64,000 nucleotides of DNA, from the NCBI GenBank assembly GCA_964619725.1, contig CAZUFC010000013.1, positions 32,001 through 96,000 on the forward strand, in the 5' to 3' direction. The DNA comes from an uncultured bacterium. GTDB lineage: Bacteria > CSSED10-310 > CAZUFC01. Of this stretch, positions 1 through 64,000 are shown piece after piece (the stretch's first letter is position 1; every line of letters starts with the position of its first letter). The position numbers were made by a program, and so were the translations under genes. The notes below the pieces were generated by a model that saw only the letters and a list, made by a program, of their open reading frames with translations, ran no database searches and was not told the DNA's origin.

Positions 1-1
1 G

Positions 2-442
2 GAAACTTATGCCCAGGAAGGTCATCCGGACTTTTTTGATCCCAATTCAGTATTTTTTGTAGTTAGCGATCAGTTTGCCTTTGCCGCAGCAGTGGACGGC
101 ATTATGATCAGGGAAAAGCCTGCCACGAATTTTCTTTTGGGACTGTTCCGCGCTGAATCTCTGATTCTGGCCGAAACGGGAGCCATGACGGGAGCGATTC
201 AGATAGCCGGAACCGACGATACTTCGCAGCTTCCGTTTTTCATTACGGCATGCGACTATACTCTGATCGGAGAAGAACTTTACGCTGCATCTTCCTATTT
301 GTCAGGCGAACCGATTCTTCTGGGTACAATCAAGGCTCAGGATTACGGAAAATTAGTCATTCTGGCGGTTATGATTCTTGGAACTTTATTATCTCTTATC
401 TTCAACATGGACATTCAGAATTGGTTATTCACATACATATAA
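2..442 (+). CDS. 5'-truncated membrane protein, DUF6754-like C-terminal domain
   Basis: Frame is open from position 2 (ETYAQEGHPDFF...) to 442. Contains AESLILAETG..GAIQIAGT..QLPFF..CDYTLIGEELYAASSYLS and a C-terminal TM helix. Confidence 0.7.
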   Translation, partial: ETYAQEGHPDFFDPNSVFFVVSDQFAFAAAVDGIMIREKPATNFLLGLFRAESLILAETGAMTGAIQIAGTDDTSQLPFFITACDYTLIGEELYAASSYLSGEPILLGTIKAQDYGKLVILAVMILGTLLSLIFNMDIQNWLFTYI

Positions 443-463
443 CGATGGAGGATTTGTTCGATT

Positions 464-1126
464 ATGAAACGTAAATTACCTCTGGCGCTTGTTTTCATCC
501 TGGCGATATGGGGAATTCTGTCCTATTTCGTTTTTGAAAAGCATGTCCAGACTGCCGATGAATTATACAGAAATAAATTCCTGGTCATCATAGCGGCTTT
601 CGCCATTATACTGGGAATCGGCAGTCTGATTCAGTACCACATCAACAAAATTAAGCATAAGCAACGTTACTGGCCCTACAGCATCGTTACATTATTATCT
701 CTCGTCGTATCGTCGCTCATCGGAATCTTTGGGGGGCCCAGCGGTCAGGAAGGCTGGTTCAGTCCCGCGGTGGGTTCATTCCGGTTTGACATTCAGCAGT
801 TATATGAGGGCATCATTGTTCCTTGCGGCTCGACTATGTTTTCCCTGCTGGCGTTTTTTATGAGCAGCGCCGCATACAGGGCGTTCAGGGCTCGCAACAT
901 GCATGCAATCATGCTGCTGAGCGCAGCCTTCATCGTTATGATTGGTCAGATACCTCTCACAAACACGTGGATTCCCTGGGTCTTCGAAATAAGACAGTGG
1001 ATACTCGATGTTCCCAATCTCGCTGCCAAGAGGGGAATACTTATAGGCATAGGTTTGGGCAGCATCGCTACTTCACTTAAGATTATTCTCGGCATTGAAC
1101 GTTCCTGGTTAGGAGGTGGCGACTGA
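464..1126 (+). CDS. Uncharacterised multi-pass membrane protein (cluster gene 2)
   Basis: 220 aa with about 6 hydrophobic helices. GGAGG SD upstream; stop overlaps the next start. Confidence 0.75.
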   Translation: MKRKLPLALVFILAIWGILSYFVFEKHVQTADELYRNKFLVIIAAFAIILGIGSLIQYHINKIKHKQRYWPYSIVTLLSLVVSSLIGIFGGPSGQEGWFSPAVGSFRFDIQQLYEGIIVPCGSTMFSLLAFFMSSAAYRAFRARNMHAIMLLSAAFIVMIGQIPLTNTWIPWVFEIRQWILDVPNLAAKRGILIGIGLGSIATSLKIILGIERSWLGGGD

Positions 1127-2001
1127 TGCACTGGTCAGAAAAGCTGATACAAATAGATCGACGAATTATTTTCCTCATAGTGGCGATTGTGATGATCATT
1201 CCCATTATTTTTCCTTTTGGGATGCCGATAAGGGTTTCCAGGCCCACTCAACAGCTTTACGACGCTGTGGAGGAGTCGGCGGCGGACGGCAACAGAGTCG
1301 TTATGATATCCGCTGATCTTGATCCCAAGGATCAGCCTGAGCTTTACCCGATGCTTGTTTCGGTTATGAGGCATTGTTTTCACAGGAATATCCGTGTTCT
1401 TATACTGTGTTTGTACGCACCGAGTCTGGGGTTGGCGGAACAGGCTATTCAGCAGGTTACGGCAGAGTTTAAAGAATCGGGAAACGACAAAGTGAACGGC
1501 GAAGATTACGTTTTCCTGGGTTGGAAGCCTCCGCCTATCATCCCGTTGCTCGGTATGGGCGAGGATATACGTCAGGTTTTCCCCAGGGATTTTTATGGCG
1601 TTCCCATTTACGACCGACCCATGATGAACAACATACGTAATTACCAGGATGTCGATATTTGCGTGGCCCTTTCCGGAGGCAGTCCGCCCCTATGGTATGT
1701 GGCTTATGCTCAGGTCAGGTTCGACCTGAGAGTCGGGGCCGGCTTTACGGCTGTTTCCGCTGCAGATATGTACCCCTACTTGCATTCAGGACAGTTCAGC
1801 GGGCTGCTCGAAGGCATGAAAGGCGCCGCTGAATACGAAGCGATGGTGCAATCCGCCTTTAAAGACGAAAACAGAAGGTTGGCTACTGAAGGCATGAGCT
1901 CACAATCGTTATCTCATCTCAGTATCATTGTCTTCATCATTATCGGCAATATCGGATACTTCACTCAACGAGCCTTGTCGAAAAGGAGGATTACATCGTG
2001 A
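1126..2001 (+). CDS. Uncharacterised membrane-anchored protein (cluster gene 3)
   Basis: 291 aa with N- and C-terminal TM segments and a soluble middle ending in G..G.KGAAEYE. Translationally coupled (TGATG). Confidence 0.75.
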   Translation: MHWSEKLIQIDRRIIFLIVAIVMIIPIIFPFGMPIRVSRPTQQLYDAVEESAADGNRVVMISADLDPKDQPELYPMLVSVMRHCFHRNIRVLILCLYAPSLGLAEQAIQQVTAEFKESGNDKVNGEDYVFLGWKPPPIIPLLGMGEDIRQVFPRDFYGVPIYDRPMMNNIRNYQDVDICVALSGGSPPLWYVAYAQVRFDLRVGAGFTAVSAADMYPYLHSGQFSGLLEGMKGAAEYEAMVQSAFKDENRRLATEGMSSQSLSHLSIIVFIIIGNIGYFTQRALSKRRITS

Positions 2002-2684
2002 GCATATCTCCTGAATTTTGGATTTGGATACAGGCTTTACTGACGCTGTTTATCTTTTCGTTTCTTTATAAGGATAATCCGTTTTACCGGTTCGCCGAGC
2101 ATCTGTTCATTGGCGTTTCCAACGGGTACTTCATTACGTTGATATTTTACAACGTCGTCGTTCCCATGCTTTACGATCCCATTCGCATGGGATTCCAGCA
2201 ACTGGCGGAAGAGGGATTATCCTGGCAACTGTTCAATCCCATAAACGAAGCCAATTTTTTCGTGATAATACCGATTCTCATCGGAAGCCTCTATATCACC
2301 CGATTCATTCCGAAAATCTCCTGGATGATTCGCATACCCATCGGCGCCACTATGGGATACTCCGTCGCCATCGCCATTCCGGCGCTGCTGGAAGCTTCGA
2401 TACTCAAACAATTGAAATCTTCAATCCTGACGCAGGCGGACATGACGGGTTTCTGGCCCAGCGTAAGTTTGATTCTTACGCTGCTCGGTACCCTCGCCAC
2501 GCTGGTCTACTTCTTCTTTTCCAAAGAACATAAAGGCGCATTAAAAATAACTTCGCAGATCGGAATCGCTTTCGTGATGGTCGCTTTCGGCGCCTCTTTC
2601 GGTTTAACCGTCCTGGGTCGTGTGGCCCTGGCCATCGGCCGTTTCGTGTTCCTGTTCAAAGACTGGCTGGGCATGTCCCTTTAA
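1998..2684 (+). CDS. Uncharacterised multi-pass membrane protein (cluster gene 4)
   Basis: 228 aa hydrophobic ORF with SFLYKDNPFYRFAEHLFIG and M.AFGASFG..V.GR motifs. GTGA overlap with the previous gene. Confidence 0.75.
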   Translation: MSISPEFWIWIQALLTLFIFSFLYKDNPFYRFAEHLFIGVSNGYFITLIFYNVVVPMLYDPIRMGFQQLAEEGLSWQLFNPINEANFFVIIPILIGSLYITRFIPKISWMIRIPIGATMGYSVAIAIPALLEASILKQLKSSILTQADMTGFWPSVSLILTLLGTLATLVYFFFSKEHKGALKITSQIGIAFVMVAFGASFGLTVLGRVALAIGRFVFLFKDWLGMSL

Positions 2685-2730
2685 CGGAATACCCGGTTCC
2701 GACAGAGAGTTGAAATGAATTAACATAGCC

Positions 2731-2797
2731 TGTTCTGTGCCGTTGTCCGGTTAGTCTCGCCGTGTGCCGGACGACGGCGCAGAATATCTTTCCTTTA
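2731..2797 (+). terminator. Putative intrinsic terminator
   Basis: 20-bp stem (2731-2750 with 2767-2786, 3 G-U pairs) followed by a pyrimidine-rich tract. Confidence 0.6.
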
Positions 2798-2833
2798 TTC
2801 TTTGAAGTGCGATTACATTTCGACCGCTTTATC

Positions 2834-2863
2834 TTGACATTGCTTGACCGGCGCTGTTAAATT
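2834..2863 (+). promoter_or_regulatory. Putative sigma70 promoter
   Basis: TTGACA, 17-18 nt, then TTAAAT/TAAATT, upstream of the 3008 operon. Confidence 0.4.
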
Positions 2864-3007
2864 CTTTCCCTGATTTGTCGGGTTGCGTCTTTACGTCCCG
2901 GAATCTTATCAGGATGATTTGAAATCTGAAACGAACGCTGTAGCTAATTTCCCTGGCAATATCGCCGGCTTGGGCTTTCTCAGTCAAGCCTGAAAAGGAA
3001 CCTTAAA

Positions 3008-4399
3008 ATGAAGAATACAATCAAATGGATCATCAAATTTTTTGTGACGCTGGCATTATTTTTCATGATTTTCACCGAACTGGGAGAACGTTATGTCCAG
3101 ACGCCCAGGAATTCCTGGAAAACAGGAGCGAGTGAGGATTTATTTTATGAACGCGGCAAACGTTTTCTGGGTTTCATCAGGGGACAGCCTGCCGCTGAAC
3201 CTTCCGATCTTGAAGACGCCTGCTCCCTGGATATGAAAAAAGTAAAACTCATTAAAACCAAGGAGGCGGGTCTGAAACCGATAGATTTGGACTTGCACTG
3301 CCATGAAGGTTTTTTTTCGCAGGTATTCGTCAAGTCGGGAAAAGGTTACGCGCTCACGCCGTTGGAGAATGTGCCGCCCGAAGAGCCCATATACATCAAG
3401 ACGAAAGGCTGGTGGCGAATTGCGCCTATCAAGCCGAAGGACTTATGGGATGAGATACGCAATTTAAATACAGGCGTTTTTTGGTTCTGGATATTTTTCG
3501 CTACAGTGATGAAAACCCTGGGCATTTTTTCCAGTTTGGGGCGCTGGTTTGTTTTATTGCGGGGACAGGGAATACGATTGCCCTTACGTTATCTGGCGGG
3601 AACATTTTTCGTGGGCCGTTTTTTCGGAATGTTTTTACCGAGTACCCTGGGTTTGGACGGATACAGGCTTTATGATTCCATTCGACAGACCAAGCGCGCC
3701 ATAGAATGCACCGCCGTCATTGCTGTGGAAAAACTGATCGGATTCGTCGCTTTATTCGGGCTCGTATTCCTGACGCTGCCCCTGGGCACCCGCCTGATCG
3801 ACATACAAAAACCGATTATCCTGGTAGTGATGCTTTTTATTCTCGCATGTTTCATCGGATTCGTCTTCATGCTGCTTTTCGTTCCCCAGACCGCAAAATT
3901 CATCGTCAGAATTCTTCCGATACCTTTTAAAAGCAAAATTTCCGGGAAAATTGATGAAGTCGTCAAGTCGACGACTATTTATTCCGATAAAAAACCGCTG
4001 TTGTGGAAGGCGATAGGTTTAGGCTTCTGCGTCCATCTGGGTACCATAATGATGTATTTTGGAACCATGAGGGCCGTTATGGCCGCGGACGTAGATATGT
4101 TTGATATCTTTTTTACGAGTCCTCTGATGATAACCGGAACAGTTTTCGGTCCTACTATCGGGGGAGAGGGAATAAGGGAACTTGTTTTCACTTATTTGCT
4201 GGGGCCTGTTGCAGGCGCGGCCAAGGCTTTTCTGATCGGTCACCTCGGATTCTGGATCGGCGAATTTCTACTGAGCATACCCGGCGGCATAGTTTATCTG
4301 TCAAGACCCGCGGGATATAAGGTTAAACTGACCTCTGACGATATCAGAAAACTGACTGATCAGAAAAACATTGACCCTATAGAACTTGAGAAGGAGTAA
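3008..4399 (+). CDS. Flippase-like / lysylphosphatidylglycerol-synthase TM domain protein (UPF0104 type) with a soluble N-terminal insertion
   Basis: RW..LL...G, F.G.FFG.FLP...G.DG.R.Y, EKL.G and GGEGIRE motifs. About 120 soluble aa follow TM1. Confidence 0.75.
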   Translation: MKNTIKWIIKFFVTLALFFMIFTELGERYVQTPRNSWKTGASEDLFYERGKRFLGFIRGQPAAEPSDLEDACSLDMKKVKLIKTKEAGLKPIDLDLHCHEGFFSQVFVKSGKGYALTPLENVPPEEPIYIKTKGWWRIAPIKPKDLWDEIRNLNTGVFWFWIFFATVMKTLGIFSSLGRWFVLLRGQGIRLPLRYLAGTFFVGRFFGMFLPSTLGLDGYRLYDSIRQTKRAIECTAVIAVEKLIGFVALFGLVFLTLPLGTRLIDIQKPIILVVMLFILACFIGFVFMLLFVPQTAKFIVRILPIPFKSKISGKIDEVVKSTTIYSDKKPLLWKAIGLGFCVHLGTIMMYFGTMRAVMAADVDMFDIFFTSPLMITGTVFGPTIGGEGIRELVFTYLLGPVAGAAKAFLIGHLGFWIGEFLLSIPGGIVYLSRPAGYKVKLTSDDIRKLTDQKNIDPIELEKE

Positions 4400-4401
4400 A
4401 A

Positions 4402-6330
4402 ATGGAATCGAAAGGCTTTGATTTTTCAAGGCAGTTTTTCATTAGAGCAAAGACGGGATTGTTAAGCGGTTTATGTGCCGGCGCGCTTATGGGGTTGATT
4501 GAAGGCGCCTGGGTTTTTACGATCAACTGGGGAACCGTGAAACCTTATATTTTACCTTACGGCGCTGTTCTTTACGGGATCATAGGATTATTCGCGGGAT
4601 TGGGAGCGGGAATCGCCCTGGGTGTAATCGCGGTTATTCTGAAAAGGACTACCTTGCCTGCGAACAGTTACGCTTTTATCGGAAGCGCTTATTTCTGGGG
4701 ATTGTTTTTTATTTTATCGCGGTTCAGGATTTTCAGAGACGTCATGAAAGAACATGCTTTGCCGTTGTGGCTGCAAATGGGTTTGTTCGCCGGAAGTCTC
4801 GTTTTATTCCTTTTATCCTTCGTGCTGCTCAGGCTCATTCTGCGAAAAGGGATTTTTCAGCATCTAACGAAAATCTCCGGCAGCGCTGCGTTGTTCATTA
4901 TTTTGGCGGCGCTGAGTTTCTTTGTTGGAAGCATACTCAATCCCGTCGAACAGGAATACGCGGATACCCAGCTTGGCCTCAGTCCCGAAATGAAGGACAA
5001 ACCGAATATTTTCTATGTGGTGGTGGATACGTTGCGGGCTGATTATGTTACGGCCTATGGATATAGAAAGGCGTTTACGCCTAATCTGGACAAGTTTGCA
5101 GAGGATGCCGTCCTATTTGAGAAGAATATCGTTCAGTCTTCCTGGACTCGACCTTCCGTCGCCTCTCTGCTGACATCTCTTTATCCGTCGTCGCATCAGG
5201 CTTTCAGAAAACCGGACGTTTTGTCGGATGAAGTGCATTCCATAGCCGAAGTTTTAACCGATGCGGGATGGGTGACGTCAGGCATAGCGAACAACATAAA
5301 CATCTCGCCGGGCTTTAATTTCCACCAGGGATTCACCGATTACATATATCTGTCTCCCGACTATTATTTTTTCGCTGACTCAGGCGGCTCAACTCTGGCC
5401 TTTTATCAAATATTAAGGAGAATAAAGGAAAGATTCCTGGGCTCCAAAAAATACGTGAATCACTACTATCAGGATGCGGACGTCGTAAACGAAACATTCT
5501 TCGATTGGATCGACAAACGGGGCATAGACCGAAAATTCTTTGCTTTTATTCATTATATGGACCCTCATGATCCTTATTTCGTGCATCCTTATAACGGAGT
5601 CGGATATGCCAGGGTCAGCATGCCTGACCCGGACCCGGATATGGCGGATGAGATGATTAAGGCTTACCGGCAGGAAGTGGAATTTTTCGACGAAAAATTC
5701 GGCGACTTTATTGACCGTTTAAAGCGTATGAATTTATACGAAGATGCCGTCATCATTCTTACCGCTGACCACGGGGAAGAATTTTACGAACACGGCGGAT
5801 GGTGGCACGGGACCACTTTATACGAAGAGCAGATTCATGTGCCTTTGATAGTCAAGTTGCCCTCGAACAGAGCAGCCGGGACATCCGTAAAGCGTATGAT
5901 ACGGAGCATAGATATACCTTCCATGATCCTTGGTGAAGTAGGCATTGAGCAACCGGATTCATGGCAGGGAATACCCTTTCCCGTTCCTCCTCCAGAAGAA
6001 GAATTGGCGGAAAAAGTTCCCATGGTTTTTTCAGAAGAAGATTTTGAAGGCAATGTTCTCGCTTCGCTCAGGACGGAAACATGGAAACTTATTAAAGCGA
6101 ATCCCGGCAATCCCCGGGGGCTTCCGACTGAGGAATTGTTCAATTTGGAGGAAGACCCATTGGAAAAGAAAAATTTAAGAGACCAGGAAATCGTGTGGCT
6201 GAAGAAATTGGGCTATCATATGGGCGAAGCCTTGCAGGAAGCAGCAGCGTCGCGAGTGGAGAGGAGCACCGCCGATCTGGATGAAGACACCATTCAGCGT
6301 TTGAAAAAATTGGGATATGTTGAAGAATGA
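4402..6330 (+). CDS. Membrane-anchored sulfatase-like hydrolase/transferase (alkaline phosphatase superfamily)
   Basis: 5 N-terminal TMs. Motifs KPNIFYVVVDTLRAD, SSWTRPS, HYMDPHDPY, TADHGEEF.EHG..HG.TLYEEQIHVPLI; C-terminal RLKKLGY. Confidence 0.85.
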   Translation: MESKGFDFSRQFFIRAKTGLLSGLCAGALMGLIEGAWVFTINWGTVKPYILPYGAVLYGIIGLFAGLGAGIALGVIAVILKRTTLPANSYAFIGSAYFWGLFFILSRFRIFRDVMKEHALPLWLQMGLFAGSLVLFLLSFVLLRLILRKGIFQHLTKISGSAALFIILAALSFFVGSILNPVEQEYADTQLGLSPEMKDKPNIFYVVVDTLRADYVTAYGYRKAFTPNLDKFAEDAVLFEKNIVQSSWTRPSVASLLTSLYPSSHQAFRKPDVLSDEVHSIAEVLTDAGWVTSGIANNINISPGFNFHQGFTDYIYLSPDYYFFADSGGSTLAFYQILRRIKERFLGSKKYVNHYYQDADVVNETFFDWIDKRGIDRKFFAFIHYMDPHDPYFVHPYNGVGYARVSMPDPDPDMADEMIKAYRQEVEFFDEKFGDFIDRLKRMNLYEDAVIILTADHGEEFYEHGGWWHGTTLYEEQIHVPLIVKLPSNRAAGTSVKRMIRSIDIPSMILGEVGIEQPDSWQGIPFPVPPPEEELAEKVPMVFSEEDFEGNVLASLRTETWKLIKANPGNPRGLPTEELFNLEEDPLEKKNLRDQEIVWLKKLGYHMGEALQEAAASRVERSTADLDEDTIQRLKKLGYVEE

Positions 6331-6364
6331 TAACTTGATGCGAACTTTTTTGTTTTGAGTCATT

Positions 6365-8092
6365 ATGTCTGAATCCAAAGGTCTGACCCGTCTGCTTATC
6401 ATCGGTCTGGACGGCGCGGACTACAATATCGTACGACAATTCATGCGGGAAGGCGATCTGCCCAATCTTGCCGGTGTGGCGCAAGAAGGTGTTTTCGGCA
6501 AATTGCGCTCCACCTTGCCTCCCTTTACATTCCCGGCCTGGTCGTCTTTCCTGACAGGATGCAATCCCGGAAAACATGGAATTTTCGATTTTACCAGACG
6601 GATTCTTTCTACCTACAAAGTGAAATTTGTAAATTCTCACTCAAGATGCAGACCCTCCGTCTTCAAAATTCTCGATCAGGCTAACTGTCGTTCCGGCGTT
6701 ATGGGAATACCTACGACCTATCCCCCTGAAAAAATTAAGGGCTTTATGATCAGCGGTTTCGACGCGCCGGTTACTGTCGGCGTCGATAAGTCTTTCATGC
6801 AGCCTCCGCAGCTTTACCGGGAGATCAGAGATAATGTCGGCGAATTCGTTATCACGGAATTTCAGGAGTTGAGAAAAGGGAACAGGTGGCATGAAACAGC
6901 GTTGAACAGTCTCTTGAATACCGCTGAACGGCGCCGAAGAATCGCTGAATTCCTCCTTAAAAAAGGAGACTATGATTGTTTCATGGTTCTTTTCGGCGAA
7001 ACGGATACTGCCGGGCACCATTTCTGGGCTTTCCACGATCAGAATTCTCCCAGACACATTCCCGCAGATTCGGAAAATATAAAAATTGCCTTAAGACTCG
7101 TTTACAGGGCTGCAGATCGCGCCGTCGGAAACCTTATGGCTCTATGCGGCGAAAATACCGATTTGATGATCCTTTCTGATCATGGAATGGGAGGATCGAG
7201 CGACCAGGTTATCTATCTGAATCGGCTGCTCGCTCAGTGGGGCTACTTGAAATTTGCACCGAAAAAATTCAGTTCTTCTGTGATCGGCAAAGCAAAAAAT
7301 ATCGCATTGGATATTCTTCCGGCACATGTTCAGGAAATGGTTTTCAGAAAGGGAAAAGGTAAAATCGCAAATTGGGTCGAATCCGCAGTCCGCTTCCAGG
7401 GCATCAAGTGGAATCAGACAAGAGCCTTCTCCGAAGAGATGAACTCTTTGCCGTCAATATGGCTGCACGTTCAGGGCAGGGACCCCCTAGGTATCGTTAA
7501 GCAGGGAAAACAATACGAATCGTTAAGGTCGGAGCTCATTGGAAAACTGGAATCCTGGATGAATCCTTTCACTGGAAATAAAGTTTTTAAACATGTCCAT
7601 AAACGGGAGGATATCTATTCCGGAGAATGTCTTAAATTCGCCCCCGATTTGATCCTGGAGCCGGAATTATGCGGAAATTACGCCTATAATTTTCAGCATT
7701 CAAGCAAATCTCCCCCAGGCCATACCGCGCCCATAAGAAAATTGAATACGCATGAATTTGCGGGGTGTAAGGGCGAAACCATGAACGGAACTCATAGACC
7801 CGACGGCATCTTTTTCGCCCGCGGGCCCTCTTTCAAAAAGAATTACAAACTTACGGGCGCTTCGATTAAAGATATAACACCTACGATCTTGCAGTTGCTT
7901 CATGTGAACGCTGATTTGAAAATGGACGGCAGTTCGTTGCAACGGGCGCTGAATCAGAAAACTCAGCGGGTCGATGGCCGGTATTTTTCTGAAAGCCCGT
8001 CAGCCGAATATCAGGAAAATAAGAAAACGGAATTGACCGAGGAAGAAGAAAAAATTTTAAAAGAGCGACTGGAGAATCTGGGATATTTGTAG
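6365..8092 (+). CDS. Alkaline phosphatase family phosphodiesterase / nucleotide pyrophosphatase-like protein
   Basis: IIGLDGA, LRSTLPPFTFPAW..F.TG.NPGKHG.FDF, D.AGH.FW, SDHG, GTHRPDG; C-terminal RLENLGY. Confidence 0.85.
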   Translation: MSESKGLTRLLIIGLDGADYNIVRQFMREGDLPNLAGVAQEGVFGKLRSTLPPFTFPAWSSFLTGCNPGKHGIFDFTRRILSTYKVKFVNSHSRCRPSVFKILDQANCRSGVMGIPTTYPPEKIKGFMISGFDAPVTVGVDKSFMQPPQLYREIRDNVGEFVITEFQELRKGNRWHETALNSLLNTAERRRRIAEFLLKKGDYDCFMVLFGETDTAGHHFWAFHDQNSPRHIPADSENIKIALRLVYRAADRAVGNLMALCGENTDLMILSDHGMGGSSDQVIYLNRLLAQWGYLKFAPKKFSSSVIGKAKNIALDILPAHVQEMVFRKGKGKIANWVESAVRFQGIKWNQTRAFSEEMNSLPSIWLHVQGRDPLGIVKQGKQYESLRSELIGKLESWMNPFTGNKVFKHVHKREDIYSGECLKFAPDLILEPELCGNYAYNFQHSSKSPPGHTAPIRKLNTHEFAGCKGETMNGTHRPDGIFFARGPSFKKNYKLTGASIKDITPTILQLLHVNADLKMDGSSLQRALNQKTQRVDGRYFSESPSAEYQENKKTELTEEEEKILKERLENLGYL

Positions 8093-8148
8093 GATTATGA
8101 GGATTTGTATGAAGCATTTAAATTCAGCGCTGATCGAAGAAGGAGAAA

Positions 8149-10332
8149 ATGATTATGTTCATTAGAAAAGCCAGCTTTATCCTTTACTTAATATGGTGTT
8201 TTGCAGCCCCTGCTTCCTTGCGTTCTGCTGATTGTACGGATGAAGGAACCGAAGGCGGGCCTGAAATTGTTTCTTTCCCTTATTCCTTAACGGAAGCGGA
8301 GTCAAAGCCGACATTTTTCGCACAGGACCCCGGCGGCTGGTTCTGGCTCGGATATCAAAACGATAATTTTCTGTCTGTTTTTGACGGTCGGGAACATTTT
8401 TTTAGTCTTCCAGGTCCCGACAGTCAGGAACTCGGCTGCGTTAAGGACTTGATGTTCGACTTTTTCGAAAAACGCATCTTGCTGGCTACGGAAAAGGGTC
8501 TATGGGTAAAAGAATTCGAAAAACAAAATTGGGCGGGACCGTTCGGCTCCGAAGCATCGGAAGTTCATGAATTCACGTCGATAGCGATTTCTCAAGACGG
8601 CGCACTGTTTGCTGTGAATCCTCATGAGGGTTTATTCTCGGCCGGCCCCGGTCAATTGGAAAACTGGAATCTGGTGAATGGAATCCAAGGCATTAACGCT
8701 ATTCACATCGATAATGAAAATCATGTCTGGCTGGGACTCCAATCCGGCGCTCTGTTGATGAGGAGGCCGGATACCGACGCTCTGCAAGCGTTCTTTACGG
8801 TCGCCGAATTGCCCTCTGTTTCATCTATCGTTACGAATAATGACGGGCGAATCGTCGCCGGAACGGATAAAGGCTGTTTTATCATCAAAGAAAAGGACAA
8901 TGATTACACTATTGATCCCATTGTCGAGATACCATCAAAACCTGTTGTGCAATGTCAGGCGCAGGACGGCATACTCTGGGTTCTGTTTAAGGACTCGACC
9001 CTGGGTTGTTTTTCTTATAAACAAAAGAGCTACTTCGCTTTTAATAAACAGGAATTCCTGGGCGAAGGCGGCGATGTCCGATATATTTTCTTTGATGATC
9101 ATAAAAGAATCTGGTTATTGAGGGATGAGTTGATCAGCCGAATCGATTTGCAACCCGAAAAGAACAGCACAACGGATTACGTCGACAGCGAGAACGCCAT
9201 GGTCTGCCTGACCCCTGATTCCACGGAACTGCATAATTTTGCGGAAACAGCGCTTCCTCGCTCCTACCATGGAAAACTTCTTTGGCATTGCCTGGAAATT
9301 AAAAGCGATACTGGAATAGAGGACTTCGAGTCTTCGGTCATTTTAAAGCGGGATTTGTTCAATAACGTTACTTTGCGTTTAAAAACGGATGCTGATCGCC
9401 TGATGGTTTCATCACGCACCTATTCTCAGGGAGAAATCCAGAAAAAGGAAAGGCTTCGATTGAGCGCCAAATACCCGTTTCCGGACGATTATCATTTCAA
9501 TGTTAAGCCTTTTGCCCAATATGATGAAAGTTCCTTATCGTCCGAGCGCCTGCTGAACGCAATATCTCCCTATATCAAGGAATCATCGAAAAACAACAAT
9601 CTGAAAGTCGTGCAGGACCTGATCTATTCGGAAATTTTTTCTCGAAAAGACGGTTTGCAGATTGTGGAACACTGCTTCGATGCGACTACGGCAAAAGGAC
9701 CGGAAAAAAGAACCCGGATAGCCGCTCAGTGTCTCAGAGTTCTCGGTATTCCGGTGAGATTGGTCGCTCAGTCAATGGAGCATTTTTTGGGAGAAGTATG
9801 GATTTCTCAGGTCGGTTGGATTCCTTTCGATGTTTCTGATATTCCTGAAAAATTCTGGTCGAAAAAGCGGATTTCTTTCCCCTTGTTCACAAATGAAACT
9901 CATTTCTACAACTATAAACGTGGAGTGAACGATGAGATGACGGTGATTTTCCGTAATGACCGCGGTGATGCGACATTTGAAACCAAAAAGGAGGGATTCT
10001 CTGCGGAGAATATGAAAAAAACTCTGATATTGTTTAAACCTGCAGAAACAGAGAATATACCCGCCGAAGCGCGTTTGCCGCTTGTGTTTAACATTACTGC
10101 CGCTCTTTTCGATACTGAACACGGTTACAGTCTCAATATCTATGATCAACTCGGAAACGCCATTTTTAAAATCCCCGTCAAAAATTTCGGCGTTCCCCAG
10201 GTACTGAACATAGTAAAGTTTTTCTCGATAGAATTCGTCGCTTATAAGATAGACGAATATGTCGTTTTAAACGTAACAGAATGGATTCCCGCTGAAGTTA
10301 ATCCTCTGGAAAGTCTCATACGCGACAGATAG
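8149..10332 (+). CDS. Secreted beta-propeller protein with a transglutaminase-like domain
   Basis: Signal peptide. Repeats of the D..G..W.G type (D..G.FWLG, ILLATEKGL, VWLG, IVAGTDKG). C-terminal LRVLGIPVR..H..EVW...GW.PFD. Confidence 0.6.
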   Translation: MIMFIRKASFILYLIWCFAAPASLRSADCTDEGTEGGPEIVSFPYSLTEAESKPTFFAQDPGGWFWLGYQNDNFLSVFDGREHFFSLPGPDSQELGCVKDLMFDFFEKRILLATEKGLWVKEFEKQNWAGPFGSEASEVHEFTSIAISQDGALFAVNPHEGLFSAGPGQLENWNLVNGIQGINAIHIDNENHVWLGLQSGALLMRRPDTDALQAFFTVAELPSVSSIVTNNDGRIVAGTDKGCFIIKEKDNDYTIDPIVEIPSKPVVQCQAQDGILWVLFKDSTLGCFSYKQKSYFAFNKQEFLGEGGDVRYIFFDDHKRIWLLRDELISRIDLQPEKNSTTDYVDSENAMVCLTPDSTELHNFAETALPRSYHGKLLWHCLEIKSDTGIEDFESSVILKRDLFNNVTLRLKTDADRLMVSSRTYSQGEIQKKERLRLSAKYPFPDDYHFNVKPFAQYDESSLSSERLLNAISPYIKESSKNNNLKVVQDLIYSEIFSRKDGLQIVEHCFDATTAKGPEKRTRIAAQCLRVLGIPVRLVAQSMEHFLGEVWISQVGWIPFDVSDIPEKFWSKKRISFPLFTNETHFYNYKRGVNDEMTVIFRNDRGDATFETKKEGFSAENMKKTLILFKPAETENIPAEARLPLVFNITAALFDTEHGYSLNIYDQLGNAIFKIPVKNFGVPQVLNIVKFFSIEFVAYKIDEYVVLNVTEWIPAEVNPLESLIRDR

Positions 10333-10523
10333 AAAAATGAGGATAGACTCTTTTTCCTGAAGGGGGGCACGTCGATTCAGCGATCAGCGCCTGTCTGATT
10401 TTTTTCCTCTCCTAGGATTACTGATTATTTGAAAACGTTGCGGGTTTATTGAGAATAGATACTGACGACTGCGGATAATTGGATGATTGACGATAAAAAA
10501 TTTTATTTTTTCAGTAAAAACTG

Positions 10524-10552
10524 TTGACAAATTGATGATGAGTTCCTATGGT
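10524..10552 (+). promoter_or_regulatory. sigma70 promoter of the rpsU operon
   Basis: TTGACA-17 nt-TATGGT with an AT-rich upstream tract. Confidence 0.6.
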
Positions 10553-10598
10553 GACTTCTGCTTTGATTTCTGCGATGAGCAGGAAGGGGTGAAGATGG

Positions 10599-10796
10599 AT
10601 GGTTGGTATTAGAGTGAAGCCTGAAGAATCTTTTGAAAGCGCGTTGCGTCGTTTCAAGAAACAATGCGAGAAGGCTGGGGTTCTGTCAGAGCTTCGACGC
10701 AGGGAACATTACGAAAAACCGAGCACGAAGAAAAAGCGCAAAGCTCTGGCTGCTCGAAAAAAACAGGCGAAACTGTCAAGAAAAACCAGAAGTTAA
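10599..10796 (+). CDS. rpsU: 30S ribosomal protein S21
   Basis: [33 protein letters not shown]. Confidence 0.98.
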
Positions 10797-10889
10797 ACAT
10801 AATAAACATGTTGCTTCAAGTGACCGGCAACGCTATAACAGCGGAAACACTCCTAAGGGAATGTTCAATAAATTCACCCGGGAGCCGAA

Positions 10890-13328
10890 ATGGATGTGCA
10901 TTCGCTCAAGGTTCTTCAATACGATCAGGTTTTGGATATCCTTGGGCGATATGCCTCATCAAGCTGGACCAGAGAACGAATAAAGAGACTCACCCCTTCA
11001 GTCGATCAAAAATCAATCATAGAAGAACTTAACCTGGTTGAAGAGTATCGTTTGTTGATTGATGAAAAGGAGGCGCCGCCCAGGCCCCGCGTTTTTGATC
11101 TGCGTGAAGCTCTGGACAAATCCGAAACCCTCGGATACGCTCTGGAATCCTCTTACTTTTTGAAGATAGCGGATGCTTATCGTCATCTGCGGGAATTATC
11201 CAGTTATCTTTCCAGGGTGAAAGAAAGCTCTCCCCGGCTTTATGCTGTCCGAGAAAAGTTGAAAACAGACCGTGGATTTGAGGAAGAGATACTGAGAAAA
11301 ATCGACGAGCACGGAAACGTCAAGGACAGGGCGAGCGCCGAATTGGCTTCAATACGAAGCAGGATCAATGGATTAAGAGACCGGATAAGAACAAGGATTT
11401 ACGGGATACTGGAGGGATTGTTGCCGAGAGATATCGTCAGCGATACAGTGGTAACGATACGCAACAACAGATTAGTGATTCCTGTAAAGACGGAGGCGAA
11501 GAACCGGGTGCCCGGGATCATGCACGATCAATCTTCAAGCGGAGCGACGGTTTTTATTGAACCTAATGCGACGGTAGGGATGAACAATGAGCTTGCGGAG
11601 CTGCAGATAAAGGAGAAGCAGGAAGTCCATAAAATACTTGTTGATTTGACCGACAAATTGCGTGAGCGTGCGGGTATGATCCAGATATCGCTTGAGGCAT
11701 TGATAAAACTGGACATGGTGCATTGTAAAGCAATGTTTGCGGAGGAATATGACTGCCATAATCCGGCAGTGACTTCCGAAAGAACCTTTTTTCTTCAGAA
11801 AGCCCGGCATCCTTTACTCGTACTCCAGAAAATAAAAGAGAAAACCGCCGGAAAAAAAACGATAAACATCGTGCCGACTACACTTAAACTTACTCCTGAA
11901 CAGCCTGTAATGCTTATTTCAGGCCCTAATGCTGGAGGTAAGACGGTAGCGCAGAAGACAGCAGGACTGATTGCTTTGATGGTTCAGACCGGTATTCCGG
12001 CGCCCTGTTCGCCGGACAGCGTTATCCCCGTCTTTTCCGGCATATTCGCCGATATCGGGGATGAGCAGTCGATTGAGGAATCCTTATCGACCTTTTCCGG
12101 TCATATGTTGAGGATAAAGCAATTTTTTCAGAAAGCGGATGCTCATAGTCTTGTTCTTCTGGATGAGCTGGGAGCCGGCACGGATGCTTCTGAAGGTTCG
12201 GCGCTGGGCGTCGCGGTTTTAAAAGAGTTCATCAGGCGTGAATCTTTGACTATAGCCGTCACGCATGGGGAGGGCATTAAAAATTTCGCAGTTACGCAGT
12301 CCAATATCATTAATGCTTCCGTTTCATTTGATGAAGAAAAGCTGGTACCGACGTATCGACTGGTTAAAGATAAACTGGGTAGAAGCTACGGTTTTCAGGT
12401 CGCTGCCTCTCTTGGAATGCCCCAACATATCATTGAAGAAGCGGAGAAAGCTCTGGATCAGGAAACCTGGCAAAGGTTAAGACTTATCGAAGTCCTCGAA
12501 AAAGAAAGAGAAAGTCTCGCCGAATTGCGTCAGAACATGATGATAAAACAGCAAGAAATAGATATCAACGATGAGCGTACCCGGAAACTTTTGAAAGAAA
12601 CTGAAGAAAAAACCAAAAAAGATATTTCAGAAGCCAGGGAAAAGGGATATCGTTTAATAAAGGATATGAAAAATCGATTCGAAATCCTTTTTAAAAACAT
12701 CCAAAGGCAAGCGAAAGACGACGCTGAAATAAAGAAAACATTTCAAAAAGAGATCGACAGGGCGAGGAACCTGATGTTTGACAGACTGGCCGTACCGGAA
12801 AGCAAATCGCCGAAAAAGAAGCAGCGACTGAAAAAAGGAGATCGGGTGTGGGTCACATCGCTTAACAAGGAGGGGCGAGTCGAAACGGTAGAAGAGAACA
12901 AGGCGAAGATCAGGGTAGGAGCGGTGACCGTTACCCTTTCAGATGATGAATTGAGAAATATAAGGATTCTGGCGCCTCAAAAGGACGAAGAAAAAAGAGA
13001 ACCTGAGGTTGAAAAGAAGCAGGCGGATGAGAGAGTGTCCATTGATTTCGATGAGACTGAAATAAACTATGAATTGCCTATGCGCTTGTATTTGTTGGGT
13101 TATAGAGTTGAAGAAGCGATAAGAGAGACTGATCGATATCTGGATCAGGCTTTTAGGGCCGGTTATCCGGAAGTGGCGCTCATTCACGGAATCGGCACGG
13201 GACGACTGATGAGAGGGCTGCATCAGCGCTTAAGGAAAACACCTAACGTTTCATCTTTTCGGATGGGCCGCCCTGAAGAAGGCGGCAGGGGAGTTACGGT
13301 CGTTTCTTTGAAGCGCAGGGAATACTGA
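10890..13328 (+). CDS. mutS2: Endonuclease MutS2
   Basis: HDQSSSGATVFIEP, Walker A GPNAGGKT, DIGDEQSIEESLSTFS, LLDELGAGTD, a coiled coil, and an Smr domain (IHGIGTG). Confidence 0.95.
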   Translation: MDVHSLKVLQYDQVLDILGRYASSSWTRERIKRLTPSVDQKSIIEELNLVEEYRLLIDEKEAPPRPRVFDLREALDKSETLGYALESSYFLKIADAYRHLRELSSYLSRVKESSPRLYAVREKLKTDRGFEEEILRKIDEHGNVKDRASAELASIRSRINGLRDRIRTRIYGILEGLLPRDIVSDTVVTIRNNRLVIPVKTEAKNRVPGIMHDQSSSGATVFIEPNATVGMNNELAELQIKEKQEVHKILVDLTDKLRERAGMIQISLEALIKLDMVHCKAMFAEEYDCHNPAVTSERTFFLQKARHPLLVLQKIKEKTAGKKTINIVPTTLKLTPEQPVMLISGPNAGGKTVAQKTAGLIALMVQTGIPAPCSPDSVIPVFSGIFADIGDEQSIEESLSTFSGHMLRIKQFFQKADAHSLVLLDELGAGTDASEGSALGVAVLKEFIRRESLTIAVTHGEGIKNFAVTQSNIINASVSFDEEKLVPTYRLVKDKLGRSYGFQVAASLGMPQHIIEEAEKALDQETWQRLRLIEVLEKERESLAELRQNMMIKQQEIDINDERTRKLLKETEEKTKKDISEAREKGYRLIKDMKNRFEILFKNIQRQAKDDAEIKKTFQKEIDRARNLMFDRLAVPESKSPKKKQRLKKGDRVWVTSLNKEGRVETVEENKAKIRVGAVTVTLSDDELRNIRILAPQKDEEKREPEVEKKQADERVSIDFDETEINYELPMRLYLLGYRVEEAIRETDRYLDQAFRAGYPEVALIHGIGTGRLMRGLHQRLRKTPNVSSFRMGRPEEGGRGVTVVSLKRREY

Positions 13329-13435
13329 ATCGAAGCAGAATTCCGATCGTTCGGCGTTGAGTGAAGAATTGAAATAAGTCGAATTTTTTGATAAATTAAA
13401 AACGGTTTCATGGTTGATTTTTCAAGGGCAGTGTT

Positions 13436-15259
13436 ATGACTTTAATTAATCAGGCTGTGGTAGAGGAAATAAGACATCGCGTCGATATCATTGATGTCGT
13501 TTCTGGATACGTCTCCCTTAAAAAAGCTGGACGTTCCTTTAAGGGATTATGTCCTTTTCACAGGGAAAAAACGCCCTCTTTTGTCGTAACGCCTGAAAAG
13601 CAAATTTACCATTGCTTCGGTTGTGGAAAAGGCGGGGATGTCTTCAATTTTGTCATGGAGATGGAAGGTTTAGGATTCGTCGAAACCGCCAGAATGCTGG
13701 CTCAGAAAGCCGGCGTTGTTATTCCCGAAGGACCCAAAGATTCCCGTGCTATAAAAAGAAAAAAGGAATCGGAGCTCATAAGAGCGGCAAATAAAGTCGC
13801 CTGCCGCTGGTTTAAAGACCAGTTGAAAAGCTCCAGGTGGGGCGGTATTCCCCGTAATTATCTGAAACATAGACAAATTTCTCAGGATTCTATCGAATTC
13901 TTTGATCTGGGATATGCTCCGGAAAGCTGGAACTCGTTGATCGAATTTATGACCAAACAGGATTTCTCCCGAGAGATTCTGATAAAAAGCGGACTCGCAA
14001 AAAAAGGAAAAACATCCGCCTATGACGCGTTTCGCAACAGGCTTATTTTTCCTATCAAAAGCATTTCCGGCGACGTTATAGCCTTTGGCGGCAGAATTCT
14101 CAGCGATCAGGAACCCAAATATCTCAACTCCCCCGAAACGCCTGTTTACAGGAAAAGTTCTTCTATTTTCGGGCTTCATCAGGCCAGATCGCATATCAGA
14201 GACGCAGGGTTCGCCATCATAGTGGAAGGATATTTCGATGTGATCGGGCTCGCAGACAGGGGAATTAAAAACGTGGTTGCCCCTCTCGGCACATCTCTAA
14301 CCGAAAATCAAATACAGATACTGCGGAGATACTCAACCGACATCTATCTGATGTTCGATTCCGATGCCGGCGGCATTAAAGCCGTTCTCAGAAGCATTGA
14401 AATGTTGCTTGGTTTCGAATTGAATCAAATTCGCGTCGTCATGCTCCCCGAAGGCGATGATCCCGATGATATTGCACGAAGAGAGGGACCTGAAAAACTC
14501 AACTCACTGATTGCCGAAGCCCCGGATGCCTTCGACTTTCTCTTTCGGCATTTCTTCTCAGGCAAATGCGATTCGCTTCCTGAGCAGACAAAAATAGTCA
14601 ACAGCATGCTGCCCTATATACAAAAACTGCCCAGTCGATTCAAACGATCTTATTATATCGAGCGCCTGGCTGAAAAACTGAAAGTCGACGACTCGCTGCT
14701 TCTTGATGAACTTAATAAAGTCAAAAAGAACAGAATAAAAAAAGTTTCCCCCACCGAAACAGCCTGCAATCCCGCATATGAAATTGAAAGTCAGCTCCTG
14801 TGGCTTATTCTGAACGAACCTCATAAAGCTTCCTGGATTTTTTCAGAAATTTCCTGGGAAATTTTTCATTGCTCAGAATTAAAAAAAATCGCCAGAGAAA
14901 TTTATCGAATCTTGCTGGAAGGCAAAAAACCTTCCTTCAATTCCGTATGCGACCGCTTGAATGATCCCTCTCTCAAATCGGAACTCAGTCGCCTGTGCTT
15001 TCCTCAACGAAGAGAGCTTCACATTGACGAAATTAACAAGGATGCTACTTTGAACGGATGCCTGCAAAATTTGAAAAACCGCATCGAAAGACAGGAAGAT
15101 TCTATTCTCCAAAATGCGATAAAAGATGCGGAAAAAGAGAAAAATGACGAAGAACTCAGAAGATTGATACTGGAAAGACAAAGAAGACGCAGGGAGGAGG
15201 CTGAGTCGTTCAACCGAAGGTTGAACGATGACGGAGAGTTTTTGAAATCAGGTTTTTAA
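13436..15259 (+). CDS. dnaG: DNA primase
   Basis: CHC2 zinc finger CPFH..KTPSF..HCFGC, KYLNSPET, and TOPRIM motifs IVEGYFD and FDSDAGG. Confidence 0.97.
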   Translation: MTLINQAVVEEIRHRVDIIDVVSGYVSLKKAGRSFKGLCPFHREKTPSFVVTPEKQIYHCFGCGKGGDVFNFVMEMEGLGFVETARMLAQKAGVVIPEGPKDSRAIKRKKESELIRAANKVACRWFKDQLKSSRWGGIPRNYLKHRQISQDSIEFFDLGYAPESWNSLIEFMTKQDFSREILIKSGLAKKGKTSAYDAFRNRLIFPIKSISGDVIAFGGRILSDQEPKYLNSPETPVYRKSSSIFGLHQARSHIRDAGFAIIVEGYFDVIGLADRGIKNVVAPLGTSLTENQIQILRRYSTDIYLMFDSDAGGIKAVLRSIEMLLGFELNQIRVVMLPEGDDPDDIARREGPEKLNSLIAEAPDAFDFLFRHFFSGKCDSLPEQTKIVNSMLPYIQKLPSRFKRSYYIERLAEKLKVDDSLLLDELNKVKKNRIKKVSPTETACNPAYEIESQLLWLILNEPHKASWIFSEISWEIFHCSELKKIAREIYRILLEGKKPSFNSVCDRLNDPSLKSELSRLCFPQRRELHIDEINKDATLNGCLQNLKNRIERQEDSILQNAIKDAEKEKNDEELRRLILERQRRRREEAESFNRRLNDDGEFLKSGF

Positions 15260-15315
15260 TTTTTTCCTTGACAAATGTCCTCAATATCCTTATTCATTGT
15301 GATGGTATGAATGTT

Positions 15316-15388
15316 GGGCCCATAGCTCATGTGGTAGAGCCACCGGCTCATAACCGGTAGGTGCCAGGTTCGAGTCCTGGTGGGCCCA
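15316..15388 (+). tRNA. tRNA with CAT anticodon, most likely tRNA-Ile2 (lysidine-modified); 3' CCA not encoded
   Basis: Acceptor stem GGGCCCA/TGGGCCC, anticodon arm ACCGG-CTCATAA-CCGGT, T arm CCAGG-TTCGAGT-CCTGG. G1-C72 is paired, so not an initiator. The discriminator A is followed by CTT. Confidence 0.92.
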
Positions 15389-15467
15389 CTTACTTGCTTT
15401 GGTTTTCCGGGAGGAAACAAATACGTTGATTTCTTATATAAAATTCCCTTTTGGGAGAAGGATTCCG

Positions 15468-15505
15468 AAAAAAAAGTGTACCGAATCTGGTACACTTTTT
15501 TTTTT
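15468..15505. terminator. Bidirectional-type intrinsic terminator after the tRNA
   Basis: A8-GTGTACC-GAATCT-GGTACAC-T10. Confidence 0.8.
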
Positions 15506-15561
15506 CCCCATAATGATGATTTTCGATTAGTTTCAGAATCGCATATAAAAGGAGTTTAAAG

Positions 15562-16269
15562 GTGAATTCCAGGCTAAAAAAAGTGATCGAATTACAAAAA
15601 ATCGATCACGTCATCAGGGAAATAGAAGAACGGAAAAAGGAGGTTCCCCGAGCCGTTGACGAGCTGGACAGGGAACTTGAAGAATCGACCACAGTTCTGT
15701 CCGAATATCGTAAACGGCTCGAAACGATTGAAACGGACCGCCGGTCCAAGGAAAGAGATGTAGAATCGAACAACGAGAAAAAGAAGAAATATGAAACGCA
15801 GTTATACAGCGTCAAAACGAACAAGGAATATACAGCTCTGCTGAACGAAATTGAAGATATGAATCGCCAGAATTTGAGTCTGGAAGAAGAAATTCTGGAG
15901 CTGATGGAAGAAGCGGATTCGCTTAAGAAAACTCTGGCCTTGAAAGAAGCGGAATTTAAGGAAGAAAAACGTAATATTCAGAAGAAAAAACAGGTCAGGG
16001 AAGAAGGGCTGGAATCGTTAAACAAAAAACTGGAAGAGAATCAAAAGCAGAGGGCGGATATCCTTAAAGCGATTGACCGGAATTTGATGAACAGGTATCT
16101 CAGGATTTCGAAAGTACGCCGCAACGTCGTGGTCCCGATTAAAGGAAATGCCTGTTCAGGATGTTTTATGGTGGTCAGGCCGCAGGTCCTGGCAAGAGTG
16201 AGAGAAAGCGAGCAAATAGTAACTTGCGATAATTGTTCTCGAATATTATATTATGAAGAGGACGAATGA
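15562..16269 (+). CDS. Coiled-coil protein with C4-type zinc ribbon (COG1579/DUF164)
   Basis: LQKID start, long coiled coil with VKTNKEY.AL..EI, then CSGC...CDNCSRILY. Confidence 0.9.
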   Translation: MNSRLKKVIELQKIDHVIREIEERKKEVPRAVDELDRELEESTTVLSEYRKRLETIETDRRSKERDVESNNEKKKKYETQLYSVKTNKEYTALLNEIEDMNRQNLSLEEEILELMEEADSLKKTLALKEAEFKEEKRNIQKKKQVREEGLESLNKKLEENQKQRADILKAIDRNLMNRYLRISKVRRNVVVPIKGNACSGCFMVVRPQVLARVRESEQIVTCDNCSRILYYEEDE

Positions 16270-16279
16270 TTCGTCCGGG

Positions 16280-16661
16280 AGCGAGTCTGAGAGGCGATCG
16301 CCGTCATGTTCGCATGTCGGAGGAAAGTCCGAGCTCCGGAGAGCAAAGCGCCGGCTAACGGCCGGGAACCGCGAGGTTACGGAAAGTGCCGCAGAAAACA
16401 TACCGCCTAAGTCCAACGTTTTGAATAAGATTCGGACAAGGACCGGTAAGGGTGAAAAGGTGCGGTAAGAGCGCACCGCGTGTCCGGCGACGGTCACGGC
16501 AGGGCAAACCCCGCTTGGAGAAAGACCAAATAGGAGGACGCTTGAGGGCTGCTCGTCCGATGTCTTTGGGTAGGTCGTTAGAAGGATCGAGTAATCGATT
16601 CTCAAGATTAATGATCGCCGCCCTTCGAAGGGAACAGAACTCGGCTTATTGAAGGCTCGCT
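16280..16661 (+). ncRNA. rnpB: RNase P RNA, type A
   Basis: GAGGAAAGTCCGAGCTC, GAAAGTGCCGCAGAAA, GGTAAGGGTGAAAAGGTGCGGTAAGAGCGCACC, GGCAAACCCC, ACAGAACTCGGCTTA. The ends pair to form P1. Confidence 0.97.
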
Positions 16662-16663
16662 TT

Positions 16664-16692
16664 ATGGTTGCGGTTGTCCGCAACCATTTTTA
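16664..16692 (+). terminator. Intrinsic terminator of rnpB
   Basis: ATGGTTGCGG-TTGT-CCGCAACCAT followed by a T tract. Confidence 0.85.
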
Positions 16693-16731
16693 TTTTGATA
16701 TATTTCTGAATGGCAGATGGAATAAAAAGGC

Positions 16732-17703
16732 ATGAGCAAAAAGGTCGGCATATGCAACGCATTGATGGACCGTCGTTATGTCAGGCGCTGGAGATCATTT
16801 CTGGAAAGTCTTGATTTTGATGTAATCGTATCTCCTGAAACAAATGTACAGATAAAAAATATGGGCCTTGAAAAGGCGACCGCTGAATGTTGTCTTCCGC
16901 TCAAGATTTTTTTTGGTCACTGTTGCAGTCTTAAAGACAGGGTTGATCATATCCTTGTACCCCGTTACGTCAGAATAACAAAAGGGACTTACATGTGCCC
17001 CGTATTTCTGGGATTGCCGGATATGGTTCGGGCGATTCTTTGCGATGATTCGATGATTTGGGAAATCAAGATCGATTTCCATACTGCCAAAAAAACGGAT
17101 GCCGGCCTCAGAGTATTCGCTGAAAAGGCGCAAAAGCCCCTGGCGGAAGTGAAAAAGGCTTTTAATAACTCCTTGGAGGAAATTCCGCAAGAAGCGACCC
17201 ACTGGTCGCCTTCAGAAAACAAAGACTTTTCTGAAGGACTTTACAAGAGAAAAAACTTACGTGTAGCGGTTATAGGCAGGCCGTACGTGATTTTTGATCC
17301 CGAATGCGGAGGAATGGCGGTAAAAATTCTGCAGGAAGAAGGATGTACGGTTTATTTTCCGAATTATACGGATGAGAAGGATAGGGAACGTTCATTGGAA
17401 TGTTTGGCCCGGCCCTTGTTCTGGTCGTCTGCGATTGAAACTGCAGGATCGGCTTTTCATATGCTGAGAGATTCGAATATCGACGGTATAGTTCATATTT
17501 CCAGTTTTGCATGCGGACCGGATTCCCTGGTAACGGCTCTGATAGGAAATCGAGCCGATGAATTGGGAGGCAAAACGCCTTTTTTGTCATTGATTGTTGA
17601 CGAACATTCGTCGGTTGAAGGGATAAGGACGCGTCTGGAAGCGTTTTTAGATATTCTTGACAGAATGCCTGATAATCAAACGGAAGACGAAAAGAGCGAC
17701 TGA
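16732..17703 (+). CDS. Acyl-CoA dehydratase activase-related protein (DUF2229 type)
   Basis: ECCLPLKIFFGH, CP.F.GLPD, GRPY...D, SFACGPDS, DEHS...G..TRLEAFLD. Confidence 0.8.
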   Translation: MSKKVGICNALMDRRYVRRWRSFLESLDFDVIVSPETNVQIKNMGLEKATAECCLPLKIFFGHCCSLKDRVDHILVPRYVRITKGTYMCPVFLGLPDMVRAILCDDSMIWEIKIDFHTAKKTDAGLRVFAEKAQKPLAEVKKAFNNSLEEIPQEATHWSPSENKDFSEGLYKRKNLRVAVIGRPYVIFDPECGGMAVKILQEEGCTVYFPNYTDEKDRERSLECLARPLFWSSAIETAGSAFHMLRDSNIDGIVHISSFACGPDSLVTALIGNRADELGGKTPFLSLIVDEHSSVEGIRTRLEAFLDILDRMPDNQTEDEKSD

Positions 17704-17716
17704 AAAGAGGCGAGAA

Positions 17717-19024
17717 GTGAATTTACGATTGGCTTTGGTATTTCCCTGGGACCAAATGGAGCCGTGGCGAGGCAAGAAATCTTCGTTCGTGTTTCCTCCC
17801 CTCGCTCTACCTCTGCTGGCGGCTCTAACTCCTCCGCACATTGATCTGAAAATCATCGACGAAGCCGTTGATCCGCTGAATTATCCTTATCCTGACTTTG
17901 ATGCCGTAGCTTTTTCTGTGGTTACGCCTTCAGCTCCCAGAGCCTATCAACTGGCGCAGATTTATCGGGAAAAAGGAGCCAAGATTATCATGGGCGGTCT
18001 TCATCCGACTGTGCTTCCTGATGAAAGCGGCAATTATGCGGATTCGGTCGTGATCGGGGAGGCTGAATTGATATGGAGACAATTATTGAACGATCTGGAA
18101 AACGATGAGTTGGCGCCTGTATACAAGAGTGCCGCAATGACTCCTCCGGAAATGATACCGTTCGCAGACAGATCGGGACTGAATCTGAGAAAATACGCCA
18201 TACCTTATACGGTACAAGCGACCAGAGGTTGTCCCTGGGGATGTTCCTTCTGCTGCACAACCAGACTTTTCGGTTCTAAAGTTCGGATGAGGCCTGTGGA
18301 TCAGGTGATTGAGGAAATAAAAAGTTTCCCGCGCAAGTTTTTCGTTTTTACTGATGATAACCTTTTCTTCGACAAGCGTTACGGGACTGAATTGGTCCAG
18401 GCTTTAAAACCCCTGAAAAAATGGTGGGTTACGCAAACGGATATGAGTCTCGCAAATCACCCCAATCTGATTAAATCAGCAGTTAATGCCGGCTTACTGG
18501 GCATTCTGGTGGGCTTTGAAACCATTCTTGAAGAAAACAGACGGGACATCGGAAAAGGAATCAAGAGTGCGGCTTTCTACAAAAACGCAGTGGAGGTTTT
18601 CCATCGTAACGGCCTGCTCGTTCAGGGTTCTTTCGTCGTCGGCTTCGACCACGACACTCCCGACATGTTTCCGAAATTGCTGCGTTTCTGCCGGGATTTG
18701 AAATTGGATACGGCCAACTTTTGCATTTTGACGCCACTGCCGGGTACCCGAATTTATGACAGGTTGAATTCCCAAAATCGTATAATTACCCCAGACTGGA
18801 AATTCTTCAATCGGCACTCGCTTGTTTTTCAACCTGAAAAATTAACTCCCCGGGAATTGCTCGAAGGCAGAAATTTTTTATACCGGAACTTCTATTCCTG
18901 GAAATCAATATGGAGAAGAAAACCCGGAAAATTACGTCATAACCTTTTTTATTGGACCTATAACATCAATTTCAGACGCGGAATCAGGGAAATTGTAAAC
19001 TTATCCCATAAGCTGGAGGACTGA
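17717..19024 (+). CDS. Cobalamin-binding radical SAM protein
   Basis: PPL.L..LAA, IMGGLHPT, VIGEAE, RGCPWGCSFC, FTDDN, TPLPGT. Likely start is GTG 17717 after AGAGG. Confidence 0.9.
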   Translation: MNLRLALVFPWDQMEPWRGKKSSFVFPPLALPLLAALTPPHIDLKIIDEAVDPLNYPYPDFDAVAFSVVTPSAPRAYQLAQIYREKGAKIIMGGLHPTVLPDESGNYADSVVIGEAELIWRQLLNDLENDELAPVYKSAAMTPPEMIPFADRSGLNLRKYAIPYTVQATRGCPWGCSFCCTTRLFGSKVRMRPVDQVIEEIKSFPRKFFVFTDDNLFFDKRYGTELVQALKPLKKWWVTQTDMSLANHPNLIKSAVNAGLLGILVGFETILEENRRDIGKGIKSAAFYKNAVEVFHRNGLLVQGSFVVGFDHDTPDMFPKLLRFCRDLKLDTANFCILTPLPGTRIYDRLNSQNRIITPDWKFFNRHSLVFQPEKLTPRELLEGRNFLYRNFYSWKSIWRRKPGKLRHNLFYWTYNINFRRGIREIVNLSHKLED

Positions 19025-19115
19025 TATCTTTAAATTCTGATGAAAAAGTCAATAAACGCTCTCGACTCGCCATTCTCAATCGCATACAATAGTTCACAGA
19101 AGAGGTGAAGGGCTG

Positions 19116-20129
19116 ATGTCTTTGCATTTGAGTCGGTTTAAAATAAGCATCATTTTAATGGCGCTTATCGCTTGCACCGGCGTTCTTGGTTATGAAATTA
19201 TTGAGGGAATGTCGTTTCTGGATGCTGTTTACATGACTGTCATTACTTTGGCGACTGTCGGGTATCAGGAAGTCAAACCGCTCAGCGATGGAGGCAGAAT
19301 TTTTACTGTCGGTTTGATTCTCAGCGGCGCCATGCTGGCGGCTTACGTCGTGACAGCCTCAGCAAATATTATTTTTGAAGGGCGCCTGAAATCGTTTTAC
19401 CGGAGAAAATCCATGAAAAACAGAATTATGAATTTAAAGAATCATCATATTTTGGCCGGGTATAATCGCATCGGAGTGCAGGTCGGAAGAGAGTTCCATA
19501 GTCGCAAAACGGATTTTGTGGTCATTGAAAAAGACGCAGAAAAAGCCGAAGAACTGATGGAGAAAAACTTTCTGGTTGTAACGGGAGATGCGCTGGAGGA
19601 TGAAGTGCTGGTGGAAGCGGGGATTAAAAGAGCCAAAACGCTTATTACAGCCCTTACCGATGATGCGGATAATGTTTATGTTACGCTGACGGCTAAAAGC
19701 CTGAATCCGAATGTTATCGTCGTCGCACAGACAAACTCCGAAATGACCGCTAGAAAGCTCGGCCGGGCCGGCGCCGACAAAGTTATCCTGCCCTACGAGA
19801 TCGGCGGCAATATGATGGCGCTCGCTGCCATAAGACCTCACGTAACCGACTTGATCGAACTCACAACCGTAAGGCATGAATTGGACCTGGAAATAATGGG
19901 CGTTCAGGTCGAATCAGGTTCTGTTTTATGCCGAAAAACACTGGCTGATACTCGTTTGTCCAGAGAATTGGGATTGATCGTCATCGCAGTCAAAAAAGGG
20001 GAAGAAACCGTTTTCAATCCTTCCTTCGAAACTCTGATTGAAGACAAGGATATTCTGTTCGTCATTGGCAGCGAAAAACAACTCAGAAAATTGGAAAGAC
20101 TGGCTTTGAAATTAGATTCAGATGCCTGA
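19116..20129 (+). CDS. Potassium channel protein with TrkA-N/TrkA-C (RCK) domains
   Basis: 2 TM helices with pore segment DAVYMTVITLATVGY, an RCK domain (H.ILAGY.R.G, GDA, AGADKVI.P) and a TrkA-C domain. Confidence 0.9.
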   Translation: MSLHLSRFKISIILMALIACTGVLGYEIIEGMSFLDAVYMTVITLATVGYQEVKPLSDGGRIFTVGLILSGAMLAAYVVTASANIIFEGRLKSFYRRKSMKNRIMNLKNHHILAGYNRIGVQVGREFHSRKTDFVVIEKDAEKAEELMEKNFLVVTGDALEDEVLVEAGIKRAKTLITALTDDADNVYVTLTAKSLNPNVIVVAQTNSEMTARKLGRAGADKVILPYEIGGNMMALAAIRPHVTDLIELTTVRHELDLEIMGVQVESGSVLCRKTLADTRLSRELGLIVIAVKKGEETVFNPSFETLIEDKDILFVIGSEKQLRKLERLALKLDSDA

Positions 20130-20165
20130 AAAAATATACGCCCATTCTTCAGGACTGCCGCAGGA

Positions 20166-21122
20166 TTAATCCAGATTATACTTTTTTCTTTTTTCCAAAA
20201 GAGTTTTACGGTTGATCTTAAGGATTTCCGCTGCGCGGGTTTTATTCCCCCCCGTCTTTTCCAGAACACTTATAATGTAATGCTTTTCCAGCTCCTGAAG
20301 GCTCCAGTTCTGCATAGCCGCCGTTGAAATTAAATCCTCCTCGGGCGCATTTCGCGTAATCTGAATTTCATTCAGCGTGATACAACCGTCCTCCGATAAA
20401 AGAGTCGCTCTTTCCAGCACGTTGAAAAGCTGTCTGACATTTCCCGGCCAATGGTAATTCGCCAACGCTTTCATTATCTCAGGGTCCGCTCTTTTGAATA
20501 TTTTATTTTTCGTCCTGTCCTGACGGTCAAAAAATGCGCGAACCAGCAATGGTATATCGCTCAGTCGCTCTCTTAACGGAGGAATTCTTATAGGAAATAC
20601 GTTCAGAGTATAATAGAGTTCCTTTCTGAGGCGACCATGCTTGAGAGCCGTTTGAATATCCTCATTGCAGGCTGCTATTACCCGCGCTTTCAGCTTGATT
20701 ACATTGTGGCCGCCGAGTTTCCCGAACTCTCTGTCCTGGAGAACTCGCGCCAGTTTCGGCTGATATGAAGGCGGCATTGAAAGCACATTGTCCAAATACA
20801 ACGATCCTTCTTCAGCTATTTCAAATTTGCCGGCTTTCGATTCCACCGCTCCCGTAAAAGTTCCCTTTTCATGCCCGAATAATTCTGAATCCAGTAAAGA
20901 TTCGGGAATGGTCGAAAAATCTACTTTTACCATTGGAGATTCGCTGCGATATGATTGTTGATGAATGTATCGAGCCAGATGTTCTTTTCCGCAACCGGTC
21001 TCGCCTGAGATCAGAACAGTTGCGCTTGAATCCGCTACTTTGCTCACTGCCGATTTTATCTTGAGTATCTCTGAGTGGTTGCCGACAAATTTGATTCCTG
21101 CCGCTTTTTTTTTGTCCTTCAT
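20166..21122 (-). CDS. Sigma-54 activator-like AAA+/Fis-HTH protein, no sensor domain, degenerate catalytic motifs
   Basis: GETGCGKE, SELFGHEKGTFTGA, PPLRER, WPGNVR, and HTH GNKTRAAEILKINRKTL. Walker B reads YLDNV. Confidence 0.85.
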   Translation of the reverse strand: MKDKKKAAGIKFVGNHSEILKIKSAVSKVADSSATVLISGETGCGKEHLARYIHQQSYRSESPMVKVDFSTIPESLLDSELFGHEKGTFTGAVESKAGKFEIAEEGSLYLDNVLSMPPSYQPKLARVLQDREFGKLGGHNVIKLKARVIAACNEDIQTALKHGRLRKELYYTLNVFPIRIPPLRERLSDIPLLVRAFFDRQDRTKNKIFKRADPEIMKALANYHWPGNVRQLFNVLERATLLSEDGCITLNEIQITRNAPEEDLISTAAMQNWSLQELEKHYIISVLEKTGGNKTRAAEILKINRKTLLEKRKKYNLD

Positions 21123-21508
21123 TCTATATCATTCGTAATATCCGCAGTATGCAATTTTTTTTCGATCATATCTTCGAGCAGACGAGGCGCCTCCCGCCAT
21201 AAGTGTTCAAGATTGTAATATTCGCGCTTTTCCTTGATGAATACATGAATAACTACATCCACGTAATCCATCAGTACCCATTGGCCTTGCTCCTTTCCCT
21301 CTATATGACGCAACCTGTAGCCCTGCTCAGATAATTTCTCTTCCACTCTCTCGGCAATGGCCTTTACCTGTCTTTCAGAGTCGCCGGAACAAATAATGAA
21401 ATGATCAGTTATGGTTGAAAAGCCCTTTAAATCCAATACTGTAATATCGTCTGCCTTTTTTTCTGCTGCCGCTGAAACGGCGTATTCCAACAAATCTTGG
21501 TGTGAAAT
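21119..21508 (-). CDS. rsfS: Ribosome silencing factor RsfS (start is either ATT 21508 or TTG 21493)
   Basis: KKADDITVLDL, DHFIICSG.S.RQVKAIA, W.LMDY.DVVIHVF....REYY.LE.LW. Confidence 0.95.
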   Translation of the reverse strand: MSHQDLLEYAVSAAAEKKADDITVLDLKGFSTITDHFIICSGDSERQVKAIAERVEEKLSEQGYRLRHIEGKEQGQWVLMDYVDVVIHVFIKEKREYYNLEHLWREAPRLLEDMIEKKLHTADITNDIE

Positions 21509-21655
21509 CGGAGTTACCTCCTATATGAGTTATTTTGTTGATCTCATCGAGGAACTGAAAAGATTCCCTCATAAATATAAACAAAACAAAAGGAAGTGTC
21601 AAATTGATTTCATCGAACGAAGTGATTTCTTCCCCAAATCTATTTCTCAGAAATC

Positions 21656-22330
21656 TTACGAATACAATCCGTGTTCTTTAATGTAAGTATATGTCTTCTC
21701 AGGAACAAGGTAGCGGAAACAGCGGTTCTCGCTGATTCGTTTCCTTATGCCGGAAGAGGAAACTTCGATGGATGATATACGAAAAAACCATATGCGGGTT
21801 GGATGGCGGCATTCCTTTGACAACAAAGTATTAGTATCCAAAGGTTTCATATTTTGTTCATCGAGGGAAAAATTCAATTTTTGCGTGAAATGACCCGGCA
21901 AGTTTTTCAGGTCCTTGATGTACCGGTTAGGCCTGGATGTGACAATAAAATGACAGGTTTTCAGCAGTTGCTCCCAGTCTTTCCAGGTATTGATCTCGGC
22001 GAAAGCATCAATGCCCAGGATGAAATAAAATTCAGCCTCCGGATTCGTTTTCATCAAATAATGAATCGTATCGATGGAATAGGAATAGCCGGGCCGTCTC
22101 GATTCGCAACGTTCTATTCTTAATCGTTCGTTGTTTTCGATGGCGGCTTCGACCATATTCGCCCTGTGCTTGAATGAAAGAACATCCGTTTGTTTTTTAT
22201 GAGGCGGCGATTTTGAGGGGATAAAAAGGACATGATCGAGTTTGAATATTTCAAGAGTTTCTTCGGATGATATAAGATGTCCGATATGGACCGGATCGAA
22301 AGTGCCTCCTAAAACTCCGATTTTTTTCAT
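21656..22330 (-). CDS. nadD: Nicotinate-nucleotide adenylyltransferase
   Basis: MKKIGVLGGTFDPVHIGH, PPHK, SYSIDT, ILG.DAF..I.TWK.W, SSS.IR. True start is ATG 22330, just after the obgE stop. Confidence 0.96.
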   Translation of the reverse strand: MKKIGVLGGTFDPVHIGHLISSEETLEIFKLDHVLFIPSKSPPHKKQTDVLSFKHRANMVEAAIENNERLRIERCESRRPGYSYSIDTIHYLMKTNPEAEFYFILGIDAFAEINTWKDWEQLLKTCHFIVTSRPNRYIKDLKNLPGHFTQKLNFSLDEQNMKPLDTNTLLSKECRHPTRIWFFRISSIEVSSSGIRKRISENRCFRYLVPEKTYTYIKEHGLYS

Positions 22331-22331
22331 C

Positions 22332-23354
22332 TTATTGATCGCTGTCTTTTGTAAGTCCTTCGTAAAGCTGCCAGACCTTTCCCAATAATTCCCGAACGCC
22401 CTTTCCCGTAACCGCTGAGATAGCCTGAAAAGCATAATCGCGGGAAAGAGCAAACTGACGCAACTTTTCCAGTTTCTCTTCATGCCCCGGTATATCGATT
22501 TTGGCGGCAACGATTATAAACGGCTTTTTCGCCAGATCAGCATGGTGCGATTTTAATTCTTCCTTGAGAATAACAAATTCGTCAACCGGTTGATTCGTGT
22601 TCGCCGGAGATACGTCAATCAAATGGAGAAGCGCCTCTGTTCTTTCCACATGCTTCAGGAATTGAAGCCCCAGACCGGCTCCCTTGTGAGCATTCTCGAT
22701 GATACCGGGAATATCGGCAAAAACGAGCTGTTTTTCATCTTTATATGTTACGATTCCGAGATTGGGGATTAGGGTCGTAAAAGGATACCCGGCAATTTTG
22801 GGTTTGGCTGCGGAAACGCAACTGATGAGCGTTGATTTTCCTGCATTGGGAAAACCGATTAATCCGATGTTAGCTAAAAGCTTCAATTCCAGTCTTATTT
22901 TTCTGTACTGTCCGGGTTTGCCTTCTTCAGCATAGGTCGGCGTCTGATTCGTGGAAGAGGTAAAACGGGCGTTGCCTCGTCCGCCGCGGCCTCCTTGGGC
23001 GATTAAAACTTCCTTTCCGTCGCGATCTACATCGGCAATGATCGAACCTGTCTGTTCATCATATACCACGGTTCCTACAGGAGCCTGTAAAATCATAGGT
23101 TCGGCGCTTCTGCCTGTACTTTTTTTCCCTCTTCCCGGCTTGCCGTTTTCCGCCCAATAATGCATTTTATAATGATAATCCATCAGTGAGCTCATATGGG
23201 AATTGCCCTTGATTATCACATCTCCGCCTTTTCCTCCGTCGCCGCCGTCAGGACCGCCTTTAGGGACATACTTTTCCCTCCTGAAACCGACGCACCCGTC
23301 GCCTCCCTTGCCTGATTTAACTTCGATTACAGCCTCGTCGATGAATTTGCTCAT
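22332..23354 (-). CDS. obgE: GTPase ObgE/CgtA
   Basis: FIDEA..GKGGDG..FRREKYVPKGGPDGGDGG, GFPNAGKST, YPFTT, DIPG. Confidence 0.98.
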   Translation of the reverse strand: MSKFIDEAVIEVKSGKGGDGCVGFRREKYVPKGGPDGGDGGKGGDVIIKGNSHMSSLMDYHYKMHYWAENGKPGRGKKSTGRSAEPMILQAPVGTVVYDEQTGSIIADVDRDGKEVLIAQGGRGGRGNARFTSSTNQTPTYAEEGKPGQYRKIRLELKLLANIGLIGFPNAGKSTLISCVSAAKPKIAGYPFTTLIPNLGIVTYKDEKQLVFADIPGIIENAHKGAGLGLQFLKHVERTEALLHLIDVSPANTNQPVDEFVILKEELKSHHADLAKKPFIIVAAKIDIPGHEEKLEKLRQFALSRDYAFQAISAVTGKGVRELLGKVWQLYEGLTKDSDQ

Positions 23355-23414
23355 ATGCAAATTAACCCCTTACCCATGAATGGGCAGGGGTTAGAAATAT
23401 TCGAAAAAAATTGC

Positions 23415-23675
23415 TCAGTTTACTCTGGGGTATACGCTGATCTTCTTGCGCAGCCGGCCGTGCTTCTCGAATGCCACGATTCCGTCGATTTTAGCGAATA
23501 AACTGTCGTCCTTGGCCTTGCCGACGTTTAACCCGGGGTAATATTTCGTTCCCCGCTGCCTTATCAAAATGCTTCCCGCAGTTACGAAATTTCCGCCGAA
23601 TCGCTTTATTCCGAGTCTCTGGGCGTTACTGTCCCGGCCGTTCCTTGAACTCCCCACACCTTTTTTGTGTGCCAT
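23415..23675 (-). CDS. rpmA: 50S ribosomal protein L27
   Basis: [22 protein letters not shown]. Confidence 0.99.
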
Positions 23676-23714
23676 TTTTTCGCTCCTTATGAATTAAAGC
23701 AATGATCCGAAAAC

Positions 23715-24254
23715 CTACTCGTTTTCCCTCTTTTCCTCTTCCGGAGCTTCCGATTCTTCTACGGATTCATCGGGAGACTCCATCTCCGGTTCTTCCGTCA
23801 CTTCTTCGGCCGCCTCTTCAGTCTCCGCTCCTGAAGATTCAGGCTCAGTATCGCCGGAATCCTCTATGCTTGCCGCAGATTCAGCTTCAGTCTTCGTTTC
23901 CTCAGCTTCTTCTTCAGCCGCAGGCGCTTCCTCCACTCCAAAAGGTCCCTGGATGGACTCAACCCTGATGCCTGTGAAAAGTTGTCTGTGACCTATTTTC
24001 CGACGATACTTCTTGCGGCGTTTCTTTTTTCCCACGATTATTTTTTTGCCTTTGCCCTGTTCAACGATCTTGGCGTTGACGACGGCATCCTCGATGACAG
24101 GCGAGCCTATCAACACGGTCTCATCGGTTCCTATCATAAGAACTCGGTCCAATTGAACGCTTGATCCCGGTTCACCTTCTATTCGCTCAATTCGAAGATA
24201 ATCATTGGGTTCGATCTTGTACTGTTTTCCACCTGTTTTGATGACAGCAAACAT
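23715..24254 (-). CDS. rplU: 50S ribosomal protein L21 with a long acidic C-terminal tail
   Basis: MFAVIKTGGKQYK...GHRQ.FT, followed by about 75 Glu/Ala-rich residues. Confidence 0.97.
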   Translation of the reverse strand: MFAVIKTGGKQYKIEPNDYLRIERIEGEPGSSVQLDRVLMIGTDETVLIGSPVIEDAVVNAKIVEQGKGKKIIVGKKKRRKKYRRKIGHRQLFTGIRVESIQGPFGVEEAPAAEEEAEETKTEAESAASIEDSGDTEPESSGAETEEAAEEVTEEPEMESPDESVEESEAPEEEKRENE

Positions 24255-24302
24255 TGTTCTTTACCTCCCCGTTAAAACCGCCAGGGTTAAAACGAATGTA
24301 TA

Positions 24303-24331
24303 ATCATAATTTCTGAAAATTGCGAAGTCAA
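24303..24331 (-). promoter_or_regulatory. sigma70 promoter of the rplU operon
   Basis: Minus strand TTGACT-17 nt-TATGAT. Confidence 0.65.
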
Positions 24332-24450
24332 GCCTTTTCAACACATTTCTCGCTCTTTAAACTCGGTTTAAAGTGATTTCGGGACTGATCAAAACGGGGT
24401 TACACTTCTTTCAAGACTTTTGATAGTTTGTTTCAGTAATAGGAGTCCTT

Positions 24451-24492
24451 ATCGGGGTCGGGATCGAGTTCGCAATCGAAATCGAAATCGAA
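24451..24492. repeat. Degenerate hexamer tandem repeat (NTCGRR-like x7)
   Basis: ATCGGG GTCGGG ATCGAG TTCGCA ATCGAA ATCGAA ATCGAA. Confidence 0.6.
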
Positions 24493-24747
24493 ACAAAATG
24501 ATGGAAGATTCTGTCGAATTGTAACCGCAAAAGACCTGTTTTTGATCAATGCCGTAACTTTTCTTCACTAAATTAACCTGTCGCTGTTCAGAATCTGATT
24601 CGACACAGCAATTCATATTGCGGTTTTTTTCCTTGCCGCTTATTATTCTTAACAGGGCAGGTAATTTCTCTGCTGCAGCGCCGTGCGAATTATGGACGGT
24701 TCATTGCGCCGGCGTAAATATGAAGTTGAATCCCTGGAGGAAAGATA

Positions 24748-26769
24748 ATGAATGCCCAGCAAGCGAAAAGTCGAATCGAGGAATTAAGAAAAGAAATTAA
24801 TCATCATAACTATTTATATTACATCAGAAATGAACCGGCAATCCCGGATGCGGAGTATGACGCTCTAATGCGTGAGCTGATGAAACTTGAGGCGGAGTAT
24901 CCCGAATATGACAGTATCGATTCTCCGACCAGGAAAGTGGGCGCTCCGCCGGTTGGGGAGCTGGGCAAGGTGGAACATACTTCGCCCATGCTGAGTCTTG
25001 ATGCTTCATTGAATAAGTCTGATGTTATTCAATTCGATCAGCGCATAAAAAAGGCTGCCGGAGTCGACCGAATCGAATACTCGGCAGAACTGAAATTAGA
25101 CGGTTTATCCGTTGAACTCGTCTATGAAAACGGCCTTTTCATAAGGGGCTCTACCAGGGGAGACGGAAGAATAGGAGAAGAAGTCACCTTGAACCTCAGG
25201 ACGATTCGATCGCTGCCATTGAGGTTATGGGAAGAAGGGATACCTGTTCCCGGCATGTTGGCGGTTCGCGGTGAAGTCGTTATGCCTGTGAATGCCTTTC
25301 TCCAGTACAATAAGCAACTTACTGAAAAAGGCGAAGCCCCTTTCGCTAATCCTCGTAATGCAGCCGCAGGTTCGCTCAGACAGATTGATTCCCGCATAAC
25401 GGCTTCACGCCCCCTGGATATCTATGTCTACGATGTTATGACAGCGGAGGGCGCAGCCTTCTCTTCCCACTGGGAAATACTGGAGCAGCTTCCGAGATGG
25501 GGATTCAAAGTGACGGAACATTGGAGAAGGTGCAACGACATCAGGGATGCCGTAACTTTCCATTCTGAGATAGAAAAAATACGAGAAGACCTCGAAGCTG
25601 AAATAGATGGAATAGTGATAAAAGTCAACGACTTGAAGTTGCGTGATCAATTGGGTTCGCGTGACAGAAGTCCGCGATGGGCCATGGCGTTGAAATTTCA
25701 ACCCAGACGAGAAACTACCGAAGTTCTGGGAATTGCCGTTCAGGTCGGAAGGACAGGTATTTTAACTCCAGTGGCTATTCTGAAACCGGTGGATGTTGGA
25801 GGCGTTACTGTCAGTCGGGCCACTCTTCATAACTTGGATATCGTCAGGAAATTGGACGTCAGGGTCGGCGACAAGGTCAAAGTAATCAGAGCAGGTGATG
25901 TGATTCCTGAGATTGCCGAGGTCGATAAATCCGCAAGGCGCATTGAGAAAAAAGAATTCAATATGCCAGATGCGTGTCCGGTTTGCGGGTCTGCCGTCAC
26001 CAGAGAAGGAGCTTATTATTTTTGCTCAGGCGGGTTGGCCTGTCCCGCTCAATTGAAAAGCTCCATTACTCATTATGCATCCCGGTATGCAATGGATATC
26101 GCCAATCTTTCGGAACAAACTGTCGGCCTGTTCGTCAATTTAGGCATAGTAAAACACGTTTACGACCTTTATAATCTGAAAAAGGAAGAAGTTGAAGAAC
26201 TGAAAGGATGGGGCCCCAAAGCGACCCAAAATTTGTTGCAGGCCATTGAACAAAGCAAATCCAGACCTCTTTCTCAATTTATTTACGCCCTGGGCATCAG
26301 ACATGTGGGTACGCATGTAGCTCAATTACTGGCTGAAAATTTCGGAACCCTCGATGCGCTTATGAATGCAGATCGCAATACTTTGGAGTCGATTGATCAA
26401 ATAGGGCCGCGAATCAGCGAGAGTATTGTGTGCTTCTTCTCAGAAAAGCATAACAGGCAGACCATAAAAGCATTGATGGATTCAGGCGTGAAACCGTTGC
26501 CTGTCGAGAAATCAGAATCAAAGAATGGTGACGACAAGAAACCGTATAACCTTTCCTTCATCTTTACAGGGGGCCTTGAGTCAATGACCAGGGATGAAGC
26601 CAAGCGAAAAGTGGAGGCTTTAGGCGGACGCGTCGTTAATTCCGTCAGTAATAAAACAGATTACGTCGTTACCGGAAAGAATCCGGGGTCTAAACTGAGT
26701 AAAGCGAGAAAGTTGAATCTAAATGTTATATCTGAACAGGAATTCATCGATATGGTGAATTCCGGCTGA
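24748..26769 (+). CDS. ligA: NAD-dependent DNA ligase
   Basis: ELKLDG, TRGDG..GE, ANPRNAAAGSLRQ, VGRTG, RATLHN, C4 zinc finger and BRCT domain. Confidence 0.98.
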   Translation: MNAQQAKSRIEELRKEINHHNYLYYIRNEPAIPDAEYDALMRELMKLEAEYPEYDSIDSPTRKVGAPPVGELGKVEHTSPMLSLDASLNKSDVIQFDQRIKKAAGVDRIEYSAELKLDGLSVELVYENGLFIRGSTRGDGRIGEEVTLNLRTIRSLPLRLWEEGIPVPGMLAVRGEVVMPVNAFLQYNKQLTEKGEAPFANPRNAAAGSLRQIDSRITASRPLDIYVYDVMTAEGAAFSSHWEILEQLPRWGFKVTEHWRRCNDIRDAVTFHSEIEKIREDLEAEIDGIVIKVNDLKLRDQLGSRDRSPRWAMALKFQPRRETTEVLGIAVQVGRTGILTPVAILKPVDVGGVTVSRATLHNLDIVRKLDVRVGDKVKVIRAGDVIPEIAEVDKSARRIEKKEFNMPDACPVCGSAVTREGAYYFCSGGLACPAQLKSSITHYASRYAMDIANLSEQTVGLFVNLGIVKHVYDLYNLKKEEVEELKGWGPKATQNLLQAIEQSKSRPLSQFIYALGIRHVGTHVAQLLAENFGTLDALMNADRNTLESIDQIGPRISESIVCFFSEKHNRQTIKALMDSGVKPLPVEKSESKNGDDKKPYNLSFIFTGGLESMTRDEAKRKVEALGGRVVNSVSNKTDYVVTGKNPGSKLSKARKLNLNVISEQEFIDMVNSG

Positions 26770-27312
26770 ATGAACCGGTTTCAGAGTGCAAAAACAGGCA
26801 CATGAGTCGTCGTGCGCTTTGCTTTAGAAGTTCTAAACGTGAATCCTGCAGCAGGTTGAAATCGGACGAGTAAAACATGAGCGCCAAGTACTGGGACCTG
26901 AGGTTGCCGCAAGAAATTTGTTAGTTTCTTTCCTTAAACGGCCATTTTTCCCCAACGCTGCGTCAGATTACATCTGCTTATGGCGTATTCAAGACGCAAA
27001 CCCTTTTATGGAGCATTACCGTGAATCAACGATACACTTGAACCTGTTTTGGGACACGACGGGCGCCCATAAATTCGTAACGGAGCGTTTTCTGCCTCCA
27101 AAAATTCCGAATTTTATAATAATGAAATAATATTTAAAATTCGCGTCGTATATGACCATTTCTGAATATTTTATATAAATTCTCCGCCTTTCTGATTCAT
27201 TCCGTCGAATTGGAATTATGAATTAAATCTCATCAGATAAAAAGCAAAGGCATGAATTATGCTCTGTATCTTCCGGTTGGATTTTTTGATCGTTCAATTT
27301 GAGGAGGTAAAA

Positions 27313-27897
27313 ATGCAGAACAAAATTTTAGTGTTGAGTTTAATGATTTTACCGTTTCTGCCGGTTCATCCTTGGGCGGCGGCGAACGATGCGTTTTTCG
27401 GGATGGGACCTCGCGTGGGTTTTTACAGCACGGAGGAAAACGGTAATGATGAACTGGACGGGTATTTAGGCGTTCAGATGCGTTTTCGATTCAACAGCGT
27501 TTTCGGAATTGAAGCTTCATTCGACTGGAGGGAAGATGAGTATACGATAGTGACGCCCTATGAGGAGACTAAAATGACTGTAGAACATCATCCCGTTTTG
27601 GTTTCCGCTATGTTTGACCTTGTGCCTTTCTCCAGCGTTTCTCCCTATGTGTTGATGGGTATCGGTTGGTATTACATGGAAGAAAAATATGAAGGGTACG
27701 ATTATTACTATGAAACAGATGACCGGGATTTCGGATATCATCTTGGAGGCGGAATTAATGCCTACTTCAATCCCAACATGTGTTTCAACGCTGATCTTCG
27801 CTATAATTTTCTGAAGATAACCGAAGATGAATGGGGAGACTCAGAACTCGATGCCGGCGGTTGGATAGTCAATATGGGCTTGACGTTTTTCTTTTAA
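27313..27897 (+). CDS. Small outer-membrane beta-barrel protein (OmpW/OmpA-TM-like)
   Basis: GAGGAGG SD then ATG 27313. Signal peptide, alternating aromatic strands (SPYV..G.G, FGYHLGGG), C-terminal Phe. Confidence 0.85.
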   Translation: MQNKILVLSLMILPFLPVHPWAAANDAFFGMGPRVGFYSTEENGNDELDGYLGVQMRFRFNSVFGIEASFDWREDEYTIVTPYEETKMTVEHHPVLVSAMFDLVPFSSVSPYVLMGIGWYYMEEKYEGYDYYYETDDRDFGYHLGGGINAYFNPNMCFNADLRYNFLKITEDEWGDSELDAGGWIVNMGLTFFF

Positions 27898-27951
27898 TTT
27901 GAAAAGGTCTGCGCCGGATCAATATAAAACCCTCGTGGAAGTTCTAAAAAC

Positions 27952-27992
27952 CGGCCCGTCCCGTGAAATTTTTCATGGAACGGGCCGATTTT
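27952..27992 (+). terminator. Intrinsic terminator
   Basis: CGGCCCGT-C-CCGTGAAA pairs with TTTCATGG-A-ACGGGCCG, followed by ATTTT. Confidence 0.7.
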
Positions 27993-28047
27993 CTTGGCTT
28001 TTCTTTTCGATCAATTGCCATTACAATAAATGATCGAGGTTTGGATT

Positions 28048-29460
28048 ATGAAATTGAAGCTGGAATATCTTAGGTCAATGCTCAGAAAATTAAGAGTGTT
28101 TTTCGAAAGGGAGTTGTGGATAGGCAAAGAGAAAGAAAGGGCTCTCCGTCACAAGATCGTACGAGGTTTTTTAAGGCGAATATCACTAACAATTGAGGGT
28201 TCCATTGATGATCAGATTACGCTCAAGGCATCGGCTCTGACTTATATGACCTTGTTGTCGATCGTGCCGTTCTTAGCTTTTCTGTTTTCCATCTCGAAAG
28301 GATTTGGTATCCAGAAAGCGGTTTTACCCTCCCTGGTGAAAAGTCTGACGGTGGGGCAGACGGCCGTTATGGAAAAAATAATCCAATACGTGGAAAACAC
28401 AGATGTCAAAGCCCTGGGAACTGCAGGACTCGTTTTTCTTTTGTACACCGTAATAAAAGTCCTGGCTAATATTGAAAAATCATTTAATGAGATATGGGGC
28501 GTAAGGAAAAACCGAACATGGGGAAGAAAATTTACCGACTACTTGAGCGTAATGATGATATGGCCTTTTCTTATGATATTCGTCACGGGACTCAATACCA
28601 CATTGACGGGTTTTTCCATAGTCAGAAAAATGCAGGAAATCGCCGTCATCAGTTCGTTCGTTGGGATCGCTCTGAGACTCATACCTTTTGTGGCCATCTG
28701 GGTCGCTTTTACCTTTCTTTACGTGTTCATGCCCAACAAAAAAATCAGATTCTTTTCCGCTCTTCCAGCCGGTATAATCGCCGGCATCCTATGGCTCGCA
28801 GCACAATGGGGGTATATCTACTTCCAGGTCGGCGTTTCAAAATACAACGCCATTTACGGAACTTTCGCCTCCCTCCCTATATTCCTCGTATGGCTGTATC
28901 TCAGTTGGGTCATAGTTCTGCTCGGCGCTGAAATCGCCTGGGCCGATCAAAACGTTTCATTCAAGAAATATCAGGTCATAAGAAAATTCATGTCTCCCAG
29001 GGAAAAAGTGGAAAATGCGCTCAGAGTAATCTCGGTAATCACTAAACAATACTATTACGGCAATTCTCCTGCTCATATTGAAATGATATCGGAAAAGCTG
29101 GGTTACACTCAAGAACTGACGGAAAGCGCCGTGGATGACCTTCAAAAAATCGGACTGCTTATCGTTACTGGTGAAGATGAACAGCAATGCATTCCCGCAG
29201 TCAATCCCGAAAACCTTACCGTCGTCGATTTCATACTCAGGTTCTCTGAGGGGCATTTCAAGAAATCCAAAACCAAAAACGATGAGGACCAGATAACCAG
29301 TCAAATTAAAGACATCTTTCACAGCTTTGAAAAAGAATTAAAAAAATTAGAAGATAACAAAAACCTCAAACAACTGGCCCTTCATGAATTTAAAAATATG
29401 AAAAAAAAAGAAAATAATTCTTTTTCGGTTCACTCCGATTCGCTTGACAATGTTCAATAA
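28048..29460 (+). CDS. YihY/BrkB family membrane protein with C-terminal wHTH-like extension
   Basis: KASALTY.TLLSIVPFLA, IE..FN.IW.V...R, LY..MPN, Y.AIYG.FA.LPIFL.W.Y.SW..VL.GAE. Confidence 0.9.
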   Translation: MKLKLEYLRSMLRKLRVFFERELWIGKEKERALRHKIVRGFLRRISLTIEGSIDDQITLKASALTYMTLLSIVPFLAFLFSISKGFGIQKAVLPSLVKSLTVGQTAVMEKIIQYVENTDVKALGTAGLVFLLYTVIKVLANIEKSFNEIWGVRKNRTWGRKFTDYLSVMMIWPFLMIFVTGLNTTLTGFSIVRKMQEIAVISSFVGIALRLIPFVAIWVAFTFLYVFMPNKKIRFFSALPAGIIAGILWLAAQWGYIYFQVGVSKYNAIYGTFASLPIFLVWLYLSWVIVLLGAEIAWADQNVSFKKYQVIRKFMSPREKVENALRVISVITKQYYYGNSPAHIEMISEKLGYTQELTESAVDDLQKIGLLIVTGEDEQQCIPAVNPENLTVVDFILRFSEGHFKKSKTKNDEDQITSQIKDIFHSFEKELKKLEDNKNLKQLALHEFKNMKKKENNSFSVHSDSLDNVQ

Positions 29461-29466
29461 TCCAAA

Positions 29467-31767
29467 ATGATAAACGATTCTCAAAACTATTTTATTAAAT
29501 ATTCTCTGCTGGGCGCTTCACTGGTCCTCCTGTCTGTCGCTTTTATTTTGCTGCTCTATTTTTCTCTTAATCAAGGCGACTTCGACGTTATCTTCTTCCT
29601 GTCTTCAGGATTGCTTGGAGCGCTCATCTGCATCTATATCGTAACATCGAACATCACGAAGGAAATTAAACGTTTATTTTTCTTCCTGTTTGCATTTTTC
29701 ATCTTCTCCATGGCAGAAAGCATACTGGAAAACATACTCGTCGGAACCGCTGTCCGTCCGTATATCCTCCTTTTAACCGATATGATTATTCTCGCTTCTC
29801 TCGCCTTGAGCGTCCTGCACGTTATAAAACTGAACAAATTGAGTCGTAAATATACGCATCCGCTGTTTATCATTCTGGTGTTTATTTTTGCCTCCGGCCT
29901 GCTGATTCTTCAATTGAACCGGTTCATCATCAGCAGGATGTTTGTTGCATCCATCAATATGACAGATATCGATTCGATATTTTGCGCAATCCTCATGGTT
30001 TGCGCCTCTTTCGGATTGGGAATAAGGGCGATGGGATCAGATGACATTTCCAATATTACTCGGATGCTCGGTTTGACGTTGCTTTTCCTGTTGTCGGGAA
30101 GAATGGGCCTGAATATCTACGAATCGAACCGATTCTCACTCTCAATACCAATTATTCAATGCACGGCATCAACTGCTTATTACTTGAATTTCATCAGCCT
30201 GACCGCGCTCCTGTTCATTCCGCCCTTCATCTCAAAAGCGACCGAAAAAAAGGAAATTTCTAAGGAGCATTCCTCCTTGAATATCTATAAAGACCTGCTG
30301 GAAACGTCTTCCATGATCTTCGCCTGGCTTGACGGAAAATTCAACGTTAAATGGATCAATCGCGCTGCAGAAGAACAAACGGGATATCACAGAAATTTAT
30401 GGTTGAAGCCCGGGGCAGGCTGGCTTGGGTTCGTTTATCCTCCGGATATTGAAAAAGTCCGTAAATTGATGACGAATGTAAAGGCTCTGAACAGCAAGTG
30501 TAAAGTCAATGCCCGATTCATAATGAAGAATAGAAAAATTAAATATCTCGAATTAACCTGTTTCCCCCTCGATGTTTTTGCTAATGACGATTATTTCGGT
30601 CTTATCCTCCGCAATATTACTCCCCAGGTCAAAAAAAACCTGTACTGGCGTTACAGACTGAAAAAGAAAAAACTGCTTTTCGATATGCGCTCCATAGCGC
30701 TGAAAGCCAAAACCAGAGAACAATTTATTACAAATTCGCTCAGCGCCGCCGGCAAAATGCTTAACGGAATACCGGCCGCATGGTACATCAAAGAAGGAAA
30801 AAATCCTTTTCAATTGGTATATGCTGTCGATCATCATGATGATTTTAAAAATAATCTGAATGATTATAAAGGAACCTGGAAAAATTTGAATTTGGAAATC
30901 AAAATGATGATCCTCAAATCTTTGGAGAACAATACCAAAACAAACTCAATTAAAGAATGCCTTCTGAAATTTGAATTCGAAACTCAAGAAAATGTCGAAA
31001 TGGCCGTCCTCTTTAAAAAACATATAGTTAATGCTCCCACTGAACTGCTGATCGATCTCCTCAACCTGCTCAGAAAAATTTTTAAAGGCCGCTATAAAGA
31101 AAACTGCCGAATGAGAAACATCAGAGATGGAAAAATCGCATTCGCTCGCCTGAAAAGATTGATGAACTCCGGACGCTCACCTCTCAACCTCGATTCTTTG
31201 CTCGCCTTTCTATCCGCTGAGCTGACCGATATATTCAAATCCCAACAAATTTACTTCTACTTGCACGAATCAATGAAAAAACAATTTATTCTGAGGGAAG
31301 ACAATTCTCCTAATCAAGACATATCCTCCTTGCCGATAAAGCAAAACTTACCCGAAGATGTAGCTGTTCCTTCCGAGGTAATGGATAGTGATAATTTCGA
31401 TTTTCACGGCAGAGCCATATTAGATATCGAATCCGAAATAAATGTCGAGAATTGCCTTTTTATTCCCTGCTACTGGTGGAGAAGACCAAAAGCCATTATC
31501 GTTATGATTGACGTGAAAAATAAACAGCTTATGAAACAAAAAGAAATTCTCAAATTCTTATCCATCGTTTGCGCCTTATTGATTGAAAAAAATCTCCTGA
31601 CCGAAAAATCTTCTCTGATATCTCAGTCTCTTTCAGCTAAATATAAAATCTTAAGCGAAAATCAGAACAGAATAACGGAACTCATGGAAAAATACCAAAA
31701 AAAGAAATCAGCCTTCGAGAAACTGGTCCGAAAAAAAACAAATTCCGATATGGACAACAATCGCTGA
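29467..31767 (+). CDS. Multi-TM sensor-like protein with PAS and GAF-like domains and no evident output domain
   Basis: About 8 TMs, a PAS-like segment (LD....V.WIN.AAEE.TGY...W..FVYPPD), a GAF-like C-terminal region and a terminal coiled coil. Confidence 0.55.
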   Translation: MINDSQNYFIKYSLLGASLVLLSVAFILLLYFSLNQGDFDVIFFLSSGLLGALICIYIVTSNITKEIKRLFFFLFAFFIFSMAESILENILVGTAVRPYILLLTDMIILASLALSVLHVIKLNKLSRKYTHPLFIILVFIFASGLLILQLNRFIISRMFVASINMTDIDSIFCAILMVCASFGLGIRAMGSDDISNITRMLGLTLLFLLSGRMGLNIYESNRFSLSIPIIQCTASTAYYLNFISLTALLFIPPFISKATEKKEISKEHSSLNIYKDLLETSSMIFAWLDGKFNVKWINRAAEEQTGYHRNLWLKPGAGWLGFVYPPDIEKVRKLMTNVKALNSKCKVNARFIMKNRKIKYLELTCFPLDVFANDDYFGLILRNITPQVKKNLYWRYRLKKKKLLFDMRSIALKAKTREQFITNSLSAAGKMLNGIPAAWYIKEGKNPFQLVYAVDHHDDFKNNLNDYKGTWKNLNLEIKMMILKSLENNTKTNSIKECLLKFEFETQENVEMAVLFKKHIVNAPTELLIDLLNLLRKIFKGRYKENCRMRNIRDGKIAFARLKRLMNSGRSPLNLDSLLAFLSAELTDIFKSQQIYFYLHESMKKQFILREDNSPNQDISSLPIKQNLPEDVAVPSEVMDSDNFDFHGRAILDIESEINVENCLFIPCYWWRRPKAIIVMIDVKNKQLMKQKEILKFLSIVCALLIEKNLLTEKSSLISQSLSAKYKILSENQNRITELMEKYQKKKSAFEKLVRKKTNSDMDNNR

Positions 31768-31906
31768 CGCCTCATCTTAAGAATGCATTTCCAGCAAACC
31801 GCCGGTTGTTTTTATTTTTGAAAAATCCGGTTGGTTGATCAGAGACTGGATTCTGCTTGAAAGCTTTGGCGGGCGTCACCCTTGATAGAGTTCTGATGCT
31901 TGTGAT

Positions 31907-32716
31907 TCAATCGCTTTTTAACGGCTTGACTGCTGTGATCAGGCAGGCATATCCCTTTAAGAAACGTATCAGTTTATCCAGTCTCGTTATCGAATAGGTG
32001 AAGGGATAAATCATCGAATACAGCTTAAATGATTTTTCATGCTTCTTTAGTTCTGCAGCCGAACCCGGCGATATATGTCCGTCGCGCGCTTCACGGATAT
32101 TCTTGTTTTTTCTGAGAATTTTCATAAAGGTGAAATTTATGGCCGTTTCAATAAATTCGGTGAAGAAGCGGGAATATGTATCGGCGTTTTGGATTCGAAA
32201 GCCGGTTTTGTCGACCAGGGCTTCAAGTTTTTCCAGTTCATATCCTTCAATGACGTGACCGTAGAGATCGGGCGTTAAACCGATGCGCTTTTTCACTCGG
32301 TTAATGAGGAACCATTTTCCTGCCAGTGGAGTAGAAAGGATGAACCGGCCGCCGGGTTTCAGAATTCTGTATAGATCGAGCAGGCATTCCTGGTCGTTAT
32401 GGATATGTTCGAGGAAGTCGAGGGAAACGATCAGATCGAATGAATCATCAGCAAAAGGCAAGGGTCCTTTGCCGACCATCAGGACATTATCTTGGAGCAG
32501 TTGCACCGCGTTTAGAAGATTTTGCATATCCAGATCGGCATGGAGCCACATTCCGCCTTTTTTTCTAAGGAACCAGCTTAATGTGCCTTTTGCGCAGCCC
32601 AGGTCGAGCGCTTTACGGTTTTGATCGAAAGAAATAATTTCATCAAGCAGTTTGAGTTTTTCCTTTTTTTTGAGACTTTTTTCAAAGATTCGCAACTGCC
32701 AGGGTATATTGTTCAT
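31907..32716 (-). CDS. Class I SAM-dependent methyltransferase
   Basis: ALDLGCAKG, LPFADDSFD.I...FLEHI, RILKPGGRFILSTP. Confidence 0.9.
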   Translation of the reverse strand: MNNIPWQLRIFEKSLKKKEKLKLLDEIISFDQNRKALDLGCAKGTLSWFLRKKGGMWLHADLDMQNLLNAVQLLQDNVLMVGKGPLPFADDSFDLIVSLDFLEHIHNDQECLLDLYRILKPGGRFILSTPLAGKWFLINRVKKRIGLTPDLYGHVIEGYELEKLEALVDKTGFRIQNADTYSRFFTEFIETAINFTFMKILRKNKNIREARDGHISPGSAAELKKHEKSFKLYSMIYPFTYSITRLDKLIRFLKGYACLITAVKPLKSD

Positions 32717-32717
32717 T

Positions 32718-33740
32718 TCAGCGCCTGATCAACTTTCTTACAAGGTTGTAACCGGCTATGGTTTCACCAATAAAGGCCTTGAAGTTTTCCGTCGGTATGC
32801 CAAGTATTGTTTTTCTGGTAAGTCTGTCGCATTGGGAGCAGGGCGAATAGGGCGCCGGTTCTTTTTCAATCAGTTGTTTTCTTAATCGTTTCATATGATT
32901 TCCGTTCCAGATGGAGAAGAGCGGCGTCTCTGCTGCAGAGCCCAAGGTCATTTTAGAATACCAGTCCTGTGGGCAGGGGACGACGGTTCCGTCCCATAGA
33001 ATGGTAAGGGCGTACCAGGGAAATGTGCAGACAGATTTTATCATTGGTTTTTGGGTAACTTCATGGTTTTCATCGAGAGAAATGTTGCCGGCCCAATTAT
33101 GGGGTCTTTTTATGTATAATTTATCCAGTTCAAGATTTTCAAACATGGAGATGAATTGAGACTTCGCTTTTTCATCAACAGGCTCCGAGGGATTTTCAAT
33201 TACCTGGATAATGGTGTAGGGTGACTTTTTATTTAATTTTTTTTTGGTTTCGAGAAACCGGAGTATATTTCCCAGCACCTTCTCATAATCGCCTCCGATG
33301 CGCACTTTTTCATAACCTTTGCTGTCGTAACCGTCGAAAGAGAACGACAATAAATCCACCCCGCTATGGAGAAGTTCTTCGGTCAAGGCATGGTCAAGCA
33401 GCATTCCGTTAGTGTGCAAACGAACAGAGATGCCGCAGCTATGAGCATAATTGATCATATCGATCAGACGGGGATGGAATAATGACTCACCTCGATGACT
33501 TATGTTCACGTCGTTGACTGATCCGGCAGCCTGAGACATGATATGACGGAAAAGATTGTAATCCATGTCTCCCCGGGGAGAAGTCCGATCTGTGGAATTC
33601 GGGCAAAATGTGCACCGGAGATTGCAGCGGTTCGTCGCCTCGACCCACATTCGAAGAGGTCCATACGGGAGTTCCAGGGATTTTCTTTTAAAATGATGAA
33701 ATATTTTGACGGTTTTCCACAATCTTTCAGCAGCTTTCAA
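32718..33740 (-). CDS. Radical SAM protein with SPASM/twitch domain
   Basis: TNRCNLRCTFC, GESLFHP, TNG.LL, CTFPW..L.I.WDG.V.PC, CSQC. Confidence 0.9.
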   Translation of the reverse strand: MKAAERLWKTVKIFHHFKRKSLELPYGPLRMWVEATNRCNLRCTFCPNSTDRTSPRGDMDYNLFRHIMSQAAGSVNDVNISHRGESLFHPRLIDMINYAHSCGISVRLHTNGMLLDHALTEELLHSGVDLLSFSFDGYDSKGYEKVRIGGDYEKVLGNILRFLETKKKLNKKSPYTIIQVIENPSEPVDEKAKSQFISMFENLELDKLYIKRPHNWAGNISLDENHEVTQKPMIKSVCTFPWYALTILWDGTVVPCPQDWYSKMTLGSAAETPLFSIWNGNHMKRLRKQLIEKEPAPYSPCSQCDRLTRKTILGIPTENFKAFIGETIAGYNLVRKLIRR

Positions 33741-34053
33741 TTTTTATCCTCTTTTTATTCCCGGTTTTTTTTCAAACAACCGCTTCCGGTTTTTCCGGAA
33801 AATCCTTCAGAAATTCAATTGAAGAACAGAATATTTGTCAAGTTTTTTCGAGTCGGCGACTGTCGATAAAATCGATTCACGATTGAAATTTTAATGCCGC
33901 ACATGCGCTCGCAGTCTCTTTTACATGCAAGAATCCAAGGCAGACTATGGAAGGAGGATAGACAGACGGAAATATAAAAGTTATTATGGAAAGGGTTGCT
34001 TATGAAAGCGAACGAAAAAACAAACGGCAAGTGATGGAAAAGGAGGCGATTTT

Positions 34054-34362
34054 ATGTCGAAATTCAACATAATGAAACAGGCGAAACAAATGGCGGAGAA
34101 GATGCAGAAAATGAAACAGGAGCTGTCTGCCCGAGTCATCGAGGCGTCGGTCGGCGGTGGTATGGTTACGGTGCAGGCTAATGGAGAAAATAAGATAATC
34201 TCTATTAAGATTGAACCGGAAGTTATCGATCCGGATGATCCGGAAATGCTGGAGGACCTTATAGTTTCAGCCGTTAATGAAGCCTTGAGGCGCGTTCAGG
34301 AAATGGTTAACGAGGAAATGTCTCAGGTTACGGGTGGAATGAACATTCCGGGGCTCTTCTGA
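34054..34362 (+). CDS. ybaB: YbaB/EbfC nucleoid-associated protein
   Basis: MKQA..M..KM...GGGMV.V.ANG...DPDDPEMLEDLI..AVN.AL. Confidence 0.95.
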   Translation: MSKFNIMKQAKQMAEKMQKMKQELSARVIEASVGGGMVTVQANGENKIISIKIEPEVIDPDDPEMLEDLIVSAVNEALRRVQEMVNEEMSQVTGGMNIPGLF

Positions 34363-34481
34363 TTTTATCCGAGAAGCCCGGAATTTCGTTCCCTTGCTCA
34401 GCATGCGGCCTGAAAAAAAACGGGAAAGTCTGTCCTTTAGGAAATTGTGCCCCTCGATAAAAAATTACCGGACTATTACTA

Positions 34482-35087
34482 ATGAATGCATTTTCAAAAA
34501 CCATCAACAGACTCATTGAAGAATTCCGAAAATTTCCGGGAATAGGTCCCAAAACGGCTCAGCGATTTGCCTATCATGTTCTGAAAAAACCTGACGAAGA
34601 AATCCGGCGCCTGGCCGCCGCCCTGATCGATACAAAAGAGAAAGTGCATATGTGTTCCCGTTGCTTCAATTTTACGGAAGATGAAATTTGCAGCATCTGC
34701 AGGGACCCTAAAAGGAATTACCGTTTGCTGTGCGTTGTTGAAGAAGCCTTCGTCATTCCGATTATTGAAAAAACGAACGAATTCAATGGGGTTTATCATG
34801 TTCTCAAAGGTGCATTGAATCCTCTTAAAGGAACGGGACCGGAACAATTGAAGATTCAGGAGTTAAAAAGCAGGATAGAGAAGGAAAAGATAGAGGAGGT
34901 CATCATAGCCACGAATCCGAACATCGAAGGAGAAGCCACTGCACTGTACGTGACGAAAATTCTCAGACCCCTGGGGATCAAACTGACGCGAATCGCTCAC
35001 GGTTTGCCAATAGGAAGCGATCTGGAATATGCGGACCAGGCGACTATGGCTCAATCTTTAATGGGAAGGATAGAGTTGAAAGAGTGA
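34482..35087 (+). CDS. recR: Recombination mediator RecR
   Basis: PGIGPKTAQR, C4 zinc finger, YHVL.G, ATNPNIEGEATA, GLP.G.DLEYAD. Confidence 0.97.
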   Translation: MNAFSKTINRLIEEFRKFPGIGPKTAQRFAYHVLKKPDEEIRRLAAALIDTKEKVHMCSRCFNFTEDEICSICRDPKRNYRLLCVVEEAFVIPIIEKTNEFNGVYHVLKGALNPLKGTGPEQLKIQELKSRIEKEKIEEVIIATNPNIEGEATALYVTKILRPLGIKLTRIAHGLPIGSDLEYADQATMAQSLMGRIELKE

Positions 35088-35328
35088 CTCGCTGTAGTAT
35101 TTCAATCGAAGTATTCGCAGAAATTCAATTAGGTTTTGTAGTCTCCTGATTTTCCGTATTTTCCGGGGCTAAATGACATAGCAAGATGCTGTGTTATTTC
35201 AGGAGGGTAAATTTGCAAATTTTTAACGACTTTCTGGACAGGCGCTGCTGAGTTGACTTTTGGTTTGTTTTCTATAAAAATTTACTGATTCGAGAGTGAA
35301 GTTTTTAATTTTCGCCCAAGGAAGGATT

Positions 35329-36117
35329 ATGATCATGATGATAAAAAAAACTGTTAGTGTGAAGATTCTTGCGCTGATTTGCTGTTCTTTTTTTTATTCC
35401 TTCACTGAAACTGCGTCAGCAAGCGGAGCCGCTCGTGAAGAAATAAAATTCAAGTCCGGGGATGTCGAATTGCAGGGTACTTTGACAATTCCTGAGTCAA
35501 AAACCCCGAGTTATTGCATAGTGATTTTCGTGGGGGCGCAGCCCTGGGACAGGGATGGAAATATAAACGGCGGTCAGGATTACAACATTTATAAGGGATT
35601 GGAAGTGGAGCTGGCTGATGCGGATTTAGCCGTTTTTCGTTATGACAAAAGAGGGACGGGGAAGAGTGAAGGAGCCTTTACTACAAATATAGAGACGTTA
35701 AAAAAAGATGCGGAAGCAGGATTGAAATACCTTCATTCCGATAGAGGTTTCGATAAGAACAAGATAATATTTCTGGGACACAGCCTGGGTACAGCGATAG
35801 CGGCTGAATTAGCCGCATTTAAACCTTATGCTGCTGTTCTTTTATCCCCGGTAATCCCGCCGGAAAAACTGAAACAATTCGACTGTCCTCTTCTGCTGAT
35901 TAAAGGAAAAGAAGATAAAAGCATAAAAGAATATGAATTCTCAGAATTGTCTGAAAAAGCCGGAAATCTTAATGCCGCATCCCGGTCAATCATAGTTCCT
36001 GATACTGGTCATATTTTTCTGTCAATAAAAAAAGCGGAAACTGAAGATACTCTGATTTCAACGATAAAGCCGGAGGTTCCCGTTGGTATAATCGATTGGC
36101 TGAACGGACTGGAATAG
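35329..36117 (+). CDS. Exported alpha/beta hydrolase
   Basis: Signal peptide, L.GTLT.P, DRDG, RYDKRGTGKS, nucleophile motif GHSLG, G..D, GH. Confidence 0.85.
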   Translation: MIMMIKKTVSVKILALICCSFFYSFTETASASGAAREEIKFKSGDVELQGTLTIPESKTPSYCIVIFVGAQPWDRDGNINGGQDYNIYKGLEVELADADLAVFRYDKRGTGKSEGAFTTNIETLKKDAEAGLKYLHSDRGFDKNKIIFLGHSLGTAIAAELAAFKPYAAVLLSPVIPPEKLKQFDCPLLLIKGKEDKSIKEYEFSELSEKAGNLNAASRSIIVPDTGHIFLSIKKAETEDTLISTIKPEVPVGIIDWLNGLE

Positions 36118-36162
36118 GATCAAGCCGGCAGACTTGTTAAAGCACATGGAAAAAGGGCTATT

Positions 36163-36789
36163 ATGAACGAGAAAGTAATTCTGATCGGCATCGCCGGAGG
36201 AACGGGTTCCGGAAAAACGACCATCGCGAACAATATAATCGCTGAATTATCCCCGCAGACTGCCAGGATGATTGATTACGATTCCTATTACAAAGACCTG
36301 AGTCACCTGTCCATTGAAGAGCGGAAAAAAGTAAATTTTGATCATCCCAATGCAATGGACAATGATTTGTTTTACAATCATCTCAATTTATTAAAAAGCC
36401 GGCAGGCGATCGACAAGCCTGTGTATAATTACATGAGCCATACCAGGATGGATGAAGCCGTCAAAATCGAGCCTAAGCCCGTTATTATCGTGGAGGGTCT
36501 TCTTTTATTTGTTGAGAAAAGGATCAGAAATTTATTCGACATCAAGTTATTCGTCGACACTGACGCTGACGTCAGGGTTCTGAGACGGATAAGACGCGAC
36601 CTGCATGAAAGAGGGCGTTCTTTGGAAAGCATCGAAAGACAGTATATGATTTCCGTGAGGCCTATGCATTTGGAATTTGTCGAACCGAGCAAAAGATGGG
36701 CTGATTTGATTATACCGGAAGGCGGATTCAACCAGGTCGCCCGAGATATGATCATAGCGCGTATAAATAATTTGTCGGAAACTGAATAA
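36163..36789 (+). CDS. udk: Uridine kinase
   Basis: IGIAGGTGSGKTT, DSYYKD, NFDHP.A, RR..RD..ERGR, VRPMH.EFVEPSK.WAD.IIP.GG.N. Confidence 0.96.
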   Translation: MNEKVILIGIAGGTGSGKTTIANNIIAELSPQTARMIDYDSYYKDLSHLSIEERKKVNFDHPNAMDNDLFYNHLNLLKSRQAIDKPVYNYMSHTRMDEAVKIEPKPVIIVEGLLLFVEKRIRNLFDIKLFVDTDADVRVLRRIRRDLHERGRSLESIERQYMISVRPMHLEFVEPSKRWADLIIPEGGFNQVARDMIIARINNLSETE

Positions 36790-36872
36790 AACCTGTAATC
36801 CGGACCTGACAGCCTGCCCTTAATTCAAGAGAAGATTGCCGGCTTTCATTTAGAGACATTTAGTTCAAAGAT

Positions 36873-37355
36873 TCATTTTCTTTCTGTATGGCAGTCCAGA
36901 CATCTGATGGGCGCATTTACTCCGGGATTTTTCTGAAGTGTTTCTCTGTGACAGCCCACGCAAGTCTTATGCATAGCTTCTTTCATGTTTAAAGAGGCAT
37001 CATGCATGCCATGACAGGAGGAACATTTCCTGCAAGTATTCTCGCCTTTTTGTTTATGATGACACCGGCGACAATCATTGCCGGCTAATCGTATATGAAG
37101 TTCATGCTCCTTGAAAATAAGCGGCATGTAACGTGTTGTAGCTTCAGTAATCGCATCCAGAATGAATACTTCCTTTTTCTGCCCGGTTCCGGTCGTGTTG
37201 GATTGAACTTCGGTCTGTTCAGCCCATACGATTGACGTCTTATCGGCGAAGGTGAAAGAAGCAAGGGAGAGAACCCATAACACTGCCGGAAAAACTTTTA
37301 TTAGTGATATTCTTGTGGCTGACAGGAACAATTCATCATTTTTGCCTATTCTCAT
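36873..37355 (-). CDS. Periplasmic tetraheme cytochrome c3-family protein
   Basis: Signal/TM segment, F.H..H, four CxxCH motifs (CRRCH, CSSCH, CVGCH, CLDCH) and AMH. Confidence 0.85.
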   Translation of the reverse strand: MRIGKNDELFLSATRISLIKVFPAVLWVLSLASFTFADKTSIVWAEQTEVQSNTTGTGQKKEVFILDAITEATTRYMPLIFKEHELHIRLAGNDCRRCHHKQKGENTCRKCSSCHGMHDASLNMKEAMHKTCVGCHRETLQKNPGVNAPIRCLDCHTERK

Positions 37356-37356
37356 T

Positions 37357-38961
37357 TTAGTTCATCCCCTCGTTTTTTAAAATAAGCTGCGTTGTAATAT
37401 ATCCCGAAAACTGAGCGCCGCTGACTCCATGAGACGGATAGACCCAGGAGCCGGCGAGGTACAAACCCGGGACGGGCGTATCGTTAAACAGCCGGATGTA
37501 TTGATCGGCAGTAAATTCCCAGCCGTAGGGAATGCCGTTTTTTTGAAGAGTAAAATTCTGCAGGGTACGCGGGGTCATTATTTCTTTAACGACAACATGC
37601 TCCTGTAATCCTGGAAGAATCGATTCAGCCGTTTCGATCAATTTTCGGGCAATTCTGTTTTTCATTTCCAAATAAGATTTCCTGTCGGCGGGCCATGCTT
37701 TTATATCCGAATAAGATGTGAGCGTAAGAACGGAAGAGCCTTCAGGCGCATACCAATCATCACCCAAATTACCGTAGAACGCCAACGCTATCATCCCTTT
37801 TTCGTAATTTCCCGACATCATATTCTCATACATCGAGTCTTCATCATAGCTCGCATTATAGAAAACTTCGTATTCATTGATGTTCCAGAAGTCCGGTTCC
37901 ACATCCAGTCCCAGATAGACGCAGACAAGCGAATTTCCTGGCTTCAGCTTTTCGAGCTTTTCCAGAATGCTTCCCGGCGTTTTCTCCCTGCCCAGTAATT
38001 CTAAAAAAGTCTGATACGGATCAGCCGTTGAAATCACATACTTTGATCGATATATATCGCCGAATTCCGTTTGTACTCCCGTTACTCGCCCTTTCTCCGT
38101 CAATATGGATTCAACCAGCGTTCCAACCAGAATTGTACCGCCCAATTCCCTTATTCGCTCAGCATAAGCATCCGAAAGAGCCTGAGAAGAGCCTTTGATG
38201 TGCCAGGCGCCTTCCGTCCAGTATGAATAATTCGCCAGCATGAAAAAAGGCCCCCATAATCTGGAAGGCGGCGGTCCGTAGAAAATCCAGAGCTGTGAAA
38301 GTGCGGATTTCAATTCTTCATCTCTTATCCGGGAATTTAAAATATCCTGAAGACTTTTATTCCGATTTTTAAATAAATCCCGCTGCCTGAAAGGAATGCC
38401 GATTTTCTTGAAAAATGATCGGACAGGCCCCGCTGAAAATATGTTGCGCAATTCCGACATGTCTGAATTCAGCCTTTGCGTTAAATTCATAAAATCGTTT
38501 ATTCCGCTTCCCTCCTCAGGCCATTTTCTTATAAAAGCCTGCCGGGCTTCCTCAAATTCCACCGGACACGTAAAATCTGTTGCAGGGAAAATAGAACGGT
38601 ATAATTCAGGAATCCTGATGAATTCTACTTTCTCATAGACCCCGGCCTCGCGCAGCAATTCTGCCAGCGCGCCCCTTCCGCCTCCTCCGCTCATTTCATG
38701 CAAGGACGCATCAAAATTGAAATCGCCCCGTGAAAAAGAGGACGTACACCCGCCGACCTTATGATGCTGTTCAAGAAGTAATACTCTGAAACCGTTTCGA
38801 GCAAGATGAACTCCCGCCGATAAGCCGCCCATGCCGGTGCCTATGACCGAAACATCATAATCGAAATTTATTGACTGCTCTCTTCTTCTCAATCGGCAGG
38901 CGACTAAAATGGTCGCTGAAATTAAAAAAAATATCCAAAATGTCCTCATATATGCCTTCAT
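37357..38961 (-). CDS. FAD-dependent oxidoreductase, phytoene desaturase/retinol saturase-like family, with putative lipoprotein signal
   Basis: YDV.VIG.G.GGL, LEQH..VGG, GSSQALSDA, TP.T, GLYLAG.W..P.HGV.GA. N-terminal hydrophobic stretch ends ILVAC. Start is ATG 38961 (AGGAG SD) or ATG 39000. Confidence 0.85.
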   Translation of the reverse strand: MKAYMRTFWIFFLISATILVACRLRRREQSINFDYDVSVIGTGMGGLSAGVHLARNGFRVLLLEQHHKVGGCTSSFSRGDFNFDASLHEMSGGGGRGALAELLREAGVYEKVEFIRIPELYRSIFPATDFTCPVEFEEARQAFIRKWPEEGSGINDFMNLTQRLNSDMSELRNIFSAGPVRSFFKKIGIPFRQRDLFKNRNKSLQDILNSRIRDEELKSALSQLWIFYGPPPSRLWGPFFMLANYSYWTEGAWHIKGSSQALSDAYAERIRELGGTILVGTLVESILTEKGRVTGVQTEFGDIYRSKYVISTADPYQTFLELLGREKTPGSILEKLEKLKPGNSLVCVYLGLDVEPDFWNINEYEVFYNASYDEDSMYENMMSGNYEKGMIALAFYGNLGDDWYAPEGSSVLTLTSYSDIKAWPADRKSYLEMKNRIARKLIETAESILPGLQEHVVVKEIMTPRTLQNFTLQKNGIPYGWEFTADQYIRLFNDTPVPGLYLAGSWVYPSHGVSGAQFSGYITTQLILKNEGMN

Positions 38962-39196
38962 ACGACGTCTCCTTGAGTTGTTCTTCTGATCATATATCAT
39001 GGCTTCCGCTTAAGGGCAAGTGTACCTCAATGTCCCGAACGCCCTGGCGGTTTTTGGGATTGACAAACTCGTTTTTAAATTATATGAATTAGTCCTAAAC
39101 TTAAATCGGATTTTTTCAAGAAGTCTGTCCGATTGCTCGAAGGTGTTTTTTCGTTTTTTTGATTTTTTCGGTACAACAAAAAAGGAGGTCCTGCTT

Positions 39197-39886
39197 GTGA
39201 AAACATTCATTGTCGGATTATTCATTGCGGCTTTGTTCTTCCTGACAGGAGGAGCTGGAGAGGTTTCAGCCTGGGGAACCGGCGGATGCTTTGACGCACC
39301 CGGATTGCACATTCACCGGGATATGGCGCTGAGAGTAATTGACAGTCCGGACATTAACTGGGCTTTATGGTGGTTTGATCTGGATGCCGAAAGTATAGCG
39401 TATTATGCTGCTACAGAACCTCAATGCCATGTCGGCTATCATCCGAGCTGGACTCATTTGCGCGATCTGGCGCATCTGAATTGGGGATGGCCGTCTGATA
39501 TGCTGGTCGGCGTTATTCTTCATACGGCATCGGATGCAGGCGTAGGCGCATGCCACTGTCCCGCCTGCGAAGTATGGTGTCATGATTGGGCGGAAATTCT
39601 TTTTGAAGGAACGGCTGAAGCCAGAAGCGTACCTTCCTTGACAGGGGCTCTCACGGGTTCCTACTCCGCGCGTATGCAGCATTTTCGAAACGTTCAAAAG
39701 TCCCTGACCTCCAGCTTCAAACGATGGTTCAAAAGAACCTGGTACTGTAGAATATACTGTGATCCCTGGCACTGGTCGAGGCAGGGAGAGATAAATGGTA
39801 TGAGGCTGGCGCATACGGCTTTATTGAGTTATTTCTGCGAATACGCCGATTGGGCAGCGGATGAATGCGATCAGCTTTTTGAATAA
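39197..39886 (+). CDS. Secreted Cys/Trp-rich protein, possible Zn-dependent phospholipase C / P1-nuclease fold
   Basis: AAGGAGG SD then GTG 39197. Signal peptide ends VSA|W; H...HxxxD...H...H..E pattern follows. Confidence 0.5.
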   Translation: MKTFIVGLFIAALFFLTGGAGEVSAWGTGGCFDAPGLHIHRDMALRVIDSPDINWALWWFDLDAESIAYYAATEPQCHVGYHPSWTHLRDLAHLNWGWPSDMLVGVILHTASDAGVGACHCPACEVWCHDWAEILFEGTAEARSVPSLTGALTGSYSARMQHFRNVQKSLTSSFKRWFKRTWYCRIYCDPWHWSRQGEINGMRLAHTALLSYFCEYADWAADECDQLFE

Positions 39887-40033
39887 GCTTCACGTTTATC
39901 TGCCGACACATTCGAAGACATCCTAATTCAGTAAATAACAGGCTGAATTTCACAGATTATGAACTGAGGCGCGACTCCTGCGTCCGGTTATTCTTTCGGA
40001 TATTAATCTTCCTGTCATATTCGGAGGATATGA

Positions 40034-41608
40034 TTGATGACTGCTTTTTCTGAGGACCTATTAAAAGATTCGGCGCGGCTGTTACTAATCATGGCCGTTT
40101 TATTATCCTGGCCGGCGGTTTGTAATGCGGGCGGTTCGGCCTCCTCGAAGAAAACGGAATATAAGGGCTGGATACATATTTACAATCGATCCGATGAATT
40201 CGACTCACCCCTGGATGGATACGATTTTTCCGAATATCATTACAACAATGTAACTTTTGAAGCGGCGACCGTTTTCGGAAGCGCCGGGGAACGGCAGGTC
40301 GAATGGATTTCGATAAAGAAGGGCGAACGTATGGTTTATTATGCCGAATCCAACGTCTTGAAGGTTTTCAGCCTCTCGAAAAAAGAAGAAGAATGGGCCA
40401 AGGATTCAGGCTCGGAATACAAAGAACCTCCGACGACATTAAAAGCGCTTCAAGAGTCCAACGAGTTAAAAAAGGATAACTTCACAAGAGAGGAAACGGA
40501 AGAGGGTGACGGCTTCTTGCTTTATATTCTGGATGTTGAGGGATATGGAGAGCGTGAGTGTATCGACTGCCCCGATAGCCCGGATACGTTAAAAGTATGG
40601 GTCGATCCTGAAACGCTTCTGATACGCAGGATTCAAAATTCAGGTTCTCAGAAAGGCGAACTCATTTTCGAGTATGGTGAGCCTCACTTTTCCGGCATTT
40701 TTGACCTGGATGTTCCTGAAGACGCGCAAATGCGCGATTATCGCATGAGTCCCCGTGCGGAAAATATTGTCGAACGAATAAACGGAAGAGCACGTAAAGG
40801 GTTGGGCGATTTGACGGCTATGCTTCTTGAATCGACGATCAACGGAGATCAAAAGCCGAAGCCTCGCTCATTAATTATCTTCTCGCGCCGGGGTGAAGCT
40901 GTTCTGTATTACAAGTATTCTCTCAGAAACGGCGATGTCGATATGGAACAGATACACGGCTTGAATTCCGGAATAAAAGAAGCTGTTGATATTTCTTCTG
41001 CAGTAAATGCTCTTGAAAATGTGAAACCTGTATATTACTGCGTCACAGACAGCTTGACGGTCTGGGAAGGCGTTTTCGAGAAAAAATTCGATTCGGTCGC
41101 TTCTCGATCCGGAGAATCACGTTATCAATTCAAAGAAAAAGGATTTCCTTTCCCCAGGACTCTTGCCGCAAAATTATGGCCGGCCGAACAACTGCAAATT
41201 TTTCTCGACGACGGGTGGAACGTGGAAACTGTAAATGAAAACGAATCATCGGATTTAATCGGATTGGCTTTCAAAGAACCCGTCCCGGAAGGCAGAGAAG
41301 ATGAGACGACGAAAAAATCATTACATGTCGAACACATTTATAAATTTGACCTGAAAAAAGATGATCTGCCCGTTGAAATAATCGATAGAAGCTATTCCGG
41401 CGAAAAGATAAAAACAGTATTCCGCACCGTAAGCAGTACTTTTGAAAATTTGCCGAACGGTCTATTTTATCCGGCATATTGGGAAACGACTGCTGCTTTT
41501 TTCAGTAAAGGGAAACAGGCGAGAAAAATGAAAAGAACCTATCACCTCATCGTCGATCCTGATTTCAAGATGGTTGATGAATGGTTCGTCAGTCCGTCAT
41601 TGAAATAA
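40034..41608 (+). CDS. Hypothetical exported protein
   Basis: 524-aa ORF with GGAGG SD and signal peptide. Beta-rich; the VWVDPET..I segment is reminiscent of LolA-like folds. Confidence 0.6.
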   Translation: MMTAFSEDLLKDSARLLLIMAVLLSWPAVCNAGGSASSKKTEYKGWIHIYNRSDEFDSPLDGYDFSEYHYNNVTFEAATVFGSAGERQVEWISIKKGERMVYYAESNVLKVFSLSKKEEEWAKDSGSEYKEPPTTLKALQESNELKKDNFTREETEEGDGFLLYILDVEGYGERECIDCPDSPDTLKVWVDPETLLIRRIQNSGSQKGELIFEYGEPHFSGIFDLDVPEDAQMRDYRMSPRAENIVERINGRARKGLGDLTAMLLESTINGDQKPKPRSLIIFSRRGEAVLYYKYSLRNGDVDMEQIHGLNSGIKEAVDISSAVNALENVKPVYYCVTDSLTVWEGVFEKKFDSVASRSGESRYQFKEKGFPFPRTLAAKLWPAEQLQIFLDDGWNVETVNENESSDLIGLAFKEPVPEGREDETTKKSLHVEHIYKFDLKKDDLPVEIIDRSYSGEKIKTVFRTVSSTFENLPNGLFYPAYWETTAAFFSKGKQARKMKRTYHLIVDPDFKMVDEWFVSPSLK

Positions 41609-41619
41609 GTTTTATGTGA

Positions 41620-42645
41620 TTAATCCGTGGAATGAGACATCAGAAAATCTCTGAATTCATGCCACTCGTGATTTTGGAGGTAGTCTCTTATCATTCTGAA
41701 ACCGCCGCCGTAAATCGGATCAGTATTTTCCGATTTACGTTCATTTAAATGGCTGTTCCCGTAAAGCTCATTCACCACCGATGCCGAAAATTCCGCAAAT
41801 CCTTCGTTAATTTTAGGATCAGAAATGTTCGGATATTCGGCGGACATCCAGTCGTGGGCTAATTCATGAGCGCAGGTGTCAATGAAGAATTCGACGGGTA
41901 ATCCTTCGAGTATATAAATGAAATATTCCGAATGAACGGTTTTTGATTCGTCGACCGATTTTTCCAGGCCGAAGATGGATTTCCAGATTTTCCTTACTGT
42001 TTTGCTGGTCGTTTTACAGACGAATAGACCGTTTTCCCGGTCCGATCCGCTTCCCGACAAATTCGAAAGTTTATCCAGTGAAACCAGATCAAAATTAATC
42101 TTGTGGTCTGTGCTCATGCTTAATCTTCTCTTCATTTTATTTCTTATTTCATCAAAGAGGTTGCGTGCGATCGTTTTATTCGTAACCGTTCTTTTTCGGC
42201 AATCCGGGCAAATTTTGCGGCCGTCGGAATAGGTGATCGAACCCTCTGGAAGTCCGCAATACAGGCATCTGGGTTGAGCCGCATGATGCCGGCAATAAAC
42301 GTTGCCGTTAATTTCGATCCATGATTCCAGGGTTTTACCGCAAATTTTACATTGGGGCAGCGATTTTTCATAACATTTGCGGCATAGTATTCTTCCGTCC
42401 GAAGTCACAAGCCAGCTTTTCATTTTTTTACCGCACCCGGCGCACCGCGGCAGAGTGTTTTCGAAACAAGCTTTGGAACAATAGACGTGACCGTCTGAGG
42501 TATAATAAGTTTCGCTGATTTTACGTCCGCAGGCGTCGCATTTGAGGAAATCGTCGGCCGAAATGGTCGTGGCGGAGAAAAAGTAAAGCAGTAAAGCAAC
42601 GAAAATTACGATCAGCGAAAAAAATGATTTTTTTGAAGTCGCCAT
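41620..42645 (-). CDS. Secreted LIM-like zinc-finger protein with DA1-type zinc metallopeptidase domain
   Basis: Signal peptide, four tandem CxxC-x15..16-Cxx(x)C/H units, then HELAH and a downstream EGFAE. Confidence 0.75.
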   Translation of the reverse strand: MATSKKSFFSLIVIFVALLLYFFSATTISADDFLKCDACGRKISETYYTSDGHVYCSKACFENTLPRCAGCGKKMKSWLVTSDGRILCRKCYEKSLPQCKICGKTLESWIEINGNVYCRHHAAQPRCLYCGLPEGSITYSDGRKICPDCRKRTVTNKTIARNLFDEIRNKMKRRLSMSTDHKINFDLVSLDKLSNLSGSGSDRENGLFVCKTTSKTVRKIWKSIFGLEKSVDESKTVHSEYFIYILEGLPVEFFIDTCAHELAHDWMSAEYPNISDPKINEGFAEFSASVVNELYGNSHLNERKSENTDPIYGGGFRMIRDYLQNHEWHEFRDFLMSHSTD

Positions 42646-43095
42646 AACGTCCTTCCTCCCTCATCATTTTTGCACTTCGGATGATCAAAGTCAAAATATT
42701 GAATTCAGGCAAGAGGAGAACGGATTTAATTAAAGGAGAATGAGACGGTGTTTTGTGGAATTTCGGCATTGATCAAGTATCCGTGTTTCGGAGTTAAAAT
42801 TTTTACAGCCTAGAAAATCTGATAAAGACAAAGACATCTCCTCGTAATTATTTATTCCGATTTATGATACCGATCCGTGTAACGAAACAAACGGCTCTCG
42901 ATGAAAAAACAGGGGTGAGATCGTCAAACGGATAATTGTGGGGCAGGGTTAGTTTCTGAATTGGGATTTTAATCAGTCAATTATTTTAGGAAACAGCGTA
43001 CCAGCTCGGTTTGATCATTCACCGAATTTACATCTTGACATGAAAGATGGGATACAATAAAAAAATCAGGGCAAAAGCATTATCTTGCAGAAAGG

Positions 43096-44208
43096 ATGAA
43101 AATGGCTGTACCTTTTTTTAATCTTAACAGACAGTATGAAAAAATAGGACATGAGCTTGAGAAAGCCTTATTGGAAACGGCAAGCAGCGGAATGTACATT
43201 CTGGGAAAAAACGTGACGGGCTTGGAACAAGAAATGGCTGAATACTGCGGAACGAAATATGCGGTAGGCGCAGCATCGGGTACTGATGCGCTGATTTTGG
43301 CTCTGAAAGCGCTCGGCATCGGAAAGGGTGATGAGGTGATAACGACTCCATACTCTTTTTTTGCAACCGCGAGTTGCATTTACAGAATAGGAGCGCGACC
43401 GACGTTTGCCGATATAGAGCCCGATACTTATAATATAAATCCTGATGAAGTAAGGAAAAAAATTACTAAGAAAACTCGTGCCGTAATCCCTGTTCATCTA
43501 TTCGGATTGCCTGCTGATATGGATGAATTGAATGCAATCTCAAATGAATTTGATATCCCAATTGTAGAAGATGCCGCCCAGGCAATCGGAGCTGAATACA
43601 AAAACAAAAAAGTGGGTTCTTTCGGGAAGGCAGGCTGTTTCAGCTATTTTCCCACGAAGAACCTGGGAGGTATGGGAGACGGGGGGATCGTCACAACAAA
43701 CGACGAAAAAATTAAAGAAGAAGCGGCCAAATTGCGCGTACACGGCGGAGGCAGTTCTTACATTCATGAGAAAATCGGTTTGAACAGTCGATTAGATGAA
43801 ATTCAGGCCGCTGTCATTCGCGTTAAAATGAAATATCTGACGATGTGGAAAGAGGCTCGTTTTCAAAACGCCATGAAGTATTCCGAGCTTCTGGCGAACT
43901 TGCCTGAGGTCGTTCTCCCCGCAGAAAAAACAGACCGGCAATGCGTTTTCAACCAGTTCGTCATCAGAATCAAGGAAAAACGGGATGCTCTAATGGAGAA
44001 ACTCAAACAGCAGAAAATCGGATGCAATATTTATTATCCTTTGCCTTTGCATCAGCAGCCGTGTTTCCGTTATTTGAATTACGCTGCAGGAGATTTCCCG
44101 GAATCTGAAAAAGCATCTAAGGAAACTCTGGCCTTACCTGTGTTTCCCGAGCTTATGGATGAGGAGATAAATGAAACGGCACAGGCAATAATTCGATTTT
44201 TTGAGTAA
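43096..44208 (+). CDS. DegT/DnrJ/EryC1/StrS family PLP-dependent aminotransferase
   Basis: SGTDAL, GDEVIT, PVHLFG, EDAAQA.G, SYFPTKNLG..GDGG, NSRLDEIQAA. Confidence 0.95.
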   Translation: MKMAVPFFNLNRQYEKIGHELEKALLETASSGMYILGKNVTGLEQEMAEYCGTKYAVGAASGTDALILALKALGIGKGDEVITTPYSFFATASCIYRIGARPTFADIEPDTYNINPDEVRKKITKKTRAVIPVHLFGLPADMDELNAISNEFDIPIVEDAAQAIGAEYKNKKVGSFGKAGCFSYFPTKNLGGMGDGGIVTTNDEKIKEEAAKLRVHGGGSSYIHEKIGLNSRLDEIQAAVIRVKMKYLTMWKEARFQNAMKYSELLANLPEVVLPAEKTDRQCVFNQFVIRIKEKRDALMEKLKQQKIGCNIYYPLPLHQQPCFRYLNYAAGDFPESEKASKETLALPVFPELMDEEINETAQAIIRFFE

Positions 44209-44237
44209 AATTGAAACTTTGAATCGGAGGTTGAGGA

Positions 44238-45083
44238 ATGAAAAATTGGAATTTTGCCGCATATGTGGCTTTGTTTATTATGGGAACCTTCTTTTTTTCC
44301 GGTTGCGGTGAGAAATGGCCTGAAAACAATGAAACATGGGCCGAGAACACTTACATCACTGAGGGCAAAATAGAAATCGCTCACTACCACGGACAAACTA
44401 TGCTCAATAATGAATTAAAAAAATATGAGATGCTGACCGCCGTCCATCTGACCGGTTTCCAGCAGGACAGCGCTGTTGCCGCACCCGCACGCGACGAATC
44501 CAAGCTTAAAGTTCTCAGGCTATCTCAATTCTTTTCCATTCCAGATAAAATCCGGGATTCAAACTATAATCTGGTCATTTCAGCAGACCCGGGCAATCCT
44601 TTCAAAATGCTCCGGGCGACCTTTTCACTCCAATCAAACAAAGGAAACCTATTTAAATTGTTTGAAAACGGATCGGAAAAAGGTCGACTGAAATTTTTCA
44701 CAGACTATCCGTTGACCAAGCTCGCAAAAATAAATTGGGAAACCGAAAAAGATAAGGTTCTTCTGGACCTGCTGCCTTTGAGCCTCAGGTCGTTGCGTTT
44801 CGATCAGGAAAAAAGTTCCTCTTTCGATTTAACCGTCATTTCGTCTCTCATGGATTGCAAACTGCATCCTCCGACTCTTATGGATGTTGAACTGCAAGTT
44901 ACGAACAAAGAAAGCATAACGACGGGACTGGGCGCTAAAAATGCCTGGAGAGTTAGAATGGCTGCGGAGGAAGTGGAGTGGCAATATTGGTTTGAAGACA
45001 AGGCGCCTTATGTATTGCTGCAGGCTAGATCGAATAAAAACGATCAATGGTTGCTGAAGGACCTCAAGATAATCGAAAACTAA
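44238..45083 (+). CDS. Hypothetical lipoprotein
   Basis: GGAGG SD, lipobox FSGC, 281 aa. Confidence 0.65.
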   Translation: MKNWNFAAYVALFIMGTFFFSGCGEKWPENNETWAENTYITEGKIEIAHYHGQTMLNNELKKYEMLTAVHLTGFQQDSAVAAPARDESKLKVLRLSQFFSIPDKIRDSNYNLVISADPGNPFKMLRATFSLQSNKGNLFKLFENGSEKGRLKFFTDYPLTKLAKINWETEKDKVLLDLLPLSLRSLRFDQEKSSSFDLTVISSLMDCKLHPPTLMDVELQVTNKESITTGLGAKNAWRVRMAAEEVEWQYWFEDKAPYVLLQARSNKNDQWLLKDLKIIEN

Positions 45084-45153
45084 AAATGCTCTTTTGGCTT
45101 GAATTGCTTTGTTGATGATGTTATGATCGGTTATTCCATCGGGCGTTTCGCCG

Positions 45154-45427
45154 ATGGACGAACAGGTGAAAGGAGGGGGCAGTTTCGAATATCTTCCTGG
45201 GTCCGGCCAAATATTTAACGCTCGGGCTTGAAATTGTCGCTTCCACTGCAATAGGCCTTTTTTTAGGCCTTTACCTTGATTCAAAATTTGGGACCGAACC
45301 ATGGATGATGATCGTTTTTCTGATTTTTGGAATTGCCGCAGGTTTCTTGAGTTTGTTCAGAGCCGGCAGAATCGACGCCGAAGGAATAAAGCTTGACGAT
45401 GCCCCGGAAAAAAAGAAATTCGAATAA
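45154..45427 (+). CDS. atpZ: AtpZ (ATP synthase protein I, 2-TM type); 5' end frameshifted or non-canonical start; not in the ORF track
   Basis: Frame 45170-45427 encodes KYLTLGLEIVASTAIGLFLGLYLDSKFGTEPWMMIVFLIFGIAAGFLSLFR but has an in-frame TGA at 45167. ATG 45154 is in another frame. Confidence 0.75.
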
Positions 45428-45431
45428 CAGT

Positions 45432-45803
45432 ATGATTCCTGTTTTCAGAAACGCGCTTCTTATCGGAATCATCGCATCCTTTGTAGGACTGCTTATTTCA
45501 AGCTCGATTTTCTGGGGGATGCTGACCGGCGCCATTGTCGCTTTAGCTAATCTTGTTTCGGTCAATTTCCTCGTCAAAAGAATTGCGACTCCTGAAAAAA
45601 TAAAAAAACTCAAGTTGAAAATTTTCGGTGTTCTTATCTCCAAACTCCTTCTCATCGGATTGATCTTCTATTTCTTTCTCGTAATAGCCAAAATCAGTCC
45701 ATTGGGCCTCTTTGCAGGATTGACCGTAGTCCTTGCAGCCTTTATGATTCAGGCCGGCTTTTTTCATCCCAACAGATTATCGGATGAACCTCTTCAACGA
45801 TGA
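45432..45803 (+). CDS. atpI: ATP synthase subunit I (4-TM type)
   Basis: Hydrophobic protein with G...GA..A..N and K..L..P.G...G motifs, located between atpZ and atpB. Confidence 0.8.
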   Translation: MIPVFRNALLIGIIASFVGLLISSSIFWGMLTGAIVALANLVSVNFLVKRIATPEKIKKLKLKIFGVLISKLLLIGLIFYFFLVIAKISPLGLFAGLTVVLAAFMIQAGFFHPNRLSDEPLQR

Positions 45804-45818
45804 TAAACGGACGTTAAA

Positions 45819-46556
45819 ATGGAAGGCATTGCTCATACACTATGGATTACCGAAAAAGTTAATCAGGTCCTGGGCGGTCCCGCCTCAGCGCTGCTGACTG
45901 CTTTGGGCATTCAACATGATACGGCGACTCCGTTGCCCCAGCACCTCATCATCACCTGGGAAATAATAATTATCCTGACCATACTGGCGTATGTCTCTTC
46001 AAAAAGAATTTCCCTCATACCCAAAAAATTACAACATGTCTGGGAATTATTCGCTCAGGTCATTCTGCAATTGCTTCGGTCTGTACTAGGACCAAAAGGA
46101 GATAAATATTTTTCCCTGATTGCTTCTATGGCATTGTTCATCCTTATCGGTAATCTGATGGGCTTGTTTCCCTTCAGTTCTTCTCCCACCGCCAACCTCA
46201 ACACCACTGTCGCATGCGCATTGATCATATTCTTCTACTACCACTTCCAGGGCATAAAGGAACTCGGCTTGAAAAAATACTTGAAACACTTCATGGGACC
46301 TTCTCTCATCGCTGCGCCTTTCTTGATTCCCATAGAAACCATCAGTCATTGTTCGAGAGTGCTCAGTCTGTCCGTTAGACTATTCGGAAATATCATGGGC
46401 GAAGATATCGTCATTATCATTATTTTTTCTCTGGCTCCACTGCTGGCGCCCGTTCCCATGATGGCTTTCGCCATCTTTACCTCCATTCTTCAGGCGTTCA
46501 TTTTTATCATGCTCTCCATCATGTACCTCGCAGGAGCCGTCAGCCAGGAACATTAA
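45819..46556 (+). CDS. atpB: F0F1 ATP synthase subunit a
   Basis: P..LQ...E, N..GL.P, PTANLN, IE.ISH.SR.LSLSVRLFGNI, LQAFIF..L...Y. Confidence 0.97.
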   Translation: MEGIAHTLWITEKVNQVLGGPASALLTALGIQHDTATPLPQHLIITWEIIIILTILAYVSSKRISLIPKKLQHVWELFAQVILQLLRSVLGPKGDKYFSLIASMALFILIGNLMGLFPFSSSPTANLNTTVACALIIFFYYHFQGIKELGLKKYLKHFMGPSLIAAPFLIPIETISHCSRVLSLSVRLFGNIMGEDIVIIIIFSLAPLLAPVPMMAFAIFTSILQAFIFIMLSIMYLAGAVSQEH

Positions 46557-46620
46557 AGGATTATTCATTGAAAGGAATAAGATTTAAAATCAATTTTTGG
46601 AACTTCAAGGGAGGAATCTG

Positions 46621-46992
46621 ATGTTAAAAGGACTGTCGATTTTCACGTTAGCTTTAGTTTTCTTGTTCATTACAGCAGCCCCCATCGCCGCTCAAGAAGC
46701 TCATTCAAGTGCGGAATCAGAATCGGCTATGGACCCCAAAACACTCTACTTTATTGTCGTTGTCGTCGTGGCAAGCGTATGTATGATGCTGGCCTCTTCC
46801 ATGGCTATCCTGGGACAGAGCAGAGCTTTGATTACCGCAATCAAAGCAATCTCTAGACAACCCAACGCTCTTGCCGGCATTCAGACCAATCTGATCATCG
46901 GGCTCGCTCTGATAGAATCACTTGCTATTTATGTACTGCTCATCGCTCTGATTCTCTTCTTCGTGAATCCTTTTACGGAATACCTGGTCTGA
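46621..46992 (+). CDS. atpE: F0F1 ATP synthase subunit c with signal-like N-terminal extension
   Basis: RQP loop and IGLALIESLAIY. GGAGG SD before ATG 46621. Confidence 0.92.
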   Translation: MLKGLSIFTLALVFLFITAAPIAAQEAHSSAESESAMDPKTLYFIVVVVVASVCMMLASSMAILGQSRALITAIKAISRQPNALAGIQTNLIIGLALIESLAIYVLLIALILFFVNPFTEYLV

Positions 46993-47516
46993 TCTGAACA
47001 TCTTTCTCGATACATTAAAATATTCGCTTTCCTGGGTTTCAGTTTACCCCAATTTACAACCGGCTTAGAAGTTTTGACTGTAGAGGCCTGGCGAACTGCA
47101 GTGAATTTTGCGCATCTGAGTACAAAAATGACGGCAAGAAAGGCATTTCAAAAGTCTATTTAATAATCCTGCGTTCTCTGAGGGAATTCGGATTGCAGGA
47201 TTTCTAAGCGGCAAACACATGAAATTTTCTCAGTAGTATTGCAATGCGCTGGTTATGACTTGAAAAAGCCCGGCGGCTAATTCGGGGTAGCAAAAAGAGA
47301 TTGATCGAACCGGTAGAATAATTATTACGAAGTGCTGGATCACTAATAATAAATGTTTTGAAATAACCGTTAATGAGCAAAGAATTCATTCGCAGCGGTT
47401 CGGTCATGGAGGGCTTCGCATAACCTTTCGCAATAATATCCCGGGCGGTAAAAGCGTCTGCCGCACAACCGGCGAAAAAATGATTTTTCTATAAAAAAAC
47501 GACGGCTATTTTTTTC

Positions 47517-47545
47517 TTGACATTCACAATAGCATTAGGAATAAT
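47517..47545 (+). promoter_or_regulatory. Putative sigma70 promoter
   Basis: TTGACA-17 nt-AATAAT preceded by a T tract, about 210 nt before ATG 47756. Confidence 0.5.
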
Positions 47546-47755
47546 AAGAGAGTGTTACTTTCCTTACTGATGGAATAAGGATTCAAGTAACGGATTTGCT
47601 TAGGAAGCTCAGGAAGAATTGTAAAACCGATTTTGGTTAGCTAATGAAAGATATTTATAGAAACGCATGGATTCAAATGAGCTAGGCAGAGTGATTTTAT
47701 GAAAATTGCTTTATTGATGAAATTTTTTTTTACAGAAGGGAGTTGAGTAATTATA

Positions 47756-48511
47756 ATGCCTAAAGAAAAGGATATGGTCGATTTTATGCTTTATCTTTTA
47801 TCCGCCGGCAACTTTGTCCAGGAACAGAGCATCCCAACACACAAGGACAGGTTGTACAACACTTTCGGAAAGACTTTTCTAAGAGGGATCAAATCGCTTT
47901 CGGTCCTTTCAGGAGCTGCAGCCGATGCCCTGGCAGCCCAAAGGAATAGAGAGGAAGTGAAACAGAAACCAGAAGAGGAAAAAATAACGCCTCGTATACA
48001 ATATACCCCACAGGTCGTCGAAAAAGAACCCAGACCGGCGCCTTCTTACGATTATTCACCGCCGGAAAAAATGACGATACCCGATACTCAAAAAGAAGAA
48101 CCGGTCCCAGTGAGACCTCAGAAGCCTTTTGTACGAGTTCGCAAGCACAATAGAGACGAGTCCCGGAAGAAAACAACGGACACGACCTCAGAGACCTTCG
48201 ATGCGACGGAAAATGAGGAGCAGCAGATCACCGCAGTTCAGAGTCCTCCTCAGGATGATGTGCAGAAGAAGCCGGCTGCTGAAGTCCCACAGGAGCAATT
48301 CTACAAGATCAAGGAAAACGAAGCGGAAAACAATGACAGAGAGCCTGCCATATCAGGTGAAACATTCGAAAAGATCAGGGAAGAGGAAAAAGAAAAACTT
48401 AAAGAAAAATATCCTCATCTCCAGGATAAAGATTGGAACCGGGGATTGTGGAAGACCTGGCTTGATTTAGCCGTAAAAAACAGAATCGACGAAATGAAAG
48501 CGAAAAGCTGA
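47756..48511 (+). CDS. Hypothetical protein with long P/E/K/Q-rich disordered centre
   Basis: 251 aa, AAGGGGAG SD, helical-looking termini. Confidence 0.7.
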   Translation: MPKEKDMVDFMLYLLSAGNFVQEQSIPTHKDRLYNTFGKTFLRGIKSLSVLSGAAADALAAQRNREEVKQKPEEEKITPRIQYTPQVVEKEPRPAPSYDYSPPEKMTIPDTQKEEPVPVRPQKPFVRVRKHNRDESRKKTTDTTSETFDATENEEQQITAVQSPPQDDVQKKPAAEVPQEQFYKIKENEAENNDREPAISGETFEKIREEEKEKLKEKYPHLQDKDWNRGLWKTWLDLAVKNRIDEMKAKS

Positions 48512-48834
48512 ATCCCTTTGTTTTTTTAATGGGCGTAAACAAAAAACTTCATCGCCATTTTCATCTATGAACTGATTTGTTTTTGTTTATTAAAAGTGAG
48601 ATAAAGTGATTGGGAATTTCTTTTGTTGAATCTGAATGAGAAGCCTGTTATATCAGATTTTATGTTATTATATTATTTTATTTGTTAATTTTTGTCCACA
48701 TAAACGGCGAATTTTCCCCAATACTGAGTCAGTCTTCGGATTTGCTCAGTCAAAGTATAAGCGCCGCCCCTGCCTCGCAAATCCTTACCATCCTTGTCTT
48801 AAGAAAAATTCGCTCGTTTATGGATCAAAAACCG

Positions 48835-48988
48835 CAGTGACTGTCCGGCATTAAATTTTGAATCGAGAATCGAGTTTGTGGACAGTCACTTGTTAAGAAT
48901 ATTTAATAGTATTATTTTATAATTCATTAAACAGCGCCTGTCCGCAACGAATTTTTAACTCAGCATGCCGTGAGGCGGACAGACGTTG
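48835..48988. repeat. Two inverted-repeat pairs built on a CARYGHCTGTCC-like 12-mer
   Basis: AGTGACTGTCC 48836-48846 with GGACAGTCACT 48880-48890; CAGCGCCTGTCCGC 48932-48945 with GCGGACAGACGTTG 48975-48988. Confidence 0.55.
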
Positions 48989-49073
48989 CGAGTTTCCGGC
49001 TCGGAAACAAGAAAATCCGCAGCCTGCGAAGCATTGTAGGAAATCGCCGTTTAAGGACAAAAACAAGGTAAAT

Positions 49074-51071
49074 TTAATGCACGATCACGCCTGGTGGGAT
49101 TTCGCCGGGGAATTCAGCGAGCGTAATTGTTTCATCATTTATTCCGGCTGCCAGAATCATCCCTTCACTCATGCCGTGTTTCAGTTTTTCAGCTTTCAAG
49201 TTAGCGACGAAGAGGACTTTTTTTCCAATCAGTGTTTCCGGTTGATAGGAAAGTCCGATTCCAGCCAGGACGACTTTCTTGCCGTTTCCGGCGTCGAGCG
49301 TTATTCTTAAGTGTTTTGCAGCATCTGTTACTTTTTCTGCGCCGGTGATTTCAGCGACTCTCAAGTCTATTTTCAAAAAATCTTCCATTGAGATGCTGGG
49401 TTTGGCGAGCATTTCTTTCACGTCTGAAATATTGACGTTATTATTTTTCTTTTCAGAGGCATATATCATTTTTGAGAATTTATCGTTATTGGGGGAATTG
49501 ATCAAGCGGAAGAAGGGTCCGATTTTATGATTTTCCAGATTGAATTTATGATCGTTCCATGTCAGGGGTTTGATTCTTAGTATTTTCTCAGCTTCCATAG
49601 CAGTATGAGGTAATATGGGTTTTATAAAAACCACAAGCGCTTTGCAGAAATTTAGAACCGCTGTCGCTATTTTCCTCGCCTCCTGTTCATCCTTTTTTAC
49701 CAGCCGGGGAAGGTCGGCTTCTTTAAGGTATTTTATTCCCAGATCGGCGACTTTACGAATTTCTTCGATTGCAGAATTAAAATTGAGGCTGAGATAGTGA
49801 GTAAACAGAACCTGCGCTTTTTGTGAAATGTATTTTTCCAGTTTCGTTTGTTTTTCGGGCAAATTTGCAATACGACCTTTTAAATTTTGATGAATAAAAT
49901 TGATCAGGTTGTCGAATAGCCAATTCAGACGATCTGTCAGGTCCTCCTTGATTAGAGCATAAAATTCCTTTTCATTGAATTCGGCAGGTTTGATTGAAGA
50001 GGAGGAATTTGCAGCAAAGAAATATCTCAATGTTTCCGGATTAAAGAATTTTTCAAATACTTCAGCGGATATGTCGGGTTTGTCATCTGATGATGAACCG
50101 ACGATTACATCTCCATGCGCCACGATTCTCTCAGGCAGCGCAAAACGAGTGCCCATAAGAATTGACGGCCAGATCAGTGAATACATGTACCAGTCCTTGC
50201 TGCTCATGAAATGAAAAATATGTGACTTTGAGTTGGACCAGTGTTTCGCGTTTTTTCCTTCTATTTTGTCCAGATATTCTTCCGTTACAGCCGGAAAAGA
50301 AGCGGCGATATCAAAATATTCGTTGAAATACAAAGATTCCTCTCCTGGAATCGCAAATCCTAAATAATTCTGGTCACGGCTTATCTCCGCATCGGGCAGT
50401 TCTTCTTCCAGTTTTTCTTCAATATAACTTTTCACTTCTCCAGGAAAACTCTTCGGGTTCTTCAACCATTCTTTTAAACGATGTTTATACTCGGAAATCT
50501 TATAGAAATAATGCACTCTCGTCTTTTTCACATACTCGCTGCCGCAGCGGGCGCAGGCGTCTCCCGGTTCTGATTCTTCAATTGCAACGCCGCAAAAAGG
50601 ACAAGCGGATGTGCCGTTGAAAATTCCTCTGCAATGAGAGCATATTTTTTGAGATTCGAAGGGGGAAGCAAATAAATTACATGTTTCACAATAATTTTGT
50701 TCGGTTTCGGTTCTGTAAACGTGGTCAAGTCCTCTGAGCCGCCGGAAGAAAAGTTCAATAAAGTGTTTCGTTTTTGAGATATGCGTGGAATAAAGTCCGT
50801 CGAATTCTATTCCGAATTTTTGAAAAAATTTCCTTTTTTCTTCAATGACAGCGCTCAATTTCTTGTCGATTTCTTCTTTATTTTCGTCAGTTTCAGGTTC
50901 ATAAGACGGACTGTGGACCTGCAGGGCGCAGGTGAAAACAGAATCCTGGCTGGTCAGATTGAGAAACCGGTTAAAGATATCCGCTTTGACAAATTTGTAC
51001 AGATCCTCAATGGAAAACTCTCGATCAATGGACGGAACGGAACATGTAATAATTATTTTGTCATCCTTCAA
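49074..51071 (-). CDS. Methionyl-tRNA synthetase-like protein (MetRS2 architecture with C-terminal tRNA-binding domain), catalytic motifs degenerate
   Basis: Colinear with MetG (ADIF.RF, four CxxC, ISRD...GF.IPG, WP..L, HG, LRYFFAA, IDLRVA.I, VANLK, SEGMILAA), but HIGH and KMSKS are absent. Likely start TTG 51071 after AAGGGGAG. Confidence 0.85.
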   Translation of the reverse strand: MKDDKIIITCSVPSIDREFSIEDLYKFVKADIFNRFLNLTSQDSVFTCALQVHSPSYEPETDENKEEIDKKLSAVIEEKRKFFQKFGIEFDGLYSTHISKTKHFIELFFRRLRGLDHVYRTETEQNYCETCNLFASPFESQKICSHCRGIFNGTSACPFCGVAIEESEPGDACARCGSEYVKKTRVHYFYKISEYKHRLKEWLKNPKSFPGEVKSYIEEKLEEELPDAEISRDQNYLGFAIPGEESLYFNEYFDIAASFPAVTEEYLDKIEGKNAKHWSNSKSHIFHFMSSKDWYMYSLIWPSILMGTRFALPERIVAHGDVIVGSSSDDKPDISAEVFEKFFNPETLRYFFAANSSSSIKPAEFNEKEFYALIKEDLTDRLNWLFDNLINFIHQNLKGRIANLPEKQTKLEKYISQKAQVLFTHYLSLNFNSAIEEIRKVADLGIKYLKEADLPRLVKKDEQEARKIATAVLNFCKALVVFIKPILPHTAMEAEKILRIKPLTWNDHKFNLENHKIGPFFRLINSPNNDKFSKMIYASEKKNNNVNISDVKEMLAKPSISMEDFLKIDLRVAEITGAEKVTDAAKHLRITLDAGNGKKVVLAGIGLSYQPETLIGKKVLFVANLKAEKLKHGMSEGMILAAGINDETITLAEFPGEIPPGVIVH

Positions 51072-51358
51072 ATCGATTCTCCCCTTTCTGGCGCTGTTAC
51101 GAATAATACTTCCCGGAAAAGCCGGAGCTTTCCGGAGACACAACAGCATATACAAGTGTTTTTTGAAAAGCAAGAGCTTAGGGTGAAAATAAGGGAAGAA
51201 ATTATGCAGCAAAACATCGCAGATTCTTAACATTCCGGTCATCAGCAGCGATAGGCGAATAAATCGAAGGGGAAGAAATCATTTGATTTCGTCAGTTGAA
51301 TTCTCTAAGATAATCTGAAGCTTATCGATTCCGCAAACATTCGGGAGAGAGATCGCAC

Positions 51359-52012
51359 ATGAGATACATGAAACGTTACGAAAAACACATTCTGACTTTC
51401 GTGGTCATGCTTTTTTACATCGTCGGATATTTTGTCATAACTTCAGCCGTCTCTTCGTTGCCTTCTCATACGCTTTTTTCGAGTTGGGATCGTGAGTTGC
51501 CATTAAGGCCAGGATTCATTTATGTCTATCTTCAGGTCTATTTCATCGTTTTTTTGCCTGTCTTTCTGACGGACAGGATATCCCTGATCAGGAAATTCGC
51601 TTGCGCTTATATGGTCACGATGATTTGCAGTTATGCGCTTTTCATCATATTTCCCGTAGTAAGACCCAGGCCTGATGTTGAGCTCGTTAGTTTCAACAGT
51701 TTTTGTCTATCCGTGCTATACCGGTTAGATCATCCTACCGGATGTTTTCCCAGCCTTCATGTGGCTATGGCCACTTTGGCCTCTCTCTGCACCTTCTCCG
51801 TCAACCGCGCTTTCGGCATTTTTTCCTGGATAATGACATTGCTGATCGCTTTATCCACTTTGTTTATAAAGCAACACTTTGCAGCCGATGTCATTTCAGG
51901 AGCTTTTTTGGCCTGCCTCTCTTACTTGCTCGTTAAAAGCGAAATAAAGGCTATCGTTTTACAACCGCTCTTCAAAAGAACGGCTTCCGCTGAACAGGGA
52001 AATCATCCTTGA
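51359..52012 (+). CDS. PAP2-superfamily membrane phosphatase/phosphotransferase
   Basis: FP..RP, LY..D.P..CFPSLHVA, STLF.KQH...DV..G. Confidence 0.85.
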   Translation: MRYMKRYEKHILTFVVMLFYIVGYFVITSAVSSLPSHTLFSSWDRELPLRPGFIYVYLQVYFIVFLPVFLTDRISLIRKFACAYMVTMICSYALFIIFPVVRPRPDVELVSFNSFCLSVLYRLDHPTGCFPSLHVAMATLASLCTFSVNRAFGIFSWIMTLLIALSTLFIKQHFAADVISGAFLACLSYLLVKSEIKAIVLQPLFKRTASAEQGNHP

Positions 52013-52197
52013 CTGAGCAACCTCTTGACGCCTGGCTGAAAAACAACTGTTACCGGTAAGGAAACCATACGTGCGCGTCAAAAATTTTGTGGGGCAAATC
52101 ATTATGTGCTAAACTTGTCGTCGGGTAAGTCGTTGATGAGGAACCTTCTGAAAAACAGAGAATTTTTTGGTAATTCTTCTTAAGGGAAAGGCTGGAT

Positions 52198-53451
52198 ATG
52201 AATCGAACGAGTTTATTCGCTCAAGTTACAATTTTTTGCATCATCACCGCCGGCGGGCTCCTTCAAGAAACTGATGCAAAAAACCTTGATCTGATTAATG
52301 AAAAATCCCTATCTGAAATCAGGGAATCAGACAAATTGACGACATCAGACCAGGAATACTACATCGCTGATTTTTTCATTTCTGAAACAGGGATTTTAAG
52401 AGAAACAGAAACGCCGACATATCTTCCCAGCGTTACGCCCTCCGCTCCTCCTTCATTCACTTCCACGCCCATTCCCACAATAACAGTTTCCCCTTATTGG
52501 AGTCCAACCGGAGCAATTACTCCGCCTACCGAAACTCCGGTTGAAAGTCCCACTTTTTCATCAACTCCTACGGCCTTTTTCACCCATTCCCCCACCAGTA
52601 CGAATACTGCAACGCCGACACCGACTCCAACGGGTTTTTCAACGGTTACTGAAGTTCCTACCTTGCCGACTGCAACGGCCACAGCGAGCCCCACTTTTTC
52701 ATCCACGGGGACGCCATATCCGACTACAAGCGTTACTTTAACAAATACGCCCGATGAAACGGCGACGCCTACGCCCACAGTATCCTCATCAGGAACTCCT
52801 GTTCCGACGTTAATCCCGACAAATGCCTTCACCTTTACATCCACTCCGACAGAGACAATGACGTTTTCGCCTACCGGCACGGCAGTCGTTACCCCCACCG
52901 CTGAATTAACCCGGACAATCGCTCCTACGATGAGTCAAACTCCAACGCCACGCATTACGTTGACGCCCACATTGCCTCCTTTAGGGGTTATTCTTGAGTT
53001 ATCGGAAGAGGACGATTTTTGTTTCAGGACGGGCGATCTTTTTCGACTCGATGCCTGGATAAGCAATCCAGGTCCCGAAGAGTATGAAGGAGTTCCTTTC
53101 GTTGTATTGCTTGATATTGACGGAGAGTATTGGTGGTATCCGGAGTGGAGCAGTGATTTTACATATGCACAGGTTGAGTTGCCGAGTGGAACGAAAAAGT
53201 TGAGGATTCTGGACTTTATTTGGCCTGACGATCCTTCGGAAGAGGATGACGTGAGAATATACGCCGCTCTTTTAAATTATGAATTGACTGATTTTTTCGC
53301 TCCTGAGGGGGATTACGCCGGATACGATTATGTTGAATTCGACTATGGTTGCGATTGTCCCGGTTTTCATCCGGAACAGAAAGAGGGTCTTTTGAGAGAA
53401 CGGACTGAAGCGAATTCGCCGGCCCGGGAGCTCCCGTTTTTCACTCAATAG
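52198..53451 (+). CDS. Secreted Thr/Pro-rich (mucin-like) protein with C-terminal globular domain
   Basis: Signal peptide, about 190 aa of T/P/S repeats, then an aromatic-rich beta domain starting LGVILEL. Confidence 0.75.
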   Translation: MNRTSLFAQVTIFCIITAGGLLQETDAKNLDLINEKSLSEIRESDKLTTSDQEYYIADFFISETGILRETETPTYLPSVTPSAPPSFTSTPIPTITVSPYWSPTGAITPPTETPVESPTFSSTPTAFFTHSPTSTNTATPTPTPTGFSTVTEVPTLPTATATASPTFSSTGTPYPTTSVTLTNTPDETATPTPTVSSSGTPVPTLIPTNAFTFTSTPTETMTFSPTGTAVVTPTAELTRTIAPTMSQTPTPRITLTPTLPPLGVILELSEEDDFCFRTGDLFRLDAWISNPGPEEYEGVPFVVLLDIDGEYWWYPEWSSDFTYAQVELPSGTKKLRILDFIWPDDPSEEDDVRIYAALLNYELTDFFAPEGDYAGYDYVEFDYGCDCPGFHPEQKEGLLRERTEANSPARELPFFTQ

Positions 53452-53464
53452 CGCATTCTAGAGG

Positions 53465-55189
53465 ATGATGGATTCTCCAAAATCGAGTTCATACGTTAAG
53501 TCTTTTCGTGAATCGGTCGTACTTTTCGTCATAGTCATCGTTTCTCAATCGGTCGTATTTCATAAGGTACCTTATGATAATGTTGCGAGCAGAACGAATA
53601 TCGTATTATCGGTAATCAATCATGGAACTTTTCAAATCGATGCCTATCATGAAAATACTTTGGATAAAGCATTTCGATCGGGGCGCTATTTCTCCGACAA
53701 GGCGCCCGGAGGAGCGCTTCTGGCAGCATTGCTTCTTTATGTCCCGGTAAAAACGCTGAATTTTACCGGACTGCAAATTAGCGATGAAGTCGTCAGGTAC
53801 TTTGCGAGAATCCTGGTCGTCTCATTCCCCGTCGGCATCATGGCGCTGCTGATGTTTAATTGGGCTTCGGACCTGGTAAAATCTCACTCATTGCGTATGC
53901 TGCCTGTCTTGTTTTATGCGCTTGGAACACCGGCTTATCCTTACTCCACTTTATTCTATGGGGCTCAAACAGCGGCGGCTTTCGGTTTTTTTGCTTTTTT
54001 ACTCATAATTATGCCGCTCGGCAACAAAGAAGGGCCGAATAAAAAGTTCTTTTATCGAGGTTTCCTGGCCGGCGCTTTAGCTTCTTTTTCCGCTGCTTCC
54101 GTTTATCCTGCTGCCCTGCTATGGATACTCTGTTTTCTATTTACAATTTTTCTGAAAAAGTCTAAAGCTTCAATCCTTTCTTTCATCGCGGGTTCGATCC
54201 CGATAGCTCTGGGAGTCGCCTTATACCATCAAATCTGTTTCGGAGGCATCCTGCAGACGGGTTATCAGTATAAATTTCTGGAACATCATGCTCAGATGCA
54301 TTCGGAAGGTTTTTTCGGCATTACTGTTCCTTCTGCCGCCGCCCTCTGGGGTATAACCTTCAGCGTTGAAAAAGGTTTATTTTATTACGCGCCCCATTTG
54401 CTCTTCGGTATCGCCGGACTGTTTTACGTTCTTAAATCCAAATGGAAATCCGCAGCGCTGTTTTGCATTACCATTATTTTTACCTTCATCCTTTTCAACT
54501 CCGCATTCCAGGATTGGAAGGCCGGATGGACCTTCGGACCAAGACATCTGCTGCCCGCCATTCCTTATATGACAATAGGCAGCTTTTTTTTCCTCAAAGT
54601 CGCATCAACAAGAAAAAATCCGGAAAAATATTTCCTCATCTCAGTCTACTTTTGCCTGGGTATCGTCTCCATGTTTCCGACGTTTCTCGCCGCCTTTACT
54701 ACTCCGCATATACCCCTCTCTTTTGAAAGCCCGGTTTTTGAATTTCTTGTCCCAATTTTCATGAAAGGATACAGCGTCATTTCTCCGGTCAGTATGGCCG
54801 GTTTGCCTCCCCAGTCGGCGCCTGCTATTTTGTTCGTTTTCATCGCTTTGCTTATGCTTTATACCTTTTGGAAAAACAATGTCTTTAGACGAATTAACAG
54901 CGAGCGATTGTTAGGATTCCTCGCCGGCATTCTAACCGTTTCGATTTTTTTTGGACTTACAGCTTATTATTCGTTTAAAATCGCAAAGCCCGATAATTTT
55001 GAACGTAAAGGAGCGCGCGCCCAGGTGTTTTTGGCTGGAAAGATGTGGGATGAAGCGGAAACTGAAGCAAGAGAGATATTACGGCAAAATCAGAATGTCA
55101 GGTTCGCGTGGGAAATACTGGCGATTTGCAGAGAGAAAAAAAAGGAAAAGGAGAATAATAATGAAATATATAGGCGCGAAAATCAATAA
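53465..55189 (+). CDS. Polytopic membrane protein, probable GT-C-fold glycosyltransferase
   Basis: About 12 TMs. First loop N.ASR...ID.Y...T.DKA...YFSDKAPG, late W.AGW.FGPR.LLP motif, TPR-like tail. Confidence 0.6.
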   Translation: MMDSPKSSSYVKSFRESVVLFVIVIVSQSVVFHKVPYDNVASRTNIVLSVINHGTFQIDAYHENTLDKAFRSGRYFSDKAPGGALLAALLLYVPVKTLNFTGLQISDEVVRYFARILVVSFPVGIMALLMFNWASDLVKSHSLRMLPVLFYALGTPAYPYSTLFYGAQTAAAFGFFAFLLIIMPLGNKEGPNKKFFYRGFLAGALASFSAASVYPAALLWILCFLFTIFLKKSKASILSFIAGSIPIALGVALYHQICFGGILQTGYQYKFLEHHAQMHSEGFFGITVPSAAALWGITFSVEKGLFYYAPHLLFGIAGLFYVLKSKWKSAALFCITIIFTFILFNSAFQDWKAGWTFGPRHLLPAIPYMTIGSFFFLKVASTRKNPEKYFLISVYFCLGIVSMFPTFLAAFTTPHIPLSFESPVFEFLVPIFMKGYSVISPVSMAGLPPQSAPAILFVFIALLMLYTFWKNNVFRRINSERLLGFLAGILTVSIFFGLTAYYSFKIAKPDNFERKGARAQVFLAGKMWDEAETEAREILRQNQNVRFAWEILAICREKKKEKENNNEIYRRENQ

Positions 55190-55823
55190 GCCTAGATTCG
55201 CCGTTTTCATCGCTTCTTCGATCAGCCTCATGCTGCTGGCGGGGTGCGCTGCAGCCTTGAGCGGTAAGATTAAAGAAAGAGAAACCGCATATAATCTATC
55301 GGGAATCAAGGTCGTTATTGAATCGGAAAACAAAGTGCAGGAAACTTATTCCGATCAGAAAGGCAATTACAATTTCACCAATCTCAAAAAAGGCGAATAC
55401 GATATTAAAATCGAAGACAATCAGGATTATCTTCCATTTCATGCGGTTATAAGAATTCAAAAACCTGAAAAAATGATTAAGGACATCGAATTGAAACCGA
55501 TGCCGTCCATTAAAGGAAAAGTCTTTGACGGCGCCATGCCGGTAAACGGAATGAAGGTGGAATTGTGGTCGATCGATAGAAAAAATCATTTAAATTCAAT
55601 CACTGACGCCAAAGGGGAATTTCAATTTCCAGGTCTTCAACCAGGCGATTACTACCTGGAAGCTTTCAATAAGACAAAATCCTGCCGGCGAAAAGTGACG
55701 CTGGAATACGGAACGACAGTCCTGGACCTCTTTCTGGAAAAACCTGTCCGATTGGAACCGGGAAAAGTTCAAGGAAGAGAAAGTTCATTGCTAGGTACAG
55801 TTCCGCATCGCGACAGCAATTAA
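55161..55823 (+). CDS. Lipoprotein with two carboxypeptidase-regulatory-like (prealbumin-fold) domains
   Basis: GGAG SD then ATG 55161, lipobox LAGC, and T.SD..G.Y.F..L..G.Y and TDAKGEF.F..L.PG.Y repeats. Confidence 0.8.
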   Translation: MKYIGAKINKPRFAVFIASSISLMLLAGCAAALSGKIKERETAYNLSGIKVVIESENKVQETYSDQKGNYNFTNLKKGEYDIKIEDNQDYLPFHAVIRIQKPEKMIKDIELKPMPSIKGKVFDGAMPVNGMKVELWSIDRKNHLNSITDAKGEFQFPGLQPGDYYLEAFNKTKSCRRKVTLEYGTTVLDLFLEKPVRLEPGKVQGRESSLLGTVPHRDSN

Positions 55824-55835
55824 TTCCAATTACGG

Positions 55836-57536
55836 GTGAAAGTAATCATGGAAAACCAGCAGACTTCCCGAATAATACTAAAGATTGTTTTAAGCGCCGT
55901 TATATTGTTCTCTGTAACAATGACGATCGTTTTGGGCTTGCGCTTCTGGGATAAGCATACTTCAAAGGAAAAAAGGGCGGAACGCTATGATCAGAAACAA
56001 CCGGTAAAGAGTGATTTTCTTTTTAAATTGGAACTCAAAGGGAAAACTGACCGATTGTCTGAAACCAGAATCTTTTTCGAAGGAAGGGAAGTAGACAAGA
56101 AAGATTATGTAAAAAAAAGCGGAGATCGTTTTTTGTGCAATTTTCCGTTTGCCGCTTATTCTGCTGAACTGAAAAAATATGCTCTCGTGTTTGATCCGGA
56201 CGACAACGGAAAGGAACTCACTTTTCAGGAATATTTTGAGACGGATATAGACAAAGGCGAATATTTTTTTTCTAAAAACTTTGAAGATATTTTTCCGGAA
56301 GCCCTGAAAGATGAGACTAAAACTGTGAAGGAAAGAGCGGAGAGCGTTCCGGTAAAAATGAAAGACCAGGAAGAGAAGAAAAAGGTGACTGAAGCAGAGT
56401 CAGAGGTAGCTGATGGTGCGGACGAATCCCGGATGCGCCGGCCTGAACGAAAGTCGCCGCCCGCTAGCCCTGCATTCACTGGAAAATTAAAATTATCTGT
56501 AAAAAACCGCGATACCGGTGAGGCGGTTCAAGGTGCGATCGCTTATTTGAAAAACGGAGAGGATTGGCGTGCCGTTTCGCCTGGAACGGATACAAGCGGT
56601 GTAACTGAAGTGAAAAATCTGCCGAATGCGCCCTTCCTTTTGTCAATCAGACGAGAGGGATATGAGGATTACGAATTGAATATTGAAAAGAGCCGGGAAG
56701 ATTTTAATGTTTTAATGAAAGAGAAAAAATGTCATCTGACGCTCAATATAGGACCTGTTTCAGCGCTTGTTAAATATCGAGGAATCGTCATAGGCGAATC
56801 TTCTCCGGGCCGGGATTTCATTCATGCTTTCCCATGCAGTATAATAAAACTGCAGATACACCCGACCGACTCAGGAAAAGGATACGCTTCTGAAAAAAGA
56901 GAAATCGATCTCACCCAGGGAGACGTCACAAAGGAAGTGTTTCTTGTTGAAGATCACTATGAAACGGCGGAAAAGTTTTATGCTGAGGCGATGAAGACAA
57001 ATGATATTAAGCTCTTCGAGCAGGCGGCCATACAATATGAACAGGTTCGAATGATAGGCGTTACTCATCATGCTCGCAATAAATATTTAAACGCTCAGTA
57101 TTACGCGGGACAGATATATGCAGAGCAATTGTTCGAGTATGATAAAGCGAGAAAAAGTTTCATGAAAATAAGAGAGACGGATGCGCAGGCGAAGCCCACG
57201 ATATATTACTACCTGGCGAAGATCGACTTTGAATCGAACAATTACAGAGATGTATTCGAACATATGAACGATTTGAATTCATGTTCGGAATATCTGCCGG
57301 ACGAACAAAGGATGGAAATTTTATTCCGCACAAAATATTATCTGGCGAAAAGCGCATTCGAGATGTGGAAAACTTCTGATGATGCGGGGAAAGATAAAAT
57401 GCGGAAAAATGCAATCTATCATTTGAAAGACGCCATGGTGTATTACGATAAAGAACTTTCAGCGGACCAGAATGCGGCAGCGAGATTAAAAAGATATAAT
57501 GATGAATTGAAAGAACTGTTGAATTTTCTCGAATAG
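55836..57536 (+). CDS. Membrane-anchored protein with carboxypeptidase-like/PEGA-like and TPR regions
   Basis: N-terminal TM, V...TGE.V.GA...TD.SG and I.REGYE segments, and C-terminal TPR-like helices (AQYYAGQIY, YYYLAKI). Confidence 0.6.
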   Translation: MKVIMENQQTSRIILKIVLSAVILFSVTMTIVLGLRFWDKHTSKEKRAERYDQKQPVKSDFLFKLELKGKTDRLSETRIFFEGREVDKKDYVKKSGDRFLCNFPFAAYSAELKKYALVFDPDDNGKELTFQEYFETDIDKGEYFFSKNFEDIFPEALKDETKTVKERAESVPVKMKDQEEKKKVTEAESEVADGADESRMRRPERKSPPASPAFTGKLKLSVKNRDTGEAVQGAIAYLKNGEDWRAVSPGTDTSGVTEVKNLPNAPFLLSIRREGYEDYELNIEKSREDFNVLMKEKKCHLTLNIGPVSALVKYRGIVIGESSPGRDFIHAFPCSIIKLQIHPTDSGKGYASEKREIDLTQGDVTKEVFLVEDHYETAEKFYAEAMKTNDIKLFEQAAIQYEQVRMIGVTHHARNKYLNAQYYAGQIYAEQLFEYDKARKSFMKIRETDAQAKPTIYYYLAKIDFESNNYRDVFEHMNDLNSCSEYLPDEQRMEILFRTKYYLAKSAFEMWKTSDDAGKDKMRKNAIYHLKDAMVYYDKELSADQNAAARLKRYNDELKELLNFLE

Positions 57537-57543
57537 AGATTAA

Positions 57544-58938
57544 ATGAGATTACCTAACGTGATAACCTTTTTAAAACATGGTAGACAGTCGGTCTTCAGC
57601 AATTTTAGAGAATTTTCTTTACTCCGTGGGTGGGGCGGAGCGCCGGCATACCGTTTTAAGGGGGGACAATCTTTACTTTTTTTGATCGTTTGCTGTTTTG
57701 CGGTAATTATGTTTTTCGTTGAGGCATCGTTCTGCAACGATCAGAGTATTGTTGGCGAATTACGGTGGGATGAGAGTTTGGGCTATTCATATGCACAGTT
57801 GATGGAAAGACCTGTTATTATGAAGAGCATAGAGTTGTCGGCTGCTTCTCCTGAAACGGGACGGATACAGCATCCGAAGTTTTCTCCTTCAGGACGGCAT
57901 ATAGCTTTTGAAATTGAAAGAGAGGAAACGATAGAGCTATGGATGTTAGACCTTAAAACGAAAAGTAAACAGAAAGTAGAGACGGAGAGCAGCGGATACT
58001 TCGATTCTAATGAAATAACGGGAGATATGGATTGGAGTCCGCTTATCATTAATGACAAGGAATGGTTCGTATTCGTTCACAAGGACAGATCGGAAAACGT
58101 GTTATTGCTCAATTACATAAAGGACGGCGTTATCGGTTCTTCTCATCAAAGATTAACTGGGATAGAAAACCGTTTTTTGCTCTCCTCTCCCCAATGGAGT
58201 TCGGATGCGGAATTTCTGATTTTCTATTCGACTCAATCCGGATTCGGGGATATTTTCATCATTCCGGATATAAAAAAGAATCTCTCAGGCGCCGGCGTAA
58301 ATTTTGTTGAGACGAAAAGATTGAGAGGTCAGAGCAGCGATCTGGAACCGGAATTATGGCCCTCCATCATCAAAGATGATACGGGAAACTATTTCGCGTT
58401 CTATTCCTCGCCAGGCGAAAATGATAATTATCAGATCAGGCAACTTTGGTTTTCAAGGAATAAAATACCCAAAAAACAGAAGGATTACCTTTTTTGGGGT
58501 GATCCGCTTTATGATGCCGTCAGGCCGTCTTATATCGATAAGCACAAGCTGGCTTTTTACAGAACAAGGAGAAGTTTAAGCCGGTCTACCCATACGACCA
58601 TATGCATTTTTGATCCTGATGAACGAAAACTGATTGAGATTGCTGAAAAAGAGGGAGTCGTTCCCAATAAAAGAAGGGGGCCGTTGGTTTTTGAAGGCGG
58701 TATGCTTTATACGGGAGCGAGTAAATTTGAAAACAATCCCATCGTGATGACGGATTTTAATGGAAATGAAATTTTTCGATATGATAAAACGGTTCATAAT
58801 TTTGACATTGACGTTTATCACGATGTGAAGGCTAATTGTTTTAAACTGACCTACACAGCAGTAAAAAATGGAAAATCCTGTCTTTTCCTGGCCTTTCTCA
58901 ATATAAACGACAGGATGGGAATATCCGGGAAGCCTTGA
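57544..58938 (+). CDS. TolB-like beta-propeller protein
   Basis: P.FSPSG..IAF, WSP and PQWSSD...LIF.S repeats after a TM/signal segment. Confidence 0.65.
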   Translation: MRLPNVITFLKHGRQSVFSNFREFSLLRGWGGAPAYRFKGGQSLLFLIVCCFAVIMFFVEASFCNDQSIVGELRWDESLGYSYAQLMERPVIMKSIELSAASPETGRIQHPKFSPSGRHIAFEIEREETIELWMLDLKTKSKQKVETESSGYFDSNEITGDMDWSPLIINDKEWFVFVHKDRSENVLLLNYIKDGVIGSSHQRLTGIENRFLLSSPQWSSDAEFLIFYSTQSGFGDIFIIPDIKKNLSGAGVNFVETKRLRGQSSDLEPELWPSIIKDDTGNYFAFYSSPGENDNYQIRQLWFSRNKIPKKQKDYLFWGDPLYDAVRPSYIDKHKLAFYRTRRSLSRSTHTTICIFDPDERKLIEIAEKEGVVPNKRRGPLVFEGGMLYTGASKFENNPIVMTDFNGNEIFRYDKTVHNFDIDVYHDVKANCFKLTYTAVKNGKSCLFLAFLNINDRMGISGKP

Positions 58939-58939
58939 A

Positions 58940-60391
58940 ATGGAAAAAATTTTCACTAGCCTTTTGACCGTTGCGGCTCTCTTTAGTTTCTTGATCATTG
59001 ATCAGGAATTTTACGATCCGAAAAGTCCTGTCGATAAAATGATTTACGACAATAATTACGAAGAGGCGTTGACGGAATTGAATAATGATGGACTCGAACA
59101 ATGGATTCTTAAGGGCAAAGCCTTATATGAACTTGGTCTTATTTATGAAAGAATTTTCCGCTTGACGGTCAATGAACAACTGCAGGCTTACGAAATTTCA
59201 CTCAGAGAAAATCACGATTTTTACCTTAATTTTTTCTATGCCAGATGCCTTTTCCTGAATGGAAAATATGAAAAATCTGCAGCTCTTTTCGATAAGCTGG
59301 TTGCCGCTCCTGAATCATCAGATGATCCTGAAATCAAAAAATTGCTGCTGGTCTGGCGCTCCGCTTCCTCAATATTGCGTGATTCCTCCGCTCAAAACGA
59401 AAATTTCAGAAAAGAACGCCTGCTGTTGAAAGAAATAAAAAAAGAATTTATTGAAACGGATAACATCATGTGCGAAGAAAAAAGCTTCCGTTCATCTCTT
59501 CTTCGAAGCTTTGAAAAAAGAAACGTTTTCTGGTGCAATTCTAAGCAAAGGAGTTACGACAAGTATCCGCTCGCCTCTGAAGAAAACATCACGCCATGGA
59601 AACCTGTTTTCGAAATAGAATCCGTTCGATATTTCGACCCGCTTTCTCTTTACGCATCATCTGTGAATTATTTCCGGTCAGCAGCAATAAATTTTCAACG
59701 AGCTGCAGATGCTTGCGCCAATCACACCTGCTCTGAAAAATTCCTGCCGGTCCTGAAGGAAAGAACAGCTTTAAGTTATTTCAAATCCAGGGATTATTCG
59801 AAAGCTGAAGCGTATCTAATTGGCTCCGGTTCTGTCCGTTCGCGCATCATAAAAGAATGGATTGAAGTAACTAAAAAAGAACACGTGGATGAAACTGCTG
59901 TAAGAAAAATTATAAAATCCGTTATGGAGAACGACGTTCCCCTTGCAGACTGGAAGCTTCTGCTCGAATTCGTTCATTCCGTTTCATTCGATAAGATTTC
60001 GCTTGGTGAATTGTCGGAGAAATTTGAGGAGATGATCAAAAAATCAGACCTGCAGCATCAATTACCGAAAAGATTTCAACATGAAATGGCCGATTATCTT
60101 ATGCTGCTTTATAAAAATGAAAATACGGATGACTTGTTGAGAAACCTGAAGAAATATAATCCGGAATTCTCCGGAGATATCTGGAAAAATAATGACCCTT
60201 TATTCCTCATTACCTGGTCCTCGCTTATTGCTCTTTCTGATCTTTCGAGCGACTACACCCTGAAACAGGGAAATTTGATGAGCGTAAAATCAAAAATGCC
60301 GGCTTTAATTCCTATGATTGAAGCTTTTCAGGTCATACTGGAGAACAAATTCAAAGGCGCCGCGCAAAAACCGCGGTACGATTCAAATTAA
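58940..60391 (+). CDS. Exported TPR-like helical protein
   Basis: N-terminal hydrophobic segment; KGKALYELG, YARCLFLNGKYEKS and YFKSRDYSKA TPR-like units. Confidence 0.55.
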   Translation: MEKIFTSLLTVAALFSFLIIDQEFYDPKSPVDKMIYDNNYEEALTELNNDGLEQWILKGKALYELGLIYERIFRLTVNEQLQAYEISLRENHDFYLNFFYARCLFLNGKYEKSAALFDKLVAAPESSDDPEIKKLLLVWRSASSILRDSSAQNENFRKERLLLKEIKKEFIETDNIMCEEKSFRSSLLRSFEKRNVFWCNSKQRSYDKYPLASEENITPWKPVFEIESVRYFDPLSLYASSVNYFRSAAINFQRAADACANHTCSEKFLPVLKERTALSYFKSRDYSKAEAYLIGSGSVRSRIIKEWIEVTKKEHVDETAVRKIIKSVMENDVPLADWKLLLEFVHSVSFDKISLGELSEKFEEMIKKSDLQHQLPKRFQHEMADYLMLLYKNENTDDLLRNLKKYNPEFSGDIWKNNDPLFLITWSSLIALSDLSSDYTLKQGNLMSVKSKMPALIPMIEAFQVILENKFKGAAQKPRYDSN

Positions 60392-62047
60392 TTGAGTTCA
60401 ACTAACAGACGATTTGTCATGACATCAAAAAAACAACGGCATAAATTCACTATTCATAAATCTTTCAAATCAAACCGCCTGTCATGTCTGCTGATCCGGC
60501 TTCTTGTTTCCATCTTGTTTCTTCTGAAATTCAATCTGGTTTACGGTTCTCCCGCACCAGAGGATAAATCAACGTTAATGCTGGAATTGCAGAATGACAT
60601 TTCAAAACGGAAGGCCCATGAAAATCTAATAATGAATCCGTCAGCAGAGGATCAGGAGGGACTCTTCAAATTTTATTTTGTTTTATTCATGGATAACGTC
60701 AGTTCTGAAAATGAAAATACTGCCCGTCATTATTTGGCTGAGTTTTACGAAGCGATAAATTGCGATCGGAATGCCATGGAGCATTGGAAAGCAATCTTAA
60801 GGTCTGACCCTCACGATGCTGCAGCGCAGCTCAGTTTATTCGATTTATATCTTTCACAGAAGAAGTTCAGCGGCGCATTGGAGGTTTTTTGCGCGGGAGC
60901 GGAAGGGTGCGCATTGGATAAGGCTGGAATGAATGAATACTTCATCCGGCTTCAGCGGTTGTTCGAAACCTTTTTAAAAAGGAAAGATAAATCGGACAAC
61001 GATTCTGAGAAGAAAAAAATGGAGAACATTCTAACCGGATTATGGCTTTATTCCAGATGGAATAACAGGGAAGAGGCGGAATTATTACTGAGAAAAAGTC
61101 GGACAGTTTTCGAACGGGCAGCCTATAAAAGATTAAAAACGAAATACAGGGATATTGAAAAACACAAGAATTTTCAATTATCAAGTAAAGGGAGTGCGGA
61201 ACGATTAAGGCTTGAGGACCTCACGGATGTGAAGTCGCTTGATTTTTCACGCTGTCGCCGGAGTGAAACGCTGGATGATGAAATTAATATTTTTGAAAGA
61301 ATCAGGCAATGGACGCCGAAGGAGATTCCTGTATTGAATAATCTTGCGGTTTTATATTTCAAAAACGGGGAATGTCGAAAATCACTGGATTCGTTGATCG
61401 AAATCGTGAATTTAAGTCCTTTTTATAAAATCGGATGGGACAATTTGATCCTGGAAATAACGGCTCTTCAAACGAATAATGACCTTAAGGATTTTTACAG
61501 ATGGAAAAAAATGGAGCTTCAATTAATGGAAAAGAAGGCCGAAAGCGATTTTACATTATCATCAGCCGTGCAATTTGAAAAAGAATATCTGGAATCATCC
61601 GCTCCGGAGTTGCAAAAAACGCGCAAACAAAAACCAGATAACTATTTGGAAAGTTCTAACGCATTGGAATGGTTTACAGGAAGACCAGCTTACGCCAAAA
61701 AAGGCTCGTCATTGAAGAAATCGCCCTCACCATCAGCAGCCACGGTTTACCTGGTAAGGACTGACGAGCGTGTTGAAGTATTGGATATTCATAGGAACTG
61801 GTGCAATGTTGAGTTTAATAAAGGAAACGGCCGGACAGGCTGGCTGCATTTCGACGATCTGTTGATTTCCGCTGTCGTTAAATATGATAACGTCATCGTT
61901 GAATTTCCTCGATTAACCAGCAAGAAAGCAGGCCGACTGAAAGAAGGACATCATGTACGATTGCTCGAAAGGGTCGATGAATGGATCAGAATATCCGTTC
62001 TCGAGACGGGAGAAAAAGGCTGGGTTAAAATTACAGGCTTGAAATAA
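60392..62047 (+). CDS. TPR protein with two C-terminal bacterial SH3-like domains
   Basis: LNNLAVLYFKNG TPR; V.VL....NW..V......GW and V.LL....EW..I.....KGWV SH3b-like units. Confidence 0.65.
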   Translation: MSSTNRRFVMTSKKQRHKFTIHKSFKSNRLSCLLIRLLVSILFLLKFNLVYGSPAPEDKSTLMLELQNDISKRKAHENLIMNPSAEDQEGLFKFYFVLFMDNVSSENENTARHYLAEFYEAINCDRNAMEHWKAILRSDPHDAAAQLSLFDLYLSQKKFSGALEVFCAGAEGCALDKAGMNEYFIRLQRLFETFLKRKDKSDNDSEKKKMENILTGLWLYSRWNNREEAELLLRKSRTVFERAAYKRLKTKYRDIEKHKNFQLSSKGSAERLRLEDLTDVKSLDFSRCRRSETLDDEINIFERIRQWTPKEIPVLNNLAVLYFKNGECRKSLDSLIEIVNLSPFYKIGWDNLILEITALQTNNDLKDFYRWKKMELQLMEKKAESDFTLSSAVQFEKEYLESSAPELQKTRKQKPDNYLESSNALEWFTGRPAYAKKGSSLKKSPSPSAATVYLVRTDERVEVLDIHRNWCNVEFNKGNGRTGWLHFDDLLISAVVKYDNVIVEFPRLTSKKAGRLKEGHHVRLLERVDEWIRISVLETGEKGWVKITGLK

Positions 62048-62099
62048 AAAAGAGCAGAAAGCTTGATTTGGAATTATTTTGAAAGTAACGGAGGAAACA

Positions 62100-63704
62100 A
62101 TGAGAAGTAATTATAGTAAGGGTTTTTCGGTTCTGATGGGCCTGCTCTTGTCCGTTTTGTTTTTTTCTGCTGAAGCGCCGGCAGATGAGATAATTTACGG
62201 AACCATTAAAGAAGTTGATTGTCTTAATCCTCTAATCAGCAACCTTCGTTCGACGAGAGAAATTACTGATCTTATTTTTCAGCCCCTGGTCAAATATAAT
62301 GATGCTGAGGAATTTTACTGGGAAATCGATATTGACGAAAGTCCGATGTTGCGGGAACCTCCGGAAGTATTGGGAGGCGGATCAAGAATAGACGTCAAAT
62401 TGCGCAAGAACCTGACCTGGCATGACGGCGAAAACATAACCGCTGACGACCTTCTGTTCACCATTAACTTGACAAGGAATTCAAAAAGCGATCCCTCAGT
62501 AAGGAATCGATATGAATGGATCGATTACATTCAAAAAATCGACGATTGCGAAGCTCGAATATATCTTAAAAATATCGTGTACAATCCCGTATCGCTTTTG
62601 ACCGAATTCGTAGTTTTTCCGAAACATATATTTGAAAAAAAGGGGTATGATTATTTGACTGAAGAAGATAATTTCGTTTGGAATCCGGTAGGAAACGGGA
62701 TGTATTATCTCCAGGAAAGAGATGAATCGGGAAAGATATTTTTGAATGCATTCGAGGATTATCTGCCGGAAAAAGCGAACGTGGACGCCCTGATCCGGCA
62801 GAAATTTTCGCAGGCCGATATCATGGTTCAGGAATTTTTTGCCGGCAAAATAGACCTTATCACCGAAACACCCATGAATTACGTCAAAGAATTCAAAGAA
62901 ATGAAAATGAGGAATCCGATTCAGTTGCAGTATTACAGCCCTTTATCGATACAGGTCATTGCTTTCAATTGTTCGAATGAATTTTTGAAAGAGGTTAGAA
63001 TAAGAAGAGCGTTGACGATGGCGGTCGACCGTGAACACATACTGAAAACCTGGTTCAATAATGAGGGTTCCGTCATTTCAGGTCCTTATGCAGTGAATGC
63101 GTGGTGCGTTAATCCTCATGTTCCGCCTTTAAGGTTCGACTTGCCGGAATCAAAGAAGATTCTGGATGATTTTACGGACAAAATTAAAAATGGCATCAGG
63201 GTCGGAACGAACGGCGAAAAAATGATTTTCGATTTTCTCATTTCTGACGAGAATGAAGCGGATTCTCCAGAACGTATTGCCTGTACGGTCATTCAGCAGA
63301 CGTTCGAGAAGGAGCTGGGCATCAAGTTAAATACGAAAATACTGAAGAAAAACGTCTGGGAGAAGAAGGTTTTTGAGGAAAGGGATTACGATCTGGCGTT
63401 TCTGGGATGGTATTTCCCTTACGGTTACGACGTTTCGCCGATTTTTGAAACCGCAGGCGTGCAGAATTTCATGGGATATTCCAATGACCAGGTTGACAGA
63501 TACTGTTCCATAGCAAAACTGGCGGAAGACAGGGCCACGGTAAGAAAAGCCAACTGGAAGATACACGAAATACTCCAGGCCGATGCTCCCTGCCTTTTCC
63601 TGTGGAGCCTCAAAAGACAAGCCGCCTACTGGGCAAAAATCTATAATCTGAAAATCCACCCGTTTTCCTTTTTCTGGTGGATCGACAAATGGGAGCTGGA
63701 ATAG
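62100..63704 (+). CDS. ABC transporter substrate-binding protein, family 5 (peptide/nickel)
   Basis: LNP, LR....WHDG..ITADD..FT, PVG.G.Y, VR.RRAL..A.DR. GGAGGA SD before ATG 62100. Confidence 0.9.
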   Translation: MRSNYSKGFSVLMGLLLSVLFFSAEAPADEIIYGTIKEVDCLNPLISNLRSTREITDLIFQPLVKYNDAEEFYWEIDIDESPMLREPPEVLGGGSRIDVKLRKNLTWHDGENITADDLLFTINLTRNSKSDPSVRNRYEWIDYIQKIDDCEARIYLKNIVYNPVSLLTEFVVFPKHIFEKKGYDYLTEEDNFVWNPVGNGMYYLQERDESGKIFLNAFEDYLPEKANVDALIRQKFSQADIMVQEFFAGKIDLITETPMNYVKEFKEMKMRNPIQLQYYSPLSIQVIAFNCSNEFLKEVRIRRALTMAVDREHILKTWFNNEGSVISGPYAVNAWCVNPHVPPLRFDLPESKKILDDFTDKIKNGIRVGTNGEKMIFDFLISDENEADSPERIACTVIQQTFEKELGIKLNTKILKKNVWEKKVFEERDYDLAFLGWYFPYGYDVSPIFETAGVQNFMGYSNDQVDRYCSIAKLAEDRATVRKANWKIHEILQADAPCLFLWSLKRQAAYWAKIYNLKIHPFSFFWWIDKWELE

Positions 63705-63740
63705 CTCTGGTCGCTTATGCGTTATAGTCTTTCATTAAAA

Positions 63741-64000
63741 ATGGTTGGATATGTGATCGCTTTGAGCTTGCGGTATTTATTGTTTTCAGCGCTGCTGCTT
63801 TTAGTTTTGACTTTTATTATTTTCTGGTCGAGTCGTCCTATCATGACCGGAGAGACCCCTTTCGATAAATTCATACAGCGTTTGCCTTCAAGACAGAGAT
63901 ATATATTGAGGCAAAATTTGTTTGACGACCAAAAGGAATCATTGAAAAATTCAACGGAGCATTATTATGAAAAAGAATATCAGGAAATCCTGGAAAGCTT
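63741..64000 (+). CDS. 3'-truncated ORF, probable ABC transporter permease
   Basis: ATG 63741, frame open to the window end (MVGYVIALSLRYLLFSALLLLVLTFIIFW...), directly after the binding-protein gene. Confidence 0.55.
   Translation, partial: MVGYVIALSLRYLLFSALLLLVLTFIIFWSSRPIMTGETPFDKFIQRLPSRQRYILRQNLFDDQKESLKNSTEHYYEKEYQEILES

Follow-up and report, generated by a model that had tools for sequence, protein, structure and literature searches.

An intact methionyl-tRNA synthetase paralog with replaced catalytic and anticodon-reading sites in an uncultured mat bacterium

The 64,000-nucleotide stretch of contig CAZUFC010000013.1 that was analysed (the window, in whose numbering all positions are given) carries on its minus strand, at 49074..51071, a gene for a paralog of methionyl-tRNA synthetase (MetRS). 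We assign a probability of about one half to the reading that its product, here called pseudo-MetRS, is a selected, non-catalytic, dimeric tRNA- or RNA-binding pseudo-synthetase derived from MetRS. By homology, the protein would dimerise through its C-terminal domain and would recognise the shape of tRNA, or of some other structured RNA, and not the anticodon, in the manner of Trbp111 and the MetRS C-domain. The large inert MetRS body could then serve as a scaffold or as a surface for sequestration. The tRNA binding in this scheme is purely conjectural.

The gene comprises 665 codons and a stop, and its product is identical to the public 665-aa record P0002. It begins with a TTG start codon at 51071, with a Shine-Dalgarno-like GGGGAG read from the sequence 7 nt upstream (51079..51084), and ends in a stop codon at 49074..49076. 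The initial annotation had described an uninterrupted ORF of about 665 codons and had left out the strand; the frame is indeed unbroken, on the minus strand. An alternative, longest open frame would start from an ATG at 51242 and give 722 aa; the public record is the 665-aa form. The frame is not a chance ORF, because each of the five remaining frames across these positions holds 23-45 stops. A hairpin that resembles a terminator, with a T run after it, lies 44 nt past the stop (49016..49030, minus strand), in a weak consensus scan that found 3 sites where 3.1 are expected in shuffles, and we propose that the gene is a transcription unit of its own. Rfam at the gathering score returned only tRNA and RNase P, both far from the gene, and a permissive scan of 48450-49120 gave just two plant miRNA matches, at chance level. 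Four DNA runs of one study, covering 43000-58000, contain no variant inside the gene; as contigs of depth ~8 they are uninformative.

Colinearity with MetG over the entire length, as first claimed, is borne out by the domain content. The Rossmann-fold catalytic body with its connective-peptide insertion (residues 1-365; 49977..51071) matches Pfam tRNA-synt_1g (PF09334) at 192.7 bits and 1.1e-56, over profile positions 2-384 of 391. It is followed by a helical anticodon-binding-like domain (residues 366-530; 49482..49976; Anticodon_3, PF19303, 3.1e-7), by a low-confidence linker (residues 531-557; 49401..49481; pLDDT below 50 at 545-558) and by a Trbp111-like OB-fold tRNA_bind domain (residues 558-665; 49077..49400), which matches PF01588 at 1.5e-17 and 63.9 bits, the cut-off being 27. 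The NCBIfam model PRK00133 is spanned from 4 to 675 of 676, with a score of 392.7 bits that lies under its cut-off of 587; TIGR00398 likewise scores 227.7, under its cut-off of 336.35. An AlphaFold2 model reaches a mean pLDDT of 84.6 and a pTM of 0.75, values that may be inherited from the 16-row alignment of canonical MetRS on which it was built. Its top Foldseek match is E. coli MetRS 1pfw (E 4.5e-43, 24% identity), on which it superimposes with a target-normalised TM-score of 0.91 and an rmsd of 2.8 Å. In silico, the predicted structure retains the E. coli-type MetRS fold.

Within this fold the functional sites are replaced, as read in four alignments (two with PDB chains, E. coli included, plus alignments A1 and A2). 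All the catalytic sites in question lie within 49977..51071. At the former HIGH site (residues 12-23) PYANGxxHxGH becomes PSIDREFSIED, so that HxGH is now SIED, and at the ADD site (residues 48-54) CADDxHG becomes CALQVHS. The two stretches of the methionine pocket (residues 247-259 and 287-297) change from YVWLDAPIGY to NEYFDIAASF and from HFIGKDIxYFH to HFMSSKDWYMY. The KMSKS loop (residues 324-333) reads SDDKP, within GSSSDDKPD and followed by a 3-residue deletion, and the column of the second lysine alone is kept; the resulting loop is acidic and shortened, and the model has low confidence there (pLDDT below 50 at residues 327-330). The residues that bind methionine in the E. coli enzyme, which we take to be Y15, D52, W253, A256, Y260 and H301 (numbering matched to the chain index), correspond to S14, Q51, Y252, I255, F259 and Y297. 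The readers of the CAU anticodon, presumably N391, R395 and W461 in E. coli, correspond to W384, N388 and P455. The anticodon-reading PW has become LP (L454, P455), and both readers of the N...R pair are gone. The losses of HIGH, ADD, the methionine pocket, GKD and KMSKS recorded in the initial annotation thus recur in all four alignments. Its loss of the anticodon APW and N...R positions also stands; the NWLFD register it gave for the latter was off by one, the true columns being W384 and N388.

The extent of the loss can be stated in numbers. Among the columns conserved at 90% or more in 61 MetRS, pseudo-MetRS keeps 33 of 66, against a kept fraction of 0.87-1.00 (median 0.97) in leave-one-out controls. 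The 33 lost columns include the HIGH region, ADD, the methionine pocket, GKD..H, KMSKS and the anticodon readers; K331 (the lysine column of the KMSKS loop), H53, D254 and H287 are still present. HIGH and KMSKS are intact in all 15 of the nearest database relatives. By these alignments neither the ATP-binding signatures (HIGH, KMSKS) nor the methionine pocket nor the CAU readers remain in pseudo-MetRS. Because all class I signatures and the methionine and anticodon contacts are replaced, the protein should, by class I synthetase enzymology, be unable either to form Met-AMP or to charge tRNA, and the earlier claim that it cannot aminoacylate is to this extent supported in silico.

Other parts of the protein have been held. 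Four CxxC zinc knuckles, CETC, CSHC, CPFC and CARC (residues 128-131, 144-147, 157-160 and 173-176; 50544..50690, minus strand), account for 8 of the 11 cysteines, and 8/8 knuckle cysteines are kept; the columns of C144, C157 and C160 reach 90% conservation or more among the 61 MetRS, and that of C147 shows no variation in A2. Best preserved of all is the C-terminal domain, with 9/10 columns of at least 90% conservation retained, so that the four knuckles and the preserved Trbp111-like domain named at the outset both hold up. Relative to the identity among MetRS themselves, the identity of pseudo-MetRS to MetRS is 0.95 in the C-terminal domain, 0.78 in the anticodon domain and 0.64 in the catalytic body; judged by these ratios, the C-terminal domain evolves at a normal rate, unlike the catalytic body. 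It is not pristine, and its 63.9 bits against Pfam compare with 91-97 bits in five near relatives. A homodimer model of residues 555-665 scores 0.83, with a best of 0.00 among 3 controls, although similar dimers are already solved and the score possibly reflects memory. The runs share at least 98% of their contacts, and the pLDDT of the partner is 89 or more. Among proteins solved as one-chain pairs, 20 of 30 attain the mark used for this score; among those solved as single chains, 1 of 23 does.

Pseudo-MetRS is known so far from one genome, that of an uncultured mat bacterium. A word-indexed search of 5.8 billion clusters gave a best non-self match of 28-31% identity, and full HMMER over 1.84 billion representatives a best match of 32% identity and 289 bits. 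No nearer relative is present in 40 other genomes, 13 same-phylum species among them, and the JGI metagenome contigs yielded 0 relatives in 116 pattern matches. Of 69 pattern matches in GTDB genome contigs a single one survived tblastn, as a local match of 33% identity to residues 526-600 only, and it is no ortholog; the ESM Atlas returned ordinary MetRS clusters only. The initial annotation had named an absence of orthologs as evidence against its own proposal, and formally this applies, since the collections searched contain no ortholog and no relative above 32% identity. This absence says little, because the source organism is without sampled kin closer than the phylum. A second motif-less MetRS-like ORF, P0230, is likewise a singleton.

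As to origin, the tree separates pseudo-MetRS from the resident metG, whose sister is a MetRS of the same phylum. A recent in-genome duplication of the resident metG was considered and is rejected by this separate placement and by an AU test of the forced clade (p 0.025), weakly so, since the tested clade was chosen after seeing the tree and the branch of pseudo-MetRS is long. It is more likely that pseudo-MetRS comes from a different, possibly archaeal-type, MetRS lineage than the resident gene. Its GC3 of 0.423 and GC of 0.407 both lie below the 5th percentiles of the genome (0.452 and 0.427; 1096 long ORFs), which fits a foreign origin and equally fits relaxed constraint. A narrower account would have a foreign, possibly DPANN-archaeal-type MetRS body stripped of catalysis and of anticodon reading and turned into a tRNA sensor or a sequestering factor, dimeric and zinc-bearing, through which the state of the tRNA pool is linked to some cellular response. 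By analogy, pseudo-MetRS would then be to MetRS what HisZ, or the HisRS-like domain of GCN2, is to HisRS. We hold this account to be possible and on the unlikely side.

The selected pseudo-synthetase that we favor presupposes that the frame is maintained, and here it must be weighed against a relic, that is, a redundant metG copy that is drifting and whose open frame is a passing state. The singleton status without ortholog, the very long branch and the GC3 under the genome range are all consistent with a relic, and P0230 also stands alone, as expected of short-lived copies. However, in 2000 neutral simulations the first stop appears at a median of 1.5% amino-acid divergence and at 12.6% at the latest, while pseudo-MetRS is ~70% different from every MetRS and yet has no stop in 665 codons and no frameshift. 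The survival of the knuckle cysteines and of the conserved C-terminal columns also speaks against drift. The terminal branch has a length of 3.7 changes per site where the median is 0.79, and because an open frame sits on a branch 4.7x the median, we judge neutral drift incompatible with the protein. From the integrity of the frame we infer that purifying selection keeps pseudo-MetRS as a protein. The initial proposal that the intact frame is maintained gains support from the branch length and the simulations, the frame being far too diverged for chance openness, and a relic appears rather doubtful.

A dead synthetase could also serve the live one. The initial annotation had called for a separate canonical metG in the genome, and one is present on contig C27 of the same assembly (487 bits against Pfam; 618.2 against an NCBIfam cut-off of 587), so pseudo-MetRS is not the sole metG. 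Its presence in the same genome would suit a role for pseudo-MetRS as partner to, or regulator of, the resident MetRS, with which it would form a hetero-oligomer to tune the active enzyme or give it a scaffold; that non-catalytic synthetase paralogs can regulate another enzyme is illustrated by HisZ, an entry in Table 1 of PMC9437257. The resident MetRS, however, carries a B3_4 domain at its C-terminus in place of a Trbp111-like dimerisation domain. The heterodimer through the C-terminal domain that the initial annotation suggested has no visible basis, because this interface is missing on the resident side. The sole other tRNA_bind domain in the genome belongs to a standalone protein on contig C48. 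The two genes, moreover, are not co-located and lie on separate contigs, and the proteins are 24% identical. We consider such a partnership improbable.

Synthetase-like enzymes with other chemistry are known, among them the MetRS-like domains of hydrazine synthetases, MshC and PoxA. Pseudo-MetRS might in the same way still be an enzyme, its active site rebuilt for another chemistry or another substrate, a possibility to which the recruitment of MetRS-like domains for other chemistry (PMC8664883) and the retained K331, H53, D254 and H287 lend some substance. The MetRS-like enzymes described there, however, are ATP-dependent and need the ATP-motif lysine (PMC8664883), whereas here both ATP signatures are lost and the former KMSKS loop has become acidic and shorter and is modelled with low confidence. 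Pfam finds no cupin in the ORF, and a scan of 18 neighbouring ORFs found no cupin or hydroxylase and none from an amino-acid pathway. The match to the PyrN domain is 48.6 bits against 240.6 for MetRS, and PyrN comes at Foldseek rank 35. A new enzyme is therefore, on this evidence, most improbable. That C13, the pseudo-MetRS contig, stems from another organism than C27, so that the two genes do not share one cell, is barely credible: the assembly is a metagenome bin of 344 contigs with 6.5% contamination, but both contigs contain, and end in a copy of, a common ~205-bp interspersed repeat family (133 copies of at least 180 bp on 96 contigs), their tetranucleotide correlation of 0.951 is inside the bin's normal range, and a cell could not live on pseudo-MetRS alone.

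Returning to the non-catalytic pseudo-synthetase, the protein is a clean natural experiment, with the zinc knuckles and Trbp111-like domain held and neither the active site nor the anticodon readers left, and its pattern hints at what MetRS can do through its non-catalytic parts alone. HisZ, LeuRS-I and other non-catalytic synthetase paralogs illustrate the reuse of translation's oldest enzymes. The weight of the present case is limited, as it is a singleton from one uncultured mat bacterium known from sequence alone. A full-text literature search gave no MetRS paralog with both adenylation signatures erased, and the text of a 2022 review of duplicated synthetases (PMC9437257) makes no mention of MetRS. 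The initial annotation knew of no described MetRS equivalent; this agrees with the search, and it overlooked a described family of MetRS paralogs, the catalytically active MetRS-like domains of hydrazine synthetases (PMC8664883).

Comparison with known systems places pseudo-MetRS among several partial parallels. With E. coli MetG and other type-1 MetRS it has in common domain order, length, fold (TM 0.91 to 1pfw), zinc knuckles and C-terminal OB domain; unlike them, it has replaced motifs, falls below the NCBIfam equivalog cut-offs and sits on a branch 4.7x the median. HisZ belongs to class II, is widespread and has HisG as its known partner; it serves ATP phosphoribosyltransferase as a HisRS-like regulatory subunit. 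Like pseudo-MetRS it is a synthetase paralog, in its case without aminoacylation and retained for a non-translational role; unlike HisZ, pseudo-MetRS has no partner or pathway link visible in the 18 neighbouring ORFs scanned. LeuRS-I of Sulfolobaceae, as presented in PMC9437257, is also a full-length class I paralog that stands beside an active copy and does not charge tRNA. It binds tRNALeu and makes leucyl-adenylate, and it matters for growth in a role that may depend on tRNA (PMC9437257). LeuRS-I is conserved across a family, whereas pseudo-MetRS is a singleton that has lost the adenylation signatures as well. The LeuRS pair of Natrialba was considered as a further dead-paralog parallel and dropped, since the abstract gives both enzymes as active. 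The MetRS-like domains of the hydrazine synthetases PyrN, Spb40 and relatives are, according to PMC8664883 and the abstract of PMC12376268, derived from MetRS and do not charge tRNA; they are ATP-dependent, fused to or paired with a cupin, and placed inside biosynthetic clusters (PMC8664883). Unlike them, pseudo-MetRS is without ATP motifs, cupin or biosynthetic cluster, and it matches the PyrN chain weakly. The closest likeness of its C-terminal end is to the PF01588 proteins Trbp111, MetRS C-domain, CsaA and YgjH, to which residues 558-665 are 35-44% identical. Unlike Trbp111, pseudo-MetRS has its OB domain, with putative tRNA binding, fused to a large inert synthetase body, and for that domain the same kind of homodimer is predicted as in Trbp111-type domains.

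The MetRS-like gene (49074..51071, minus strand) comprises 665 codons and a stop codon and starts at TTG. Its longest open frame extends to an ATG at 51242, giving 722 aa. The TTG start is favored because the 57 extra residues of the ATG-started form match nothing, the public record (P0002) holds the 665-aa form, and a GGGGAG lies 7 nt ahead of the TTG. Each of the other five frames of the interval carries 23-45 stops. The initial annotation described an uninterrupted frame of about 665 codons colinear with MetG, and profile and structure comparisons bear this out. The Pfam models tRNA-synt_1g (1.1e-56, 192.7 bits, profile positions 2-384 of 391), Anticodon_3 (3.1e-7) and tRNA_bind (1.5e-17) are all matched, and the NCBIfam metG model PRK00133 is covered end to end (4-675 of 676). 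The AlphaFold2 model has a mean pLDDT of 84.6 and a pTM of 0.75, a confidence that may partly derive from the canonical rows of its 16-row input alignment (A2); it drops in just three stretches, residues 167-169, residues 327-330 where the KMSKS loop used to be, and the 545-558 linker. The top Foldseek match is E. coli MetRS 1pfw (E 4.5e-43, TM 0.91 on the target, rmsd 2.8 Å, 24% identity).

Within this fold, the functional motifs are replaced, as the initial annotation had it, and the replacements agree across solved-chain alignments and two MAFFT alignments (A1 and A2). PYANGxxHxGH has become PSIDREFSIED; CADDxHG, CALQVHS; YVWLDAPIGY, NEYFDIAASF; and HFIGKDIxYFH, HFMSSKDWYMY. KMSKS reads SDDKP and is followed by a three-residue deletion, the anticodon-helix N and R are W384 and N388, and PW is LP. 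In E. coli numbering, the changes are Y15S, H21S, H24D, D52Q, W253Y, H301Y, N391W, R395N and W461P; these residue numbers are consistent with the solved-chain index. Conservation was counted in 62 rows (16 locus ORFs, the first 45 HMMER representatives of 620-950 aa and the query), leaving out the longest ORF of locus L024, which sits on a branch of length 10. Of 66 columns with a conservation of at least 90% across the 61 MetRS, the pseudo-MetRS keeps 33; in a leave-one-out count, each MetRS set against the other 60 keeps 0.87-1.00 (median 0.97). It scores 392.7 bits against an NCBIfam cut-off of 587, and 192.7 bits on the Pfam catalytic model versus 480-511 for five of its nearest relatives. 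Every motif is present in all 15 best database relatives. The expectation that the protein cannot aminoacylate is upheld at the level of its motifs, where the sites for ATP, methionine and the anticodon are absent; by class I enzymology, it would neither form an adenylate nor charge tRNA.

What was said to be preserved, the four CxxC knuckles and the C-terminal Trbp111-like domain, is indeed retained. The knuckles account for 8 of the 11 cysteines, and 9 of 10 conserved C-terminal columns are kept. Identity of the pseudo-MetRS to other MetRS was divided by the identity of those MetRS among themselves; this ratio rises from 0.64 in the catalytic body to 0.78 in the anticodon domain and 0.95 in the Trbp111-like domain, the latter value coming from 57 rows because four short MetRS have no such domain. 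A two-copy model of residues 555-665 scores 0.83 versus 0.00 for the best of three controls, with runs sharing at least 98% of contacts and a partner pLDDT of at least 89. Among proteins solved as pairs of one chain, 20 of 30 pass the homodimer mark, as does 1 of 23 proteins solved as a single chain. The modeling supports a predicted homodimer of this domain; such dimers have already been solved, and the pass speaks to likeness rather than to binding by the pseudo-MetRS itself.

The assembly (9.17 Mb, 344 contigs, 90.9% completeness, 6.5% contamination) also holds a separate canonical metG, apparently functional, on contig C27 (31527-33869; 1456-3801 of locus L001), with 487 bits on Pfam and 618.2 against the NCBIfam cut-off of 587. 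This contig and C13, which carries the pseudo-MetRS, are taken as one organism because they have a common interspersed repeat family, in which both end, and matching tetranucleotide profiles (correlation 0.951; contig-to-mean correlations in the bin have a median of 0.954). At its C-terminus, the resident MetRS has a B3_4 domain, of the kind known from the PheRS beta subunit, in place of the usual Trbp111-like domain. Its ortholog in the same-phylum genome G004 has a tRNA_bind-like stretch within the same 709-aa frame, and the database MetRS P0122 and P0123 have both B3_4 and tRNA_bind. Elsewhere in the genome, tRNA_bind occurs just once, as a standalone 132-aa frame on contig C48; the product of this frame would be a more natural candidate hetero-partner. 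The heterodimer with the true MetRS proposed initially loses its interface, since the resident enzyme has no Trbp111-like domain, and that partner model is unsupported.

As to origin, the tree pairs the resident metG with the G004 MetRS as sisters (44% identity, SH-aLRT 92), and the resident gene thus looks vertically inherited. The pseudo-MetRS groups, with weak support (84-90), with P0122, P0123, P0126, P0128, P0137 and P0143; among these clusters is one with records labeled Candidatus Woesearchaeota. The tree (63 rows, 536 columns) came from a quick search with SH-aLRT support only, and the end branch of the pseudo-MetRS measures 3.7 changes per site versus a median of 0.79. Constraining it to a clade with the resident metG and the G004 MetRS lowers the log-likelihood by 36.9 units (p-AU 0.025), for a clade named after the tree was seen and with the known hazard of a long branch. 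Compared with 1096 long frames from the same genome, the gene ranks under the 5th percentile for both GC3 (0.423) and GC (0.407), and its codon-usage correlation is unremarkable (0.63, 33rd percentile). On balance, a foreign origin would be the likelier guess.

Orthologs with the same losses were sought and none appeared in any collection searched. Non-self identity was 28-31% at best in a word-indexed search, and the best full HMMER relative reached 32% (289 bits). Nothing closer occurred in 40 other genomes, including 13 same-phylum species; JGI contigs yielded no relative, GTDB contigs a weak local match only, and clustering at 90% leaves the protein as sole member, from a single contig. 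The gene is present in four DNA runs of one microbial-mat study, on contigs at low depth and with no listed difference, so that the argument for selection is internal to the gene and starts from its long end branch. In 2000 simulations of random point substitution on this gene, the first stop came at a median of 13 substitutions (1.5% amino-acid divergence; maximum 12.6%). Neutral decay is rejected because the frame is intact, free of frameshifts, at about 70% divergence and every knuckle cysteine and the OB domain are kept. Sequence evidence, as far as it goes, supports the suggestion that the copy is dead but maintained.

None of 18 neighboring ORFs scanned suggests a pathway link. A PAP2-family membrane protein gene (51359..52012) is divergent and a K/E-rich ORF (47756..48511) convergent. 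A terminator-like hairpin 3' of the stop (49030-49016, minus strand) is weak, since such sites are no commoner in the scan than in shuffles. From 52198 to 62047, large ORFs all lie on one strand, the first encoding a 417-aa Pro/Thr-rich protein; most are without a Pfam match and the rest have CarboxypepD_reg, TPR or SH3 domains. The run looks like a cluster for cell-surface or secreted proteins. Some 33-34 kb from the pseudo-MetRS gene, and with no evident link to it, lie a tRNA-Met gene (15316-15389, anticodon CAT) and an RNase P RNA of bacterial class A (16282-16663, 300 bits). A repeat of about 205 bp (48685-48890), interspersed in the genome and bounded by terminal inverted arms, looks like a miniature transposable element, and Rfam returned nothing credible there. 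A partial inverted arm (49045-49067) adjoins the pseudo-MetRS stop codon, and another copy of the repeat (C27:30959-31159) precedes the canonical metG by about 370 bp. The genome has 133 copies of at least 180 bp on 96 contigs (median identity 86%); several contigs, C13 and C27 among them, terminate in it. In the best-covered run, word depth is 2136 at the repeat versus about 8 in its flanks, and the contigs of that run break there.

By alignment and modeling, the protein is a MetRS fold devoid of ATP, methionine and anticodon sites, bearing two zinc knuckles and an OB domain of normal conservation that is predicted to dimerize. It would make no adenylate and charge no tRNA, and the dimer may bind tRNA or another structured RNA by shape, by homology to Trbp111 and the MetRS C-domain, with the inert body as a scaffold or sequestering surface. 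We give this reading, a non-catalytic dimeric tRNA/RNA-binding pseudo-synthetase, a probability of about one half, with the doubt mostly on the RNA-binding step. Its weight is limited, as it concerns a singleton from one genome of an uncultured organism.

The initial annotation knew of no described MetRS equivalent, and our full-text search, which covers few subscription journals, likewise found no catalytically dead MetRS. A crude motif screen of database relatives (243 sequences, each 480 aa or longer), followed by alignment (A3), returned one other, unrelated ORF that lacks both signatures, P0230 (527 aa; HxGH to QLGQ, KMSKS to RMAGR). P0230 has the anticodon-reader stretch deleted, retains some of the methionine pocket and shares 22% identity with the pseudo-MetRS; it too is a singleton, found on a single metagenome contig of 5.3 kb. 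Dead MetRS copies may thus arise repeatedly and rarely. In a survey covering more than 2500 prokaryotic genomes, the main text treats MetRS paralogs solely as resistance genes (PMC5388404). The MetRS-like family on record is that of hydrazine synthetases, an ATP-dependent domain that requires its ATP-motif lysine and a cupin partner (PMC8664883); the pseudo-MetRS shows neither feature, with both ATP signatures replaced and no cupin in the ORF or in the 18 neighboring ORFs scanned. A 2022 review of duplicated synthetases makes no mention of MetRS in its text; it covers HisZ, the half-dead TyrRS pseudo-dimer of trypanosomatids, and LeuRS-I of Sulfolobaceae, which binds tRNA and makes adenylate without aminoacylation (PMC9437257). 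The pseudo-MetRS belongs to this known kind, the non-catalytic synthetase paralog.
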